From NCBI GenBank assembly GCA_964447945.1, contig CAYUUO010000001.1:35687-99686 (forward strand): 64,000 nt of DNA, written 5' to 3'. The position numbers were made by a program, and so were the translations under genes. Source of the stretch: an uncultured Oscillospiraceae bacterium (lineage in GTDB: Bacteria > Bacillota > Clostridia > UBA1381 > UBA9506). The notes beneath the pieces were generated by a model. The model saw only the letters and a list, made by a program, of their open reading frames with translations, was not told the DNA's origin and did not search any database. The number at the start of each line of letters is the position of its first letter. Position 1 is the stretch's first letter. Of this stretch, positions 1 through 64,000 are shown piece by piece.

Positions 1-2
1 AC

Positions 3-2354
3 GCCGTTTACGGCGGCTTGGCTCTGGGCTTTATCGCTGCTGCGGACAGCTTTTACCCGGAAGCGGATATAACCGGTGCGGCGGCTTGTAAGCTGGCGGT
101 TTGTTATGCAGGCTATCAGCCGGTTGCGGAGGCGCGGGGCGGCTATCCCTCCGGTTATGTGATGGTGGCGCGGCAGGAGAATTTTCTAAAAGGTACAGAC
201 ATTTCGGCCGATACGGCGGTGAGCTGCCGGGATGCAGTTGTTTTAGTGTTTAATTTGCTGATGGCGGACGCCATTTCGCCGTCAGTTGTCGGTGCGGAAA
301 CATCCTATTATAAAACAGGGGAAACAAATCTGGCCGCCTGGCATGGCATTTATTCGGCAGAAGGTGTTGTGAATGCAACGCCTTACAGTTCTTTAACGTC
401 CGGCAAACGGGTTTGGGAACGTCCGCAGATTGAGGTGGAGGGCGTTGCTTACGAAGCGGATTCTGTCGATGAAGCCCTCCTTGGCTTTCATTGCACCGCG
501 TATTATCGCCTGACAGAGCAACGTAATCGTCAATTGGTTCTGCTTTGGCCGAAAAATAATACGGAAACTGCCTTTGCGTTGAAAAACTATAGGGATTTGC
601 AGGGCAGAAAACTGGAATATTATGATGAAGAAAAAGATAAAAACAGTCAGCTCACGCTGGCAGACAGCCCTGTCATGCTTTTTAACGGACGCTATCTTCC
701 CTTTGATGCGTCCTATTTCTCGTTGACGGAGGGCAGCGCCCGGCTGGTGGACAATAACAATGACGGACGGGCTGAGATTGTATTTATCAGCAGCTATCGT
801 TATCTGGAGATAGACCACATCAGTCCCGTAGGTGGCACCATTGGTGACGCATATGACAGCAGTCAATCCCTGAATTTAAATGCCCGGGATACGATTTATC
901 GGCTGTTGGATATGGACGGTAATCCTTTAACGCTCTATGATCTGCAGGTGGGCGATATTCTGGCGGTTCAGGCCTCGGCCGACAATCTGTTCATCACGCT
1001 TTGGCTCTGCGAAAATTCCGTCAGCGGCACTGTAACGCAGGTAGACCTGCAGGATAACATGTTGTGGCTGGATAATGAAGCGTATGATGTATCGGATTAT
1101 TTAAAGGCTCATGACAGCAATGCCTTAAAGCCCGGCGTAACCGGAAATTTCCGTTTGGGTCTTGATAACCGGCTGGTTTCCTATACCGAGGCAGAGGGCA
1201 CCATGCAATATGCATACCTGATGGATTACACAAAAAGAACCGGCAGCTTTGCTTGCGGCCAGCTGAAGGCCTTCACACGCAGCGGTGAGATTAAAATTTT
1301 GAATCTGCCGGACAAGCTGACAGTTGACGGCGGCAGTGAAAAGCTGAAGCAGTCAGATTTCATCGAACGCTTGCGTAGCGGCAGCTATCCCTGCCCCTCG
1401 TTGGTGAAACTGGCCTATACAGCCGATGATGTGTTGCTGAAAATAGATTTTCCGGCACTGTTTGCTGAGGGGACAGACCCCAAAACGTTACCGGAGGATA
1501 ATTCACTCCTGCAATATCGGTTCTTTAATGATGAAGGACAGCAGCAAAAGGTTTTCCGGTACCGTTCCGCACCAAAATCCTGTATGCCCTATTTTAATCT
1601 GCTGGATACGGTAGTTTTCAAGATCCCGGCGGATTTGTCGGATGAAGAAAGCTTCTATGTCGGCGACAACAGCGGACTGCTGGATAATTCAGATTACGCC
1701 CTGTCTGTTTACGATTTGAACGAGGGCGGCTCTGCCGGCGCTGTTCTGTGGCGACGCAGCGGCAAAAGCGAAAGCTTTACCTATCACGACCCGACCTACA
1801 TTGTCGAGGCCGTTACGCAGGGCGTGGATGATGAAGGCAATCAGGTGCAGCTGGTAAAGACCTGGTCTTTGGGCACATATAAAACTCTGTATCTGGATTA
1901 TGGCTTTGACGTTTCTAAGCCTTCCGGCGCGGCACTGTGCGGCGGTGATATAATCCGGGTTAAGCTTGATAATCATAATAAAATAACGGCTATCTCAGTG
2001 GATTTTGACGCCTCCGGCGGCATACCGGTTCCCGGCAGTACAGACAGCAGCTTATACGGCGGCGCCAATATCAACCTTACGTATCAGTTCGGCAAGCTGT
2101 ATCGGGTCTATAACGGCTATGCATATTTATCCGATGCAAAGGATGTATTCGGCGATTATGATTATTCGTTTGCCAATCAGAAAAACTTTTATGTGCAAAC
2201 GCAGAACATTATTAAATACGATTCGCAGACTAAAAAGCTCAGACCAATCAAGCTGGAGGAGCTAAAGTCCTATGTTTCTGCCGGCCGTGATAACCATTAT
2301 GTTGTGCTGCGGCAAAGTATCTTTAACATTAACAGCATATACGTATATGAATAA
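3..2354 (+). CDS. Surface protein of unknown function, 5'-truncated by the window edge; paralog of 31065..33770
   Basis: The frame is open from position 3 with no stop upstream of the TTG at 18, so the N-terminus lies outside the window. It aligns by eye with the 31065..33770 product (GGYPSGYVMVARQENFLKG vs GGYPGGWLRAANQNKLLRG). The C-termini are similar (SIYVYE vs MIVLYE). The first residues resemble the tail of an SLH repeat. Confidence 0.75.
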   Translation, partial: AVYGGLALGFIAAADSFYPEADITGAAACKLAVCYAGYQPVAEARGGYPSGYVMVARQENFLKGTDISADTAVSCRDAVVLVFNLLMADAISPSVVGAETSYYKTGETNLAAWHGIYSAEGVVNATPYSSLTSGKRVWERPQIEVEGVAYEADSVDEALLGFHCTAYYRLTEQRNRQLVLLWPKNNTETAFALKNYRDLQGRKLEYYDEEKDKNSQLTLADSPVMLFNGRYLPFDASYFSLTEGSARLVDNNNDGRAEIVFISSYRYLEIDHISPVGGTIGDAYDSSQSLNLNARDTIYRLLDMDGNPLTLYDLQVGDILAVQASADNLFITLWLCENSVSGTVTQVDLQDNMLWLDNEAYDVSDYLKAHDSNALKPGVTGNFRLGLDNRLVSYTEAEGTMQYAYLMDYTKRTGSFACGQLKAFTRSGEIKILNLPDKLTVDGGSEKLKQSDFIERLRSGSYPCPSLVKLAYTADDVLLKIDFPALFAEGTDPKTLPEDNSLLQYRFFNDEGQQQKVFRYRSAPKSCMPYFNLLDTVVFKIPADLSDEESFYVGDNSGLLDNSDYALSVYDLNEGGSAGAVLWRRSGKSESFTYHDPTYIVEAVTQGVDDEGNQVQLVKTWSLGTYKTLYLDYGFDVSKPSGAALCGGDIIRVKLDNHNKITAISVDFDASGGIPVPGSTDSSLYGGANINLTYQFGKLYRVYNGYAYLSDAKDVFGDYDYSFANQKNFYVQTQNIIKYDSQTKKLRPIKLEELKSYVSAGRDNHYVVLRQSIFNINSIYVYE

Positions 2355-2368
2355 AAGGAGGGAACAGC

Positions 2369-5300
2369 ATGAAAAGATGTTTTTTCGGCATTCTGCTGGC
2401 CGGCATTCTGCTGCTGCAGCTGCTGCCTGTTTCGGCGGCGCCTGTGGGCGATGCGGTGATTGTCAGTGAGGGCTTTAACAGTCTGGTGACCAACCAGCGT
2501 ACGTCCTTAGGCGCTGTTACTGTGCAGGGCACAAGCGGCCGGGTCGTTGAATGGAAAAAAGGCGATAAGGCCCTTTATGTTGCGGAAAGCGATTCCTCCA
2601 CCAAAACGGCGTCCGTTTCCTTTACAAGCGGAGCCTTAGCGTCGGAGTTTGTCTATTCCATGGACATTAAAAAAAGCCGTGAATCCCAGTCGCTGACGGC
2701 TACCATCGGTCTGGCCGGCAGCACCACCAAGTATCCGGCTGTTATCATTGAGGATAATGTTCTCCGTCTGGCAGACGGCAAGGAGCTGGGCGGCATTACG
2801 GCCAGCGGTTTTACAAACCTTACCTTATTATATAATACGTCTGCTAAGGTGTTAACGGTTTATGTGAATCAGAAAAAGGTTGTGGAGGGCTGGATATTCA
2901 ATAATATTGGTACGGTGTATTCCACAGCCTATATCACCTCACCGGCCTCCGGCGGCAGCTTTTATCTTGACAATATTCAGCTGTATCAGGGCCGTGAGCC
3001 GCGGCAGGTTGCCGTCAAGCCCTATACGCCGGAAACAGTAGACGATGTGTATATTGATGAGGATCCTTCTGATTTTACATATTTCCGCAGTAACTCGGTG
3101 CTGACGGCGGCAAAAAATTACTATAACTATACCGCCACACCGAAGGACGGCAATAAGATAACAGCGGAACGGTTTGATTATAAAAATCCTGAACGCGGCT
3201 CCGACATTGTTTTCAGCAAGGGTTCCCTTTCTAACGACTGCTATATTGATATCACCACAGTGAAGCCCAGCCAGTGGGAGAGCGAGAGAACCTATCAGTA
3301 TTTCTATCTGGCGGCGGATGTCTGGATGGAAAACGAGGACATGGATGCCAACTTCTTTGTCATTCGGGATAAGGAGGCAACCGGACAGCCGCTTTCCTAT
3401 CTGCTTCGCTCAAACGGCAGCACGCTGATTACAAACAGCAGCAAGCGGTATGCCGGTAAGCTGAAGAAACAGGAATGGACCACGATAGAAATCTATCTGG
3501 ATTTAAATGCAAGAGGCGCCGATATTTATATTGACGGTGTGCCGCTGGAGGCAGGCGTGTCCTTTAACAACCTGACCAAAAAGCTGGGCATGACCCGTAT
3601 CGGTCTGATGAGCAGCTCCGGCCTGGGAACTATGCGCCTGCGCAATGTTGAAGTGACGGGTCTTGTGAAAAAGCCCAAGGACGCGGTGATTGAACGCACC
3701 AGCGTTTACGGCGACACGTCATCCATCACGGAATATTTAAGCAACAAGATCAGCTTTCATCATTATGCCGAGATTTTGTATAAAAACAGTGTCAAAACAC
3801 CGCTGACAGACGCGACAGTTTATGAAAATGATGAATTATATGTTTCAGAGGCGGATTTAAAACAGGCTTTTTCTGTCGATTTTACCTATGATTCCGCAAA
3901 AGACGCCGTCACGCTGAACGGTCAGGAAATTGCGCTGGGAAAAGCGGCGGTCAAGAATGAGGCAGGCATTTTGCTGATTCCGGCCAAGGCCTTTGGTGAG
4001 AAAGTCTTGTCTAAGCATGTTTTGGACGATGGCTACGGCATGGTTATCTTTTCCGACGAGGCCATGTACTGGGATTTGGACAGTGAAGTGCCGCATTATA
4101 TGCAGGAATATGTTGTCGGGCATTTCACCCGTCCTTCCGTGCTGCAGCAGATCAACGCCTATCTGACCTTTGAGCGTCCCCCTGCCGCAACGATTCGGGC
4201 TGCCTTTAATGAGAAAACAAACGGCGGCACGGTTCATCCCCGGTTAATGGGCACCCGGGAAGATTTTGAAAATATTCTAAAGCAGGCGGAAACAGATGAG
4301 GTGCTGAGTCGGCTGATTCAGCAGGTGGTTAAGCAGGCGGATGCCATTATTCCGAAAACTCCGGTTTATTACTATTATAATGATACCTACAGAACCTGGA
4401 ATATGGCGTTTCAGTTTATGCGCCAGATGGAACAGCTGGGGCTGGCGTATCAGCTGACCGGCGACCAGAAATATGCAGACCGCGCCTGGCTGGATATTCA
4501 AAGCGTGTGCAGCTTCCCGGATCTTAACGAAGCCCACGCCATTGACTGCGGCATGTATATGACAGGCCTGGCCTTAGGCTATGACTGGCTGTATCACGCC
4601 CTGACCGAGGAACAGCGCAGCATTATGTCTGAGGCGACGTTCCGCATGGGTATTAACGTTATGGACAGAGCCTTTTACATGGGTCTGCCCGGCGGTGCGA
4701 TTTATTCAACAACACAGGAATCCATGCAGGCCACCTCTTATTTCACTAAATGGCGCAGTAACTATGTGCCCTATATTACGGTTGGCTTAATCGGCGCCGG
4801 CCTGGCTTTTGCCGAGGAATCGCCCGATGTTTGCTTTGATTTAATTGAAAAAGCATTGCGCGCCACTGAATACGCCATGTTCGGCCTTGTGCCGGACGGC
4901 GCGTGGATTGAGGGCGTTGATTACTGGGAGGTTACCGTTGCCAATACCTGCCGGATTATGTCCTTCCTGCAAACCTCGGTGGGCACGGACTATAACATCT
5001 GGAAATGCCAAGGCTTCCGGGAATCTGCCCGGGCGAAGGCCTCTGAGGAATCCTTCCACGGCAGTATTGCCCACTCCGATGCCACGCAAAACGGCGGCGC
5101 CGTTACCTCCTATTGCTATCCCTGGTATGCCAAGGTGCTGGGACAGAACGATCTGGCGGCGCTGCGGCAGCTGTATCTGCTGGAGGACTATGCGGCGCAG
5201 TATGGACTCAGCACCCCGACGGTGCTGGGACTGGATATTTTATATTACACCCAGGCGGATTTGGAGGATGCAAAGCATTTCCCGGTTGTGCAGACCTTCC

Positions 5301-6721
5301 GGGGCCTGGAGTCCTTCAGCGTGCGGGAAAATTATGCGGACCCCACCTCATTTTTCTTCTTCTCTCAGGCAGGGCAGGCCTTCCACTATCACGGTCACAA
5401 CGACTGCGGCAGCTTTGCTTTTGAGATGGATGACGTCCGCTGGGCCATTGATTTGGGTAAGGATGATTACGGCCTCAACCAGACCGGTAAATATTATCTG
5501 GTGTACAGAAAGCGTACAGAGGGCCATAACACGCTTACCATCAACAATAACGATGGCTGGAACCAGAAGGAGGATGAATATTCGGCGCTGATTCGCTGTG
5601 AGGAAGGCGTCGGCGGCGCCTATGCCGTTTATGACATGTCTGACCTGTATCAGGATGCCACAAAGGTACAGCGCGGATTTTATATTGATGAGGATTACTC
5701 GGTCGTGACGGTTCGCGATGAAATTGAGCTGACGAAAAACAGCGAGGTTTGGTGGTTTATGCACACCCAGGCCGATATTGAAATTCTGGATAAAACCACG
5801 GCGCTGCTGACCAAGGACGGGAAAAGCCTGATTATGCAGTTTGCCACAGACTGCCCGGATTTTGAGCTTTCCGTCATGGATGCCGCGCCCCTGCCCGGGC
5901 CGTCGGCAGCGGAAGGACAAAACGCGAACAAGGGCATCCGCAAGGTGGCTCTGCGGTTAAACGGCAGCGGCACTATGAACATTACCGTTCGCATGAGCAC
6001 ACAGGGCAGCGGCGTTATTAAGGATGAGCCCATCAGCCAGTGGCAGGCACCGTCAAGCCACGCCGGCTCCCAATACGATTTTGGCTATCAGCTCTATGTT
6101 GACGATAAGCTAATGACCGATCCTTCCGTGATTCCTGTTTTGGATCCGGGGACAATACCCTCGTGGCGCATCGTTCCCAACGACCCGTCCATGCAGGTAA
6201 CCGTGGAAAGAGATCCGAAAAAGGCCGGTGAAACCGTGGCGCTGACCCTCACCAGTGCCGACGGCTCTGCCGCGTCCTATAAGCGTTTGACCTATGCAAC
6301 GGCTTCGGCGGCCATGCTGGAATTTTTCACGGTTCATAAGCCTGTGACAGCCAACGCCAGCGAGGAGCCTGAGCCGGCCAACAACGCGGCGAATCTGACA
6401 GATGGTAGTACCAACACCAAATGGTGCGGCAAATCGGAGGGTGCCAACGTGGTATTGGATTACGGTGAGGTTATTACCTTTGATACCATGTCCATTGCGT
6501 ACTGGAAGGGCGACGAGCGGCAATATACCGCAACGATTTACGCATCTAATGACGGCGTGAATTACACGCTGGTGGATACCCTTGTTTCCGGCGGTAAGAG
6601 CGACAGCTATGAGCTGTACCGTCTGGGTAAAACCGTCACGGCCCGCTATATTAAGCTGGTCAGCGGCGGCAGCACAGCCAACAAATATACCAATCCGACA
6701 GAGATTTTGATTTTACAGTAG
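2369..6721 (+). CDS. Secreted multidomain polysaccharide lyase, heparinase II/III-like, with an N-terminal ConA/LamG-like domain and a C-terminal F5/8 type C (discoidin/CBM32-like) domain
   Basis: The RBS aaaaggaggg precedes the ATG, and there is a signal peptide (LLLLQLLPVSAAP). Heparinase II/III-type motifs are HPRLMGTREDFENI and HYHGHNDCGSFAFEMDDVRWAIDLG...EGHNTLTINN. A stretch around residues 470-560 resembles the copper amine oxidase N-terminal-like stalk domain (tentative). The C-terminus NLTDGSTNTKWCG...YASNDGVNYTLV is typical of discoidin domains. Confidence 0.85.
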   Translation: MKRCFFGILLAGILLLQLLPVSAAPVGDAVIVSEGFNSLVTNQRTSLGAVTVQGTSGRVVEWKKGDKALYVAESDSSTKTASVSFTSGALASEFVYSMDIKKSRESQSLTATIGLAGSTTKYPAVIIEDNVLRLADGKELGGITASGFTNLTLLYNTSAKVLTVYVNQKKVVEGWIFNNIGTVYSTAYITSPASGGSFYLDNIQLYQGREPRQVAVKPYTPETVDDVYIDEDPSDFTYFRSNSVLTAAKNYYNYTATPKDGNKITAERFDYKNPERGSDIVFSKGSLSNDCYIDITTVKPSQWESERTYQYFYLAADVWMENEDMDANFFVIRDKEATGQPLSYLLRSNGSTLITNSSKRYAGKLKKQEWTTIEIYLDLNARGADIYIDGVPLEAGVSFNNLTKKLGMTRIGLMSSSGLGTMRLRNVEVTGLVKKPKDAVIERTSVYGDTSSITEYLSNKISFHHYAEILYKNSVKTPLTDATVYENDELYVSEADLKQAFSVDFTYDSAKDAVTLNGQEIALGKAAVKNEAGILLIPAKAFGEKVLSKHVLDDGYGMVIFSDEAMYWDLDSEVPHYMQEYVVGHFTRPSVLQQINAYLTFERPPAATIRAAFNEKTNGGTVHPRLMGTREDFENILKQAETDEVLSRLIQQVVKQADAIIPKTPVYYYYNDTYRTWNMAFQFMRQMEQLGLAYQLTGDQKYADRAWLDIQSVCSFPDLNEAHAIDCGMYMTGLALGYDWLYHALTEEQRSIMSEATFRMGINVMDRAFYMGLPGGAIYSTTQESMQATSYFTKWRSNYVPYITVGLIGAGLAFAEESPDVCFDLIEKALRATEYAMFGLVPDGAWIEGVDYWEVTVANTCRIMSFLQTSVGTDYNIWKCQGFRESARAKASEESFHGSIAHSDATQNGGAVTSYCYPWYAKVLGQNDLAALRQLYLLEDYAAQYGLSTPTVLGLDILYYTQADLEDAKHFPVVQTFRGLESFSVRENYADPTSFFFFSQAGQAFHYHGHNDCGSFAFEMDDVRWAIDLGKDDYGLNQTGKYYLVYRKRTEGHNTLTINNNDGWNQKEDEYSALIRCEEGVGGAYAVYDMSDLYQDATKVQRGFYIDEDYSVVTVRDEIELTKNSEVWWFMHTQADIEILDKTTALLTKDGKSLIMQFATDCPDFELSVMDAAPLPGPSAAEGQNANKGIRKVALRLNGSGTMNITVRMSTQGSGVIKDEPISQWQAPSSHAGSQYDFGYQLYVDDKLMTDPSVIPVLDPGTIPSWRIVPNDPSMQVTVERDPKKAGETVALTLTSADGSAASYKRLTYATASAAMLEFFTVHKPVTANASEEPEPANNAANLTDGSTNTKWCGKSEGANVVLDYGEVITFDTMSIAYWKGDERQYTATIYASNDGVNYTLVDTLVSGGKSDSYELYRLGKTVTARYIKLVSGGSTANKYTNPTEILILQ

Positions 6722-6730
6722 CCGCACATG

Positions 6731-6757
6731 GCCGTGCAGACGTCAGGCCTGCACGGC
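6731..6757 (+). other. Intercistronic stem-loop with a 9-bp GC-rich stem and no U-tract
   Basis: gccgtgcag (6731-6739) pairs with ctgcacggc (6749-6757), directly after the lyase stop codon. Confidence 0.4.
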
Positions 6758-6797
6758 TGCGGCGGGGCTTTGAATGTTTTATGGAAGGAGAGGAGTT

Positions 6798-9203
6798 ATG
6801 AAGAAGCTATTTTGTTTTCTCCTGTGCGCGTTAATGGCACTGTCATTGTGTCCGTTGAGCCTGGCGGCAGAAACACCAACGATCCCGAAGATTGTGTTGT
6901 CGGATACGGATTTTTCTCATACGATCAGCACAAACAGCTCAAACCAGAGAACCTTTAACTTTAATTCCGGGCTCATCGCTCCGGAATATGGCGGTGTTAT
7001 TGAAACGGTGACTCTGCCCGGCGAGGAGGATCGACGCGGAACCAGCCTGAAAATTGGTCTGGTGCAGCAAAGCGCGTCACTGCCCAGCCTGAATGTCCCC
7101 ATCACTTCTCTGTATGGCAGCAGTGACGATGGAGAGCTGACCTTAGATTATGATTTATACATTAATGAAATTAAAGAGATGGTTACGGGCGAAATGAAAG
7201 CCTCCACCGTCCGTTTCGGATTCTACGGCGCAAACAGCGATGTGCTGCTGTATTGGTCCAAGCGAACCGACGGTCGCAACTTGCGCGCCTATGCCAACGG
7301 TGCATCGGGGTATGGGCAGTTTTACGAGTTTGCCGAGAAGCAATGGTATAAGCTTCGCTTAGAGCTTGCCTGGACGAAAGCAAATGGAACCTATAGCTAT
7401 ACCTACAATATGTATTATGCGCCCTATGAGGATGGTTCGGATGTTTGCGAAGAGGATGCTTTCACGCAGATTCTGGCGAATGCTTCTGTTTCAACAGCCA
7501 AGCAAATCACGCAGCTTCGTATCTATTGTCCGCGCCTTGCGGCAGCAGCAACATGGTTTGCCATTGATAACGTTACGGTGAAACAGCCTGTGCCGCCGCC
7601 GGATATTGCCGGCCTGGGCTATGAGACAGAAGACGGCATCACATGCGCGGTGGAAACCGGCGGCAACATCCCCCACACGGCGCAAAAGCTGGCGGTGCGG
7701 CTGACAGACTCTGTTTACCGCGTGAATAACGGTGATGTGCTGGTTAAGGTGAACGGCCGGGAGCTTGCCGTTAGTGAAACAACGTATGACGAGGAGAGCA
7801 AATCTGTTTGGCTGACGCTGGCAGAACCGCTGGAGGAACCGGCTGCCGGTCAAGTTGTTCTGACAGAGGCTGTAGAGGTCAGCGAGGGCGTTTATCTACC
7901 GGTTGTACGCACAGCGGGATTTACGGTTCCGGAGGCCAAGCTGCAGCTGTCACTGCTGGTAGATGGCGACTTTGCCGTTGCCGAGGAAACCAGCACCGAC
8001 AGCGCCGGTCATTATCTGGTCTTAGAAAACGGTATGACGGCATATGACGGCGCTGGCTATGCGAGCGTCAGCACCACTGTGCCGCAAAGCGACGGCCCCT
8101 GTCTTGTGGTGGGCCTGGATGCAGTCGATCCGGATCGGCCGACCAGTCTGCCCCGTGCCATTATTGACCTTCCCGATCTGTCATCCTACGGGGCAGAGAA
8201 CCTGACGCTGGATTTTAAAATTTATATTTCGCAGAAAACACATAACGGTGACGGCAATAATTTCAGGCTGATGTTATACGGCAACAGTGCAACGCCTGCC
8301 CTGACGCTGGGCAGCACAGTTAAAGCGGGCACGGCGAATCAGGGCTATACAGCGGCAAGCTGGCACAGCGTTCGCCTGAAGGTGCGCTGGACGGCAACCG
8401 GTCAGGACACTTACCAATATACCTATGATGTGTATTGGGACGGTCAGCTGCTGGCAGAGCAGGCGGCGGCGCCGGCTGCGCTTACAAAGCTGACAGCTTT
8501 GCGGTTCTATGCACCGTATTATGAACCATATACGGCCTATATGGCGCTGGATGATATATCCCTGCAGACGGAGAAAAAACGCCCGGACATTCTGGGCTTT
8601 GGTTTCGGAGGCAACCTGTGCGAAGACGGTTTCATTGACTACCGCACCAATATCGCAGAGGTTTATCTGACCAATTCCGTAGAAAGCGTTTCGGCCGATC
8701 AGGTGCAGCTCAGCCGGAGCGGCATTCCGGTGACGCTCACCGGCGTCGGATTGGATATGTCAGGGCGACGGCTGCTGCTGCGTACGGCTGAGTCATTTTT
8801 GCCCAATACAACCTATGAGGTGGTTCTGGGCGAAGATATTGCGGTTATGCAGGGTACGCCGCTGGGACGGGCGAGAACCGGCAGCTTTATCACCACAACA
8901 GAAGCCGTTAATATCACGGATGTGACAATAACGGAAGCAGCTGACAGCATTCAGATAACAGCGAAGGCAAAAAACACCCAGACGGAAGAACAGACGGCTT
9001 GTCTGTTGGGCGGCCTGTGGCGCGGCAAACAGTTTTTAGGCGTCCGTGCCGTTACCTGCCGGTTGGCGGCCGGAGAGGAAAAGCCCTTATCTCTGGAAAT
9101 CGCAGATTTAGCGGCAGGCGACCGGGTGGAGCTATCCGGTTGGGACAGCCTGGCAGGGGTTAAGCTGTTCACCCGGGGCGTAACCGTTTACGCAAAGCCT
9201 TAA
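6798..9203 (+). CDS. Secreted protein with two tandem ConA/LamG-like modules, each followed by an Ig-like beta-sandwich region; putative glycan-binding protein
   Basis: The RBS ggaaggagagg precedes the ATG at 6798, and the signal peptide is MKKLFCFLLCALMALSLCPLSLAAE. The protein has an internal duplication (FGFYGANSD...YSYTYNMYY...WFAIDNVTV vs FRLMLYGNS...YQYTYDVYW...YMALDDISL). The ..lDnv.v ending is typical of ConA-like lectin/LamG domains. Confidence 0.7.
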   Translation: MKKLFCFLLCALMALSLCPLSLAAETPTIPKIVLSDTDFSHTISTNSSNQRTFNFNSGLIAPEYGGVIETVTLPGEEDRRGTSLKIGLVQQSASLPSLNVPITSLYGSSDDGELTLDYDLYINEIKEMVTGEMKASTVRFGFYGANSDVLLYWSKRTDGRNLRAYANGASGYGQFYEFAEKQWYKLRLELAWTKANGTYSYTYNMYYAPYEDGSDVCEEDAFTQILANASVSTAKQITQLRIYCPRLAAAATWFAIDNVTVKQPVPPPDIAGLGYETEDGITCAVETGGNIPHTAQKLAVRLTDSVYRVNNGDVLVKVNGRELAVSETTYDEESKSVWLTLAEPLEEPAAGQVVLTEAVEVSEGVYLPVVRTAGFTVPEAKLQLSLLVDGDFAVAEETSTDSAGHYLVLENGMTAYDGAGYASVSTTVPQSDGPCLVVGLDAVDPDRPTSLPRAIIDLPDLSSYGAENLTLDFKIYISQKTHNGDGNNFRLMLYGNSATPALTLGSTVKAGTANQGYTAASWHSVRLKVRWTATGQDTYQYTYDVYWDGQLLAEQAAAPAALTKLTALRFYAPYYEPYTAYMALDDISLQTEKKRPDILGFGFGGNLCEDGFIDYRTNIAEVYLTNSVESVSADQVQLSRSGIPVTLTGVGLDMSGRRLLLRTAESFLPNTTYEVVLGEDIAVMQGTPLGRARTGSFITTTEAVNITDVTITEAADSIQITAKAKNTQTEEQTACLLGGLWRGKQFLGVRAVTCRLAAGEEKPLSLEIADLAAGDRVELSGWDSLAGVKLFTRGVTVYAKP

Positions 9204-9415
9204 GACTTTACGTTATCTTTTCAGCTTGTCGGAAATTCACCCTGACCGCGGCTTAAGCTCTTTCCTGCAAGGGGCGCATACCCTTCCGCTAGAGGGACAC
9301 CAAGCCTGTCAGCCCGTGTTCTGATAGGGCATGGCAGACAAAGGGGCGGTAAGCATATGGCAGGGTTGATCGACACGCTTCATATACATTTAAAACTTTA
9401 GAAAGGATGACTCCC

Positions 9416-12400
9416 ATGAAAAAACTTTTATCTCTTGCACTGGCGTGCATCTTTGTGATGGCCATGGCGGTTATGCCCATGACCGGTGTGGCGGCGGAAA
9501 CACAGGTTATTGACTTTAACGACGGAAGTATCAGCGGCTTTACGGGCGGTACAATTGTGTCGGATCCGAAAACGGACAACCCGTGTTTATCAATTGAAGA
9601 AAGTGGGGTCGCGTCTGTTTCCCTATCCAACGCTCTTACCGTTGATTTTAAGCTGAAAGCGGCGGATAAGGAAAAAAGCGTAAGCATTGCCCTTAACGGG
9701 GCGAACGCGTTGACCGTTTCGGGCAACAAAATACAATTTACAACAGCTGCAGGAGAGCAGAACAAAAATTTTGTAGCGGGGCTGTGGTACAGCTTGCGCC
9801 TGACTGCGACGAATGACGGTGTGCAATTGTATGTCGATGGACTGGACATGGGTCTTTTGACCATAACGGCGTCCCCCTTTACGGCATTTTCCGTTGCAGG
9901 TGCGGCCTGTTTGGATGATGTGAAATCCTATGCGGAGGCGCAGGAGGGCAGCACAAACATGGAAGCGACGCTGCTGGACTTTAGCTTCGATGGGTTCTCA
10001 ACCACTACCAATACAACAACGGGTACTTCCTCCGGCAAGGAGTATCCGATCCAAAACATTACGGTTAATAGCTGTGAGGCGACCAAAAATGTTGGAAACG
10101 AAAAGCCGGTGTTTGCTAATTTTCAACGTTCTTTAGACTTTAAATCCAATGTGAGCGGCGTGTACGGAAAGGCTACGGAGGATCAGAGCGGATATTTTTA
10201 TCATACAAAGAATGAGAGTTCGGCCGGCAGCTTTGATTCCAGTGTGGATTTTAAGTTGGGAACCAATGCAGTTTTGAATAATCCCGGCGATACACAGGTC
10301 ATTTCCTTTAATCTGGCATTTCCTGAGGACGCATCCAATCGTGCCATGACGGTAAGAGGCCACGGCCTGTTCCGAAGTTCTACCAACGCAGGATACCCTT
10401 CCAGCGGTACGGTTTATGCTCATGATAAGATCGGTGTAGGCGGCGATACCAACAATCAAACGACAGGCAATAAGGGATGGATCATCCAAATAAAAGGCGA
10501 CCGTGTGTACTTTTTCGGTGATACCACTTTTTATGCCATTATACCGGCTCTGATGCCCGAACAATGGAACAACTTCCGTCTGGAAATCAGCATGGGCGAC
10601 GGCACGGTAAATGCCTTGACGTATAAGGCTTATATCAACGATATTGAAATCGTTTCCGACGGAGCTGTAGCAGCAGGTAATTATTATATTCGCAAAGTCG
10701 ATACGCAAGGTAAAAGCACATACAATCCTAGACAATATTTCTGGGGCATCCACCGGCTCTCCTTTAACTATTACTGGGGCACATCATCGGACTACAACAC
10801 AAGCGGTGGATTTTATCTTGACGATGTCAATGTAACCAATTATTATGGGGGAACTGTGCCCCAGCGGCCCGCATCGCCCCTGCTGACGGATGCAAACTTT
10901 ACAGATGCCGCCAGCACGTCTGCCAATCCGGCCTCACAGGAAGGCTGGAATCATGATAAATGGGTTACCGGCAATGTGGTTTATGTTGACAGCGCTATGA
11001 CGCTTGCCGCCTATCTGGATCAACTGGCAGCGGACAAGCGTGTGGGCGATGTTATCTTCCGGGATGCAACCGGCGCAGTGGTGTCGGATCTGAACACACC
11101 GATTGGCGACATCACCTATATGGAGCTTGTTAACAACAACTATGAGCGCCGTTGGGTCGGCCTGGTGGGTAAGGTCACCACCATATCCGATTTTGATGAA
11201 AGCGCCGGTGATTCGGTGCCAACCTCGGCCGCAGTCGGGACGTGGTATAATTCCGGCGGCAACGCAACGATAGCCGCCACAGAAGCCGGCGGCGGCTGCA
11301 GCGGCACGGCTGTGAGCTTAACATCAAACGGGACGTCGGCCCAGCCTACGCTTCGATACGCCCTGTCAGCGCGCAACACTAGTACCAGCTATATTTATAC
11401 ATCGGCAGACCGCTATCGCCCGGTGACCTTTGAATTTTCGGCCCTGATGCCGGCAGCAGAGGACGGCTATCTGCGTTTTTGCGGCCGGTATTTAAACGGC
11501 CCATCCGGTGCGGCAAACAATAATATGACCAGCCCCATTGAAAGGAACTTTATTATTTTGGAAAAGGGTGAAATTAGAGCGCAGCAGCGGTCTACCGACA
11601 AGGACAATACTACGCTGCTGGGCACCTATACACCCGGGGAATGGAATCATTTTGCGGTCACCTACTATCCGGGTATGCAAACAAACCGTGTTGACATCCG
11701 GGTTAACGGCGAATTTGTTAAGACCACCGGCAACATTACAAGGTCGTGGTCCGGCGCGCTGATGCTGGCGGGCAGCAATGTCAAGCTGCAGAGCATGGAG
11801 GAATTTGTCATTTATTATTATAATGCGGCTAGTTCCAGTCAGCCTGTTACAAGTCAGGTGCTGCTGAACAACTTAAAGGTCAGCGCCGGCTATTATCAGG
11901 CGCCGGAACAGCCCGCCCTCTCCTATGAAGGGAAGGCGCTGAGCGTTTCTGACAAAACGGTTACCATGTTCAGCAAGCCCACGGCCGCATCTTTGACCGA
12001 ACAGCTGCAAGGCAGCACAAACGGAACCGTTGCCGTTTATGCAGACAATACCTGCACAGCACCGGCAACAGGTTATGTGGCAAGCGGCAACAAAATTGTC
12101 GTGCAAAAGGGGAATCTTCTGCAATATTACAATCTGACCATGCCGGTTTTGACCATTAAACAGAGAGAAACCGTGGCAGCAGATTCTGCACAGGTTCCGG
12201 TTACAGGCACCGTGGTTGAGCCGGGACGCGAGGTCATTGTGACAGCGCCGGGCGTTGAAAAGGGTCAGCTGTTTATGGCGGTGTATGAAGACGCGAGCTG
12301 TCAAAAGCTTGTGTGGGCCAGAACGGATTACAGTGTGTCACAGGGACAGCCCCGTGTAGGGATGGCGGCCAGCGGCAGCGATCCGGGTGTTGTTTTACAA

Positions 12401-12499
12401 GAGGGTCAGGTCATTAAAATTTTCTATGTAGCACCCGACAACGTCTTACAGCCGGTGCTGCCGGTGACCACACTGACAGTTGAGTCACAAGGCGATTGA
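9416..12499 (+). CDS. Secreted large protein with several ConA/LamG-like modules; function unknown
   Basis: The RBS gaaagga sits 7 nt upstream of the ATG at 9416. The signal peptide is MKKLLSLALACIFVMAMAVMPMTGVAAE. LamG-type module ends are present (ACLDDVKSY, FYLDDVNVTNY). Confidence 0.7.
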   Translation: MKKLLSLALACIFVMAMAVMPMTGVAAETQVIDFNDGSISGFTGGTIVSDPKTDNPCLSIEESGVASVSLSNALTVDFKLKAADKEKSVSIALNGANALTVSGNKIQFTTAAGEQNKNFVAGLWYSLRLTATNDGVQLYVDGLDMGLLTITASPFTAFSVAGAACLDDVKSYAEAQEGSTNMEATLLDFSFDGFSTTTNTTTGTSSGKEYPIQNITVNSCEATKNVGNEKPVFANFQRSLDFKSNVSGVYGKATEDQSGYFYHTKNESSAGSFDSSVDFKLGTNAVLNNPGDTQVISFNLAFPEDASNRAMTVRGHGLFRSSTNAGYPSSGTVYAHDKIGVGGDTNNQTTGNKGWIIQIKGDRVYFFGDTTFYAIIPALMPEQWNNFRLEISMGDGTVNALTYKAYINDIEIVSDGAVAAGNYYIRKVDTQGKSTYNPRQYFWGIHRLSFNYYWGTSSDYNTSGGFYLDDVNVTNYYGGTVPQRPASPLLTDANFTDAASTSANPASQEGWNHDKWVTGNVVYVDSAMTLAAYLDQLAADKRVGDVIFRDATGAVVSDLNTPIGDITYMELVNNNYERRWVGLVGKVTTISDFDESAGDSVPTSAAVGTWYNSGGNATIAATEAGGGCSGTAVSLTSNGTSAQPTLRYALSARNTSTSYIYTSADRYRPVTFEFSALMPAAEDGYLRFCGRYLNGPSGAANNNMTSPIERNFIILEKGEIRAQQRSTDKDNTTLLGTYTPGEWNHFAVTYYPGMQTNRVDIRVNGEFVKTTGNITRSWSGALMLAGSNVKLQSMEEFVIYYYNAASSSQPVTSQVLLNNLKVSAGYYQAPEQPALSYEGKALSVSDKTVTMFSKPTAASLTEQLQGSTNGTVAVYADNTCTAPATGYVASGNKIVVQKGNLLQYYNLTMPVLTIKQRETVAADSAQVPVTGTVVEPGREVIVTAPGVEKGQLFMAVYEDASCQKLVWARTDYSVSQGQPRVGMAASGSDPGVVLQEGQVIKIFYVAPDNVLQPVLPVTTLTVESQGD

Positions 12500-12505
12500 G
12501 ATAAC

Positions 12506-12534
12506 TTGAATTGTGCGGAGCATTATGCTACAAT
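12506..12534 (+). promoter_or_regulatory. Sigma-70-type promoter (TTGAAT-17-TACAAT, with TGc extended -10)
   Basis: The -35 hexamer is at 12506-12511, the spacer is 17 nt, and the -10 hexamer is at 12529-12534. It starts 7 nt after the stop of the upstream gene and about 250 nt before the regulator coding region. Confidence 0.55.
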
Positions 12535-12694
12535 ATTCTTGTCGGAACGGCTGAACAATTTCGTGAGTTGTCCGCTTTTCTGACAGGATTGATTTGCTCC
12601 GGCCGTTGTTTTCGGCTCTCCTGCAAAGTCCAGCTTTGGGGGAGAGCCAAAATGCGGCGAGCGGGCCCGTCAACGCTTTTGATGCCACGGCGGG

Positions 12695-15111
12695 ATGGTC
12701 ACGAGATCATCATATAAAAAATCAATCAAGCAATTTGGCCTGCGGGGCCTTTTTGAGGGCTTCCGAAGGCAGCAAGGATGTGTTTTTTTGTTTTTTAGAA
12801 ATATATTTAACCGAAAAAGCGTTGCCTTATCTTGGTTTATTTCTTATATGATTATCTTAGCAGCGGCTATTCTAATGAATCTGTATAGCTATCAAGCCAG
12901 CTATAAGAGTTTGACAAAACAGCTGGAGCGAGTGAATACAGAGCTTTTGGATAACCGCCGGCAACAGCTGGACAGCATGCAAAACAGCTTTAATGCGCTG
13001 GTGGTGGAGCTTTCTAAGGATCAGACCGTTTTAGATACAATGAATAAATCCGTTGTCGATGGCAGCTATTTGTATGACATGCTGCATATCAAGCAACGGA
13101 TTGATACATGGGCGAATTTGGAAAAAAGCATCCAAGATCTGTATATCTATTTTCATAAAACAAACTATATTGTGTCCTCCAACTCGGCTCAGCCTGCAGA
13201 TCGGTTTTATAAGCAGCACTATCAAAACAAAAAATCAGCTATGACGATTATCAGAAGCTTTTGCAGGAAAAAAGCGTGGGGCGCTATATCCAGATGCCGG
13301 ATCGGGAACAGAATGTGCTGGAAAGCGATGTGCTTTACACGGTTTCCGTTTTCAGCGCGGATTTGTTTCTGCCATATGCCACCATTGTGATTGAAATTGC
13401 CAACGACTCGTTGGTATCGGCGGCACCGGAGCAACAGACAGGTCGGTATTTTTGCATTTTAAATAAGGATCAAACGCCGTTTCTGGTTGAGGAGGCAAAC
13501 AGCCCCCTGGTGCAGACGGCCTTGCAGGCTATGCAGGAAAACGCAGGCTCTGCCAAGCTGATGACCAAGGAAGCGGCGGTTTTTAGCTGCCCCTCGGAGC
13601 AGAATCAGTGGCAATATGTTTATATTGTGGATAAAAAGGAGTTTTTTAAGGAGCTCAGACTGGTGGTTTACGTCTTTGCCGCCACCATTGCGGTTTGTCT
13701 GGTGCTGGGAATTTGCTTTGCTTATTATATGACAATCAAGAACCACAGGCCGATTTTGCGGCTGATGGCGCAGCTGGACAAGACAAACACAACAGATAGC
13801 AGGCCGCATGAAAATGAGCTTCAGTATATTGATAAACGGATGACGCAGCTGTTAGAAGACAGCGAAGAGCAGAACCGGAAGCTGGTGATTCACAACCTGG
13901 TGCTGCGGGACGCGGTGTTTTCCCGGTTCCTGCAAAACGAGCCGCTTTCAGACATATCCATGGAGGAGCTTTTGGAAAGTATCGGCATATCCTTTACAGA
14001 GCCCTATTTTGCTGTTGTGATGTTTTATATCGATGATGTGAAGGATTTGTTTTTTGAAGAAGCCACAGAGGAAATGCTGGCAGATAATTATCAGCTGGCC
14101 CGACTGATTATTTCCAATATTTTAAGTGATGTTCTGCCTTCTGAGCTGCATTGCGCCTTCTGCAATTTAAACGGTATGTTTTGTTGTATTATTAATACGG
14201 CGCAGAAGGAAAACGGCGGGGACAAAATTAAACAGTCGCTGCTGCAAACGCAGGATTTCACGCGGGATAATTTCGGCCTTAGCTTTATGGCGGGCGTTTC
14301 CCGGTTCTATGAGGGCTACGAGGGCTTGTCCGGCTGCTACAAGGAAGCGCTGGAGTGTATGGAATATAAGCTGTTGGTCGATAACGGGGTTGTGGAATAC
14401 AGCAACATCAGCGAATCGCAGACCAATCTTTATTATTTCCCCATCGAGAAGAAAATTCAGCTGATTAACACGTTAAAGGCCGGCGATTATGAGAAGAGTC
14501 AGCAGCTTTTGCAGCATATTTTTGAGGTGAACCTGCATCAGGCCAGACCGCAGATTCAAACGGCCAAATGTCTTGTGTATGATGTTATGGGTTGTGTTAT
14601 GAAGGTGCTGAATGATCTCGGTGACTTAGACAGCAACAACGTTTTTGAGCAGTTTAAGGTTTTTGAGAGGATTGACAGATGTAAAACGGTTCTTTCCATT
14701 CAGGAAGAGCTGACGGATATTTTTAAGCAAATTTGTGAGAGCAGCATGAATGAAAGCGTTGAAAAGACGCACCGGCTGATTGAGGGGATTAAAACCTTTG
14801 TCGGCAGCTATTATGATGATCCGAATTTGTCCTGTGAGGTTATTTCCGATCACTTCAAAATTAATCAGAGCTATTTATCCACCATGTTCCGAAAATATAC
14901 CAATCAGGGTTTGCTGGAATATATTGTGAAAATGCGGGTTGAAAAGGCAAAGCAGCTCCTTGAGGAGCAGGAAATGACTGTGGATCAGGCGGCAAAACGT
15001 GTTGGCTATATCAATACGCGTACCTTTACGCGCGCCTTTAAAAAGTATATGGGTACAACGCCGGGTAAATATCATGAAATGGCCCTTCACCAGTCGCAAC
15101 AGAAGGCATAA
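12695..15111 (+). pseudogene. Transmembrane AraC-family one-component regulator, interrupted by a 1-nt frameshift (or a homopolymer sequencing error)
   Basis: The N-terminal part is in frame 2 (12695..13390; TM helix WFISYMIILAAAILMNLY; the likelier start is the TTG at 12788). The remainder is in frame 1, which is open from 13213. It has a second TM helix (VVYVFAATIAVCLVLGICFAYYM) and a C-terminal AraC HTH (SYLSTMFRKYTNQGLLEYIVKMRVEKAKQLL...TFTRAFKKYMGTTPGKY). The architecture matches the intact 741-aa paralog at 19378..21603. Confidence 0.75.
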
Positions 15112-15152
15112 GGGCTTCATGTTATTTATATTAATATTAAGGAGTGTTTTTT

Positions 15153-16457
15153 ATGAAAAAGAAAATGTCTTTTTCAGCGGCCGGTGACGCCTTGAGCGTC
15201 CGTCGGATTACGCAGGGACAGGAACGTTTCCGGCCTTTGGCGGAATTTATTCAGCAGGCTGACGCCCGCATGGTCAACTTAGAAGCGGTGATTTCAGATT
15301 TTACCTGCTTTCCCTCTGCTTTTTCCGGTCAGCCTTGGGTGACTGCGGAGCCGGAGGTGTTAGACGATCTTTTAAAGTATGGCTTTAACCTCATCGGCTG
15401 TGCCAATAATCATTCTATGGATTATGCCTATGAGGGTTTATATCAGACTATGGATGCCTGCAAGCGTGCCGGCGTAGCCTATGCGGGCATTGGACGGAAT
15501 TTGCATGAGGCAGAAAGCCCGGCTGTTCTGGAGCTGCCGCAGGGACGGGTGGGGATGATTTCCGTCACCTCCAGCTTTAACATGGCGATGCGTGCCGGTA
15601 CGCAGGGACCCATGCTGCCCGGACGCCCCGGCGTGAACCCGCTGCGGGTGGCCACGGAGTATACCGTGACCGAGGAACAAATGGCCGTTCTTAAGGACAT
15701 TGCGGAACAAACGGGCATGAACGGACAGCATAATAATGCCATTGAGGCCGGCTTTGTTTTGCCGGAGCCGGAGGGTGTTTTGTCCTTTTCCCTTAGCAAC
15801 TTCCGTGTCGGCGAAAAGACGGAAAAGCATACAAAATGCCATAAAGGTGACTTAGAGAGAATCACCAAAATGATTCGGGAGTCAGTCGATTATCTGGATT
15901 ATATCGTTGTGATGATCCATAGCCATCAGATTAAGCACGTTTCTTATAACGAGCCGGCTGAGTTTTTAGAGGCCTTTGGCCGGGCTTGTATTGATGCCGG
16001 TGCGGCGGCTGTTATCGGCGGCGGTACTCACCAGTTTAAACCCATTGAAATCTATAAAGGGCGGCCGATTTTTTATTCGCTGGGCGATTTTATTTTCCAA
16101 AATCATCTGGTTAAGGTGCAGCCGCCGGATTATATGGAATTTTATCAGGTGTCTTCCTATGCTTCAACTGTGGAAGCAGTCCGGGCCAACCGCTCCTACG
16201 GCACGCTGCCGCTGCAGTCGGATCGGGGTAATTATTTGTCGGTTATCCCATACTTTGAATTTGAAGAGGATCGCATGACTAAGCTGTTGCTCAAGCCCAT
16301 AGAGCTCGGCTTTGAGCTCTCTGAAACCTTAAAGGGTGTTCCCGGCGAGGCCGATGAGGAAACCGGTCGGTATATTGCAGACTTTTTAACAAAGCTCAGC
16401 GCGCCCTATGGTACCCAAATGACCTATCAGGACGGCCTGATTACGGTACAGCTGTAA
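15153..16457 (+). CDS. CapA-family (PGA_cap, metallophosphatase-fold) protein
   Basis: The RBS aaggag sits 8 nt upstream of the ATG at 15153. The motif MVNLEAVISD...GFNLIGCANNHSMDYAYEGL...AGVAYAGIG is characteristic of the CapA/PgsA family. I see no signal peptide. Confidence 0.75.
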   Translation: MKKKMSFSAAGDALSVRRITQGQERFRPLAEFIQQADARMVNLEAVISDFTCFPSAFSGQPWVTAEPEVLDDLLKYGFNLIGCANNHSMDYAYEGLYQTMDACKRAGVAYAGIGRNLHEAESPAVLELPQGRVGMISVTSSFNMAMRAGTQGPMLPGRPGVNPLRVATEYTVTEEQMAVLKDIAEQTGMNGQHNNAIEAGFVLPEPEGVLSFSLSNFRVGEKTEKHTKCHKGDLERITKMIRESVDYLDYIVVMIHSHQIKHVSYNEPAEFLEAFGRACIDAGAAAVIGGGTHQFKPIEIYKGRPIFYSLGDFIFQNHLVKVQPPDYMEFYQVSSYASTVEAVRANRSYGTLPLQSDRGNYLSVIPYFEFEEDRMTKLLLKPIELGFELSETLKGVPGEADEETGRYIADFLTKLSAPYGTQMTYQDGLITVQL

Positions 16458-16556
16458 AAATAAGCCGGGTTTTCGGGGCGGACTGCCCCGCTGACCGGAA
16501 CAGAACATTGGTTTTTGGCAGACGGAACGGATAAAATGAAAGGAAGTTTTAACAAA

Positions 16557-17495
16557 ATGAGTGAAATCTATCAGGCAGAAATTTGTGAATCGGCTGTTGC
16601 AGACAGCTATACGGGGCTGTATGCTTTGTATGATGAGCTGGTTGCAGCTCATCCTGAGTATGTTACCATGCATGTACTGGGTACGGACAGCTGGGGCAAC
16701 GAGGTCAGGGAATATGTGTTTACCACGCCCAACTACAATTCACGAAAGGATGCGCCGCGGAAGCTGGATAAGGAGATACAGAAGCCGGTGCTTCTGGTGA
16801 CCTCCGGGATTCACGGCGATGAAAAAACCTCAGTCGCCGGTGGATACATCTTTTTGAAGGCGCTTTGTGAGAATAAAGGGCCGGACAGCATGGCCACCCT
16901 GCGGGAAGCCATTTGTATCAAAATGATTCCCTGCGCTGTGCCGACAGGCTATTCCAACTGCAAACGCTTTAATCAGGACGGCGTGAATCTGAACCGCAAT
17001 TTCTATATTGGCTGGATGCCTTTGGGAGCACCGGGTGAGGCCAATTATGGTGGGCCAAGGCCGGCATCTGAATGTGAAACCAGATTGATTCAGAACTGGA
17101 TGGAAGCGAATGTGGATCATGCGTTTGCCTTTTTGGATTTACATAATACCCGCGGTTGCGAAACCGACGTCACATGGATTGCTCTTGTGGATCACGGCGT
17201 GCAGAAGCCGGAGCTGATTCAGGCCTATAACGGTTGCATTAATTCTCTGGCCCGGCACTGGCGGCAGGATTACGGCTTGCCCTACGATCGCAATTTAGGC
17301 TACGGCGGTCGGATTATTGCCATTGCCTGCGCCGCCCGATATGCCAATTATCTGGGCATTCCCTCTGCCATTTTGGAAAGTTCCTGGCAGCAGAAATTTA
17401 CAACGGATACCCAGCAGTACGGCCCGGTTACCAACGCCATCAGCGCGGAGTATTTCGGCAACCTGGTGCTGCGGCTGGCAAAGGAATATTTGTAA
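16557..17495 (+). CDS. M14-family zinc carboxypeptidase-like protein
   Basis: The RBS aaaggaag sits 10 nt upstream of the ATG at 16557. The HxxE zinc motif occurs in VLLVTSGIHGDEKTS, and a distal His candidate occurs in FAFLDLHNTRG. I see no signal peptide. Confidence 0.7.
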   Translation: MSEIYQAEICESAVADSYTGLYALYDELVAAHPEYVTMHVLGTDSWGNEVREYVFTTPNYNSRKDAPRKLDKEIQKPVLLVTSGIHGDEKTSVAGGYIFLKALCENKGPDSMATLREAICIKMIPCAVPTGYSNCKRFNQDGVNLNRNFYIGWMPLGAPGEANYGGPRPASECETRLIQNWMEANVDHAFAFLDLHNTRGCETDVTWIALVDHGVQKPELIQAYNGCINSLARHWRQDYGLPYDRNLGYGGRIIAIACAARYANYLGIPSAILESSWQQKFTTDTQQYGPVTNAISAEYFGNLVLRLAKEYL

Positions 17496-17501
17496 AACAA
17501 C

Positions 17502-17535
17502 AAAGGGGCTGTCGCATCAAGTCGGCAGCCCCTTT
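17502..17535 (+). terminator. Hairpin terminator after the M14 gene
   Basis: aaaggggctg (17502-17511) pairs with cagccccttt (17526-17535), followed by only a short T3 run. It begins 7 nt after the stop codon. Confidence 0.55.
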
Positions 17536-17786
17536 AGTGTGTCGATAAACCTTATATTATGTGTCAATATTCACATTTTCGTGACGAACCGCCGGCACCG
17601 GCCGGGTTACGGGGTTTCAAAGGGGCAGAGCCCCTTTGTCTGAGTTCCCCGAAGGGGAACGAAGAACCGCCCGGGCTCGGCGGGCGGAACGGGGCCCGGC
17701 TAAAAAAATTAACAGCATTTTGCAGTGAAAAAACTTTTTCGACAGTTTGAACGGGGCTGTCGCATCAAGTCGACAGCCCCGTTTTA
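17502..17786 (+). repeat. Copy A of a ~280-bp GC-rich, hairpin-dense noncoding element (inverted partner at 43962..44238)
   Basis: It lies in the 335-bp gap between convergent genes and is bounded by two near-identical 28-nt hairpins (17505-17532 and 17753-17780). The core has three GC hairpins (17618-17638, 17644-17660, 17667-17687). Its reverse complement matches 43962..44238 along the whole length. Confidence 0.85.
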
Positions 17787-17830
17787 TGATGGGTTGCTAC
17801 AGGGAACAAGACAGCCGTTTTAACCGGCAA

Positions 17831-18931
17831 TTATGAACAATCAGACAAAAGCTGATACTCATTACACATCAGCAAAAAGGCGCCGACACCAATGAGCATA
17901 TTCGTTTCAACGGGACGGTTTACATAGAATTTATAATCTCCCAAACAGGTACCGATACAGATGCGGGGCACAGATAAATAGGTTTCGCCGTCTGTTTCAA
18001 CCATTTGAATCAGGCCCTCAAACCCCTTGTCTGCGGCAGCCTTATAGCTGCTGTCCAGCCAGCCGAGGCGAACCGCCTTAGAAAGAGCGTAGGTATAAAG
18101 CGCAGAACAGGAGGATTCCAGCCAATTATCCGGGCGTGCTCCCTGATCGACAACCTGATACCACAGGCCGGTTTGCGGTTCCTGATATGTGGCCAGTGCC
18201 TTCAGCAGGCTGACGGCAACATCGATAAATTTCTTGCGTGACGGATGCTCTGTAGGCAGATATTCGGCAATATCCACGGCGGCCACGGCGTACCAGCCCA
18301 TGGCGCGTCCCCAGAAAACAGCGGAAAGTCCGGTTTCCGGATGGCTCCACGGTGCCGTTTTAGACTGATCCCATGCATGATATAAAAGACCGGTTTTATC
18401 ATCACGCATGTGCTCCCACATCAGCGTCATTTGTCTGCAAGCAATATCAATCAGCTCTTCGTCATGAAAGCGGAGCGCATAGCGGACAAGCATAGGGGAG
18501 GCCATATAAAAGCCGTCCAGCCACATTTGATTTGTGTGATGGAGCATATGCCAAAAACCGCCGTCCGGAGTCAGCTTCCAGTTTTTAAGATTGCGGATAA
18601 AAACATCCAGGGGCTTTTTATAGCGTTCGTCTCCGGTTGTTTCATATAAGTCAAACAACAGAACACCGGCCATCATGCCGTCCAGCTCGTAGTCGCGGTA
18701 GTTAACAACGGTGCCGTCGGGCGTTATCAGGCTGTCAACCCAATCCCTGATATATTGGGCATAAGCTTGCTTCCGGGTAGAATGGAAGGTTCGCTCAAAG
18801 CCGGATAAAAGAACCCCCTGGTGGTAGTGAAAGCGACCCCGCGGCGGAAGATCAGGCGCAGGGATTTTTTTCATAATGCTGTCGCAGCACAGCGCTGCGT
18901 AATCAACAGGTTTTTTATTGGTTATTTGCAC
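17831..18931 (-). CDS. GH105-type unsaturated uronyl hydrolase (YteR/YesR-like, Glyco_hydro_88 superfamily)
   Basis: It has a GTG start with the RBS aggagga 8 nt upstream. The motifs RFHYHQGVLLSG, NQMWLDGFYMASP and WGRAMGWYAVA match the YteR-type family. I see no signal peptide, so it is probably cytoplasmic. Confidence 0.8.
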   Translation of the reverse strand: MQITNKKPVDYAALCCDSIMKKIPAPDLPPRGRFHYHQGVLLSGFERTFHSTRKQAYAQYIRDWVDSLITPDGTVVNYRDYELDGMMAGVLLFDLYETTGDERYKKPLDVFIRNLKNWKLTPDGGFWHMLHHTNQMWLDGFYMASPMLVRYALRFHDEELIDIACRQMTLMWEHMRDDKTGLLYHAWDQSKTAPWSHPETGLSAVFWGRAMGWYAVAAVDIAEYLPTEHPSRKKFIDVAVSLLKALATYQEPQTGLWYQVVDQGARPDNWLESSCSALYTYALSKAVRLGWLDSSYKAAADKGFEGLIQMVETDGETYLSVPRICIGTCLGDYKFYVNRPVETNMLIGVGAFLLMCNEYQLLSDCS

Positions 18932-18966
18932 TTCAATTTCCTCCTGATGCTCTTTATGCTGATTTT

Positions 18967-18995
18967 ATTATACACAAGGGTGGGGATGCGGACAA
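18967..18995 (-). promoter_or_regulatory. Sigma-70-type promoter for the GH105 gene (TTGTCC-17-TATAAT)
   Basis: On the minus strand the -35 hexamer is at 18995-18990 and the -10 hexamer at 18972-18967. It lies about 35 nt upstream of the GTG start. Confidence 0.55.
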
Positions 18996-19043
18996 GAGTC
19001 ATTTTTTTATCCTACAGTCTTTTTATTATTAAAATACTGACCG

Positions 19044-19072
19044 TTGACGTGTCAGAACCATTGTGGTATGAT
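19044..19072 (+). promoter_or_regulatory. Orphan sigma-70-type promoter on the plus strand (TTGACG-17-TGgTATGAT)
   Basis: The -35 hexamer is at 19044-19049, the spacer is 17 nt, and the extended -10 is at 19064-19072. It diverges from the GH105 promoter. There is no plus-strand gene downstream for more than 2.7 kb. Confidence 0.5.
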
Positions 19073-19096
19073 TTGCCGCACTAAATTAATGTCGTG

Positions 19097-19176
19097 CACC
19101 TAAAAATAGCATTTTAATGCTGTTTTTAGGTGTGAAATTGTAAATTTCACACAAATGGTTTCGCAAAACCATTTGT
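19097..19176. other. Three abutting AT-rich perfect or near-perfect hairpins/palindromes
   Basis: Hairpin 1 is 19097-19132 (16-bp arms, one mismatch, loop ttta). Hairpin 2 is 19131-19151 (9-bp arms). Hairpin 3 is 19151-19176 (11-bp arms). The region is markedly more AT-rich than its surroundings. Confidence 0.7.
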
Positions 19177-19270
19177 TCAGTAGACATTCAATTAGGTAGT
19201 ATACATAGATCAAAAAGGGTTATTCTGCGACCTTTTGTGTGGCTTTAGTCCTGCAGCATGCGTCTGCGGC

Positions 19271-19309
19271 AAAAAAACAAGCGGGGCTGCAGCAAAACGG
19301 CAGCCCCGC
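19271..19309 (-). terminator. Rho-independent terminator of the AraC-type regulator gene
   Basis: The 10-bp GC stem gcggggctgc/gcagccccgc (19281-19290 / 19300-19309) is followed on the minus strand by ttgttttttt. Confidence 0.75.
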
Positions 19310-19377
19310 AAAACATATAATCAAGAATAAAATATTCTCCAATAACCGAAGGGGCTGTAGCATTGTCGACAGCCTCT

Positions 19378-21603
19378 TTATTTATTTGCACTCTTAAACT
19401 GCCCCGGCGTTACGCCCTCTAAGCCTTTGAAGGCGGCGATAAAGCCGTTGCTGTTGGTAAAGCCCACATTGGTGGCGATTTCCTTCACACTCAGATTGGT
19501 TTGCAGCAAGAGTTCCTTGGCAACGGCCACCCGGTACTTTTGAATATAGGTCGACAGCGTTTCGCCGGTTTCCTGCTTGAAAACTCTGGAAATATACTGA
19601 GGCGTCTTATTCATTTTATATCCGATTTCCGCCACGGATAGGTTCACGTTCTGATAGCTGTCCTTGATAATCTCCATAATCCGGCCGCTGATTTTAAAGC
19701 TGGCGGCCTTGTCGGAAAAATAGGTACACAGCAGCACGGCAGATTCCTTGATGTTTTCCCTGGAGGCATCCAGCGTTTGCGCGTCGGACAAATTGTCCAT
19801 CAGCTGATTCCGCAGTTCCGGCAGCGTGATGCCCTCTGAGAGGCGGAGGAGAGCCGTCACCAAATCGTAAATCAGCATGGTAGCGGCGTCGGCGGAAATG
19901 CAGCGCGCCAGATTTTTATCAAAAATTGCATCAATATATTGCTTGGCCTGCTCCGGATCACCGCTTGTGATGGCGTTGGTGATTTTGGTTTCATCCGTTG
20001 CAGAATAGCTGTACCGCGGATCAAGGGCGTCGATATCGTCAAAGGACAGAATATCCGTTTTTCCGAACATGAGCTGGTGCCGCAGCACGGTCATACATTC
20101 GTCATGGGCGTGGCTCAGCTCATAAGCACTGCTATGACTTCGGCTCAGGGATACAACGGTTTCAATATAGGCATATTCCGCCAGCTTGTCCCGGGTGTCC
20201 TTTAAAATATGTTTCAGATTTTCGTCTGTTGACTCGTCAGTTTTAATAATAAAGTAAACATCCTTATCCACAGAGCAGTCATAGGCCTCGTAAGCACACA
20301 ACAGCGTGTCCTGGGCCACGTTGCGGATGACAAACAGAACGCTTTCAATCGGCGGCTGATCACCCACGTAGTCGTTATCGGGAAACAGGCCGCTGTAATC
20401 GGATACGGTAAACATCGCCACACGGATATACGGCTTGTCGAACAGAATGTGATTTCGGGTCAGCAGTGACTCAGAACAGGCATTTTGGGGAATGTGGCCT
20501 GTCAGCAACCGCTTGAGCACCATGTTCTGCGTCAGGTTTTCGTTTTTAGTCTCCAGCTGATCCCGCTCCCGTATCAGGCTCTGGATGCTGCTGGTGATAT
20601 AGGCAAAATCGTTTTGCTCCCGCCCCTTCTTTTTATCAAACAGTGAGAGAATTGCCTGCATGGGTGTGTAGTTCTTTCGAGCCAGATAATAGGCCAGCAG
20701 GAAGCACAGCACAATACCGACGATGTTGGTCGTCAAAATGATGTTGCTCAAAGCGTTCATTTGGCTCCAATAGTTGCTGTAGGGGACAAAAAATACATAT
20801 TTCCAGCTGGTATAGCGCGAATCGGCAATCAGGACAATATACCGCTCGCCGGTTTTGCGGTCGGTGTAGGCGGCGGGATCGCCGGTAAGCGAAAAGCCCT
20901 CCACGGGGAAACCTTGATTTTTAAACAAAATATCCTCATTGCTTTGATAAATTGTCAGATTGTTTTTGGTGATATAATCGTGCTTTTCGGCCCAGGAGGC
21001 AGACAGCCGGGACATCAGCACCACGGTGTAGGCTTCACCGGCAGCCGTCCGAGCGCTCCGAACGCAAAATATAAAGGGCTGATAGATGGAATCGCGATAC
21101 ATCGCATAGTCTGCGTAAAAGGAAAAGGCGTCCTGCCGGGAAATCATATATTTCCATTCTTCGGCAGACAGATTGCCCTGGGCATGGTAGGTGTTATAGG
21201 CCAGCTCCGGTGACATGAGACTGTCAGCCGAGAGCAGGCGGCTTCGTTCCGGAAAATAAATATAAAACCGATCCACAATACCGGAAATGGCAGCCAGCCG
21301 GTTAATCTCCTGCACCTGCGGCCGGAAGTGATACAAGTGGATATCCTCCGGCGCAGCGTCCGGCATGCTGTCAAACAAAGACGCAGATACGATGGTCTGG
21401 GCGCATTGATTCAGAATGTTCAGATTCGCGTCGATGGCCCGGGCAGTCTGAACGGCGGAATCGCTCTGCATATCTGTCAGCATTTTTTTAAAGGTATTTT
21501 TATAGACAATAAAGGAAAGATTGCAAAGAAAAATGGCGACAAGGGAGATGAGGCAATAGGACAAAAGCCATTTGTATTTAACGGTCAGGGTGTTTTTGAT
21601 CAT
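19378..21603 (-). CDS. Transmembrane AraC-family one-component regulator (two TM helices flanking a ~260-aa extracytoplasmic domain, with a C-terminal AraC HTH)
   Basis: The RBS aaagga precedes the ATG. TM1 is LLSYCLISLVAIFLCNLSFIV and TM2 is IILTTNIVGIVLCFLLAYYLA. The C-terminus has YISRVFKQETGETLSTYIQKYRVAVAKELL...GFIAAFKGLEGVTPGQF. I see no receiver or kinase motifs. Confidence 0.8.
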   Translation of the reverse strand: MIKNTLTVKYKWLLSYCLISLVAIFLCNLSFIVYKNTFKKMLTDMQSDSAVQTARAIDANLNILNQCAQTIVSASLFDSMPDAAPEDIHLYHFRPQVQEINRLAAISGIVDRFYIYFPERSRLLSADSLMSPELAYNTYHAQGNLSAEEWKYMISRQDAFSFYADYAMYRDSIYQPFIFCVRSARTAAGEAYTVVLMSRLSASWAEKHDYITKNNLTIYQSNEDILFKNQGFPVEGFSLTGDPAAYTDRKTGERYIVLIADSRYTSWKYVFFVPYSNYWSQMNALSNIILTTNIVGIVLCFLLAYYLARKNYTPMQAILSLFDKKKGREQNDFAYITSSIQSLIRERDQLETKNENLTQNMVLKRLLTGHIPQNACSESLLTRNHILFDKPYIRVAMFTVSDYSGLFPDNDYVGDQPPIESVLFVIRNVAQDTLLCAYEAYDCSVDKDVYFIIKTDESTDENLKHILKDTRDKLAEYAYIETVVSLSRSHSSAYELSHAHDECMTVLRHQLMFGKTDILSFDDIDALDPRYSYSATDETKITNAITSGDPEQAKQYIDAIFDKNLARCISADAATMLIYDLVTALLRLSEGITLPELRNQLMDNLSDAQTLDASRENIKESAVLLCTYFSDKAASFKISGRIMEIIKDSYQNVNLSVAEIGYKMNKTPQYISRVFKQETGETLSTYIQKYRVAVAKELLLQTNLSVKEIATNVGFTNSNGFIAAFKGLEGVTPGQFKSANK

Positions 21604-21663
21604 ATGTAATCCTTTCTGCGTGCGGCCTTCCGCTGTGCCGTGCGCCCGTATGTGTACCTTTTT

Positions 21664-21692
21664 ATCATACGCTTATTTTTGCTTCCTGTCAA
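21664..21692 (-). promoter_or_regulatory. Sigma-70-type promoter for the regulator gene (TTGACA-17-TATGAT)
   Basis: On the minus strand the -35 hexamer is at 21692-21687 and the -10 hexamer at 21669-21664. A second TTGACAGGAA copy lies 17 bp further upstream (plus-strand 21700-21709). Confidence 0.6.
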
Positions 21693-21857
21693 CAGGATTT
21701 TCCTGTCAAGCGCCTGTGCTATACTTCACTAAGGCGCATTGTGCTGTCATTGGGCGTTTTCAGCGGTGGCATCTTAATTTAGTTATATTGTACCAATAAA
21801 AGGCCATATTTTCAATGTGTTGTTTTCAAATCCGATATAAATGCCAAATATTCGATA

Positions 21858-21886
21858 TTGAATTTTTTGCCGTTGTTTCTTACAAT
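21858..21886 (+). promoter_or_regulatory. Sigma-70-type promoter for the ABC transporter / surface-protein operon (TTGAAT-17-TACAAT)
   Basis: The -35 hexamer is at 21858-21863 and the -10 hexamer at 21881-21886. The hexamers are the same as in the promoter at 12506. Confidence 0.55.
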
Positions 21887-21964
21887 AATATTATAGATGG
21901 TACGACTTATCGTCTGTCAGATGAAAAACAGACAACCAATTTTTCACAGAAAGGAAAGTGTATT

Positions 21965-23539
21965 ATGAACAGAGTATGGAGACATATCGCCCTGGCTGCT
22001 GCATTGACGCTGTGTCTGTCCGGCTGCGGCGGCAAAACGTCAAACAAGGCTACAGGCGGAGAGCTGACAGCACCACAGTTGGGCGATACCTACCCGGTCA
22101 AGACGGAGGAAACTCTGACCATGTGGGCCGATGCACCGGTACACGCGTCCTACGCCAGCTATAAAGACCAGCCCTTTTATCAGGATCTGATGAAAAACAC
22201 CGGCATCAATGTGGACTTCCGGTTCCCGCCCCAGGGACAGGGTCAGGAGGCCTTTAACCTGCTGATTGCCTCCGGCAACCTGCCAGACGTGATTTTGTAT
22301 CACTGGATTCATGCTTCCGGCGGGCCGCAGAAGTTTTTAGACGAAAAATATATCATCCCGCTGAATGATGTGTTTAAAGCCTACAGTCCCAATATTACAA
22401 AGTATCTGGCCGAACATCCCGACGCCGACCGCATGATTAAAACAGACAACGGACAGTATTACTGCTATCCCTTCCTGCGCGGCGATGACTGGCTAACCGT
22501 TTACTCAGGCCCCGTTGTGCGGCAGGATCTTCTGGAAAAATTCAATATTCAGGAGCCTGTTACCTTAGACGGCTGGCACGCCATGCTGACAACCTTTAAG
22601 GATAACGGCGTGAAAATTCCGCTGACGCTTGCCAACAGCAGTTATACGCTGGCTAGCGGTGTGAACGGCTATTTTAACTTTTACATAGACGGCAGTAACG
22701 TGAAATACGGCCCGATTGAGGAGAGCTGGAAGGATTATATCAACGTTATGAATCGGTGGTATAACGAGGGACTGATTGATAAAGACTACGGCAGTCTGGA
22801 CAGCACCGTACTGAACCAGAAAATGGCCTCCGGTGACGTGGGCGCTACCTTGGGAAGCGGCAGTCAAATCGGCACATGGATGTCCTCCGGTACTAAAAAT
22901 GATCCGGCTTACAATTTAAAGGGTATTAAGTATCCGGTTCCCCAGGCGGGAATGCAGCCGGAATTTGGTCAGAAGGATAATATTTATCCCGGCTACGGCT
23001 GTGCCGCCATCACTACCAGCTGCAAAAATCTTGAACTGGCGGCCAAATTCCTGGATTATTTCTATACGGAGGAAGGGCAGCTGTTTTCCAACTTCGGTAC
23101 AGAAGGCGTCAGCTATGAAATGAAGGACGGCCAGCCCGTCTTTACCCAGGCGGTCTTTGATGATAACGGCACGGCGGCCAACATCGGCAAATACGCCTGG
23201 AGCTATTCCACAACCCTGTCCATTCAGGACAGAAGAATGTATGAGCAGCGTCTGTCCTGGGATCAGCAGAAAAAGGCCATTGATGTTTGGAATCAGACTA
23301 ACATGGCAAGCCATCTCATCCCGCCGGTGCTGCCGAACAGCGAGGAGGTTTCCGTTATGGCGGACATTACCTCGCAGCTGAGTACTTACATGGAGGAGTT
23401 TTTCTACTCATCCGTCTGCGCCAAGGAGCCGCTGAGCGACGAGGCCTTCCAGGCTTATGTGGAGAAGGTTAAGGCCCTGGGCGTCGATCAAGTTATTTCG
23501 ATTTATGAAACGGCCATAGGACGGTATAATCAACGGTAA
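21965..23539 (+). CDS. ABC transporter extracellular solute-binding lipoprotein (LplA/YtcQ-like, family 1)
   Basis: The RBS aaaggaaag precedes the ATG at 21965, and the lipoprotein signal has the lipobox LCLSGC. The ~525-aa size and the position upstream of two sugar permeases are typical of LplA-type oligosaccharide binders. Confidence 0.85.
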   Translation: MNRVWRHIALAAALTLCLSGCGGKTSNKATGGELTAPQLGDTYPVKTEETLTMWADAPVHASYASYKDQPFYQDLMKNTGINVDFRFPPQGQGQEAFNLLIASGNLPDVILYHWIHASGGPQKFLDEKYIIPLNDVFKAYSPNITKYLAEHPDADRMIKTDNGQYYCYPFLRGDDWLTVYSGPVVRQDLLEKFNIQEPVTLDGWHAMLTTFKDNGVKIPLTLANSSYTLASGVNGYFNFYIDGSNVKYGPIEESWKDYINVMNRWYNEGLIDKDYGSLDSTVLNQKMASGDVGATLGSGSQIGTWMSSGTKNDPAYNLKGIKYPVPQAGMQPEFGQKDNIYPGYGCAAITTSCKNLELAAKFLDYFYTEEGQLFSNFGTEGVSYEMKDGQPVFTQAVFDDNGTAANIGKYAWSYSTTLSIQDRRMYEQRLSWDQQKKAIDVWNQTNMASHLIPPVLPNSEEVSVMADITSQLSTYMEEFFYSSVCAKEPLSDEAFQAYVEKVKALGVDQVISIYETAIGRYNQR

Positions 23540-23553
23540 ATAACCTGTAAGGC

Positions 23554-23593
23554 TGCCTGTCGGCGGGAGCCATTCCCGCCCGCCTGCAGGCAG
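23554..23593 (+). other. Compound GC-rich stem-loop between the binding-protein and permease genes
   Basis: The outer stem is 23554-23560 / 23587-23593 and the inner stem is 23562-23568 / 23574-23580. There is no U-tract. It may act as an mRNA-stability or attenuation element. Confidence 0.45.
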
Positions 23594-23639
23594 GCAATTG
23601 TCAGACTTTCGGAAATCAGGCGAAGAAAGGATTCTTTTT

Positions 23640-24587
23640 ATGAAACTTGCGGCAACGGCGCCCGGTACACATAAGGAAAGCTACCTTCGTGCACTGGGTA
23701 AAAACATTGTTAAACATAAATATGCATATCTGATGATGCTGCCTGTTATGGCTTTTTACATCATCTTTCATTACGCTCCCATGTACGGCGCGATAATCGC
23801 CTTTAAGGATTATTCGCCGACTATGGGTATTCTGGGCAGCCCTTGGGTGGGGTTTAAGCACTTCATCAGCTTTTTCACGGGGATGTATTTTACGCGTCTG
23901 CTGCGCAACACGCTGCTGATCAGCTTTTATGGTCTGCTGTTCGGGTTCACAGCACCGATTTTGTTTGCTCTGCTCTTAAACGAGCTCCGCAGCAATCGGT
24001 ATAAGCGGGTATTGCAAACAGTTTCCTACTTTCCCCACTTTATATCCATGGTTGTTATCTGCGGCTTGATTAAAACCTTTACCCTGTCAGACGGCATTAT
24101 TAATGACCTGATTGTTCTGCTGGGCGGCGAGCGCAGCTCTCTTCTGCAAAAGCCGGAGCTGTTCCGTCCCATATTCATTATCAGCGGCATCTGGCAGAAT
24201 TTAGGCTGGGACTCGGTGATTTATCTGGCGGCGCTGGCCGGCATCGACACCCAGCTATATGAGGCCTGTGAGGTGGACGGCGGCCGAAAATTCGCCAAAA
24301 TGTGGCATATCACGCTGCCGGGTATTATGCCGACAATTGTGATTATGTTCATTATGCGAATCGGCCAGCTTTTAAATGTAGGCTATGAAAAAATTATCCT
24401 GCTGTATAATCCGTTTACCTATGAAACCGCGGATGTTATCACAAGTTTTGTATATCGAAAGGGCCTTTTGGAGCTGAACTGGAGCTACTCCACAGCCGTG
24501 GGGCTGTTTAACTCGGTGGTTAACTTTATTTTTCTGATTGCAGTGAACGGCATCAGCCGGAAACTAAACGATGTAAGTCTTTGGTAG
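23640..24587 (+). CDS. ABC sugar transporter permease (LplB/YteP-like)
   Basis: The RBS aaagga precedes the ATG at 23640. The protein has multiple TM segments and an EAA loop (EACEVDGGRKFAKMWHITLPGIMP). Confidence 0.85.
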   Translation: MKLAATAPGTHKESYLRALGKNIVKHKYAYLMMLPVMAFYIIFHYAPMYGAIIAFKDYSPTMGILGSPWVGFKHFISFFTGMYFTRLLRNTLLISFYGLLFGFTAPILFALLLNELRSNRYKRVLQTVSYFPHFISMVVICGLIKTFTLSDGIINDLIVLLGGERSSLLQKPELFRPIFIISGIWQNLGWDSVIYLAALAGIDTQLYEACEVDGGRKFAKMWHITLPGIMPTIVIMFIMRIGQLLNVGYEKIILLYNPFTYETADVITSFVYRKGLLELNWSYSTAVGLFNSVVNFIFLIAVNGISRKLNDVSLW

Positions 24588-24600
24588 GGGAGGGAAACGA

Positions 24601-25473
24601 ATGAAAGACAACAGAACTTTTGGCGAGAAACTTTTTGACTGGGGCAACGTACTGCTCATGACAATCATTCTGATCCTGACCTTTTATCCCCTGTATCATG
24701 TGGTCATGGCCTCCTTCAGCGACCCGGATCTGGTGGTGGGACATTCCGGCCTGCTGCTCTATCCGCTGTCACCCAATATTAAGGCCTATAAGGCAGTGTT
24801 TACCTACCGGATGATTACCCGCAGCTTTCAGAACACCCTGTTTATTATTGTGGTGGCGCTGTCGCTCAACATGCTTCTGACCTGCTTCGGTGCCTATTTT
24901 TTGTCCAGAAAGGATATTATGCTCCGCGGGCCGCTGATGAAGCTGATTGTTGTGACGATGTACCTTTCCGGCGGTATGATTCCTTTTTATCTGACTGTTA
25001 CCGGGTTGGGACTGGACAACACGCTGTTTTCGGTGATTCTGCCCTTTGCAGTCAACACCTTTAACCTGATTATTATGCGGACCAATTTTGCGGAGATTCC
25101 CGACAGCCTGCTGGAGGCGGCGGAGTTGGAGGGAGCCAACGACTTTACCATTCTGTTTAAAATCGTCATTCCCGTTTCCAAGGCCACTATGGCCGTTGTG
25201 GCGCTCTACTATTTGGTGCAGCACTGGAATGCTTGGTTCTACGCTTCTATCTTCATCGACAAGCGCGAACTGATGCCCTTCCAGGTGATTCTGCGGGAAA
25301 TTCTGATTCAGAATTCCACCGACACCATGAAAAGCGCCGGGGATACGGAAAACATGTATGAGGTGATTAAATACGCGGTCATTGTCGTGGGAACCATTCC
25401 GATTTTAATTGTTTATCCCTTCCTTCAGAAATATTTTGTCAAGGGTGTTATGATTGGTTCGGTGAAGGGATAA
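24601..25473 (+). CDS. ABC sugar transporter permease (LplC/YtcP-like)
   Basis: The RBS ggggaggg precedes the ATG. The EAA loop is EAAELEGANDFTILFKIVIPVS. Confidence 0.85.
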   Translation: MKDNRTFGEKLFDWGNVLLMTIILILTFYPLYHVVMASFSDPDLVVGHSGLLLYPLSPNIKAYKAVFTYRMITRSFQNTLFIIVVALSLNMLLTCFGAYFLSRKDIMLRGPLMKLIVVTMYLSGGMIPFYLTVTGLGLDNTLFSVILPFAVNTFNLIIMRTNFAEIPDSLLEAAELEGANDFTILFKIVIPVSKATMAVVALYYLVQHWNAWFYASIFIDKRELMPFQVILREILIQNSTDTMKSAGDTENMYEVIKYAVIVVGTIPILIVYPFLQKYFVKGVMIGSVKG

Positions 25474-25575
25474 GACGCGTCAAAATGAGTATTACAGTGC
25501 TTTCCTGTGGCACGGCGCCGCAGACAAAATTCCCCGCGGCACAAGGGCTGCGGATAACGTTAAAAAAGGAGCGAT

Positions 25576-27879
25576 ATGATGATGAAAAAACTTTTTTCGG
25601 TTATGCTCAGCGTTTTTCTGGTAACGGCTATGGCGGTGGCGCCCATAACGGCCGGAGCGGCTTATGTTTCAGGCGATGCCATATTTGACATGTTTAAAAC
25701 GGATTTTGCTTCGTTTGTGCAATCGGCAACCGCCACCTATCAAAAAAGCGAGACCGCAACCGCAACGGGCAATCACGGCGGCTTAATCGGCGACGGGACT
25801 ACATGGGTTTTTGCGGAGGGGAACAATATTAACCCGGTGGAAAAAATAGATTCCTTTAACGGCCGCCAAAACGTCCTGCATTTAGGGCCGAATTTGTATG
25901 GTGGCTCATACCAGAAGGGCGATTTGAATTTTGTCAGAGAGGGGTTAAAATCTTCTCTGGCTGTCGGCAATATGGCACGCTGGGCAACGGGACTCTATAT
26001 TCCGTCGCCGGAGGGAGGCGCAGCCTTATCAAAGGGTATTCACAGCATTGGCCTTTTCCTGGCGGTTATGACCGTTGAAACGTTACAAGACAACTATCCG
26101 GCGGCAACCTGGAGCAGCATGTATGAAGGGCTGAACGCTTCGGATCTGATTCTTTGCGTCTATCATGGAAATGCAAGCACCGGTTTCTGCAAGCCTGTCT
26201 GCAAGTTTACGATGGACGAATGGCACGACATAGAGCTTTCCTTTGCCCTCACGGCCACTAATGCGATAACCCCCCTATCATTTCGGTATGACGGTGAGCT
26301 GATTTCTAACTTTATGACAGGCGCAAGCATCCAAACAAAGGTTGGCGGCGGCTATTGGACCGATACGAACTTTGGATATGCGGCCTATGGCACTTCAGGG
26401 AATGTTATTGCCATAGCTGCCGGTTCAACAACGCCGAATTATTACTTTTCCAATATGCTGTTTGAAAAAATTGTGGAACAGCCCCTTACGCTGGATTCCA
26501 TTACCTTAAACGGCACGGAGCCGGCCGACTATGACAGCACGGCCAATGCCCTGCCCTCTGCCAGCGGCGTCATTGCGGCTCATTTCTCCGAAGCGCCGAA
26601 CACCGTAGAGGTCACCATGACGGAAACAGTCGGCGACACAACCTACACGGGAAGAGTTGCGCCGGAGGGAACGCTTTCGGGAACGGATTACACGATTAAT
26701 CTTCAGGATGCGCCCCTGCATCCGGGCTCGGTTTACACCCTAACCTTCACAAGCGGCACGGCAACAGAATCGGTGACCTTTACGGCGGCCTATGACGGCT
26801 ATTACATTAATGAAAATTTTGAAAGCTACGCAAATGTCAACGTTGCCGGCACGACTGCAGTTGATAAATATCCCTATGTGAACGGTTCCGGCCATAACGG
26901 CATGACTAACCAAATTTTCAATGTGGCCGGTGACCGAAACTATCTGCAAATGAAGCTTTTAAACGGCAGCGCGTATTATGGAACGAGCCAGCAGCGCGCG
27001 GTTAGCATTCAGGGCACCTCGCTCCCGGCTGTTCCGGAGGGCTATGCCGATATCCGTTGCGCGGAGGTGACCTTTACCTTTGAGCCCATGAGCGCCAATA
27101 CCCGCGTTAACCTTTGGATGCAGGCGTTTTATGTGCAAAAGGCTTCAGCGGAAGACACAAACTACACGCTGTACGCGATGATGGGCGATGATGTAGGCCA
27201 TCCGATTTGTACACTTTCCGCAGGCACGGAATATACGGCCCGGTTCGTTTTTTCCGGCAGCGGCAGTGCCCGGTATGTACACAGCATCGAGCTCCGGCCT
27301 GCAGGCGGCGCGACAACGGCCTATAAGCAAACTCAGGACGGCATAAGCTTTTCCGTTTCCGGCGGCGCGGCTCAGACCGCCGGCGGCCGGATGACAACGG
27401 ATAACGGCTATTTGCTGGAGTTAGATAACACGGTGAGCCTGTCACCGCAGCTGATGGGTATTTATGCAACCTCCGTAGGCCCCACGGGTAAATATGTAAA
27501 CGCAAGCGCCTCCTGTCCGACAACAAGTGAACAGGCAACCAGCCTGACCGTTTACAGCATGAAATATTATCCCTACAGTGCCGGCACTGCCGGTACCTTT
27601 GCGGCCGCAGCACAGCCGGGCGCAGAGCCGGGCACGCTGGCGGTTACGGTTACCGCCCGGGACAGCCTGGGACAGGGTGAAACCGTTTTGGTTGCGGCCT
27701 ATAACGGTGACAGGCTTGTGGACGTGCAAAGCCTGACTTTATTAAAGCTGTATGATATTAATGAAACGGTTACCCTGCAGGCCGACAGCAGCTGCACCGT
27801 TACGGTGTTCCGCTGGAATGGGCTTTCCTCCCTGCAGCCTGTTGCGTCGGCGGTTCCTGTGATTATAACAGGGGCGTGA
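25576..27879 (+). CDS. Secreted protein with ConA/LamG-like and Ig-like modules; function unknown
   Basis: The RBS aaaggag precedes the ATG, and the signal peptide is MMMKKLFSVMLSVFLVTAMAVAPITAGAA. I recognise no anchor motif. Confidence 0.7.
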   Translation: MMMKKLFSVMLSVFLVTAMAVAPITAGAAYVSGDAIFDMFKTDFASFVQSATATYQKSETATATGNHGGLIGDGTTWVFAEGNNINPVEKIDSFNGRQNVLHLGPNLYGGSYQKGDLNFVREGLKSSLAVGNMARWATGLYIPSPEGGAALSKGIHSIGLFLAVMTVETLQDNYPAATWSSMYEGLNASDLILCVYHGNASTGFCKPVCKFTMDEWHDIELSFALTATNAITPLSFRYDGELISNFMTGASIQTKVGGGYWTDTNFGYAAYGTSGNVIAIAAGSTTPNYYFSNMLFEKIVEQPLTLDSITLNGTEPADYDSTANALPSASGVIAAHFSEAPNTVEVTMTETVGDTTYTGRVAPEGTLSGTDYTINLQDAPLHPGSVYTLTFTSGTATESVTFTAAYDGYYINENFESYANVNVAGTTAVDKYPYVNGSGHNGMTNQIFNVAGDRNYLQMKLLNGSAYYGTSQQRAVSIQGTSLPAVPEGYADIRCAEVTFTFEPMSANTRVNLWMQAFYVQKASAEDTNYTLYAMMGDDVGHPICTLSAGTEYTARFVFSGSGSARYVHSIELRPAGGATTAYKQTQDGISFSVSGGAAQTAGGRMTTDNGYLLELDNTVSLSPQLMGIYATSVGPTGKYVNASASCPTTSEQATSLTVYSMKYYPYSAGTAGTFAAAAQPGAEPGTLAVTVTARDSLGQGETVLVAAYNGDRLVDVQSLTLLKLYDINETVTLQADSSCTVTVFRWNGLSSLQPVASAVPVIITGA

Positions 27880-27887
27880 CGATCTAT

Positions 27888-27917
27888 CCGGAAGGCGCCG
27901 TTTGCGGCGCCTTCCGG
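27888..27917 (+). other. Perfect 12-bp GC-rich stem-loop between operon genes, without a U-tract
   Basis: ccggaaggcgcc (27888-27899) pairs with ggcgccttccgg (27906-27917), followed by aaaattt. Confidence 0.5.
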
Positions 27918-28011
27918 AAAATTTATAAAAGAGGACGCCGCCCGCTCCGGCGGCTTTGACGGCGCCTTGTTTCACACAAGTTTTGTCATGCCCCGGCAAA
28001 AGGAGAATGAT

Positions 28012-31000
28012 ATGAAAAAACTTTTAACAATTCTTTTATCTGTTTTTATGCTGTTGCAAATGGCGGTGTTCCCGGTCATAGCGGCAGACACGGCAAAAAG
28101 CTATGTCTATTATGATTTTGAGTCCGTACCGGCGTCGGAGCATGCCGTCGGTACGCGGACGCACACGGCGCAGAACGGCAAAACGGTGCAAATGACCAAT
28201 GTGGCGGCACGGCTTTACAGGGAATATGCCACGGTGAAAACAATTGACGGCGCACCGGCCTTTTCGCTGGAAAGCAGCGCTGCCATGAAGGTGCAAACCG
28301 TTTCATTTTTGCTGAATTCGGATCAGGAGGCGGATTATTCGCCGACAAACCGCATGGTCTCCCTGCGCTTTCGCTTTACAGCCCAGGCACCTGACCTTGT
28401 TAAGCAGATCTGGCAATCTTTGGCCATTACCTCCAAGGCAACGCTGGAGGGGTATGGCCACACGCTGCCGGCAGAGCTTGCGGCGGATGCGCAGATTTTA
28501 TATTTCTACAGAAATTTCAGCGGTCTGAATTATTCCGTGCCGATTTGCGTCATCACGGCGGATGACTGGCATGAGGTGACCTATTTGTACGATGAGGAGA
28601 ACTGGCAGGCCGTGGATTTATATCTGGACGGCGTTCGCGTTTCCGAACTGCTGGATGGCTCGGCTCTTGCGGGTACCGATCTGATTTACCGGAACAGCTA
28701 CAAATTTCTCCCGATTCAGTTTATTGACGATGCGGCCACCCGTGTTCCGATTATGTCTATCGGGAAGTCATCGGCAGCTACAGACTCTCTGCAGTTCAGC
28801 CGCATACGGTATGAGGGCTACACTGCGGAGCTTGACGGCCTGACAACGAACGTTGACAGCGGTGATAATGCCACGTCCTTCCCTGCAGACGGCACGCTGT
28901 CGGTGCAGTTTACCCACCCCATGAATGCGGACACGCTGGACAATGGCACAGTGCAGCTGCTGGATGCAGAAGGCATGCCGGTTTCCTATGCCGGCGGCGC
29001 CTACGATGCGGCATCCCGGTGCTACACCATTGATTTATCATCAGCTCCCTTGGCCGGGAACAGCGCCTACACCCTGTCCGTTACAACGGCGGTGAAAACA
29101 GTATTCGGTGACGCCCCCACCCAGAGCGCAGAACGCCGCTTTTTCACGGCAGACGGCATTTATGCACAGATTACGGATGTGCAGGCGGCTGCCGGGACCG
29201 TAACGGTTACGGTGGAAAACGTGAGTAATACGGCTCAGAATGTGACGATGTACGGCTCTGCGTATGCAGAGAGAAGCGGCGGACGACTGGCCTCTTTTCT
29301 GGGCAGCCAGGCCAAAACCATCGCCCCAGCCGGCATAGAGCGCTTTACATTTGCGGGCTTTGATCCGGCGCAGGGCTTTGCCAAGTTCTTTATCTGGGAC
29401 GGTATGCAGGTGTTAGGCCGCTGCGTGCGGTTTGACGGCGAGGCCTTCTCCGAGGCGGATGAAACCGCGGAAACCGAGAGAGCGCCGGAAACGGATGACG
29501 GCATCACCCTCGAAACGCCTGTGGTTAATGTTAACACCGGGTTGGTCACGGTGACGGGGTATTACCATGACTTGCCCAAGCGTTCCGTATCGGTGCTGCT
29601 AAAAAATATGGCAGAGGATCAGGTTTTATATACTGAGCAGTGCATGACGGACAAAAACGGTGCGTTTATCCTTACGATGGTCATGCCGCAGGGAACAACG
29701 GCGGGGGCCTATCCGATTTATTTGCAGGCCGGCGCTATGACAGAGCCTGTGAGAAAAACGCTGGAGCTTGACTTCACAGCGGCTGAGCCTGCCGTAACGG
29801 ATCTTTCTGTGAGCGGAACAGTCTTTGTCGGCGAGCCGGTTGCGGCGCAGTATGTCTATACTCATATGGCGGCGGTTGACGAGGGCGATTCCGAAATCAT
29901 TTGGTATGCCGCCGACACAGCCGACGCCCCCTTTACGGAGGTGATTCCCGGTGCAACCGGCAAAACGCTGAGTCTGCCGGAGGCCTATGCTTACCGGTAT
30001 ATTGGCTATCAGGTCACGCCAAAGACAATCGGCGGCGTAACAGGCGAGACAGTGACCTCCGGCGCCTTTCGGGTTTATGCCAGACCAACTGTCACCGGGG
30101 TGACCCTGCAGACGGAAAACGGCGCACTGGTGGTTAATTATTCCTACAGCCATATTAGGGGCTACGGAGAAAAGAATCATCGGTTCCAATGGTTTAAATC
30201 CGCTGCGGCAGACGGCGATTATACGGAAATCAGCGGTGTTGACTCGGCGCGGTATCAGCCGGCGGCGAGTGACAGCGGTTCCTATTTTAAAGTGATTATG
30301 ACGCCGGGAGCGGATGTTCCGGCGGATGAAGCCGCTGCGGCTTACGGTAACCCTACGGAAAGCACTGCCTGTCTTTGGAAGGGCGGGAGCAGCACAGGCG
30401 GCACAACCGGCAACAAGAACACCGGCGCCACCGGACGGGGCGGCGGAAGCAGTACACCGGTGAGCGGCAAGCCGTCCGATCCTGTTACGCCACCGTCTGA
30501 CGGGAACAAGACATTTTCCGACGTGCCGGCGGATCATTGGGCAAAGGCCGCTATCGACCGACTGCAGGCCATGGGCATTGTCAGCGGTGTTTCCGATAGA
30601 AGCTTCGAGCCGAACCGGCCGGTAACCCGCGCCGAGTTCATTAAAATGCTGCTGTTGGCCATGGGGCTTGCGCCTAAGGCTTATGACGGCTCATTTTCCG
30701 ACGTGACCGCCGACGCCTGGTATGCAGGTTTTGTACAAGCGGCCTACGAAAACGGCCTGGCAGACGGCAGCGACGGCGCCTTTATGCCGGATCAGCGAAT
30801 CAGCCGGGAGGCCATGGCTAAAATGCTGGTAACGGCTTATGAAAATCTCAGGGGCACGGTGGCGGCAGAGACCGCCGGCTTTACAGATCGTGAGGCCTTT
30901 TCCGACTGGGCAGCGCCCTACATTCACAAGGCTGTGGCCGCGGGACTGATGCAGGGCATGGATGACGGCAGCTTTAACGGCCGGGGCGCGGCTGACCGGG

Positions 31001-31065
31001 CTCAGGTTGCGGCTGTGATTGCCAGATTTTACGATGGCGCTGTGAAAGGAGGAAACAGCCAATAA
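28012..31065 (+). CDS. Surface protein anchored by three C-terminal SLH repeats, with ConA/LamG-like and Ig-like modules
   Basis: The RBS aaaggaga precedes the ATG at 28012, and there is a signal peptide. The three SLH repeats are FSDVPADHWAKAAIDRLQAMGIVSG..., FSDVTADAWYAGFVQAAYENGLADG... and FTDREAFSDWAAPYIHKAVAAGLMQG.... Confidence 0.8.
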   Translation: MKKLLTILLSVFMLLQMAVFPVIAADTAKSYVYYDFESVPASEHAVGTRTHTAQNGKTVQMTNVAARLYREYATVKTIDGAPAFSLESSAAMKVQTVSFLLNSDQEADYSPTNRMVSLRFRFTAQAPDLVKQIWQSLAITSKATLEGYGHTLPAELAADAQILYFYRNFSGLNYSVPICVITADDWHEVTYLYDEENWQAVDLYLDGVRVSELLDGSALAGTDLIYRNSYKFLPIQFIDDAATRVPIMSIGKSSAATDSLQFSRIRYEGYTAELDGLTTNVDSGDNATSFPADGTLSVQFTHPMNADTLDNGTVQLLDAEGMPVSYAGGAYDAASRCYTIDLSSAPLAGNSAYTLSVTTAVKTVFGDAPTQSAERRFFTADGIYAQITDVQAAAGTVTVTVENVSNTAQNVTMYGSAYAERSGGRLASFLGSQAKTIAPAGIERFTFAGFDPAQGFAKFFIWDGMQVLGRCVRFDGEAFSEADETAETERAPETDDGITLETPVVNVNTGLVTVTGYYHDLPKRSVSVLLKNMAEDQVLYTEQCMTDKNGAFILTMVMPQGTTAGAYPIYLQAGAMTEPVRKTLELDFTAAEPAVTDLSVSGTVFVGEPVAAQYVYTHMAAVDEGDSEIIWYAADTADAPFTEVIPGATGKTLSLPEAYAYRYIGYQVTPKTIGGVTGETVTSGAFRVYARPTVTGVTLQTENGALVVNYSYSHIRGYGEKNHRFQWFKSAAADGDYTEISGVDSARYQPAASDSGSYFKVIMTPGADVPADEAAAAYGNPTESTACLWKGGSSTGGTTGNKNTGATGRGGGSSTPVSGKPSDPVTPPSDGNKTFSDVPADHWAKAAIDRLQAMGIVSGVSDRSFEPNRPVTRAEFIKMLLLAMGLAPKAYDGSFSDVTADAWYAGFVQAAYENGLADGSDGAFMPDQRISREAMAKMLVTAYENLRGTVAAETAGFTDREAFSDWAAPYIHKAVAAGLMQGMDDGSFNGRGAADRAQVAAVIARFYDGAVKGGNSQ

Positions 31066-33770
31066 TGAAAACAAATATCGGAACAAGAAAAAGAATTTTT
31101 ACATGGCTCCTTACCGCTATTCTCGTGCTGGTCACAGTAGCCTTTCCGGGGGTGCTGGCCGCCGGGGAGGCGGACAGCGCCCCAACAGAACAGCTGATGC
31201 TGTTAGAGGCGCTGGGCATTGCGTCCGCGGATAGCTATAGCCCGGCGGCCGGCCTGACTAAAGGCGAAATGGCAGGCTATCTGTACCGTCTGGCCGGAGC
31301 GCCGGAACCGCCGGCAGACGCGGAAACCGTTGTGTTTTCCGATGTGCCGGCAGGCAGCGACAACGCCGGTGCCATCAGCTATTTAAAAATTATGGGCGTT
31401 TTAAGCGGCGATGACACCGGCGCCTATCATCCGGAGCAGCCGGTTACCGGCGTGCAGGCCGTTAAGGCTACAGCTGCCCTTTTAGGCTACGGGCCGCTGG
31501 CGGAAAACTATGGCGGTTACCCCGGCGGCTGGCTGCGGGCGGCTAATCAGAACAAGCTGCTCCGCGGGCTGACGGCAACCGATCAGGTGATTACGCAAGC
31601 GGACTTTTTCCGCCTGATGTATAACGCATTATTTGCAAAAAGCCTGACGGCAACGGTGATTTCTGCAAAGACAGAATATGAATACAGCGATGATATGTTT
31701 ATGTATGAGGCTCATGATGTTTATGAATACACCGGTCGGGTAGAGGCAACGGAATATACCGGTCTTTACAGTGTGGCATCCAAGGCGCCGGCCGGCCGGG
31801 TTGTTATTGGCGGTACGAACTTTACGGCAGGGCAGGATATGTTCCATTATATCGGCATGACGGTTACCTGCTATGCCCGGGAAAATCAGGCGGGCGGCCC
31901 GGACAGCATTTTGTATGTTCTGCAAAACGCGGATTACGAGCCGCTGGTGGTGCAGGCGGCCGATATTCTGTCCGATACCGATAAGAGCACACTGCACTAC
32001 TACGACACGGAGCGGGATAAAACAGACACCATGGCCATATCCCGCGGCGCCGCTGTCTTTTATAACAATGTATTTTATTGTGAAATCAACCGGCTCTCCC
32101 TGTCGGAAATCCTGCTGCGGGACGAAAACGGGCTGCCGCTGGATGCGCAGCTCACCTTAGCGGATGCCGACAATGACGGCACGGCGGATATTGTCAAAAT
32201 CCTGCAATATGAAATTGTCACGGTGGACAACGTCAATGCCGATGAGGGGCTGGTCAGTGATAAATATACCGGCAGCGTTTATCGGCTGGATACAGAAAAC
32301 AGCAGCAAAATCTGCCGTTTGTACCGGGACGGCGAGCTGATCCCGGTGTCGGATTTAAAAACCTGGGACACAGTTTCGCTGGCGCGCAGCAAGGATGAAA
32401 CCGTTATCTTCGGCTATGCTTCGGTGGCGCTTGCCAAGGGCGTCATTGAAAGCGTTTCGGAGGCGGACTGTCAGGTGACGATTGACGGCCGGGTCTATGA
32501 CTATAGCCACTATTTCAAGAAGCTGCTGGACAACGGTAAGCTGCAAAAGCCGGCGGCCGGCCAAACGGTTAGCCTTCTGCTGGATATTTTCGGCAATGTT
32601 GCCTGCTATCAGCAGGGTAGCACCGCCCAAAACCAGTATGGCTATCTGGTGGCGGCGAAGGATGGGCAGGGCTTGTCCACGGAACTGCAGTTCAGGCTTT
32701 TTACCACAGCGGATACCTTTGAAGTGTTTGACGTTGCCAGCCGGATTAAAATCAACAATGTTACTTACAAGGAGACTGACTGGAAACAGTGCAGCGCCAT
32801 TTATCACACGGCGCTGATTCCCCAGATGGTTCGCTATACGCTGAACGAAAAGGGTGAGCTGCACAAAATGGAAACGGCAGACGACACCTATGTGAACACC
32901 AATAAGGGCTCTAATTCCCAGCGTTTTTCTCTGGACTTTGATGTGTCGCGGATGACCACGGGCCGCACCTATCGCTGGAAGTCAACCGGAAGCGTCAGCG
33001 GTGAATACCTGCTGCCCGGTTCTGCAATTTTGTTCGGGATTCCCGACAATGTCGCCAATGAGGATGATTTTTATTGTTCCACGCCGGCGCAGCGGCTCAG
33101 CAATGATGCCACGGTGCCCGGACTTAAGCTGTATGACTGCACAGAGTATAAAACCGCCGCGGTAGCTGTTCTGCCCGCATCCAGCGGCAGTGAAAATTTC
33201 AATGGTATGCCGGCGGTGATTACAAAAGTCGTGCAGGCGGCTAACGATGCAGGCGATACCGTTCGGCGGGCTTACATTTTGCAGGAGGGGAAGGAATCTG
33301 CGCTGGATGCGGCTGATGCGGAGCTGCTCCGTGGCTTTGGCACGGGAGATGCCTTTAAATTTAACACAAACAGCCGCGGTGAAATTAAATCGATTGCAAG
33401 CAGCGACACAGCCCGATTCCATTACGAGGGCGCGGCCAGCCGCCTGTTCGGCAGTGACTTTTCAGATAACTACGGCGCGGGTTCAGCGAATTTTATGGCA
33501 TTTGTCATTCCCTACCGTGTTTCCAATGATACGCTGGAGGTTACCATTAACCCCGCGCTGACGGCAACGGGCGCCGCGGAAACCCGGGTGTATCAAGGCA
33601 GCAAGGCGCTGGAGAGCGGCATTTATGTGCTGAATACAAACACCGGTGCGGTCCGTAAGGGTACAAGAGCCGATATTAAGCCGATGGCCAGCTATGGCGC
33701 GGAGAATGCGTCCCGCATGCTGATCACGGGTACCTATTACGGTTTGAGCATGATCGTATTGTATGAATAA
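31065..33770 (+). CDS. Surface protein with N-terminal SLH-like repeats; paralog of the truncated gene at 3..2354
   Basis: The start overlaps the upstream stop (TAATG), which suggests translational coupling. It has a signal peptide, an SLH-like repeat (VFSDVPAGSDNAGAISYLKIMGVLSGDDTGAYHP) and the paralogy blocks noted for feature 3..2354. Confidence 0.75.
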   Translation: MKTNIGTRKRIFTWLLTAILVLVTVAFPGVLAAGEADSAPTEQLMLLEALGIASADSYSPAAGLTKGEMAGYLYRLAGAPEPPADAETVVFSDVPAGSDNAGAISYLKIMGVLSGDDTGAYHPEQPVTGVQAVKATAALLGYGPLAENYGGYPGGWLRAANQNKLLRGLTATDQVITQADFFRLMYNALFAKSLTATVISAKTEYEYSDDMFMYEAHDVYEYTGRVEATEYTGLYSVASKAPAGRVVIGGTNFTAGQDMFHYIGMTVTCYARENQAGGPDSILYVLQNADYEPLVVQAADILSDTDKSTLHYYDTERDKTDTMAISRGAAVFYNNVFYCEINRLSLSEILLRDENGLPLDAQLTLADADNDGTADIVKILQYEIVTVDNVNADEGLVSDKYTGSVYRLDTENSSKICRLYRDGELIPVSDLKTWDTVSLARSKDETVIFGYASVALAKGVIESVSEADCQVTIDGRVYDYSHYFKKLLDNGKLQKPAAGQTVSLLLDIFGNVACYQQGSTAQNQYGYLVAAKDGQGLSTELQFRLFTTADTFEVFDVASRIKINNVTYKETDWKQCSAIYHTALIPQMVRYTLNEKGELHKMETADDTYVNTNKGSNSQRFSLDFDVSRMTTGRTYRWKSTGSVSGEYLLPGSAILFGIPDNVANEDDFYCSTPAQRLSNDATVPGLKLYDCTEYKTAAVAVLPASSGSENFNGMPAVITKVVQAANDAGDTVRRAYILQEGKESALDAADAELLRGFGTGDAFKFNTNSRGEIKSIASSDTARFHYEGAASRLFGSDFSDNYGAGSANFMAFVIPYRVSNDTLEVTINPALTATGAAETRVYQGSKALESGIYVLNTNTGAVRKGTRADIKPMASYGAENASRMLITGTYYGLSMIVLYE

Positions 33771-33782
33771 GGTGGGAACGCT

Positions 33783-36700
33783 ATGAAAAAGCTAGCTATG
33801 AATCAAATACTGTCTGTTTTGCTTGCCTTGCTCCTGTCCCTCGTCCCGGTTGCCCCGGCAACAGCGACGGATACCTATAGCGACATTGCGGGGCATTGGG
33901 CCGAGGCAGATATTCTTTCCCTGTCGGCACGGGGGATTATTGAGGGTGTGGGGGATGGTCTGTTTCTGCCGGCGGGGACGGTGACCCGGGCAGAGTTTCT
34001 GGCTCTGGTCGTCCGTGCCTTTCAGCTGAAGGAAAATTCGGAAACGCCGGACTTTTCCGATGTAACACAGGCCGACTGGTTTTACAGCACGGTGGCTGCC
34101 GGGGGCAGTCTGATTCCGGAAGCCATGACGCCGGGAGGAAGGCTTTTGCCCGATCAGCCCATAACTCGTGAGGAAATGGCGGTAATTTTGTCCGGCGCTG
34201 CCGGCGGGACGGATAGTGCAGACCTGACCTATACAGACAGGGCAGATATTTCAGACTGGGCGCTGGCCGCTGTGCAAAATGTCACAGCCCAAAGCCTTAT
34301 GAAGGGCAGCGAAGGGCAGTTCATGCCCCGGGGTCTGTCCACCAGAGCGCAGGCAGCGGCGGTTTTAAACCGCGCCGTGCCGGCGCCGGCAGCAGAACCG
34401 GACGTGAAGGCAATTTTGGCGGGACATGATTTTTCTAATCTGCCGGTTTCCACCCCGGAGGGCCGTGCGGCCTATCCGGCGGCAGATATTGATGTGGATA
34501 TCCGCAGCGTGGAAACGGAATTTGGCACGTTGCCCGCAACAGAGGAGGAGTTTGCCCGGCGCTTTCCCATCAGTCAGCAGATGCGGCCGATAGCAGATAT
34601 GAAATATATCAGCGGCGTGGGCATGCTGGCCTATTTTGAAGAAGGCGGCCCGCGGGAGGTCTATATCCGGCGGGAAGCTGCGGCGCAGCATAACCCGGCA
34701 ACCACCCGGTTTAAGCAATTCTGTACCGCCCGGGTCATCGATCCGGACGGCGAGGTGGTTTGCTATTACGATTTTTCCGAAAAGGATCTTTTGGATGACG
34801 CCGTTGTTTTCCGGGTGCCGGAGGGCAAGGCAGGCATTTACCAAATTTCCTATAAAAACGGGCAGAACAATGTGGACGATATCACCATCGGTCTGCCGGA
34901 AAGCCGTGCCTGGGCTATCCGCGGCGAGCCGTCCCTGTGCTTCACGGAAAAAACAGCGAAGGAATGGTATTTGTATGTTCCCAGAACCTCCAAGCACGTG
35001 GTGGTGTTTACCCGGGGCAGCCAGAAGGCGCAAATCGACCTTTATGATGAAGCTGGTACGCCTTTTTCCAAGGATACGCAGGCGCCTTTAAAGAACTTTG
35101 ACATTACGGTGAACAAAACCGATGTTGTTTGGAAGCTGGTGTTTTCCGGTACAGAGAATGCGGCTGTTACCTTTGAACGGGGCGTGCCACAGATTTTGTG
35201 CCCCACGGAGGAAATGGCCCGGTTTTTAAAGGGCAACACCCGGGAGGCGGAGGGGCTTTTGGTATCCGGTGATTTACAGGCGCAGGTCCGGGAAATTGCC
35301 TATAGCATGAAGGATCATAATTTTGATGTGGATTTAACCTTTTTAGAGGATATTCCCGAGGACGTTACGGAATACGACATTGAAAATCTTATGTTCGGCG
35401 TCTACAGCGGTTTAGGCTGCCTCAGTGAAGAAACGCTGAAAAACCAATGCCTGGATCCGACGCATCCCTATTACGGCGGTACGAACACCGACGGCATAAA
35501 AATCACAGAATATGACACCTGGGAGGATTTTGAGCCGCCTCGCCGCTGGTCGTTAACCACGGCGGCCTCCTTAGCGGCTATGAGCAGCATTCCCACCAAG
35601 CTGAATGCGGCCTATGGCAACAGGGCGCTGATCGATCGGGCGGTACTGAATGCCTTTTGCCATTTCGCCTCAATGGACAATCAGTTCCTGATTCGGGAAA
35701 GTAACGGATCCCCCAACCAGTTTTGGCCCAGTGAGCATTCCTTCTTTATTTATCCTTCGCTGGCTACCTGCTATAATTTGCTGAAGGATAAAATTGACCC
35801 GGAAACACAAAAGGTATTCCGCCGGGCACTGATTTTGGTAGGGGACAACCTGGCGAACAACATAAACTCTCAGACGAATCAGTGGAGCGAGTCGATTATG
35901 GGGCATTTGGAAACCTACCTTGCCACCGGCGAGAAACGGTTTTTAGAGTATTATGAGCGGCATGTCGCCGCCATAACGAGTGATAATGTAGACCGGGCGA
36001 CAGGCTCCTACGGTCAGCATCCCGCCGGCTATTTCATGGAGAATCACGGGCCGGAGGGAAGCTATCAGGAGCTTTCCATGCATAAGGTGGTGGGCAGCTT
36101 TCTGTATTATAAAAATCTGCCGGAGGCAAAGCCCGAGCTTGTGGAAAAGCTTACGGACGCTATTGACCGGGCGGTGACCTTTGAAAGCCTGTTCTGGCTG
36201 CCCCAGCCAAACGGTGCGCTGGTGTCGCCAAACGCCTTAAACACCCGTAGCACTATGATGCTGAGCAATCAGGGATATCCCGGCTTTACCATGGCGGCGA
36301 CGGTTAACCCGCTGGCAGCCAAAGTGCTGGAGCTCTTGCCGGTCACACCGGAAAACGTCGGATCGGTTGCCACCATGCCCCAGGGCGGTTTGAATAAGCC
36401 GGATGTATCGAAATCCAACATTTTGCAGGGACTGGCCGGCAAAAACAACAGGTGGCCCTCAAGAGTCGGCTTTAACGGGTTTTTTATTCCCATGGTGTAC
36501 AACGCCTACCGCCAGCCGGAACGCGTGGCGGCCGCCGGCACCGCGCCGGTTCATGAAACCGATAAAATATGGGATCTGCAGGGATTGATGGCCTTTAAGC
36601 GGGGCAAGCTCTACGGCATGACCTACTATGACAGCTACTGCACAAGTCCCTATGCAGCCTATCCGGCGGCCAGAAGTCCGCTACCCTTTGTGCTGTGGAC

Positions 36701-37223
36701 GGAAAAGCTGGGCGCTGTGGTGCTGGCCATGAACAACAAAAATATTGCTGAGTCGGAGCGGCCCCAGATGGGCTATTCCGGCGTGATGCTGCAGCGTGCG
36801 GACGGCAGCTGGGTTAAAACGCAAAAGGAAAACAGTACCTTTCGATGGATTAAGGAAGGCTATGAATATGTGGCCGAGTGCGCGCTCCCAGAGGTAAACG
36901 GCAGCATGAAGGTGCGCGGAAAAATCACAGCTGCCGGGTTGTCTTTGTCGGTCACGGTGTCTGCCGCGGATCCGCTGCAGAGTGCCTGGCTCAGTCTGCC
37001 GATTAATATGATGCTGGAGGACGCGGTGGTTACTGGGCCGGAAAACGGCAGTTTTACCTTTGCGGCAAACGGTGAAACCCTCCATATTGACTACCCGGAG
37101 ACAGCCAACGCCTATTTTGACGATTTTGTGATTGATTCGGGGACAACACCAAAGATCAGGGCGCTGAAAATTGAACTCCCCCTGTATAATCGGCCCCTTA
37201 ATCTAAACTTCCATGTGGAGTAA
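33783..37223 (+). CDS. SLH-anchored (three N-terminal repeats) large protein of an unrecognised family; candidate glycan-active enzyme
   Basis: The RBS aaggtggg precedes the ATG, and there is a signal peptide. The SLH repeats are YSDIAGHWAEADILSLSARGIIEG, FSDVTQADWFYSTVAAGG and YTDRADISDWALAAVQNVTAQSLMKG. The remaining ~900 aa match no motif I can name, but they are clearly paralogous to 37235..40459. Confidence 0.7.
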   Translation: MKKLAMNQILSVLLALLLSLVPVAPATATDTYSDIAGHWAEADILSLSARGIIEGVGDGLFLPAGTVTRAEFLALVVRAFQLKENSETPDFSDVTQADWFYSTVAAGGSLIPEAMTPGGRLLPDQPITREEMAVILSGAAGGTDSADLTYTDRADISDWALAAVQNVTAQSLMKGSEGQFMPRGLSTRAQAAAVLNRAVPAPAAEPDVKAILAGHDFSNLPVSTPEGRAAYPAADIDVDIRSVETEFGTLPATEEEFARRFPISQQMRPIADMKYISGVGMLAYFEEGGPREVYIRREAAAQHNPATTRFKQFCTARVIDPDGEVVCYYDFSEKDLLDDAVVFRVPEGKAGIYQISYKNGQNNVDDITIGLPESRAWAIRGEPSLCFTEKTAKEWYLYVPRTSKHVVVFTRGSQKAQIDLYDEAGTPFSKDTQAPLKNFDITVNKTDVVWKLVFSGTENAAVTFERGVPQILCPTEEMARFLKGNTREAEGLLVSGDLQAQVREIAYSMKDHNFDVDLTFLEDIPEDVTEYDIENLMFGVYSGLGCLSEETLKNQCLDPTHPYYGGTNTDGIKITEYDTWEDFEPPRRWSLTTAASLAAMSSIPTKLNAAYGNRALIDRAVLNAFCHFASMDNQFLIRESNGSPNQFWPSEHSFFIYPSLATCYNLLKDKIDPETQKVFRRALILVGDNLANNINSQTNQWSESIMGHLETYLATGEKRFLEYYERHVAAITSDNVDRATGSYGQHPAGYFMENHGPEGSYQELSMHKVVGSFLYYKNLPEAKPELVEKLTDAIDRAVTFESLFWLPQPNGALVSPNALNTRSTMMLSNQGYPGFTMAATVNPLAAKVLELLPVTPENVGSVATMPQGGLNKPDVSKSNILQGLAGKNNRWPSRVGFNGFFIPMVYNAYRQPERVAAAGTAPVHETDKIWDLQGLMAFKRGKLYGMTYYDSYCTSPYAAYPAARSPLPFVLWTEKLGAVVLAMNNKNIAESERPQMGYSGVMLQRADGSWVKTQKENSTFRWIKEGYEYVAECALPEVNGSMKVRGKITAAGLSLSVTVSAADPLQSAWLSLPINMMLEDAVVTGPENGSFTFAANGETLHIDYPETANAYFDDFVIDSGTTPKIRALKIELPLYNRPLNLNFHVE

Positions 37224-37234
37224 AGGAGAAGGCA

Positions 37235-40200
37235 ATGAAAAAATATCTTTCCCTGTTCTTTCTTGCACTATGGCTTTGCGTACAAGTACCGGTGAGCGCC
37301 CAGAGCGGGGCGCTCACTGCAAAAGGCGGCTTTACCAGCCGCCTTTTATCCCGTTCGGGCTGTACTTTTCAAGCCGATATCAGCAATCCTGCCGGCGGCG
37401 AAGCAACGCTGCTGCTGATTTTTGCCAGCTACGCGGGCAGCCGTTTGCAGCAGGCGGAGGTGCGCACAATAACGGTGAACGGAACGGCAACGGCGGTTTC
37501 GGAAACGGGTGTGCCGGCTGACGCGGATACTACGCGGCTTAGTGCCTTTTTGCTGGATGATCTCACCGCGGTATCGCCCTTGTGCCGGGATGATGGCGTT
37601 TTTACGGACTATGAGCCGATTACAAATGACTACGGCAAAAGCAATTTGGTCACCGAAACAGCTGCGGCAACAGAAGCCGACCGGGCGGCCTTTACTTTGT
37701 TGCCGACACTGTCCTCCGGTGCCGATCAGGCAGTTGTCAACGGTCTGGGTGTTTTGGGCCTATTTCCCGAGGGCGGCCCCGGCCGGATTTACTGTAAGAT
37801 GGAAAAGCGTCTTGGCGCCACGGCAGTGCGCTATGAGCAATTCCGCACCCTTCGCGTGATTGCGCCGGACGGCGAGATTGTTTGCTATTATGATTTTTCA
37901 GAGTCGGCCGACAGCTTAGAAGAGCTGATTTTCACAGTGCCGTCAGGCCCGGCCGGTATCTGGACGGTGTCCTACACCGGCGGACAGAGCACCGGGGATC
38001 TGCTCACGGTGGGTCTGCCGCCGACTTGTGAGGCCTGGGGTGTCCGTGGCGAAATGAAGCTGGTATTCCCCACGGGACGGGCGGCCTCCACCTGGTATAC
38101 CTATGTGCCCCCAACCTCAACGTCCTGCGAAATTGAGACCGGCGGCTACAGCGGTGGCATTCAGCTGTATTTGCCTGCGCAGGATGCGGGGCAGGTGAGC
38201 CACGTACCAACAGCCGCCGAGGAGGAAGCGGCTGCGGCGGCAGGAGAGCCTCTGACTGAGGTGGCGCTGAAGGCCCAGCTTGTATGGGGCGAGGCAGCGG
38301 CAGATGGCCGATGCCGTTTGGATAAGCAGGATTCAACACAATATGGGCGATACTTTGATTATCGCCTTTCCGGATATACGCCGGACAGCGTTTGGAGAAT
38401 TGAAGTATCCGGCGGTGCATCGGTGGGCATGAGCAGCCTGTTGTTTGCAACGGGCATCCCTGGCCTTTTATGTCCAAGCGAGGCATCGGCACGGCTCCTT
38501 GCCGGCGGTACGGCCAGAAGCCGGGACGGCCGGCTGTTGGGCGGCGCTTATCAGGCGCAGGTGCGGGACGCCATGCTGCAGCACAAGGATGACGATTTAT
38601 CCGTACAGTTGTCGTTTCCCACATCCATTCCGGCAGAAATCAGTCCGGAGGACTACGACACAGAGGCGCTGCTTTATGGCCGGTACGGTGGATTGACGAC
38701 GCTGCTGCCCGGCCTTGAGAAGCAAAAGCTGGATTCTGAAAGCCTGTATTACGGCGCTTTTCCCGACGCCAACGATTTAAGCAATGAACAGGAAATTGAG
38801 AATTTTTGCTACGGAGGCCGATATGCCATGCATGCCACGGCGGCTTTGGCCGCGGTGGCCGGGGTGCCTGCAAAGCTGAACCCGGGCTATCATAACGAGG
38901 CGCTGGTCACCCGCAGTATGTTGGCATCCTTCTGTCATCTGGCGGCATTGGCGCCGGATTATCTGCTGCGGGAGAAAATGACGCCCCGGGGGAATTTCTA
39001 CCCCATGACCCATGTATTTTTTGTCTATCCCTCGCTGGCTGAGGCCTACGGCTTGCTCAAGGATCAGATCAGCCCGTCAGAGTCTGTTTTGTGGCGGCGC
39101 GGCCTGCTTCTGCTGGGGGATAAGCTGGCTAACTATATATCATCAGAGACCAACCAGTGGAGTGAAATCATTTACGGACATCTGCTGGTTTACCGGGCAA
39201 CCGGCGAGGAGCGGTTTCTCCGATATTTCGAGCGGGCGGCAGAGGCCATCACCCATGATAACCTGCATTGCAATGGCTCCATGGGTCAGCACAGCGCCGG
39301 ATATTATCTGGAGGAGCGGGCGCCCAGTGGCTCTTATCAGGAGCTGTCACTGCACAATATTGCGGCGGCCTATTTGATATATCGGGCAATGCCGGAGGCA
39401 AACAGCTCTCTTACAGCCGCTCTTTATGACTCCATCCGGCGAGCAGCTGTTTACGAAAGCCTGTATTGGATTCCGAACGCGGCGGGGCAGCCGGTTTCGC
39501 CCACCTCCATGAATCTGCGGGCGCCTACAGGGATGATGTCCAACTGTGGCTATCCCGGTATGTTTCTGGTGGCATTGGCAGTTCCGGAGGCCAATGGACT
39601 TTTATCCCTGTTGCCCTACAGTGCAGAAAATTACGGCTATGCCACCACAATGTCCCATGTCGCCCTGCATAATCCGGCAGTAGCGGAGCAGGTGATTCTC
39701 TGGGGTCTCGGTCAGCAGGGTACGGTTCCCTACGGTCTCAGCGGACAATGGACGCCACGTCTCTATGAGGGTTATGCCCTGACAGAGGGGATTACAGAAA
39801 CCGTAACGCCGCCGGTTCGCACCCATGCCGGTGTGTGGGATTTAGACGGTATGCTGGCGATTAAGAAGGACGGCTGGTATCTCCTGACCCATTATGCTGC
39901 GCCGGCAACCGGGGGCTCTCTGCGCAGCGGCCTCCCTGCTGCCGTTTGGCGGGAAAGCTTTGGTGCGGCTGTTTTGTCCATGCATATTTCAACGGACGCG
40001 CCGGATTACGGTCAGGCGGCATATAGCTGCTTTACGGCGGAAAAGGCAGACGGTACTGTCTGTCGCACAGCGCTGGAAAACGGTACTCTGACAGCCCGGA
40101 CGGACAGCGGCTATCAGATTACCCAGCCGCTGGAGGGGATTGGTACGGTGTGCTATACGGTAGAGATTGTTGACGAAACCCGGATGACAGTGACTGTTAC

Positions 40201-40459
40201 GGCAGATATAACAGCGGAGGATGTAACCGGCGCCTACGTGCGTCTGCCGGTCTATGAAAGCGGCGCCACCGTTTCCGGCAGTGCCGGTGTTCTGCATTAC
40301 GCCGCCGGTTCCGGCAGCCTGGAGATTCAGGCAGAGGGCGCGGCCATGGGCGATACTTTATATATGGCCAGCAGCGGCGGTCATGCCGTCAGACCCTTGG
40401 ACGTCCCGGTGACAGACGGTGTTCCCACGGTCATATCCTTTGTAGTGCCGGGGGCGTAA
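37235..40459 (+). CDS. Secreted paralog of 33783..37223 lacking SLH repeats; unrecognised family
   Basis: The RBS aaaggaga precedes the ATG, and the signal peptide is MKKYLSLFFLALWLCVQVPVSAQS. Shared blocks include VCYYDFSE, TNQWSE.I.GHL..Y.ATGE.RFL.Y.ER, GSYQELS.H and FF.YPSLA..Y.LLKD.I.P. Confidence 0.7.
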   Translation: MKKYLSLFFLALWLCVQVPVSAQSGALTAKGGFTSRLLSRSGCTFQADISNPAGGEATLLLIFASYAGSRLQQAEVRTITVNGTATAVSETGVPADADTTRLSAFLLDDLTAVSPLCRDDGVFTDYEPITNDYGKSNLVTETAAATEADRAAFTLLPTLSSGADQAVVNGLGVLGLFPEGGPGRIYCKMEKRLGATAVRYEQFRTLRVIAPDGEIVCYYDFSESADSLEELIFTVPSGPAGIWTVSYTGGQSTGDLLTVGLPPTCEAWGVRGEMKLVFPTGRAASTWYTYVPPTSTSCEIETGGYSGGIQLYLPAQDAGQVSHVPTAAEEEAAAAAGEPLTEVALKAQLVWGEAAADGRCRLDKQDSTQYGRYFDYRLSGYTPDSVWRIEVSGGASVGMSSLLFATGIPGLLCPSEASARLLAGGTARSRDGRLLGGAYQAQVRDAMLQHKDDDLSVQLSFPTSIPAEISPEDYDTEALLYGRYGGLTTLLPGLEKQKLDSESLYYGAFPDANDLSNEQEIENFCYGGRYAMHATAALAAVAGVPAKLNPGYHNEALVTRSMLASFCHLAALAPDYLLREKMTPRGNFYPMTHVFFVYPSLAEAYGLLKDQISPSESVLWRRGLLLLGDKLANYISSETNQWSEIIYGHLLVYRATGEERFLRYFERAAEAITHDNLHCNGSMGQHSAGYYLEERAPSGSYQELSLHNIAAAYLIYRAMPEANSSLTAALYDSIRRAAVYESLYWIPNAAGQPVSPTSMNLRAPTGMMSNCGYPGMFLVALAVPEANGLLSLLPYSAENYGYATTMSHVALHNPAVAEQVILWGLGQQGTVPYGLSGQWTPRLYEGYALTEGITETVTPPVRTHAGVWDLDGMLAIKKDGWYLLTHYAAPATGGSLRSGLPAAVWRESFGAAVLSMHISTDAPDYGQAAYSCFTAEKADGTVCRTALENGTLTARTDSGYQITQPLEGIGTVCYTVEIVDETRMTVTVTADITAEDVTGAYVRLPVYESGATVSGSAGVLHYAAGSGSLEIQAEGAAMGDTLYMASSGGHAVRPLDVPVTDGVPTVISFVVPGA

Positions 40460-40522
40460 GACAATAATAAAACAAAAAAGGCAATAATAAAACAAAAAAA
40501 GGCAATAATAAAACAAAATAAT
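40460..40522 (+). repeat. Three tandem 21-bp AT-rich direct repeats
   Basis: The units are GACAATAATAAAACAAAAAAG (40460-40480), GCAATAATAAAACAAAAAAAG (40481-40501) and GCAATAATAAAACAAAATAAT (40502-40522). They end 4 bp before a -35 hexamer. Confidence 0.9.
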
Positions 40523-40526
40523 GGAC

Positions 40527-40555
40527 TTGCCAAATCGATGAAAATGTGGTACAGT
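40527..40555 (+). promoter_or_regulatory. Sigma-70-type promoter for the GH88 gene (TTGCCA-17-TGgTACAGT)
   Basis: The -35 hexamer is at 40527-40532, the spacer is 17 nt, and the -10 hexamer is at 40550-40555. It lies about 55 nt upstream of the ATG at 40612. Confidence 0.5.
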
Positions 40556-40611
40556 ATAGGAGTTATCAGTATTCTTATGATTTAATGAAACTGTTTGAGG
40601 AGGACATTACC

Positions 40612-41829
40612 ATGACCTATGAGGAAGCATACAAGCTGTGCGGTGAAAAGGCACGGCTGCATATGAAAAGCATGAACGGGATTCCGTTTGAACTGGGGGA
40701 ATGCCGCGACGGCGATTATTACAAGCATGTTAAGGACAAAGAAAAGTCGGCTCTTTCGGGACGCTGGAGCTGGGTGACCTCCTTTGTAACCGGCATGGCG
40801 CCTCTTTTGTTCCAGACGGACGGGGACAGCCGTGCACTCCGCTGGGCCAACCAGTTTGCTGATGATTATCATGACAAGGTGTTCCGGCCCTACACCCAGA
40901 CTATGCATGATCTTGGCTTTTTATATCTGCCCTACAGCGTACATATGTATCAGCTGACCGGTGACAGGGGTCACCGCGACACGGCACTCCAGGCGGCCAA
41001 TGAGCTGGCTAAGCGCTTTGATTTAAACGGGCGGTATATTGAGGCTTGGTCTGAAATGAATACCTTTGAAAAGGACGGGCGCATGATTATTGATTCCTGC
41101 ATGAATCTGCCGCTGCTGTTCTGGGCCTGGAAGGAAACAGGCCATACCTTTTATCATGATGTGGCGGCGGCTCATCTGGAAACGGCCATGCGCGTTCTGG
41201 TGCGCGAGGATGCTTCCGTTTGTCACGCCTGGCGTCTTGATCCGGCCACCGGCAAGCCAACGGAGGAAGTCAACTCCTGCGGTTTTGCCAACGGCTCCCA
41301 CTGGGCGCGGGGCACGGGCTGGATGGTTTTTGGACTGGCAATCGCTTATGAATATACGAAAAATGAAACCTATCTGGATACGGCTGTTAAAGTTGCAGAA
41401 AAATATCTGGATTCTCTGGAGGACAGCCCGGTTCCTGTTTGGGATTTCCGCCTGCCCGCCGACCAGCCGGCCAAAATCTGCGGCAATGTGCCGGGGCTGG
41501 GCGCCGATTGGGATGAAAGTTTGCTCGAAAATAAAAAATATAATGTGGATACCTCCGCGGCTGCCATTATGGCCTGCGGTCTGCAGACAATTGAGCGGTA
41601 TCGGCCGTGCGACCGCTTCCATCAGCATGTAGAGGCGGCGCTGTCTGTCCTCAGCAATGAATATCTGAATACCGATCCGACGGTACCCGGTATGCTCAAA
41701 CGCTGCAACGGCCGCAACGCCTTTAGCGTTTACGGCGATTATTATTACATGCTGGCGCTGGCTATGCGCTTATATGACGTCAGAACCTGCTGGGGTTGTT
41801 CCGAGGACGCCCCGGCAGTCAACCAATAA
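40612..41829 (+). CDS. GH88 unsaturated glucuronyl hydrolase
   Basis: The RBS gaggagg sits 8 nt upstream of the ATG at 40612. The family motifs are MHDLGFLYLPYS, IIDSCMNLPLLFWAWKETG and GSHWARGTGWMVFGLAIAY. I see no signal peptide. Confidence 0.85.
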   Translation: MTYEEAYKLCGEKARLHMKSMNGIPFELGECRDGDYYKHVKDKEKSALSGRWSWVTSFVTGMAPLLFQTDGDSRALRWANQFADDYHDKVFRPYTQTMHDLGFLYLPYSVHMYQLTGDRGHRDTALQAANELAKRFDLNGRYIEAWSEMNTFEKDGRMIIDSCMNLPLLFWAWKETGHTFYHDVAAAHLETAMRVLVREDASVCHAWRLDPATGKPTEEVNSCGFANGSHWARGTGWMVFGLAIAYEYTKNETYLDTAVKVAEKYLDSLEDSPVPVWDFRLPADQPAKICGNVPGLGADWDESLLENKKYNVDTSAAAIMACGLQTIERYRPCDRFHQHVEAALSVLSNEYLNTDPTVPGMLKRCNGRNAFSVYGDYYYMLALAMRLYDVRTCWGCSEDAPAVNQ

Positions 41830-41846
41830 CAACAGGGAGGCTTTCC

Positions 41847-43952
41847 ATGTTACAAAAGGAACAAAATTACGAGTTTAGAAAGCGGATGCTGGCTATACAT
41901 GAAAAGGATGTCCGGGATCCTGCGCTTTTGCCCCAGGCAGATGAATTTGTCATCGAGGACGGACTGTATGTGGTTGTGCCGGAAACAGCCAGCGACGTTA
42001 TCCTGACGGCAGGCCGGGATTTTATTGACTACCTTTTCACCTCCATGGGGATTTCCGCCATGCTGAAAAAGGGCAGTGCGCCTGCGGAAGCGAAAAAAAT
42101 CACGGTGGATCTGGCTGCCGATACCGGCGTCGATCTGTTAGATGCAGCTTCCTATAAGGGCTTTCGTATTGACGTTTTACAGTCGATTGCCATAAACGCC
42201 TTTGACGACCGGGGTGCGGCACAGGCTCTTTACTATCTTGAGGAGTGTATGACCCTGCGCCGTGCGCCCTTTATTCCGCAAAAAACGGTGACGCAAAAAC
42301 CCATGTTCTCACCGATGATGGTTCACTCCGGCTACGGTCTGGACGAATACCCCGACGAGCATCTGGCAGCCATTGCCCACGAGGGGCGTGACGCTATCCT
42401 GATTTTTGTCGAGGATGTGGACACAACGCCCTATGGCTATCTGGATTTTAACGAGCTGATTTACCGGGCGGCTAAATACGGCATCGACGTATATGCCTAC
42501 AGCTATTTGGAAAGTGACATGAGCCCGGAGGCTGAGGGCGCCGAGGCGTATTATGAAAAGCGCTACGGCCGGCTGTTTGAAAAGTGCCCAGGTCTTGCGG
42601 GCATCAGCCTGGTGGGAGAATCTGTGGGCTTTCCCAGTAAGGATCCGCATGTTACCCCCAGCCATAAAAGTGATCTCGACGCCGACGGTCTGCCCGTGGG
42701 TAAGCCCCGGGCCGGGTGGTGGCCCTGTGAGGACTATCCCCGCTGGCTGAATCTGGTTAAGGGCATTATTCGGAAGCATAAGCCAGATGCAGACATCATT
42801 TTCTGGACCTATAACTGGGGTCGCCAGCCTGCCGAGGCACGGCTCCGGCTGATTGAATCGCTGCCTACGGATATTAGCCTGATGGCGACCTTTGAGATGT
42901 TTGAAGGCTATTCCGTTGAGGACTGCCGCGAATTTATTGCGGACTATTCTCTGAAATTTGAAGGCCCCGGCTTTTACTTCCGGTCAGAGGCGGAGGCCGC
43001 GGCCAAACGGGGCATACGCCTATATGCTATGACCAATACCGGCGGCCTGACCTGGGATATCGGCGTTATTCCCTATGAGCCCATGCCCTATCAGTGGATG
43101 CGGCGCTACGCGGCCATGGCTGAGGCTCACGATCAATGGGGTCTTTGCGGCATTATGGAATCCCATCACTATGGCTTCTATCCGTCCTTTATCAGCAAGC
43201 TGTCCAAGTGGATTTTCAACGATTCGAAAACGCCTATGGAAACGCAGCTGCAAAGAGTGCTCGTCAGCGAATACGGCGAAACGCACGCGCCGGCGGTAGA
43301 TGAGGCGCTCAAGCTCTGGAGCGAGGCCATCCGGCACTATACCCCCACGGATAACGACCAGTACGGCGCTTTCCGCATCGGGCCGGGCTTTCCCTTTTCC
43401 TTTTTAATACCCGTGAAGAACCAGGAAGCGCCCTATGCCATGTTTGGGAATCGTATTTATCATTCTTATTACACCCACTGGTATTCTCATGAGGTTATGT
43501 TTGATAAGGGTACGCCTGTGGCTGTCCGCCTGGCGGCGGAGATCCGCTCCTTAGAGGTTATGCTGGATTATATGCAGCGCGGTGTGGATATTTTAGAAAA
43601 GCTGGATGGGAAAAACGACAGACTGCTGTATCTTGAAAATTTGGGACGGTATATCGTTTGCTGCATACAAACCGGTATTCACGCAAAAGAGTGGTTCAAG
43701 CTGCTCAGCCGCTTTAACAATGCGGAGACGAACAGTGAGGCGCTGGAGATTTTGGACAGTATGGAGGCGCTGCTGCAGCGGGAAATCAGCAATGCAGAGG
43801 CCGCCATTCCGCTGGCGGAACAGGATTCCCGATTGGGTTGGGAGCCCAGCATGGAATATATGGCGGACGCGGAGCATATCCGCTGGAAGATTCGGCAGCT
43901 TCATTATGTCATTAATACGGAAATTGCCGCGCAACGGCGGGCGGCGCATTAA
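41847..43952 (+). CDS. Cytoplasmic 701-aa protein of unknown function; possibly a glycoside hydrolase-like TIM-barrel enzyme
   Basis: The RBS agggagg precedes the ATG at 41847, and I see no signal peptide. The N-terminal stretch SYKGFRIDV...INAFDDRGAAQALYYLEE resembles the small N-domains of GH20/GH67/GH115-type enzymes, which is weak by-eye evidence only. Confidence 0.6.
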   Translation: MLQKEQNYEFRKRMLAIHEKDVRDPALLPQADEFVIEDGLYVVVPETASDVILTAGRDFIDYLFTSMGISAMLKKGSAPAEAKKITVDLAADTGVDLLDAASYKGFRIDVLQSIAINAFDDRGAAQALYYLEECMTLRRAPFIPQKTVTQKPMFSPMMVHSGYGLDEYPDEHLAAIAHEGRDAILIFVEDVDTTPYGYLDFNELIYRAAKYGIDVYAYSYLESDMSPEAEGAEAYYEKRYGRLFEKCPGLAGISLVGESVGFPSKDPHVTPSHKSDLDADGLPVGKPRAGWWPCEDYPRWLNLVKGIIRKHKPDADIIFWTYNWGRQPAEARLRLIESLPTDISLMATFEMFEGYSVEDCREFIADYSLKFEGPGFYFRSEAEAAAKRGIRLYAMTNTGGLTWDIGVIPYEPMPYQWMRRYAAMAEAHDQWGLCGIMESHHYGFYPSFISKLSKWIFNDSKTPMETQLQRVLVSEYGETHAPAVDEALKLWSEAIRHYTPTDNDQYGAFRIGPGFPFSFLIPVKNQEAPYAMFGNRIYHSYYTHWYSHEVMFDKGTPVAVRLAAEIRSLEVMLDYMQRGVDILEKLDGKNDRLLYLENLGRYIVCCIQTGIHAKEWFKLLSRFNNAETNSEALEILDSMEALLQREISNAEAAIPLAEQDSRLGWEPSMEYMADAEHIRWKIRQLHYVINTEIAAQRRAAH

Positions 43953-43961
43953 GTGCCCGCC

Positions 43962-44238
43962 GAGGCTGTCGCATTTAGTCGACAGCCTCTCAGACTGTCG
44001 AAAAAGTTTTTTTCTGCAAAATAGTGTTAATTTTTTTAGCCAGGCCCCGTTCCGCCCGCCGAGCCCGGGCGGTTCTTCGTTCCCCGTCGGGGAACGAAGG
44101 CAAAGGGGCTCTGCCCCTTTGAAACCCCGTAATCAGGCCGTGTGGGCAGGGCTCGGCAAGAAAATGTAAATATTTACGCATCATAAAAGGTTTATCGATA
44201 CGCTGAGGGACTGTAGCTTTGCTACGGTCCCCTTTTTC
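43962..44238 (-). repeat. Copy B of the ~280-bp GC-rich hairpin-dense element, inverted relative to copy A
   Basis: The reverse complement aligns with 17502..17786 from the AT-rich arm (tcgataaacctt...acattttc), through the three GC hairpins (44101-44121, 44075-44099, 44052-44072), to the cgacag/hairpin end (43962-43989). It also lies between convergent genes. Confidence 0.85.
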
Positions 44239-44275
44239 TAGGCTTCGTTTCCGATGAATCTCAGAAAACAGCAGG

Positions 44276-45565
44276 TTATTTTTGACTGCAAAAGGTTTTC
44301 ACCATGTTCCGGTATGCAGCATCGGCAATTTGCAGATAGCCTTCCGTTTTAGGATGCACGCCGTTTGTATCAACGATTTCCGTCTGCGCATTGCGAACGT
44401 TGACCGGTTTTTCGGCGCTGGGCATGTTGTAATCCGTGTCAAACTGCCCGGAAATATTGATAAATTCCATAAAATCACGGTATGCCGGCTCTTGCGTCCA
44501 GGCCTCATAGGCCATGTTCAGCTCCATAACGTAGCGGGTCAGACCGTAATCATCGCAGTAGGGGAGGGATGCGCCGTAGCTTGCAGCTGTACCGCCCTTC
44601 ACAGAGGGCACCTGCAGACCCATAATCCGCACAGGCGCCTTTGGATAGGCTGCATGAAGCGCATCCACCAGCCTTTTGCCTTCTGCCACCAGATGCTGGC
44701 AATGTTCGGGAATGGGACAGGTTACGCCAATCAGGCCGTTCCAGCCCAACAGAATATAGGCGGCATCAATTCCCGGAAACCGGTTCTTTGCACAATAACC
44801 GGCAAAGTCGATGGCATTAGTCTGACTGTTATAAAAGGGATTCAACGGCTCGGTTGCCGTGCTGTCAATCCGGATGGGTGCCTTGTGGGCGGCGTTAGCG
44901 GCATGGGTCAGCGTGCCGCTGACGGGAATGGGGCCGGTATGCTGCTGATAGCGGGTCAATTTAAGACGGGTATTTTCCAGTGTTTCCAGCTGCCACAGAC
45001 TGCCGGCCTCATCCTGCCAGAGGGAATGTTGATCTATGGTGGTTTTATCGTGGGTGCAGGTTACCCAAATGGCGCCTGATGCATCGGACAGGTAATTTTC
45101 CCATCGCCAGCCGCCGTAGCCTTCGAACAAAACGCCGTCTTTTTCACAGGTGCCGATGAAATGCAGGTCGTTAAAGCCCAAACCGGCCGGCTGGCCGCCT
45201 GTCTCCGTCAGCCGCCGATAAGCCTCATGAGGCCATTGACCACCGGCTGTCAGCGAATCACCGATACAGAGAATGTGGGCAGGTTTTTCAGGGGCGGCGG
45301 GTGCCACGATGTTTAAAAGGGTTTCCGCCTGTCCCAGCAGGGTTTTATCCTGTGCATACACCGAAAGCGTCAGGGCGTACTGTCCCGGCTCCTCCGGGCA
45401 GTATTCAAAATACCGCGGATAATTCTTGCCCTTTTTGCAAACGGCAACAATATCATAATGAAACGGATCCGGCGCTTCAACAACGCCGCGGAAAAATAGC
45501 TGGAAGGTATCGCCGACAACCAAATCATACTGCTTTGGCAAAATGACTCTAATGGTTTCTGTCAT
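44276..45565 (-). CDS. SGNH/GDSL-family hydrolase (putative carbohydrate esterase) with an N-terminal beta-sandwich-like extension
   Basis: Block I is ILCIGDSLTAGG and block V is DTNGVHPKTEGY. The start is assigned to MTETIRV at 45565; the ORF is open up to 45628. Confidence 0.75.
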   Translation of the reverse strand: MTETIRVILPKQYDLVVGDTFQLFFRGVVEAPDPFHYDIVAVCKKGKNYPRYFEYCPEEPGQYALTLSVYAQDKTLLGQAETLLNIVAPAAPEKPAHILCIGDSLTAGGQWPHEAYRRLTETGGQPAGLGFNDLHFIGTCEKDGVLFEGYGGWRWENYLSDASGAIWVTCTHDKTTIDQHSLWQDEAGSLWQLETLENTRLKLTRYQQHTGPIPVSGTLTHAANAAHKAPIRIDSTATEPLNPFYNSQTNAIDFAGYCAKNRFPGIDAAYILLGWNGLIGVTCPIPEHCQHLVAEGKRLVDALHAAYPKAPVRIMGLQVPSVKGGTAASYGASLPYCDDYGLTRYVMELNMAYEAWTQEPAYRDFMEFINISGQFDTDYNMPSAEKPVNVRNAQTEIVDTNGVHPKTEGYLQIADAAYRNMVKTFCSQK

Positions 45566-45600
45566 ACTCGTCACGTCCTTATTCTGTGTACATAAACACA

Positions 45601-45623
45601 CGCGCCGGACTTTGTCCGGCGCG
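45601..45623 (-). terminator. Hairpin terminator downstream of hydA
   Basis: The 10-bp stem is cgcgccggac/gtccggcgcg, followed on the minus strand by tgtgtttatg. Confidence 0.55.
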
Positions 45624-45651
45624 GGCATCGTTATGATTTTGTGCTTGTTGA

Positions 45652-47394
45652 TTAATATTTAGGTCTTTCATGATAATGGGTGTGCAGAAGCTGATGGGCC
45701 TTATGACCGCAGGGCTCACCCAAATATTCCTCATACAGCTTTTTGATATAAGGATTATCATGAGATTTTCTGAAGGAAAGAGCCTTATCCTCAGCGTAAA
45801 GCGCCTTGGCACGCTCAGCCTTCAGGTCAATTTCCGCCAGAACCTTGGCAGACTGAATGGGCTGTCCGCCGCCGGTTACGCAGCCGCCGGGGCAAGCCAT
45901 AATCTCAATAAACTGATAGTCCGCCTTGCCTTCCCGCACGGCCGTCAGCAGCTTTCTGGCATTGCCCAGACCGTGGGCTACGGCTACCTTAATATCCATG
46001 CCGGCGATGTTAACGGTGGCTTCCTTAATGCCCTCCGTACCTCTCACGGCGTGATATTCAATGTCCTCTAAGGAGCTGCCGGTCAGAACGTCAGCCACGG
46101 TCCGCAGAGCGGCCTCCATAACACCGCCGGTTGCACCGAAGATAACACCGGCGCCGGTGGCCTCGTCGCCGAAGGGTGAATCAAACACCGCGTCGGGCAG
46201 CTTCGCAAACTCAATGCCGGCTTCCTTAATCATTTTGGCCAATTCGCGGGTCGTGATAACTGCGTCAACATCCGGATATCCGGTGCCGGACAGTTCCTCA
46301 CGCTGTGCCTCAAACTTTTTGGCAGTACAGGGCATGACGGATACAACGTAAATATCCTTAGGATCGATACCGGCTTTTTCCGCATAATAGGATTTTAGAA
46401 TCGCACCGTACATTTCATGAGGTGATTTGGCGGTGGAGAGATTATCCAGAAAGTCCGGGAAATCGTGCTCACAGAACTTAACCCAACCGGGGCTGCAGGA
46501 GGTAATCATGGGCAGCTTGCCGCCCTCCTTAATTCTGTTAATCAGCTCGGAGCCCTCCTCCATAATGGTCAGGTCGGCACCAAAGTCTGTATCAAACACC
46601 TTGTCAAAGCCCAGAAGCTTCAAGGCAGCAGCCATTTTGCCGGTTACCGGCGTGCCGATGGGCATACCGAATTCCTCGCCCAGAGCGGCTCTGACGGCAG
46701 GTGCAGTCTGCACCACAACGTGTTTGCTTTCATCAGCCAGCGCATTCCAGACAGGTGTTAAGCCGTCCTTTTCGCGCAGAGCACCCACAGGGCAGTGAAC
46801 AATACACTGACCGCACATAGCGCAGTCTGTGTCTGCCAAGGACTTGTTAAAGGAGCAGCTGATCCGGGTGTTAAAACCTCTCTCTGTTGCATCAATAACG
46901 CCGACGGTCTGCAGCTTTTTGCATACCGATACACAACGGCGGCACAAAATACATTTGTTATTGTCACGGACAATGGAGGGAGAGAAATCATCCACGGTGT
47001 TTTGGGACATATCGCCCTCATAGGGGATATCCGTAACGTTCAGCTCGTCTGCCAGCTTCTGCAGCTCGCAGTTGCGGTTCCGCACGCAGGTCAGACACTT
47101 TCTTTCGTGGTTGGAAAGCATCAATTCCAAAACGGCCTTTCTGGCCTTTCTGACGCGCGGTGTTGCAGTGAACACCTCCATGCCCTCGCTGACGGGGTAA
47201 ACACAGGCGGTCACCAGTGACTTGGCGCCCTTGACCTCAACAAGACACATTCTGCATGCGCCAATTTCATTAATATCCTTTAAATAGCAAAGCGTGGGGA
47301 TGTCAATCCCGGCCTGACGGGCTGCCTGCAGAACGGTGTAGTCCTGCGGTACCGAAACGCTTTGGCCATTAATTGTAAGTGTAACCATTTCCAT
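45652..47394 (-). CDS. hydA: [FeFe] hydrogenase catalytic subunit HydA (group A, multimeric/bifurcating-type context)
   Basis: The N-terminus has a 2Fe-2S ferredoxin fold (CYLKDINEIGACRMCLVEV) and 4Fe-4S motifs (CILCRRCVSVC, CAMCGQCIVHCP). The H-cluster motifs are TSCSPGW, MPCTAKKFE and EIMACPGGCVTGGGQP. Confidence 0.9.
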   Translation of the reverse strand: MEMVTLTINGQSVSVPQDYTVLQAARQAGIDIPTLCYLKDINEIGACRMCLVEVKGAKSLVTACVYPVSEGMEVFTATPRVRKARKAVLELMLSNHERKCLTCVRNRNCELQKLADELNVTDIPYEGDMSQNTVDDFSPSIVRDNNKCILCRRCVSVCKKLQTVGVIDATERGFNTRISCSFNKSLADTDCAMCGQCIVHCPVGALREKDGLTPVWNALADESKHVVVQTAPAVRAALGEEFGMPIGTPVTGKMAAALKLLGFDKVFDTDFGADLTIMEEGSELINRIKEGGKLPMITSCSPGWVKFCEHDFPDFLDNLSTAKSPHEMYGAILKSYYAEKAGIDPKDIYVVSVMPCTAKKFEAQREELSGTGYPDVDAVITTRELAKMIKEAGIEFAKLPDAVFDSPFGDEATGAGVIFGATGGVMEAALRTVADVLTGSSLEDIEYHAVRGTEGIKEATVNIAGMDIKVAVAHGLGNARKLLTAVREGKADYQFIEIMACPGGCVTGGGQPIQSAKVLAEIDLKAERAKALYAEDKALSFRKSHDNPYIKKLYEEYLGEPCGHKAHQLLHTHYHERPKY

Positions 47395-47415
47395 TGTACA
47401 AGCTTCCTCCTTTCG

Positions 47416-49212
47416 TTATTTCACCATGATGGCGCCAAACCGGCATTTTTCAATACAAGCGCCGCATTTAATACATTTTTCGGGATCGATACGGAAGGGA
47501 CTCTTTACCTCGCCGTAGATCGCGCCGGCAGGACACTGTCTGGCGCAGAGACTGCAGCCCTTACATTTATCCGCCTCAATCACATAGCTGAGCAGTGCCT
47601 TACAAACGCCGGCAGGACATTTTTTATCCACAACGTGAGCCTCATATTCATCCCGGAAATAACGCAGGGTGGAAAGAACCGGGTTGGGAGCCGTCTGTCC
47701 CAGACCGCAGAGCGCAGATTCCTTAATGTTATAGGCCAGCGCCTCCAGCTTGTCCAGATCCTCCAGGGTGCCCTTGCCGTGGGTGATTTTGTCCAGAATC
47801 TCCAGCATACGCTTGGTGCCGATACGGCAGGGCGTACATTTACCGCAGGATTCATCAACCGTAAATTCCAAGAAGAACTTAGCAATGTCAACCATGCAGT
47901 TGTCCTCGTCCATAACAATCAGACCGCCGGAGCCCATCATGGAGCCGATCTGAATCAGGGAGTCATAGTCAATGGGAACATCCATCAAGGAAGCGGGGAT
48001 ACAGCCGCCGGAGGGGCCGCCGGTCTGAGCAGCCTTAAACTTTTTGCCACCCGGGATGCCGCCGCCGATTTCCTCAACAATCTCACGGAGCGTTGTGCCC
48101 ATCGGCACCTCCACAAGACCGGTGTTATTGATTTTGCCGCCCAGCGCAAAGACCTTGGTACCCTTGCTCTTTTCTGTACCGATGGAGGAGAACCAGTCTG
48201 CGCCGTTTAAAATAATCTGGGGGATGTTCGCATAGGTTTCCACGTTATTCAAAAGCGTCGGCTTTTCCCACAAGCCCTTAACGGCCGGGAAGGGCGGACG
48301 GGGTCTCGGCTCGCCGCGCTTGCCTTCAATCGAGGTCATCAGAGCGGTTTCCTCACCGCAGACAAAGGCGCCGGCGCCCAGACGAATTTCCAGATCAAAG
48401 CAGAAATCCGTGCCGAAAATGTTTTTGCCCAGCAGTCCGTACTCGCGGGCCTGATCAATGGCAATCTGCAAACGCTTAACAGCGATGGGGTACTCAGCAC
48501 GAATATAGATGTAACCCTGCTCAGCGTTAATGGCGTAGGCCGCGATGGCCATGGCCTCAATAACCGCGTGGGGATCACCCTCTAAAACGCTTCTGTCCAT
48601 GAACGCGCCCGGGTCGCCCTCGTCGGCGTTACAGCAGACATATTTGCCGATGACGTTGGGGGACTTAGCCGCCAGCATCCATTTGATGCCGGTGGGGAAG
48701 CCGCCGCCGCCGCGGCCGCGCAGTCCGGATTTTTTAATTTCTTCAATAACGCCCTCGGGGGTCATTTCCGTCAGAACCTTACCTAAGGCCTTGTAGCCGT
48801 CCAGCGCAATATATTCGTCGATGTTCTCCGGGTTGATTACGCCGCAGTTGCGCAGGGCAATTCTCTGCTGCTTTTTGTAAAAGTCAACCTCATTCAGTGA
48901 TTTAATCTCATCCTCATGTACGGTTTCATCATATAAAAGACGGGTTACAATACGGCCCTTTAACAGATGCTCGGAAACGATTTCCTCCACGTCCTCAGGC
49001 TTTACCATGCTGTAAAAGGAGCCCTCGGGGTAAACAATGACAACAGGGCCCAGCGCACACAGACCGAAGCAGCCTGTTTGTACCACCTTGACCTCTTTTT
49101 CAAGGCCCTTTGCCGCCAGCTGGGCTTCAAATTCTTCCCTAATCTTCTGGCTGCCGGACGAGGTACAGCCTGTACCGCCGCAGACCAGAACGGTTGATCT
49201 TGCAAAATCCAT
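47416..49212 (-). CDS. hydB: NuoF-like NAD(P)H-binding flavoprotein subunit HydB
   Basis: The RBS aaaggagg precedes the ATG. It has an N-terminal thioredoxin-like 2Fe-2S region, the FMN/NADH motif GLRGRGGGGFPTGIKW and C-terminal 2x[4Fe-4S] motifs (CKGCSLCARQCP, CIKCGACIEKC). Confidence 0.9.
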   Translation of the reverse strand: MDFARSTVLVCGGTGCTSSGSQKIREEFEAQLAAKGLEKEVKVVQTGCFGLCALGPVVIVYPEGSFYSMVKPEDVEEIVSEHLLKGRIVTRLLYDETVHEDEIKSLNEVDFYKKQQRIALRNCGVINPENIDEYIALDGYKALGKVLTEMTPEGVIEEIKKSGLRGRGGGGFPTGIKWMLAAKSPNVIGKYVCCNADEGDPGAFMDRSVLEGDPHAVIEAMAIAAYAINAEQGYIYIRAEYPIAVKRLQIAIDQAREYGLLGKNIFGTDFCFDLEIRLGAGAFVCGEETALMTSIEGKRGEPRPRPPFPAVKGLWEKPTLLNNVETYANIPQIILNGADWFSSIGTEKSKGTKVFALGGKINNTGLVEVPMGTTLREIVEEIGGGIPGGKKFKAAQTGGPSGGCIPASLMDVPIDYDSLIQIGSMMGSGGLIVMDEDNCMVDIAKFFLEFTVDESCGKCTPCRIGTKRMLEILDKITHGKGTLEDLDKLEALAYNIKESALCGLGQTAPNPVLSTLRYFRDEYEAHVVDKKCPAGVCKALLSYVIEADKCKGCSLCARQCPAGAIYGEVKSPFRIDPEKCIKCGACIEKCRFGAIMVK

Positions 49213-49228
49213 GTTCCGTTATCCTCCT

Positions 49229-49609
49229 TTATTCTTGTGCTGCGCCAATGGTGTATTCTGTGCAGACGCGGCCGTTTACGATATGCTCGCTGACAACCTT
49301 CAGAGCCTTCTCGGGGGTCATCTTAATATAGGTTACCTTTTCCTTGCCGGGCATCATCACTTCAACGATCGGCTCAAATTTGCACATGCCGATGCAGCCG
49401 GTCTGTGCCACGGTTACGTGTGCCAGGCCGCGCTTGCCGATTTCCTCTACCAGTGCGCTCAGCACGGGGCGGGCACCGGCGGCGATACCGCAGGTTGCCA
49501 TGCCGACAACAACGCGGGTTGCATGGGCGTCGTCATCCTTGCGCATGCCCACCTGATTTTTCATTCTGTTCTTTATTGCCTCAAGCTCTGCTAAACTTTT
49601 CATCATCAA
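49229..49609 (-). CDS. Small thioredoxin-like [2Fe-2S] ferredoxin-domain protein
   Basis: The motifs are VVVGMATCGIAAGA and QTGCIGMCKFEPIV. Its position between the ATPase-like gene and hydB matches Thermoanaerobacter-type hyd operons. Confidence 0.8.
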   Translation of the reverse strand: MMMKSLAELEAIKNRMKNQVGMRKDDDAHATRVVVGMATCGIAAGARPVLSALVEEIGKRGLAHVTVAQTGCIGMCKFEPIVEVMMPGKEKVTYIKMTPEKALKVVSEHIVNGRVCTEYTIGAAQE

Positions 49610-49685
49610 GCTCCATTCCCACAGCGGCCGGGCCGCCGTGTATTTAATTTGCCGTGCGCCCCGCGCACGAAAAAAATTCTAATCC

Positions 49686-50234
49686 TTATGTAGGCTGTGA
49701 AATTTCCCGCAGGCCCTCCGTGATATAATCTGTCAGCCACAGGATAATTTCAGGCTGTGACAGTTCCACATCACCCAGCACCTGCCTGACCTCCCGGGTG
49801 TCCAGCAGAAATTCTCTGCCGTCAACGGTGTGACGGTATTGAAAATCGATGGCCGGATTACCGGACAGCACGGTGGTAATGGTTTGTGCCATATCCCCCA
49901 GCGGCTGGCGGTCAATGTGATTATAGACAAAATCGGCGCGAACCGCAGTCCCCTTGCCTTTTTCCGATTCAATGGCAAAGCTGCCGCCGGCAGCTTCGGC
50001 CGCCGCCTTAAAAAGGGACAGCCCCAGTCCCACCTTCCGGGTGGTGCGGGTGGTTTTAAAGGGGTCGGTCACGGAGCGCAGAAACGCTTCATCCATGCCG
50101 CAGCCGTTGTCAGTGATTTCGACCGACAGCCGGTTGCCCTGCCTGTCCTCGCAGACGGTCACGCCAATCAGGCTGGCGCCTGCCTTAACGGAATTATTGA
50201 TTATGTCCAGAATATGGAGTGAAATTTCAAGCAT
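49686..50234 (-). CDS. Histidine-kinase-like ATPase (HATPase_c-only) protein of the hyd operon
   Basis: The N-box/G-box-like motifs are ILDIINNSVKAG, ITDNGCGMD and GLGLSLFK. Confidence 0.75.
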   Translation of the reverse strand: MLEISLHILDIINNSVKAGASLIGVTVCEDRQGNRLSVEITDNGCGMDEAFLRSVTDPFKTTRTTRKVGLGLSLFKAAAEAAGGSFAIESEKGKGTAVRADFVYNHIDRQPLGDMAQTITTVLSGNPAIDFQYRHTVDGREFLLDTREVRQVLGDVELSQPEIILWLTDYITEGLREISQPT

Positions 50235-50242
50235 AGGCCGGA

Positions 50243-50740
50243 TTATTCGCTGTATTTCGCCAGGATTCTCTCCACATCATCTACCGTCAGCTTGCCATAT
50301 ACATCATCGTTCACAGTCATGACAGGCGCCAGACCGCAGGCACCGATGCAGCGGGTTGCGTCGATAGAATACTTACCGTCGGGCGTACATTCGCCCTCGG
50401 AGATGCCCAGCTTTTCCTTAATCTTGTTCAGAATATCGCCGGAACCCTTAACATAGCAGGCGGTACCCAGACAAACACCAATTTTGTACTTACCCTTGGG
50501 CTGGGTGGTAAACTGGGTGTAAAAGGTGACAACACCGTAAATTTCGGCCATGGTAACATCCAGATTCTGTGAAATGATGGCCTGCACTTCAGCGGGCAGA
50601 TAGCCGTAGATTTCCTGTGCCTCGTGGAGGACGGGAATCAGCGCGCCGTCTGTGCCCTTGTAGCGGTTGATGACTTCCATCAGCTTTGCTTCCTGTTCCT
50701 TGGTGCCCTTAAAGGCGACCGTTTGTTGTTGATTCAACAA
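50243..50740 (-). CDS. hydC: NuoE-like [2Fe-2S] subunit HydC
   Basis: It has a TTG start with the RBS aaggggg. The motifs are CLGTACYVKG and CIGACGLAPVMTVN. Confidence 0.85.
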   Translation of the reverse strand: MLNQQQTVAFKGTKEQEAKLMEVINRYKGTDGALIPVLHEAQEIYGYLPAEVQAIISQNLDVTMAEIYGVVTFYTQFTTQPKGKYKIGVCLGTACYVKGSGDILNKIKEKLGISEGECTPDGKYSIDATRCIGACGLAPVMTVNDDVYGKLTVDDVERILAKYSE

Positions 50741-50818
50741 AAATTACCCCCTTGTCTTATTTGTGCGGCATGGAAAAGTGCCGCCGTATTTATGTTTTTG
50801 ACAGGTTTTGGAGCCAAT

Positions 50819-50836
50819 TTGTTAATCTCTTAACAA
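50819..50836. promoter_or_regulatory. Rex-type operator (perfect palindrome TTGTTAA-TCTC-TTAACAA)
   Basis: This 18-bp site matches the clostridial Rex consensus TTGTTAAnnnnTTAACAA exactly. It lies about 80 nt upstream of the hydC start and just downstream of the predicted hyd promoter. Confidence 0.6.
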
Positions 50837-50858
50837 GAAATAGTCCAAAACCTTATTA

Positions 50859-50887
50859 ATTATACCATTTGTTCCGCTAAAAGTCTA
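50859..50887 (-). promoter_or_regulatory. Sigma-70-type promoter of the hyd operon (TAGACT-17-TGgTATAAT)
   Basis: On the minus strand the -35 hexamer is at 50887-50882 and the extended -10 ends at 50859. Confidence 0.5.
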
Positions 50888-51088
50888 TAGGAATTATCAT
50901 AATTTTATTAATTTTCTTGATTTTTGGCGGTTTTCCATAAAAAAACGCAGTTTATCTGTTTGATTATAAATAAATTTTTAAACTTCTGTAAATAAGGCTT
51001 TTTTTTATGGAAAAATTGTGATATACTTATTATATAGATAAATCGGTAAGTTGTCCTGATTTTATATCTATGCATCGGTTTTGTAATT

Positions 51089-52003
51089 ATGATTGGCGGG
51101 AGTGGTGTTTTGCTCGGCATTATTAATTTGAATAAACCGACGGGCAAAACCTCTCATGACATGGTATCCTTTGTCAGGCGGACGCTGGGCATCCGGCGTG
51201 TTGGCCACGCGGGAACCCTGGATCCGGAGGCGTCCGGTGTTTTGCCGGTTTTAGTGGGCAAGGCCACAGCCCTGTCGGATTTATTGACGGAAAAAACCAA
51301 AACCTACACGGCCATTGTCCGTCTGGGTCTTGAAACGGATACTTATGATCTGGCAGGAACGGTATTGGATTGCAGCGACGTCCGGCCGTCGCCGGAGGCA
51401 ATTGAACGGGCAGCCGCCGGCTTTACCGGGGAAATCAGTCAGCTGCCGCCCATGTATTCCGCCGTTAAAATGAACGGCAAAAAGCTGTATGAGCTGGCGC
51501 GGCAGGGGATAACGGTGGAGCGGCAGCCCCGCCGGGTGCAGATTTACAGTCTGCGCTGCTTTGATTTCACGGCGGAGGGCTTTTCCATGGAGGTGGAATG
51601 CTCCAAGGGGACCTACATCCGCTCTCTGTGTCACGATTTGGGCAAAGCATTGGGCACCTGCGCCTGTATGGCGTCTCTGGTGCGCACCCGGAGCGGTCCC
51701 TTTACTCTTGAAAACGCGGTTACGCCGGAGGCGCTTAAGCTGGCGGCGGAACGTGGACAAACGGAAACGGTGCTGCTGCCGCCGGAAACGGTGTTGTCTG
51801 CTTATCCGGCTGTAGAGGTGCCGCCTGGGGCGGCTGCAAAAATTCGGAACGGTCTGCGGCTGCGTACCGGTCAACTGGGAATCAGCGGCGCGGCGGCGGA
51901 TGACCGGTTTCGGCTCTACGAGGGCGCGACGCTTTTGTGCCTTTCAAGAGCAGTGCCCGGGGAGGGCGGGCTGGTTCTTGCCATTGAAAAAAGCTTTTAC
52001 TGA
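51089..52003 (+). CDS. truB: tRNA pseudouridine(55) synthase
   Basis: The motifs are GIINLNKPTGKTSHD and the catalytic HAGTLDPEASGVL. The start codon is uncertain by a few codons. Confidence 0.9.
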   Translation: MIGGSGVLLGIINLNKPTGKTSHDMVSFVRRTLGIRRVGHAGTLDPEASGVLPVLVGKATALSDLLTEKTKTYTAIVRLGLETDTYDLAGTVLDCSDVRPSPEAIERAAAGFTGEISQLPPMYSAVKMNGKKLYELARQGITVERQPRRVQIYSLRCFDFTAEGFSMEVECSKGTYIRSLCHDLGKALGTCACMASLVRTRSGPFTLENAVTPEALKLAAERGQTETVLLPPETVLSAYPAVEVPPGAAAKIRNGLRLRTGQLGISGAAADDRFRLYEGATLLCLSRAVPGEGGLVLAIEKSFY

Positions 52004-52101
52004 TTTGGCGGTCTTTCTCCGGCAGTTCAGCTGGCAGCAATTTCATGAACTGCGGGGGTGTCTATATCAATAACACAACAAAATCAAGGGAGGTAATTCA
52101 A

Positions 52102-53013
52102 ATGAACACGGTTTGGTATGATTACAGCAGAATCGCAGCCCGGAACGGAACGGCGGTGGCCCTGGGCAACTTCGACGGATTGCACAGGGGTCATATGAAG
52201 CTTCTCTCCATGCTGATGGACTTGTCCCAGGACAACGGACTGCACTCTGTGGTCTACACCTTTGACAAGCATCCGATTAATGTGATTAAGGGCGAGAATA
52301 CTTTAAAGCTGATTGCGGATAATGAATATAAGCAGGAGCTGTTATCCACCTGCCATCTGGATACGTTGTTTTTTGAAAGCTTTGAAGCAGTGCGTAACCT
52401 TTCTCCCGAGGAATTTGTGCGGGATATTCTGGTGGAAAAACTGAATATGAAAATTGCTGTGGTGGGACTCCATAATCACTACGGCAAGGATTCTGAAGGC
52501 GATGTGAAGATGCTCAGAGAGTTTGGTCAGAAATACGGCTTTCTGGTGTATATGATCAAGCCTTTATATTTTGGCGATTTTCTGTGCTCCAGCACCAAAA
52601 TCCGGGCACTAATTGAAAACGGCGAGGTGGAAAAGGCTGCCGAGCTGCTGGGACGCCCCTTTAAAATCAGAAATACCGTGGTGCAGGATAAAATGCTGGG
52701 CAGAACACTGGGCTATCCCACGGCCAACATGATTCCGGGCGCGGGACAGCTGATTCCGAAATTCGGTGTTTACGGCACCACAACCTGTGTGGACGGCGTG
52801 GCCTATAAGTCCATTACGAATGTGGGGGACAGTCCCACGGTGGGCGACGGCGCCGTTCGGATTGAAACCTATATCATCGGCTTCGACAAGGACGTTTACA
52901 ACGAAAAGCTGGAAGTGGAATTTCTGTTTAAAATCCGCGACCAGCGGGCGTTTACCAATTTAGATGAATTAAAGGCGCAGCTGGAGGAGGATGAAAAGAC
53001 TCGGCTGGCTTAG
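52102..53013 (+). CDS. ribF: Bifunctional riboflavin kinase / FMN adenylyltransferase
   Basis: The RBS aagggagg precedes the ATG at 52102. The motifs are GNFDGLHRGH and LGYPTANM. Confidence 0.9.
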   Translation: MNTVWYDYSRIAARNGTAVALGNFDGLHRGHMKLLSMLMDLSQDNGLHSVVYTFDKHPINVIKGENTLKLIADNEYKQELLSTCHLDTLFFESFEAVRNLSPEEFVRDILVEKLNMKIAVVGLHNHYGKDSEGDVKMLREFGQKYGFLVYMIKPLYFGDFLCSSTKIRALIENGEVEKAAELLGRPFKIRNTVVQDKMLGRTLGYPTANMIPGAGQLIPKFGVYGTTTCVDGVAYKSITNVGDSPTVGDGAVRIETYIIGFDKDVYNEKLEVEFLFKIRDQRAFTNLDELKAQLEEDEKTRLA

Positions 53014-53223
53014 CCTTGGGCAATAGGGTTCGATATTTTCCTTTGCCTAAAGTTTACGGGGGCTTGTCGCAAAATGATTTTTCAATCAGAGGGCGACAGG
53101 CCTCTTTTTGCTTGCTTTTTGCGGCGGCCGGGTTTTGATACACAAAAGCCGGTTTCAGATTTGGTCTGTCAGCCGGCAGCAACCTTCCTGCCGGGCAAAC
53201 CGGAAACGTCTTTTTGAAAAATA

Positions 53224-53252
53224 TTGACAAACAGCCAAAAAAATGATACAAT
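53224..53252 (+). promoter_or_regulatory. Sigma-70-type promoter (TTGACA-17-TGaTACAAT)
   Basis: The -35 hexamer is at 53224-53229 and the -10 hexamer at 53247-53252. It lies upstream of the LCP-rsmA pair. Confidence 0.65.
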
Positions 53253-53390
53253 GTTTTTGATTTTTTCCAAATATATTCTGGTTTTTTCAGTATGGGAGGA
53301 AAATTCAGAGTTTATTAACAATATATTCACACTTATATTATAGAATAAATATGAACAATTGTTTTGTACGAAAGCGAAAGGATTTTGGAG

Positions 53391-54335
53391 ATGAATAAGA
53401 AAAAGTTCTTTTTATCAATGCTGATAACGATTTTGGTCGTTGCCATGGTAGGCGGCGGCTTAGCGACGGCTAATTTTTTCTTTGGGACCAATCTTTCGGA
53501 GGAAATCGCCAAATATCTGGATAAAACAACAACGGATAAGGTCAATGTTCTCTTAATGGGTCTGGATAAGGATAAAACCCGGGCAGACGTGATTATGGTG
53601 GTGTCTGTGGATCCTGCGGAAAATACGGTGAATGTTTTATCCATCCCTCGGGACACGCGGGTACAATACTCCGAATCGAAGTATGATAAAATTAATCATG
53701 CCATGGGATATAAAAACCCGGAGGAGAGGATTATCACGCTGGTCAAGCAGGTGACGGGCATGCCCATTCACTACTACTGCGAGGTGGATTTTGAGGGCTT
53801 CCGCAATGTTATCGATATTCTGGGCGGCGTGGAATATGATGTGCCGATTAACATGAATTATGACGATCCGGCGCAGGATCTGCACATTCATGTGAACAAG
53901 GGTTTGCAGGTGCTGAACGGTAAGGATGCGGAGGGCGTTGTCCGGTACCGCGCCACCTATGTCAACGGCGATAATGACCGGATTGCTCTGCAGCAGGACT
54001 TTTTAAAGGAAATGTTTGCGCAAAAGCTGCAGCCGGAATATATTACCAAGGCGCCGGCTATCATCAAGGAAATCTATGCCCATGTCAAAACAAACTTTTC
54101 CGTGGCGGACGCTACGAAATATCTGGGGATGCTGAAAAAGATGACGCCGGAATCTCTGTCCACTCATATGTTGCCCGGTGAGGGGAAATATATTAGTAAT
54201 GTTTCTTATTTTGTCTATGATCCTGAGGAAACCTATCAGCTGATTTTAACGCAATTCGGCTATCCTGAGGAGGAGGCTGCTAAGCTGAAGGCCAGCGCCT
54301 CTGCATCTCCTGCTACTTCGGCGGCGGCTCGATGA
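53391..54335 (+). CDS. LytR-CpsA-Psr (LCP) family cell-wall polymer transferase
   Basis: It has an N-terminal TM anchor (FFLSMLITILVVAMVGGGLA). The LCP core is VNVLLMGLDKDKTRADVIMVVSVDP...SIPRDTRV. Confidence 0.85.
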   Translation: MNKKKFFLSMLITILVVAMVGGGLATANFFFGTNLSEEIAKYLDKTTTDKVNVLLMGLDKDKTRADVIMVVSVDPAENTVNVLSIPRDTRVQYSESKYDKINHAMGYKNPEERIITLVKQVTGMPIHYYCEVDFEGFRNVIDILGGVEYDVPINMNYDDPAQDLHIHVNKGLQVLNGKDAEGVVRYRATYVNGDNDRIALQQDFLKEMFAQKLQPEYITKAPAIIKEIYAHVKTNFSVADATKYLGMLKKMTPESLSTHMLPGEGKYISNVSYFVYDPEETYQLILTQFGYPEEEAAKLKASASASPATSAAAR

Positions 54336-55204
54336 GCGGGCGTGATTTTTCCAGGCAGTCCGTTCGGCGGCAGTTATCCGGCGAGGGACTCCGGCCGAAA
54401 AAAGGGCTGGGACAAAATTTTTTAACCGATGAAACCGTGCTGGCAGATATTGTGGCCGCTGCGGCCCTGGATGCGGACACCTGCGTGCTGGAAATCGGCC
54501 CCGGTATGGGCGTGTTGACCCGGGAACTGGCCAAGACTGCTGCCTGCGTTACGGCGGTGGAAATTGACAGGACAATTTTGCCGGTTTTGGAAAAAAATTT
54601 ACAGGCTTTTCATAATGTAACAATCGTGAATCAGGATATACTAAAGCTGGATATGCAAGAACTGTTTCGCACCCGCTTTGACGGTCGGCGCGTTAAGGTT
54701 GTTGCCAATCTTCCTTATTATATTACAACACCGATTCTGATGAAGCTGCTGGAGGCACAGGTGCCCATTGACGCCATTGTGGTGATGATTCAGCGCGAGG
54801 TGGCCCAGCGCCTGGCGGCTCATGCCGGCACGAAGGATTTCGGCGCGGTAACGCTGGCTGTGCAGTATCGAGCGCGGGTTGAACATGTCCGGGATGTATC
54901 GCCTGAAGCCTTTGAGCCCATGCCTAAGGTCTGGTCATCGGTTATCCGGCTGGTGCCTCATGAAAAACCGCCGGTTGATCTTTTGGACGAGGCTCATTTC
55001 TTTCAGCTGATTAAATGCGCTTTCGGCCAGCGCCGGAAAACCTTTGTGAACGCGGTGGGTAACGGATCGATTCCGGGCATCGGCAAGGAGGCGGTTAAAG
55101 GAATCCTCACACAGCTGGGTTTTAGTGAAAATGTACGAGGGGAAACCCTGAATCTTGAACAATTTGCACAAATTTCAAATGCGATGGTTCGGCAAAGATT
55201 GTAA
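54332..55204 (+). CDS. rsmA: 16S rRNA (adenine1518/1519-N6)-dimethyltransferase
   Basis: The start overlaps the LCP stop (ATGA). The motifs are GLGQNFL and LEIGPGMGVLT. Confidence 0.9.
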   Translation: MSGRDFSRQSVRRQLSGEGLRPKKGLGQNFLTDETVLADIVAAAALDADTCVLEIGPGMGVLTRELAKTAACVTAVEIDRTILPVLEKNLQAFHNVTIVNQDILKLDMQELFRTRFDGRRVKVVANLPYYITTPILMKLLEAQVPIDAIVVMIQREVAQRLAAHAGTKDFGAVTLAVQYRARVEHVRDVSPEAFEPMPKVWSSVIRLVPHEKPPVDLLDEAHFFQLIKCAFGQRRKTFVNAVGNGSIPGIGKEAVKGILTQLGFSENVRGETLNLEQFAQISNAMVRQRL

Positions 55205-55534
55205 AAATAGACGGAATTTTTTTGTAGTAAAAGACTTTGCTTTTTCATAATTATGGAGTATAATAAATAACATCGGTTTGGATATACGGTTTATTATATT
55301 GTTCGGAGCAGTGGGATTGTATCGGAAAGCAGTGATAATTCCCCCTCGACAGACATATACTATCCATGATACTGAATATGAGCGAAGACACAGCGTCTTC
55401 GTCTGCCTTGGGAATCGCCGTTTTCCCGCAGAACGCGGTATTTTTAGAGAAAACATCGCGGAAAAGGCGCAGGGCGATTGACTTTGTTTAATACATTCTA
55501 AAGATAAGTGTTATGATGAAAGGAGTTTAAGAAA

Positions 55535-57289
55535 ATGACTAAGAATCAAGCGGTACTGTCCTGGCTGGATGAAATGATTCAGCTGACAACGCCGGATCAG
55601 GTGATTTGGATTGACGGCAGCGAAGAGCAAAAGCAGAAGCTGTATGATGAAGCCTGTGCAGAAGGTGAGCTGATCAAGCTGAATCAGGAAAAGCTGCCCG
55701 GCTGTTATCTGCACAGAACAGCTGAAAATGATGTGGCACGTGTGGAGGACAGAACCTTTATTTGTACAAAAAAGCAGGAGGATGCCGGCCCGACCAATAA
55801 CTGGGAGGATCCTCAGGTTATGTATAAAAAGCTGGAGGATTTGTTCCGCGGCAGCATGAAGGGCAGAACCATGTACGTCATTCCTTACATGATGGGTCCC
55901 TATGGCTCGCCCTTTTCCAAAATCGGTATTGAGCTGACGGACTCCCGTTATGTTGTTTTGAACATGATGATTATGACCCGTGTGGGCGCCCGCGTTATGG
56001 AAGAGCTGGGTGACAGTTCTGATTTTGTACGCTGCCTCCACGCGAAGAAGGATATTGATCCTGAGAACAGATATATTGTACATTTTCCCGAGGACAACAC
56101 CATCTGGACGATCAATTCCGGTTACGGTGGAAACGTTCTGCTGGGCAAAAAGTGCTTTGCACTGAGAATTGCCAGCAACATGGGACATAAGGAAGGCTGG
56201 ATGGCTGAGCATATGCTGATCTTAGGCCTTGAGAATCCGCAGGGCGAGATTAAATATATCTCCGCAGCATTCCCCAGCGCCTGTGGCAAGACCAATCTGG
56301 CCATGCTGATTCCGCCGGAAGCCTTAAAGGGCTATAAGGTGTGGACGGTGGGCGACGATATCGCCTGGCTGCGGATCGGTAAGGACGGCAGACTGTGGGC
56401 CGTTAACCCGGAGGCCGGATTCTTCGGCGTTGCACCCGGTACCTCTACCAAGACGAACCCCAATGCGTTGGCAACGACCAAGAAAAACACGATTTTCACA
56501 AATGTTTTGTTAAATACAGAGGATAACACTGTTTGGTGGGAAGGCCTGGACGGCGAGCCGCCGAAGCAGGGCATCGACTGGAGAGGCAATCCCTGGACGC
56601 CGGAAAGCGGCGTGAAGGGTGCTCATCCCAATTCCCGCTTTACCGCACCGGCTAATCAGTGCCCCTGCATTTCCAGCGAGTTTGAGGCTGCCGGCGGTGT
56701 TCCGATTTCCGCTATCGTGTTCGGCGGTCGCCGTGCGAAAACCGCGCCGCTGGTATATGAGGCCTTTGATTGGCAGCATGGCGTGTTTGTAGGCGCCACC
56801 ATGGCTTCTGAAACAACGGCTGCTGCTGCAGGCGCTGTCGGCGTTGTTCGCCGCGATCCCATGGCGATGATTCCCTTCTGCGGCTACAACATGGCTGATT
56901 ATTTTGCACACTGGCTGGAAATGGGTAAAAAGATTCCCAATCCGCCGAAAATTTTCCATGTAAACTGGTTCCGTCTGGATGAAAACGGCAAGTTTATGTG
57001 GCCGGGCTTTGGCGATAATCTCCGCGTTCTGAACTGGATTTTAGACCGCTGCGAGGGCAAGGCCAATGCTAAGGAAACCGCCATTGGCTATCTGCCTGAG
57101 GTGGAGGATATTAATATCGAGGGTCTGAAGCTGGATAAGGAAACGCTGGAGCAGCTTTTGAGCGTGGATACAGCGGTTTGGAAGGAAGAAGTTGCCAGCC
57201 AGAAGGAATTCTTCAAGAAGTTTGGTGACAGACTGCCTGCCGGCATTAAGGAAGAACTCGATAAGCTTGAGGCCAGATTAAACGGCTAA
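55535..57289 (+). CDS. pck: Phosphoenolpyruvate carboxykinase (GTP)
   Basis: The RBS aaaggag precedes the ATG. The motif [13 protein letters not shown] and overall GTP-PEPCK-like sequence ([15 protein letters not shown]) support the call. Confidence 0.9.
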
Positions 57290-57362
57290 GTAACCATTGT
57301 TAAATAGACGATTATCGTCTGTTGAATATTTTTGGATCATTTTTATGAGGAGGAAAATCAAA

Positions 57363-57608
57363 ATGAAAAGCAAACTTTTGTTAGGCGCCATTTCTTTAAT
57401 GGTAGTTGCCGGCGCTTTGGTTGGCTGCAACGGTAGCAAGAACCCTGCTTCTTCAGCGGCCCCCAGCGCTTCTGCAAGTGCATCTGCGAAGCCCTCTGCT
57501 TCTGCTGCTGCATCTGCTGATGCTTCTGCTTCTGCTGACGCTTCCGCTTCTGCATCTGCTGATGCTTCTGCGGCTCCCAGCGCTAGCGCTTCTGCAAAGG
57601 CTCAGTAA
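57363..57608 (+). CDS. Small (81-aa) lipoprotein with an Ala/Ser/Asp low-complexity tail
   Basis: The RBS gaggagga sits 8 nt upstream of the ATG at 57363. The signal has the lipobox ALVGC. The mature part is almost entirely SA/SASA/DASA repeats. Confidence 0.6.
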   Translation: MKSKLLLGAISLMVVAGALVGCNGSKNPASSAAPSASASASAKPSASAAASADASASADASASASADASAAPSASASAKAQ

Positions 57609-57619
57609 CATTACTTCAT

Positions 57620-57661
57620 AAAAAAATAGACAAAGCACTTTGTGCTTTGTCTATTTTTTTA
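57620..57661. terminator. Bidirectional rho-independent terminator
   Basis: aaaaaaatagacaaagcac pairs with gtgctttgtctattttttt, with an A-run on the 5' side and a T-run on the 3' side. It lies between convergent genes. Confidence 0.8.
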
Positions 57662-57792
57662 TGGCTCTTTGTCAATAGTTGGGGTCAAAAAAATCCAGAA
57701 AATGAATAGCCCGTGCAGCCGCCGATTAGGCGGCTGCTTGTTTATTAAGTTGTTTTAGGGAAAATATATGTAAAATACGGTTTCTGAATCTT

Positions 57793-60609
57793 TTAAAATT
57801 TATTTGCTTCAAGAAATCTTTGAAGTATGGCCGCAATCTCTGCTCTTGTCGCGTTATCCTGCGGATTGATTGTGGTATCAGTTTTGCCTTTCATCAGTCC
57901 TGCACCTACCGCGTACTGTACAGATGCAACTGCATACTCGGAAACACTTTCCACATCGTCATAGGATAGAATATTGGTATTTTCGCCTACAGACACATCA
58001 TATCCCTTGTACCTGGCATATCTGTGTATAATGGCCGCAATCTGTTCTCTTGTAATGTTATCCTCCGAACCAAACGCTGTTTCAGAATGTCCCTTAACAA
58101 TGCCTTCGCTGGCCGCCCAGCGTACCGCCTCTGCATAGTAGCTGCTTGCTTGAACATCATGAAATGGCATGATGTAATTTACCTGGGGTTTGCCCTCGGC
58201 TCTCCAGAGAACCGTGACAAGCATGGCGCGGGTCAACAGTCCGTCAGGCTCAAAGGTTGTGTCGCTCGTTCCGCTGAACAGCTTGTTGTTCACAGCGTAG
58301 GCCACATGCTGATAGAACCAGTCGCCTTCCGCAACATCCGTAAACGGATTTTTCCATCCCTCCGTCTGCGCAGTTCCCTCAATCCATTTTGCATACAGTG
58401 TCAGATTGCCGGTGACCTTCCGGCTGAAATCATAAGGCTGCGTACATGCTGCATCCGTAAACCAGCCGGCAAAGGTATAACCCTCTCTCGTGGGATCCTG
58501 CGGTTTTGAAAGCAACGCGTTTCCGTTCACGCTCACGTTATCTGCCGCGCTGCCGCCGCGGGTATCAAAGGAAACGGTATAAGATGTGTTGCTGCCGCCT
58601 CTGCTGCTGCCTGAGCTGCCGGAGACCGTCACGCTGATTTCCTGCGCTTTAAGCATGCTGTCCGGAATCATCTCCCGCATATCGCCCACCTGGGTTGAGC
58701 CATCCGACAGAACGGCAATCCATTCCGTTTTCGGAACAACGCAGGCTGTAATGACTGCCTTGCCGTTTCCGACAGCCGTAACGGTGCCGTCTGCGTTGAC
58801 GGCCGCGACCGACTCATCCGAGCTGGTGTAAACAACCCGATTGCGGTCGGAACCTACTTGTTCTGTCATCTCTGCCGTCAGCTGCGCGGTTTCACCCTTT
58901 TTCAGCCGCAGTGCGGTTTGCTCCACGCTGAAGGTTTCCACCGCCGCAACGTCCGCCATGGCTTCCGCATTATATGCAACACTGCCGCCGGCTTCGGTGC
59001 TGTAAAAAACTCGGTCATCTTCCAAAATCTCAATTTGTAACCGGAACGCGCCCTGACCTTCTGCAATGGTCTGATACTGTTCCGGAATTTCCAGCGGGAT
59101 GCTCTGCCGGGTGTTGGCCAGAGGTAAAATTTCCCCTGTCTCTGTGCGCGTCAGCTCCGTTTTGTTTCCGTCTGCGTCCAGCGCATAAATCACAACAGTG
59201 GGAGTGGCCGGGATGTTGCCGCTGTTGCTTAAGACAAAGTTAACAGCCGCGCGGTTTTTAGCCTGATTGACCACCTCCAGCTGTCCCAGATTCAGCTCCG
59301 TCTGCTTAACAACCGGTCTGGTTTCGCTGCAAATCTCATTGCCTGTTTCCGCATCTGTGACAGAAATGCGCAGATCCATATTGTCCGCCACTTCCTCCGG
59401 AAGCCAGGTGCAGCCGGCAGAAAGGGTGGTCCCCACATTCCACACGGTCTCCACCTCACAGGAAGCAATCTCCGTCGCCGTGCCGTCCGTCACGCTTTCA
59501 AAGGTAATGCGATATTTTCCGGGCAGTGCCTGCCAGGTATTGCCCGTCCCGGATTCAACCATCTGGGTTTTTTCCGCCATCAGCCCCACATTGACGATGT
59601 CGGCCGTCAGGTTAACCGGTTCGCCTTCATAAATATATTTGGTATCGTAAAGCTTCTCGCCGAAAACAAAGCCCGCATAAGGTGCGCGAAGAAGGAATAC
59701 CAGCTGCGGCGTTTCGTCAGCGGCTGTGCGTTTGGCAACGAATACGATGCCGTCGCCTGTGATGCTTTGCGCCGTAAAGGCGTTGTAGCTGCCGTAGATC
59801 GGCGAAGTCAGCAACACGGGATAACTCCACGTTCTGCCCATGGCGCTGATGTTTTCCTCCGCGCCTTGCGTCCATGCCGGCTTTCCGTTGTAAACGGAGG
59901 CATAAATTTGAATACCGCTTGTGCCGTCATCATTGACGGTGTTTTCATTCCACAGCACATAGATCCGTTCGCCACGGTCTGCAAATACCGTATAGTTCTG
60001 CACCATTCCCTCCAGCAGCACCGCGTCCTCCGGCGTGTAGGGAATCTCAACCGCTTCGCCGTTCTCCACGCCCGAAATCACCATCCGATAATAGCCATTT
60101 TCACCGTCAAATGAGGCGGTATAGATTGTTTTTTCAAATACCTCCGACAAATTAATGTAGGAAACGCCGCCCAGGTTTTTCTTCTCACCGTAAGCCACAC
60201 CCTTTGCCTTATCCGTCTTGAACATCAGCAGCAATTCCGCGCCGCTGTAGCAGAACTGCAAATCATCATAGGCGTCCTCTTCAGGCGTGACGCATACCGG
60301 GGCGTCATAGGCATCAAAGAGCAGGAATACCCGGCGGTCGCCGGTCGTCTCCAGACTGCCGTCCCGATCTGCAATAAAGGCAAAATAGGTCCAGCTGTCG
60401 CCGCAGATATCCGCTTCCAAATCGGTCACGAGCGGCCACGCTCCACTCATGCGCGTATCCGCAAAATGCTGTCCGTACCACTGCGCCGCAAACTGTTCGA
60501 CACTGCCGCCGATTCCGGCGATGTTGTCCTTTTCTTCCTGCGTCATTTCCTCGCTCCAGCTGCCGCCGATATAGTCACGATAGGCAATGACGGAATTGGC
60601 CGCAATCAA
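57793..60609 (-). CDS. C-terminal portion of a giant surface protein: Big_2-like domain, Listeria-Bacteroides-type repeat and three C-terminal SLH repeats
   Basis: The SLH repeats are FTDVAEGDWFYQHVAYAVNNKLFSG, FHDVQASSYYAEAVRWAASEGIVKG and YDDVESVSEYAVASVQYAVGAGLMKG. The repeat YTVSFDTRGGSA...EGYTFAGWFTD and the Big_2-like KKGETAQLTA...VTAVGNGKAVITA are also present. The same frame stays open upstream to 60768 and has no RBS, so this is probably not an independent gene. Confidence 0.7.
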   Translation of the reverse strand: MIAANSVIAYRDYIGGSWSEEMTQEEKDNIAGIGGSVEQFAAQWYGQHFADTRMSGAWPLVTDLEADICGDSWTYFAFIADRDGSLETTGDRRVFLLFDAYDAPVCVTPEEDAYDDLQFCYSGAELLLMFKTDKAKGVAYGEKKNLGGVSYINLSEVFEKTIYTASFDGENGYYRMVISGVENGEAVEIPYTPEDAVLLEGMVQNYTVFADRGERIYVLWNENTVNDDGTSGIQIYASVYNGKPAWTQGAEENISAMGRTWSYPVLLTSPIYGSYNAFTAQSITGDGIVFVAKRTAADETPQLVFLLRAPYAGFVFGEKLYDTKYIYEGEPVNLTADIVNVGLMAEKTQMVESGTGNTWQALPGKYRITFESVTDGTATEIASCEVETVWNVGTTLSAGCTWLPEEVADNMDLRISVTDAETGNEICSETRPVVKQTELNLGQLEVVNQAKNRAAVNFVLSNSGNIPATPTVVIYALDADGNKTELTRTETGEILPLANTRQSIPLEIPEQYQTIAEGQGAFRLQIEILEDDRVFYSTEAGGSVAYNAEAMADVAAVETFSVEQTALRLKKGETAQLTAEMTEQVGSDRNRVVYTSSDESVAAVNADGTVTAVGNGKAVITACVVPKTEWIAVLSDGSTQVGDMREMIPDSMLKAQEISVTVSGSSGSSRGGSNTSYTVSFDTRGGSAADNVSVNGNALLSKPQDPTREGYTFAGWFTDAACTQPYDFSRKVTGNLTLYAKWIEGTAQTEGWKNPFTDVAEGDWFYQHVAYAVNNKLFSGTSDTTFEPDGLLTRAMLVTVLWRAEGKPQVNYIMPFHDVQASSYYAEAVRWAASEGIVKGHSETAFGSEDNITREQIAAIIHRYARYKGYDVSVGENTNILSYDDVESVSEYAVASVQYAVGAGLMKGKTDTTINPQDNATRAEIAAILQRFLEANKF

Positions 60610-60734
60610 TTCATTAACACAACTCGGATTCTGCCTGTACTGCGTTTTTGTGTAGTAAATTCTTGCGTTGCCGTTTCCGAGAGAGGTGATGGCAATGTCG
60701 CCCTCCGCGCCCCAGTCATCCTCAGTGGTTCGCG

Positions 60735-63700
60735 TTACGTTGTAAATTTCGCTGAAGGTTTTGCCGCCTTATCAAAGAATACCGCATGAATATTCAGCGC
60801 ATTCAGCGACTGACGAACGGTTTCTAAAGAATCCTCCGCTCCGTCAAAGGTCTGATCGGCCGTCAGCCAGGCAATGAGCAGACGGTCGCCCATGTCATAG
60901 ATAACCGGTTCGCTGTCCGCAGTACCGTCATCCTCCAGGGCGGCAGGCTCTTGCCAGGTTCCGTCCTCGTTGGTGTAGGTATAATACGCGCAGCTTCTGT
61001 CGTTTGCGCCCCGGCTGCCGCCTGCGTCATCAATATAGACCACAAACATCGTATCTTCGTCAAGCATCGCTGAATCCATCTGCCCACCCGGCATTACACC
61101 GTTTTGCAGCAGTCTATCCAGCGGATGATCTTCATCCAGCGGCTCGTCTGCCCCAAACAGGCTGAACAGCTGAACATCATTTTTTGAATTGTTCTCATTC
61201 CATTCTCCGCGCTCTGCAAGATAGCTGCGGTCAGCCGCTTTCACCGCTGTGTTGCCATCGGACAACGCATTTTGCAGTGCCCGATTCATGGGGGCCGACA
61301 TCAGCGAAATGCCGCCGCTGATGGGTTCATCCTGCCCGAACAGATGCACCTTGTCGTTTACCAAACTCTTGTCGTACACCGAAAAATTCAGAATCAGAAT
61401 ATTAATTCCCGCATCATATGTCATGCTGCCATAGGTTGCCGTTCCATGATTGTCAAACCGAAAGTCCATGTCAATGTCAAAGGAAGCGTTCACATCCACC
61501 TCGGCAATGGCAACCTTCACGCCTGCAGCAATGGCAACCTTTGGATTTAAGAAAACATAGCCCGCACGGTGCATATTGTCGCCGAAATCCTTAAAGAGTC
61601 CAAAGCTGTCCGCTGAGTACTCAATGGCTCTCTCTGTCCAAAACTTATCGCTGCCGTAATCGGTTTTCATATAGTATGCAGCTTCCACAGAGCCGGAAAG
61701 TGACGGCTTAATCATAATGGAAATACCAATCGGGAAGGAGATCTCCGTTCTGGGGGCCGCTGCAAAGGTCAGTCCGACACCCAGTGACATCTCTTCAAAG
61801 TAGTGCTTGTAGTTCACGCTGCCATCCGCTGCCGTTACGGGGCGTACCGTGGTAATCAAGTCAAAGCGAATGGATGGAGAAAGCTCAAAATTATATTGTG
61901 AGGCAACGGTTGCCTTTTTGCTGTTGCTCAGTCCCGCTCCCTTTGGTTTCTGCTGATCTTTTGCCTGCTCTCTGCTGCCGGCGGTTTCCTCCTCAAGTTC
62001 AAATTTACTGGGTTCGCCGCTTTGCATCTTTCTGAGCAGTTCGCCATGCTGCGCATTAAACTGCGATGAATCAATGTCGGCTCCGGAATCGTCGGAGGAG
62101 CCGCCGGCAGAACCGCCCGCAGCAGCATCTCCCTGGTCGGGATTTTTTGCGCCGTCCGCGGTCGTACTCCAGTTTCCAAAACCATCCGATGCCCACCGAT
62201 AGCTATAGAGTGTAGCATCATACTGATACACCGGATTGCCGTTGTCATAAAGCTGTGCGTCCGGCTCAAGGACACCGGTAGTTGTGGTAAAGCCGCTGAT
62301 TTGTCCCATGTCAAAGTCGAACAGCGGAGCACCGAGCAAATCCACGACGGTTTCAGTCGTATCCGCTACAGAGGAAGAGCCGATGGCTCCTAGAATAAAG
62401 GTACCCAGATCCAGCTGCTCTAAAAATCGGTAACCCAGATTCATGGCACGGTGCACCGCACCGTTCTGATCCATAAATTGTACATAAATCTGATCGCCCG
62501 ATACCATATCCGCTTTGGGATTCATTTTTAAAGTCGCATAACCAAAAGTTCCGTCATTGGTATAGGTGATTTTATAGCTGCTGTCCGGCTCTTTCGATTT
62601 TTCATCGCAGTCCAGCACCTTTTTTCCGCTGCTGTCGGCAATATAGAACAGCGCATCCTTGATGTACGTTCCGTTTTCCTCGTGCTTTACCTTAACCGTA
62701 ACGGTCAGTTCCTTATCCGCCACCTTAAGTCCGCGCGCCGTAACAGGGGATTCATCTTTGTAAACCGCCGTTGCGCCGTAATGCTTAAAGGTGTCGCAAC
62801 ACGGAATGGAAATGTTGTTTTCCACATTGGACTGGATGTGCGTGATGAAACTGCCGTTTTCCGTACGAACTGCCGCGCTGACACGCACCGCATCCGGAAC
62901 ACCGTCCATTGCAATTTCATACCGTCCGTTTTCATCGGTTACAGCTGTGTTTTCACCAATCTGCACCACTGCACCCGCGCACGGTACCAAATCCTTGTAC
63001 CGCGCTTCACTGCCATCATAGTCTAAAATTGTGCGTTTATCCTGCTTGACATAGCCCACGTGCGTCTGACCGTTTAACAGTCGGGATGGGTCAAATTTTG
63101 TAAACCGATAATAGTATTTCGGATTGACCTGATTCACCTGATAGACAAACTGGTTGCCGTAAACAGGGATATACAGGCTGTCTACCTTCGACTGGCTCAT
63201 ACTGCCGGCATGCTCGTTGTCAATCACGCCGTCCTCGTTAAAATCCATGGTGCCGTTTACCCATTCGGTGATATATCCATTCGGAGCAAGGGAATTCAGG
63301 GTGAAAACAGCATTGCTGTTGACGGAATCAAAATAAATTTGTCCGGTTTCATCCGCCGCAATCTGCCCGGCGCCGTCCTCTCCCTCACTGAAGGCGCGGT
63401 TTAAGAAAATGCGTCCGCCATACGTGACCTCACGTTCCACAGCCGCGCCCGTTTCCGGGTCGGTCACTGTTTCATATATGGTTTCGTTTTTCGTGCTGGG
63501 ATGCGGCTTGATGGTCAGGCCCTGAAATTCCGTCAGCGGTACAATGTACACATTTGTAAACTCAGGCGGTACAAAGGGCACAAAGAACAGACTGCCTTCG
63601 CCGCCCAGCAAGGACGAATCCTCCGGGTGACGGTACACGCTGATAAGAGTCCGAGGCGATGCCATGCCGAGATGCTGGTTGTGGCCGTAAACAGCATAAC

Positions 63701-63998
63701 CCGTAATCACCTTGTTGGCACCGGCATAGCCCTTTCCCTCTATTACCGAACCGGTTTTGGTGTAAAAATAATCTCCTTTCTGCGAGTGAATTATCGTTTC
63801 TCCGTCGTCGGCGGATTCCAGCTTTACTCTCGTATATACCGTGCGGAAGTCCGGATAAAAGTAATAGGTTTTCGCGGCGTCTGTTACCTTTTTAATAAGG
63901 TCGGCACCGCTGATTTTAAACTCGTCCCGCGTTAAATATGCGGTATAAGAACGCTTGATGCCGCTTTTTATGGAGAAAAGCTCGCTGTCGCTCAATTC
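60735..63998 (-). CDS. N-terminal/central portion of the same giant surface protein (5' end outside the window)
   Basis: The frame is open to the window edge. It contains a CarboxypepD_reg-like stretch (CAGAVVQIGENTAVTDENGRYEI), a Ca-binding-like DFNEDGVID and a Gly/Ser/Asp-rich linker. It ends at the stop at 60735-60737, 33 nt into the region where the downstream frame is already open. Confidence 0.7.
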   Translation of the reverse strand, partial: ELSDSELFSIKSGIKRSYTAYLTRDEFKISGADLIKKVTDAAKTYYFYPDFRTVYTRVKLESADDGETIIHSQKGDYFYTKTGSVIEGKGYAGANKVITGYAVYGHNQHLGMASPRTLISVYRHPEDSSLLGGEGSLFFVPFVPPEFTNVYIVPLTEFQGLTIKPHPSTKNETIYETVTDPETGAAVEREVTYGGRIFLNRAFSEGEDGAGQIAADETGQIYFDSVNSNAVFTLNSLAPNGYITEWVNGTMDFNEDGVIDNEHAGSMSQSKVDSLYIPVYGNQFVYQVNQVNPKYYYRFTKFDPSRLLNGQTHVGYVKQDKRTILDYDGSEARYKDLVPCAGAVVQIGENTAVTDENGRYEIAMDGVPDAVRVSAAVRTENGSFITHIQSNVENNISIPCCDTFKHYGATAVYKDESPVTARGLKVADKELTVTVKVKHEENGTYIKDALFYIADSSGKKVLDCDEKSKEPDSSYKITYTNDGTFGYATLKMNPKADMVSGDQIYVQFMDQNGAVHRAMNLGYRFLEQLDLGTFILGAIGSSSVADTTETVVDLLGAPLFDFDMGQISGFTTTTGVLEPDAQLYDNGNPVYQYDATLYSYRWASDGFGNWSTTADGAKNPDQGDAAAGGSAGGSSDDSGADIDSSQFNAQHGELLRKMQSGEPSKFELEEETAGSREQAKDQQKPKGAGLSNSKKATVASQYNFELSPSIRFDLITTVRPVTAADGSVNYKHYFEEMSLGVGLTFAAAPRTEISFPIGISIMIKPSLSGSVEAAYYMKTDYGSDKFWTERAIEYSADSFGLFKDFGDNMHRAGYVFLNPKVAIAAGVKVAIAEVDVNASFDIDMDFRFDNHGTATYGSMTYDAGINILILNFSVYDKSLVNDKVHLFGQDEPISGGISLMSAPMNRALQNALSDGNTAVKAADRSYLAERGEWNENNSKNDVQLFSLFGADEPLDEDHPLDRLLQNGVMPGGQMDSAMLDEDTMFVVYIDDAGGSRGANDRSCAYYTYTNEDGTWQEPAALEDDGTADSEPVIYDMGDRLLIAWLTADQTFDGAEDSLETVRQSLNALNIHAVFFDKAAKPSAKFTT

Positions 63999-64000
63999 GC

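Follow-up and report, generated by a model that had tools for sequence, protein, structure and literature searches.

A tandem pair of genes, A and B, located in the window (the whole 64,000-nucleotide stretch of DNA that was analysed) encodes two proteins that we regard as candidates for a new polysaccharide lyase (PL) family acting on a glucuronate-containing glycan, with a rough probability of 60%. Both are good candidates for such a family as their predicted fold matches that of enzymes cutting acidic sugar polymers. A candidate new lyase/hydrolase family had been proposed in the initial annotation, and the lyase reading gained support from the lyase fold obtained with AF2 and Foldseek, from the unrecognised protein core and from an adjacent GH88 gene, with the lyase activity itself being predicted. 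The setting of the pair is that of gut Clostridia.

Table 1. Coordinates of genes A and B, their features and neighbouring genes in the window
Feature	Position	Strand	Basis
Gene A, family member with SLH anchor	33783..37223	+	ORF and translation, 1146 aa; RBS AGGTGG 8 nt upstream
A signal peptide, aa 1-28, probable cleavage site following ATA	33783..33866	+	Read from sequence
A cell-wall anchor made up of three SLH repeats, aa ~30-197	33870..34373	+	Pfam PF00395 E 2.2e-22, 3 stretches
A N-terminal all-beta region, aa ~263-466	34569..35180	+	DSSP strands, AF2 model, core residues 13-216
A helical (alpha/alpha)n toroid region, aa ~476-910	35208..36512	+	AF2 helices, core 226-659; Foldseek lyase-toroid matches
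A N699-Q700, candidate carboxylate-neutralising Asn at helix start	35877..35882	+	N in 108/108 close, 27/29 distant members; codons checked
A E753...Y761, Glu 8 residues before Tyr, candidate acid/base	36039..36065	+	E 108/108, 27/29; Y 107/108, 29/29
A R822, Arg 61 residues after Y761	36246..36248	+	102/108 close, 26/29 distant
A C-terminal antiparallel beta-sandwich, aa ~928-1146, includes conserved Y944	36564..37220	+	AF2 strands, core 678-895
Gene B, paralog without SLH	37235..40459	+	ORF and translation, 1074 aa; RBS AGGAGA overlapping stop of A
B signal peptide, aa 1-22, cleavage between VSA and QS	37235..37300	+	Read from sequence; helix 2-17 in AF2 model
B-specific extra N-terminal beta-sandwich, aa ~28-123	37316..37603	+	AF2 strands 28-123, pLDDT 70-90
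Ala/Glu-rich insert present in B only, aa ~319-371, predicted to be disordered	38189..38347	+	pLDDT <50 at 319-328 and 330-371
B codons N640-Q641 ... E693 ... Y701, conserved set as in A	39152..39337	+	Alignment; codons checked
GH88 homolog (unsaturated glucuronyl hydrolase), next gene after B	40546..41829	+	PDB 1vd5 UGL E 2.8e-41; Pfam PF07470
Upstream genes: ABC sugar-binding protein, two permeases, 767-aa unknown, 1032-aa SLH/Big_5 protein, 901-aa unknown	21815..33770	+	Pfam

The genes had been described as tandem paralogs of approximately 1100 aa, and both open reading frames were recovered with exactly the same boundaries (Table 1). In a BLASTP alignment spanning 985 residues the two proteins were 35% identical (E 6e-162), a resemblance far above chance, and all eight of the peptides originally quoted as conserved blocks were located (A positions 313, 654, 697 and 759; B positions 203, 595, 638 and 699). 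Genes A and B are probably co-transcribed, given that they are separated by only 11 nucleotides and that the Shine-Dalgarno sequence of B overlaps the stop codon of A.

The N-terminus of each protein, read directly from the sequence, is a typical Sec signal peptide, MKKLAMNQILSVLLALLLSLVPVAPATA followed by TD in A and MKKYLSLFFLALWLCVQVPVSA followed by QS in B. Pfam searches confirmed the reported difference in SLH content, with three repeats in A and none in B; A, though not B, thus has the signal peptide and the SLH triplet expected of SLH-anchored surface proteins, and the SLH region also matched the Sap/SlpA SLH domains in PDB. The accompanying suggestion of a cell-bound and a released isoform called for correction. 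Whilst A is SLH-anchored and B lacks SLH repeats, the proteins are old paralogs and not isoforms; they form sister clades, and a related species also has the pair; B additionally possesses a beta-sandwich and a disordered insert of its own. The former lies opposite the SLH-to-core linker of A, unaligned with the catalytic core of A, and the latter corresponds to a gap in A in the BLASTP alignment. That B may be released is suggested only by the absence of a recognisable anchor.

The description of the family as unrecognised was substantiated by the Pfam search that the initial annotation had recommended: the core of A and B matched no Pfam or NCBIfam model at E<=1, the SLH repeats alone being recognised. 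Neither core had a match in a PDB sequence search, and a 38-sequence family profile had none against all PDB sequences at E<=10. The Pfam lyase models Lyase_8 (PF02278), Hepar_II_III_C (PF07940), DUF4962 (PF16332) and Alginate_lyase (PF05426) were found in none of the 38 family and 9 distant members, and no significant HMM or sequence match assigned the proteins to a Pfam lyase family or to any CAZy PL family with a characterised structure. The family is rare, comprising 355 clusters among 1.84 billion representatives, and its members carry accessory modules of the CAZyme type, including SLH, CBM11 and Big_5, with a dockerin in one distant member.

High-confidence AF2 models were obtained for A (aa 251-1146; pLDDT 90.9, pTM 0.92) and B (pLDDT 85.8, pTM 0.88). 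In each protein, an N-terminal beta region is predicted to be followed by an (alpha/alpha)n toroid and then by a C-terminal antiparallel beta-sandwich, as in PL8, PL12, PL15, PL17, PL21, PL23, PL33, PL35 and PL39, and the N-terminal all-beta region of A may be read as two beta-sandwich domains. In Foldseek searches against PDB, the best 50 matches of A and the best 21 of B were toroid plus beta-sandwich polysaccharide lyases, the sole non-lyase being dermatan-sulfate epimerase 1 (DS-epi1). The lyase families represented were PL33, PL8, PL15, PL35, PL12, PL17 and PL39, with A matching PL33 8r6z (E 1.3e-10, TM 0.56 on the target) as well as PL8 1x1h and 1rw9, PL15 3a0o and PL35 8khv, and B matching PL35 8khv (E 2.5e-11, TM 0.58) followed by PL8, PL33, PL12 and PL17. 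The two-domain core of helical toroid and subsequent beta-sandwich was matched with a Foldseek probability of 1.00 and E values of 1e-10 to 1e-11, and a viral library gave meaningful matches only to chondroitin lyases of the ODV-E66 (PL23) type and to proteins related to them. The toroid plus beta-sandwich layout had been a guess for which modelling was advised, and the significant Foldseek matches of the models were almost entirely lyases of that fold class. An alpha-2-macroglobulin/complement-like assignment (MG domains plus a thioester domain) was rejected, the matches being weak and confined to B (E 5e-5 to 1e-3, TM 0.06-0.18, rmsd >30 A); Pfam detected no A2M domains in either protein.

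Residue conservation was tabulated across 137 family members (108 close and 29 distant), numbered according to A. The polar toroid residues retained from Clostridia to Planctomycetes are N608, R619, N699, Q700, E753, Y761 and R822. Y761, situated at the N-terminus of a toroid helix in the AF2 model, is present in 136 of the 137 members and N699, 62 residues before it, in 135, whilst Y944 is kept in 105 of the 108 close members. No alignment column reaches 70% His and no His is universal, the frequencies of H708, H746 and H767 among close members being roughly 65%, 63% and 14%, respectively. The Asn and Tyr among the catalytic N, H and Y residues initially proposed are family-wide, but the His is not. 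Position 758 is Asp in 85% of close members and Glu in A; in B, S698 replaces the usual Asp.

A catalytic His resides in the beta domain of PL12, PL15, PL17, PL21, PL33, PL35 and PL39 (H444 in PL33, H401 in PL35 and H531 in PL15). The Asn, His and Tyr are N236/H291/Y299 in PL23 and N183/H233/Y242 in PL8, and every characterised family of this fold class in the same compilation employs a His (PMC12088678, Table 4). A neutralising Asn, His, Arg or Glu precedes the Tyr by about 53-63 residues in the fold class, and heparinase II (PL21) already has Glu in this role (PMC12088678, Table 4). The A/B family shows no conserved His, either in the toroid, where that of PL8 and PL23 precedes the Tyr by 8-9 residues, or in the beta domain, instead having Glu at -8 and, by manual comparison, apparently F/Y-Y at the HxH site. 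Its Asn-to-Tyr spacing of 62, with the residue 8 before the Tyr, equals that of PL23 and is close to that of PL8 (compared with PMC12088678, Table 4). Using hhalign, one toroid helix of the family was placed on the equivalent PL35 helix in a weak match (prob 25%, E 7.7e-4), although in an alternative register Y761 falls six positions short of the PL35 Tyr. Judged solely by their spacing and conservation, N699 and Y761 are candidate equivalents of the catalytic Asn and Tyr of the lyases; the conserved Glu found where PL8 and PL23 have His could indicate a different chemistry.

The characterised enzymes closest to A and B fall into two groups. PL8 (chondroitin AC, hyaluronate and xanthan lyases; 1RWA, 1X1H) and PL23 (baculovirus ODV-E66 chondroitin lyase, 3VSM) have the same toroid and C-terminal antiparallel beta-sandwich (Foldseek E 3e-10 to 1e-8) and the same linear Asn-(~54)-X-(8)-Tyr pattern with an Arg about 60 residues later, exactly so in PL23 and closely in PL8. 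However, sequence similarity to them was undetectable in PDB sequence and profile searches, position X is a conserved Glu in place of the catalytic His, and A/B family proteins carry at the N-terminus a large additional beta region, interpreted as two domains. The best Foldseek scores overall came from the heparinase II/III-like PL33, PL35, PL15, PL12, PL17, PL21 and PL39 (8R6Z, 8KHV, 3A0O, 4MMH), which likewise have an Asn at a helix start and a Tyr about 55-62 residues on, and Y944 is comparable in position to PL33 Y470 and PL17 Y450 (PMC11848413). In contrast to these lyases, A and B lack a Pfam Hepar_II_III_C or DUF4962 match, and the beta-domain HxH(x)D containing the catalytic His appears as F/Y-Y-D upon manual motif comparison.

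The protein encoded directly downstream of B has as its PDB match the unsaturated glucuronyl hydrolase of Bacillus GL1; its gene is preceded by a promoter-like site and RBS, and the true start is probably the ATG at 40613. Of 10 independent Firmicute loci, 8 have a GH88 gene within 10 kb of a family gene, and in five it comes immediately after the family gene, in comparison to a GH88 gene within 10 kb in none of 22 PVC-phylum loci, where the neighbours are GH31, GH29, GH95 and GH78 hydrolases. The position of GH88 directly downstream of B, along with this repeated Firmicute linkage, lends support to a lyase-type, catabolic reading. The genes upstream of A, whose order is repeated in a contig of a related species (L005), are the probable remainder of a utilisation locus, which also includes an AraC-type regulator (Pfam). 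Firmicute loci pairing an SLH-anchored lyase with GH88 are exemplified by the xanthan system of Bacillus sp. GL1/Paenibacillus, with its PL8 xanthan lyase and unsaturated glucuronyl hydrolase. As in such loci, extracellular lyase candidates, an ABC importer, an AraC-type regulator and GH88 are combined here, but the lyase candidates are of an unrecognised family and arranged as a tandem pair. Most other large proteins of the locus are also unannotated.

Based on these data, A and B would be secreted lyases that break down an extracellular heteropolysaccharide containing glucuronate by beta-elimination, A acting at the cell surface via its SLH repeats and B without an SLH anchor. The upstream-encoded ABC transporter would then take up the resulting oligosaccharides, which would bear a 4,5-unsaturated uronate end, and the GH88 unsaturated glucuronyl hydrolase would trim them. 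Within the active site, N699, aided by Q700, R822 and perhaps E753 in protonated form, may neutralise the substrate carboxylate, whilst Y761 would abstract the C5 proton and protonate the leaving O4 in the manner of the catalytic Tyr of PL8, PL33 and PL12; Y944 of the beta domain may assist.

The lack of a conserved His, the presence of E753 at the His site of PL8 and PL23 and the Asp at position 758 in most close members might instead indicate that the lyase scaffold hosts a different chemistry, most likely that of a glycoside hydrolase that uses these carboxylates and attacks a glycan, neutral or acidic, by a route other than beta-elimination, and the hydrolase-ringed PVC loci devoid of GH88 accord with this. 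We consider it unlikely, as (alpha/alpha)6 glycoside hydrolases were matched far more weakly (E ~8e-3, TM <=0.31) than lyases, and if position 758 supplied a carboxylate essential for catalysis, the Glu in A and Ser in B would be difficult to explain. Moreover, the association with GH88 in Firmicutes can be understood only if unsaturated uronates are formed, and the precedent of heparinase II shows that a Glu may serve as neutraliser.

The SLH repeats of A, as on neighbouring SLH proteins, and the weak alpha-2-macroglobulin and complement matches of B would be compatible with non-catalytic surface glycan-binding or S-layer-associated proteins that retain a lyase-like fold. This is very unlikely, given that Asn, Gln, Glu, Tyr and Arg are kept across four phyla and in diverged paralogs scoring 130-310 bits against the family profile, which resembles an active-site pattern; in addition, the A2M matches had TM <0.2 against 0.4-0.58 for lyases, and most family members are without any anchor. 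There is only the slightest chance that A and B are uronate C5-epimerases modifying a polysaccharide without cleaving it. Human DS-epi1 (6hzn), which has its fold and catalytic Tyr in common with lyases (PMC11848413), was among the Foldseek matches of both models (E 2.4e-8 and 1.3e-8), but it ranked below many lyases, and the locus, with its AraC regulator, ABC importer and GH88, appears catabolic; epimerase products would not need GH88.

If A and B are indeed polysaccharide lyases, they probably prefer different linkages or divide into an endo- and an exo-acting enzyme, and it is unlikely that a single activity is shared by both forms. A more specific proposal, which we hold only tentatively and with the odds somewhat against it, is that they are the founding example of a new CAZy PL family performing His-free beta-elimination on the classical toroid via Tyr761 with Asn699, Glu753 and Arg822, habitually in tandem diverged pairs (anchored and unanchored in Clostridia, comparable in Planctomycetes and Lentisphaerae) and directed at a fucose- and glucuronate-containing heteropolysaccharide. 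If true, beta-elimination would proceed on a toroid scaffold without its otherwise universal catalytic His. Elsewhere in the window, a PL35-like protein (2369-6721) matches both Hepar_II_III_C and DUF4962 of Pfam.

The adjacent genes A, which encodes an SLH-anchored protein, and B, which encodes its paralog, belong to a rare unannotated family that is predicted to have a lyase-type fold, is secreted, includes one SLH-anchored copy in the window and is linked to GH88 (unsaturated glucuronyl hydrolase) genes in Firmicutes. Both ORFs lie where the initial annotation had placed them, and every peptide block it quoted as shared by the two proteins was found in their translations. Across 985 residues aligned by BLASTP, A and B are identical at 35% of positions and score as positives at 50% (E 6e-162), because of which their relationship as paralogs is regarded as certain. 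The SLH difference noted between the two proteins was also confirmed: in A, a signal peptide of the Sec type precedes three SLH repeats (Pfam E 2.2e-22), similar in PDB sequence searches to the SLH domains of Sap and SlpA, and B has a signal peptide without any SLH match. The genes are separated by 11 nt, with the ribosome-binding site of B (AGGAGA) overlapping the stop codon of A, and the sequence AGGTGG lies 8 nt 5' of the ATG of A.

Coordinates of A, B and surrounding features in the window
Feature	Position	Strand	Description
Large unannotated protein	18-2354		paralog of 31065-33770
PL35-like lyase	2369-6721		1450 aa, multidomain
Large unannotated protein	6774-9203
Large unannotated protein	9407-12499
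PGA_cap protein and M14 zinc carboxypeptidase	15144-17495		between both glycan loci
Second GH88	17831-18931		canonical
AraC-type regulator	19378-21603		divergent to the same-strand set
Same-strand gene set	21815-43952		includes A and B
Large unannotated protein	31065-33770		901 aa, directly 5' of A
Gene A	33783-37223	+	1146 aa
Gene B	37235-40459	+	1074 aa
A-rich direct repeat	40461-40525		three copies, between B and GH88
Overlap with promoter-like site	40527-40555		around mechanical GH88 start
GH88 start, mechanical ORF	40546		GTG
GH88 start, probable	40613		ATG
Terminator-like hairpin	44207-44231		strong

The description of the family as unrecognised was borne out. Beyond SLH, A and B had no Pfam-A or NCBIfam match at E<=1, and neither protein matched PDB sequences (phmmer, E<=10); a 38-sequence family profile likewise retrieved nothing from PDB sequences with hmmsearch at E<=10. 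A bridge to a named family was sought through nine distant relatives, which yielded no Pfam domain except a dockerin in one, and no already described family with matching features was found in the literature on PL27, PL42, PL43-47 and new PL families. Word-indexed searches with B retrieved four relatives and those with the core of A retrieved 37; matches bearing a source name were all labelled 'hypothetical protein', the family being invisible to sequence-based searches of Pfam, NCBIfam and the PDB. When 1.84 billion cluster representatives were searched exhaustively with HMMER, 355 clusters passed E<=1e-3 and 173 passed E<=1e-30; the family is real yet rare. A 13-sequence alignment, searched against a set in which each GTDB species has a single genome, yielded 30 loci, and the hosts were Clostridia MAGs from the guts of ruminants and others, the Paenibacillaceae Paenibacillus and Cohnella, Verrucomicrobia (Terrimicrobium, Chthoniobacteraceae), Planctomycetes (Phycisphaerae), the Lentisphaerae organism Victivallis vadensis and Sumerlaeota, the last through two weak and partial matches. 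The hosts from the PVC group are glycan specialists. One relative from a 'Clostridia bacterium' MAG (P0007) is a fragment with 99% identity. Accessory modules on family members comprised SLH (6 of 38), CBM11, a ChiA_N Ig-like domain and Big_5, kinds typical of carbohydrate-active enzymes.

An AlphaFold2 model of the core of A (aa 251-1146), built from the 38-sequence alignment (mean pLDDT 90.9, pTM 0.92), places an N-terminal all-beta region, which may be read as two beta domains, before a paired-helix region and a C-terminal beta-sandwich. Foldseek retrieved 74 PDB matches at E<=1e-3, and the best 50 of these were all lyases with an (alpha/alpha)n toroid and an antiparallel beta-sandwich, or dermatan-sulfate epimerase 1 (DS-epi1), a structural relative. 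They included PL33 (8r6z, E 1.3e-10, TM 0.56 on target), the PL8 xanthan lyase (1x1h, E 2.8e-10) and chondroitin AC lyase (1rw9, E 6.7e-10), PL35 (9o3q, E 3.0e-10; 8khv, E 7.7e-10) and PL15 (3a0o, E 7.0e-10; 6lja, E 5.0e-9), with PL12 (5jmd), PL17 (8bdd) and PL39 (6jpn) also among the matches listed; sequence identity across the listed matches was 7-12%. The full-length model of B (pLDDT 85.8, pTM 0.88) contains an additional beta-sandwich at its N-terminus (aa ~28-123) and an Ala/Glu-rich insert predicted to be disordered (aa ~319-371), and its leading matches were 8khv (E 2.5e-11), 1rw9, 9o3q, PL33, DS-epi1, PL12 and PL17. The toroid and beta-sandwich layout guessed from sequence therefore reappeared in the models of both proteins. 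Against a viral structure library, the sole meaningful matches were baculovirus ODV-E66, a PL23 chondroitin lyase, and related proteins from poxviruses and hytrosaviruses. The matches of B also had a far weaker, low-TM tail of alpha-2-macroglobulin, complement proteins, GH9 and GH63. An alpha-2-macroglobulin-like identity was ruled out at TM <0.2, as were (alpha/alpha)6 glycoside hydrolases such as GH63, GH9, GH65 and GH95, whose alignments were short and had E >=4e-3.

Conservation was assessed with the family HMM, to which full-length sequences of 108 close members and 29 distant ones were aligned. The polar residues that close and distant members alike retain were, in A (B in brackets), Q499 (Q440), Q555 (Q497), D558 (D500), N608 (N549), R619 (R560), D688 (D629), N699 (N640), Q700 (Q641), E753 (E693), Y761 (Y701), R822 (R762) and, in the beta domain, Y944 (Y882). 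The catalytic residues initially suggested stood in part: N699 (135/137 members) and Y761 (136/137) are conserved, whereas roughly 65%, 63% and 14% of close members have H708, H746 and H767, respectively. In the model of A, N699 and Y761 are both at helix N-termini within the toroid. The catalytic set of toroid lyases consists of a Tyr, an Asn/His neutraliser 53-63 residues upstream of it and a His, which in PL8 and PL23 lies 8-9 residues ahead of the Tyr and in PL12, PL15, PL17, PL21, PL33, PL35 and PL39 is in the beta domain (PMC12088678 Table 4; PMC11848413). The spacing in PL23, N236...H291-(8)-Y299 (PMC12088678 Table 4), is exactly that of N699...E753-(8)-Y761 in the family, except that the PL23 His is replaced by a conserved Glu (E753; 135/137).

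A conserved His was sought across the whole family alignment and none was found. His703, one helical turn past N699, is present in 58 of the 108 close members (54%) and is Glu in A and B; Asp758, found in 85% of close members, is replaced by Glu in A and by Ser in B. Manual motif comparison tentatively suggests that the beta-domain catalytic-His motifs of PL15 and PL35 (SHSHGD, SHAHMD) seem to correspond to F/Y-Y-D in the family. A PL35-like profile of 33 sequences was derived from the PL35-like protein encoded in the window; compared with it profile to profile, the family showed weak local similarity, at best over a single helix (probability 25%, E 7.7e-4), which is insufficient for a residue-level register. 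We infer that the family residues are equivalent to the catalytic residues of toroid lyases, and place at roughly 0.6 the probability that A and B are polysaccharide lyases that cut a glycan containing glucuronate by beta-elimination, Y761 being the acid/base and N699 the neutraliser. As the conserved His of the fold class was looked for and not found, they are not assigned to an existing PL family. New polysaccharide lyase families surface a few at a time, each making one glycan open to analysis and biotechnology, and A and B would found a new CAZy family if activity were confirmed and dbCAN gave no match. Confirmed activity would also allow some 350 protein clusters to be annotated, clarify the role of the surrounding, mostly unannotated locus and provide a natural test of the dispensability of the toroid-lyase catalytic His.

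A and B form sister clades within a 10-member Clostridia group, so their duplication is older than the split from the related species carrying locus L005, which keeps a pair with and without SLH. Tandem pairing is recurrent beyond the Clostridia of the window: in Planctomycete loci L011, L013, L020 and L032 a distant paralog lies directly 3' of the family gene (127-147 bits with the family HMM), and in Lentisphaerae loci L004, L022 and L029 a yet more distant one lies directly 5' and overlaps it (47-72 bits). These distant paralogs retain N699, E753, Y761 and R822, and on that basis both partners of tandem pairs are probably active. A division of labour within pairs is likely, and their recurrence suggests one that is open to direct test.

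The gene order around A and B is repeated in contig L005, from a 758-aa unannotated protein through an SLH protein, an 895-aa unannotated protein and the A-like and B-like proteins to GH88. Of ten independent Firmicute loci, eight have a GH88 gene within 10 kb, and in five of these (the window, L005, Cohnella L001, Paenibacillus L008 and Paenibacillaceae L009) it comes immediately next; none of 22 PVC-phylum loci has one within 10 kb. In seven Verrucomicrobia loci (L002, L003/L015, L014, L019, L023, L026 and L031) a Gfo/Idh/MocA oxidoreductase gene lies directly 3' of the family gene, usually with overlapping stop and start codons, and most also encode a small CBM11-only protein 5' of it. These loci have no GH88 nearby. 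The oxidoreductase may be an alternative way to handle the product. GH31 and GH29 genes are close to the family gene in Verrucomicrobia and also in Cohnella, whilst GH95 and GH78 are present in other family loci. These neighbours were taken as evidence that the family acts in the breakdown of a complex acidic heteropolysaccharide, which possibly contains fucose.

Within the window, the same-strand set encodes, in order, an ABC sugar-binding protein and two permeases, a 767-aa unannotated protein, a 1032-aa SLH/Big_5 protein, the 901-aa protein, A and B, the GH88 homolog and a 718-aa unannotated protein. Comparison of the seven unannotated large neighbours and the SLH/Big_5 and GDSL-like proteins with the family and PL35 profiles (hhalign) revealed no relationship. 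The GH88 homolog matches the unsaturated glucuronyl hydrolase of Bacillus GL1 (E 2.8e-41) and seems to be served by a promoter-like site of its own, TTGCCA-17-TACAGT with a TG extension. Its true start is probably the ATG rather than the GTG of the mechanical ORF, since a strong ribosome-binding site (GAGGAGG) precedes the former and the promoter-like site overlaps the region around the latter. Just 5' of this site is the A-rich repeat of ~21 bp (ggcaataataaaacaaaaaa), which could be a regulatory or UP-like element.

The PL35-like protein (8khv, E 1.4e-42) contains DUF4962, Hepar_II_III_C and a C-terminal CBM32/F5_F8_type_C domain; its gene, the two large unannotated ones after it and the second GH88 gene look like a second acidic-glycan locus. 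The unannotated paralogs directly 5' of the PL35-like gene and of A share 24% identity over 638 aa (E 4e-37), and three Clostridia loci (L005, L017 and L027) also have homologs close to the family gene. Pfam searches with this pair gave no match except a weak SLH in the copy 5' of A, which had nothing but weak SLH-type matches among PDB sequences; the pair may represent a conserved lyase partner. The PGA_cap protein (CapA-like, poly-gamma-glutamate capsule synthesis) and the M14 carboxypeptidase may form a module that processes poly-gamma-glutamate and has no connection with the lyases.
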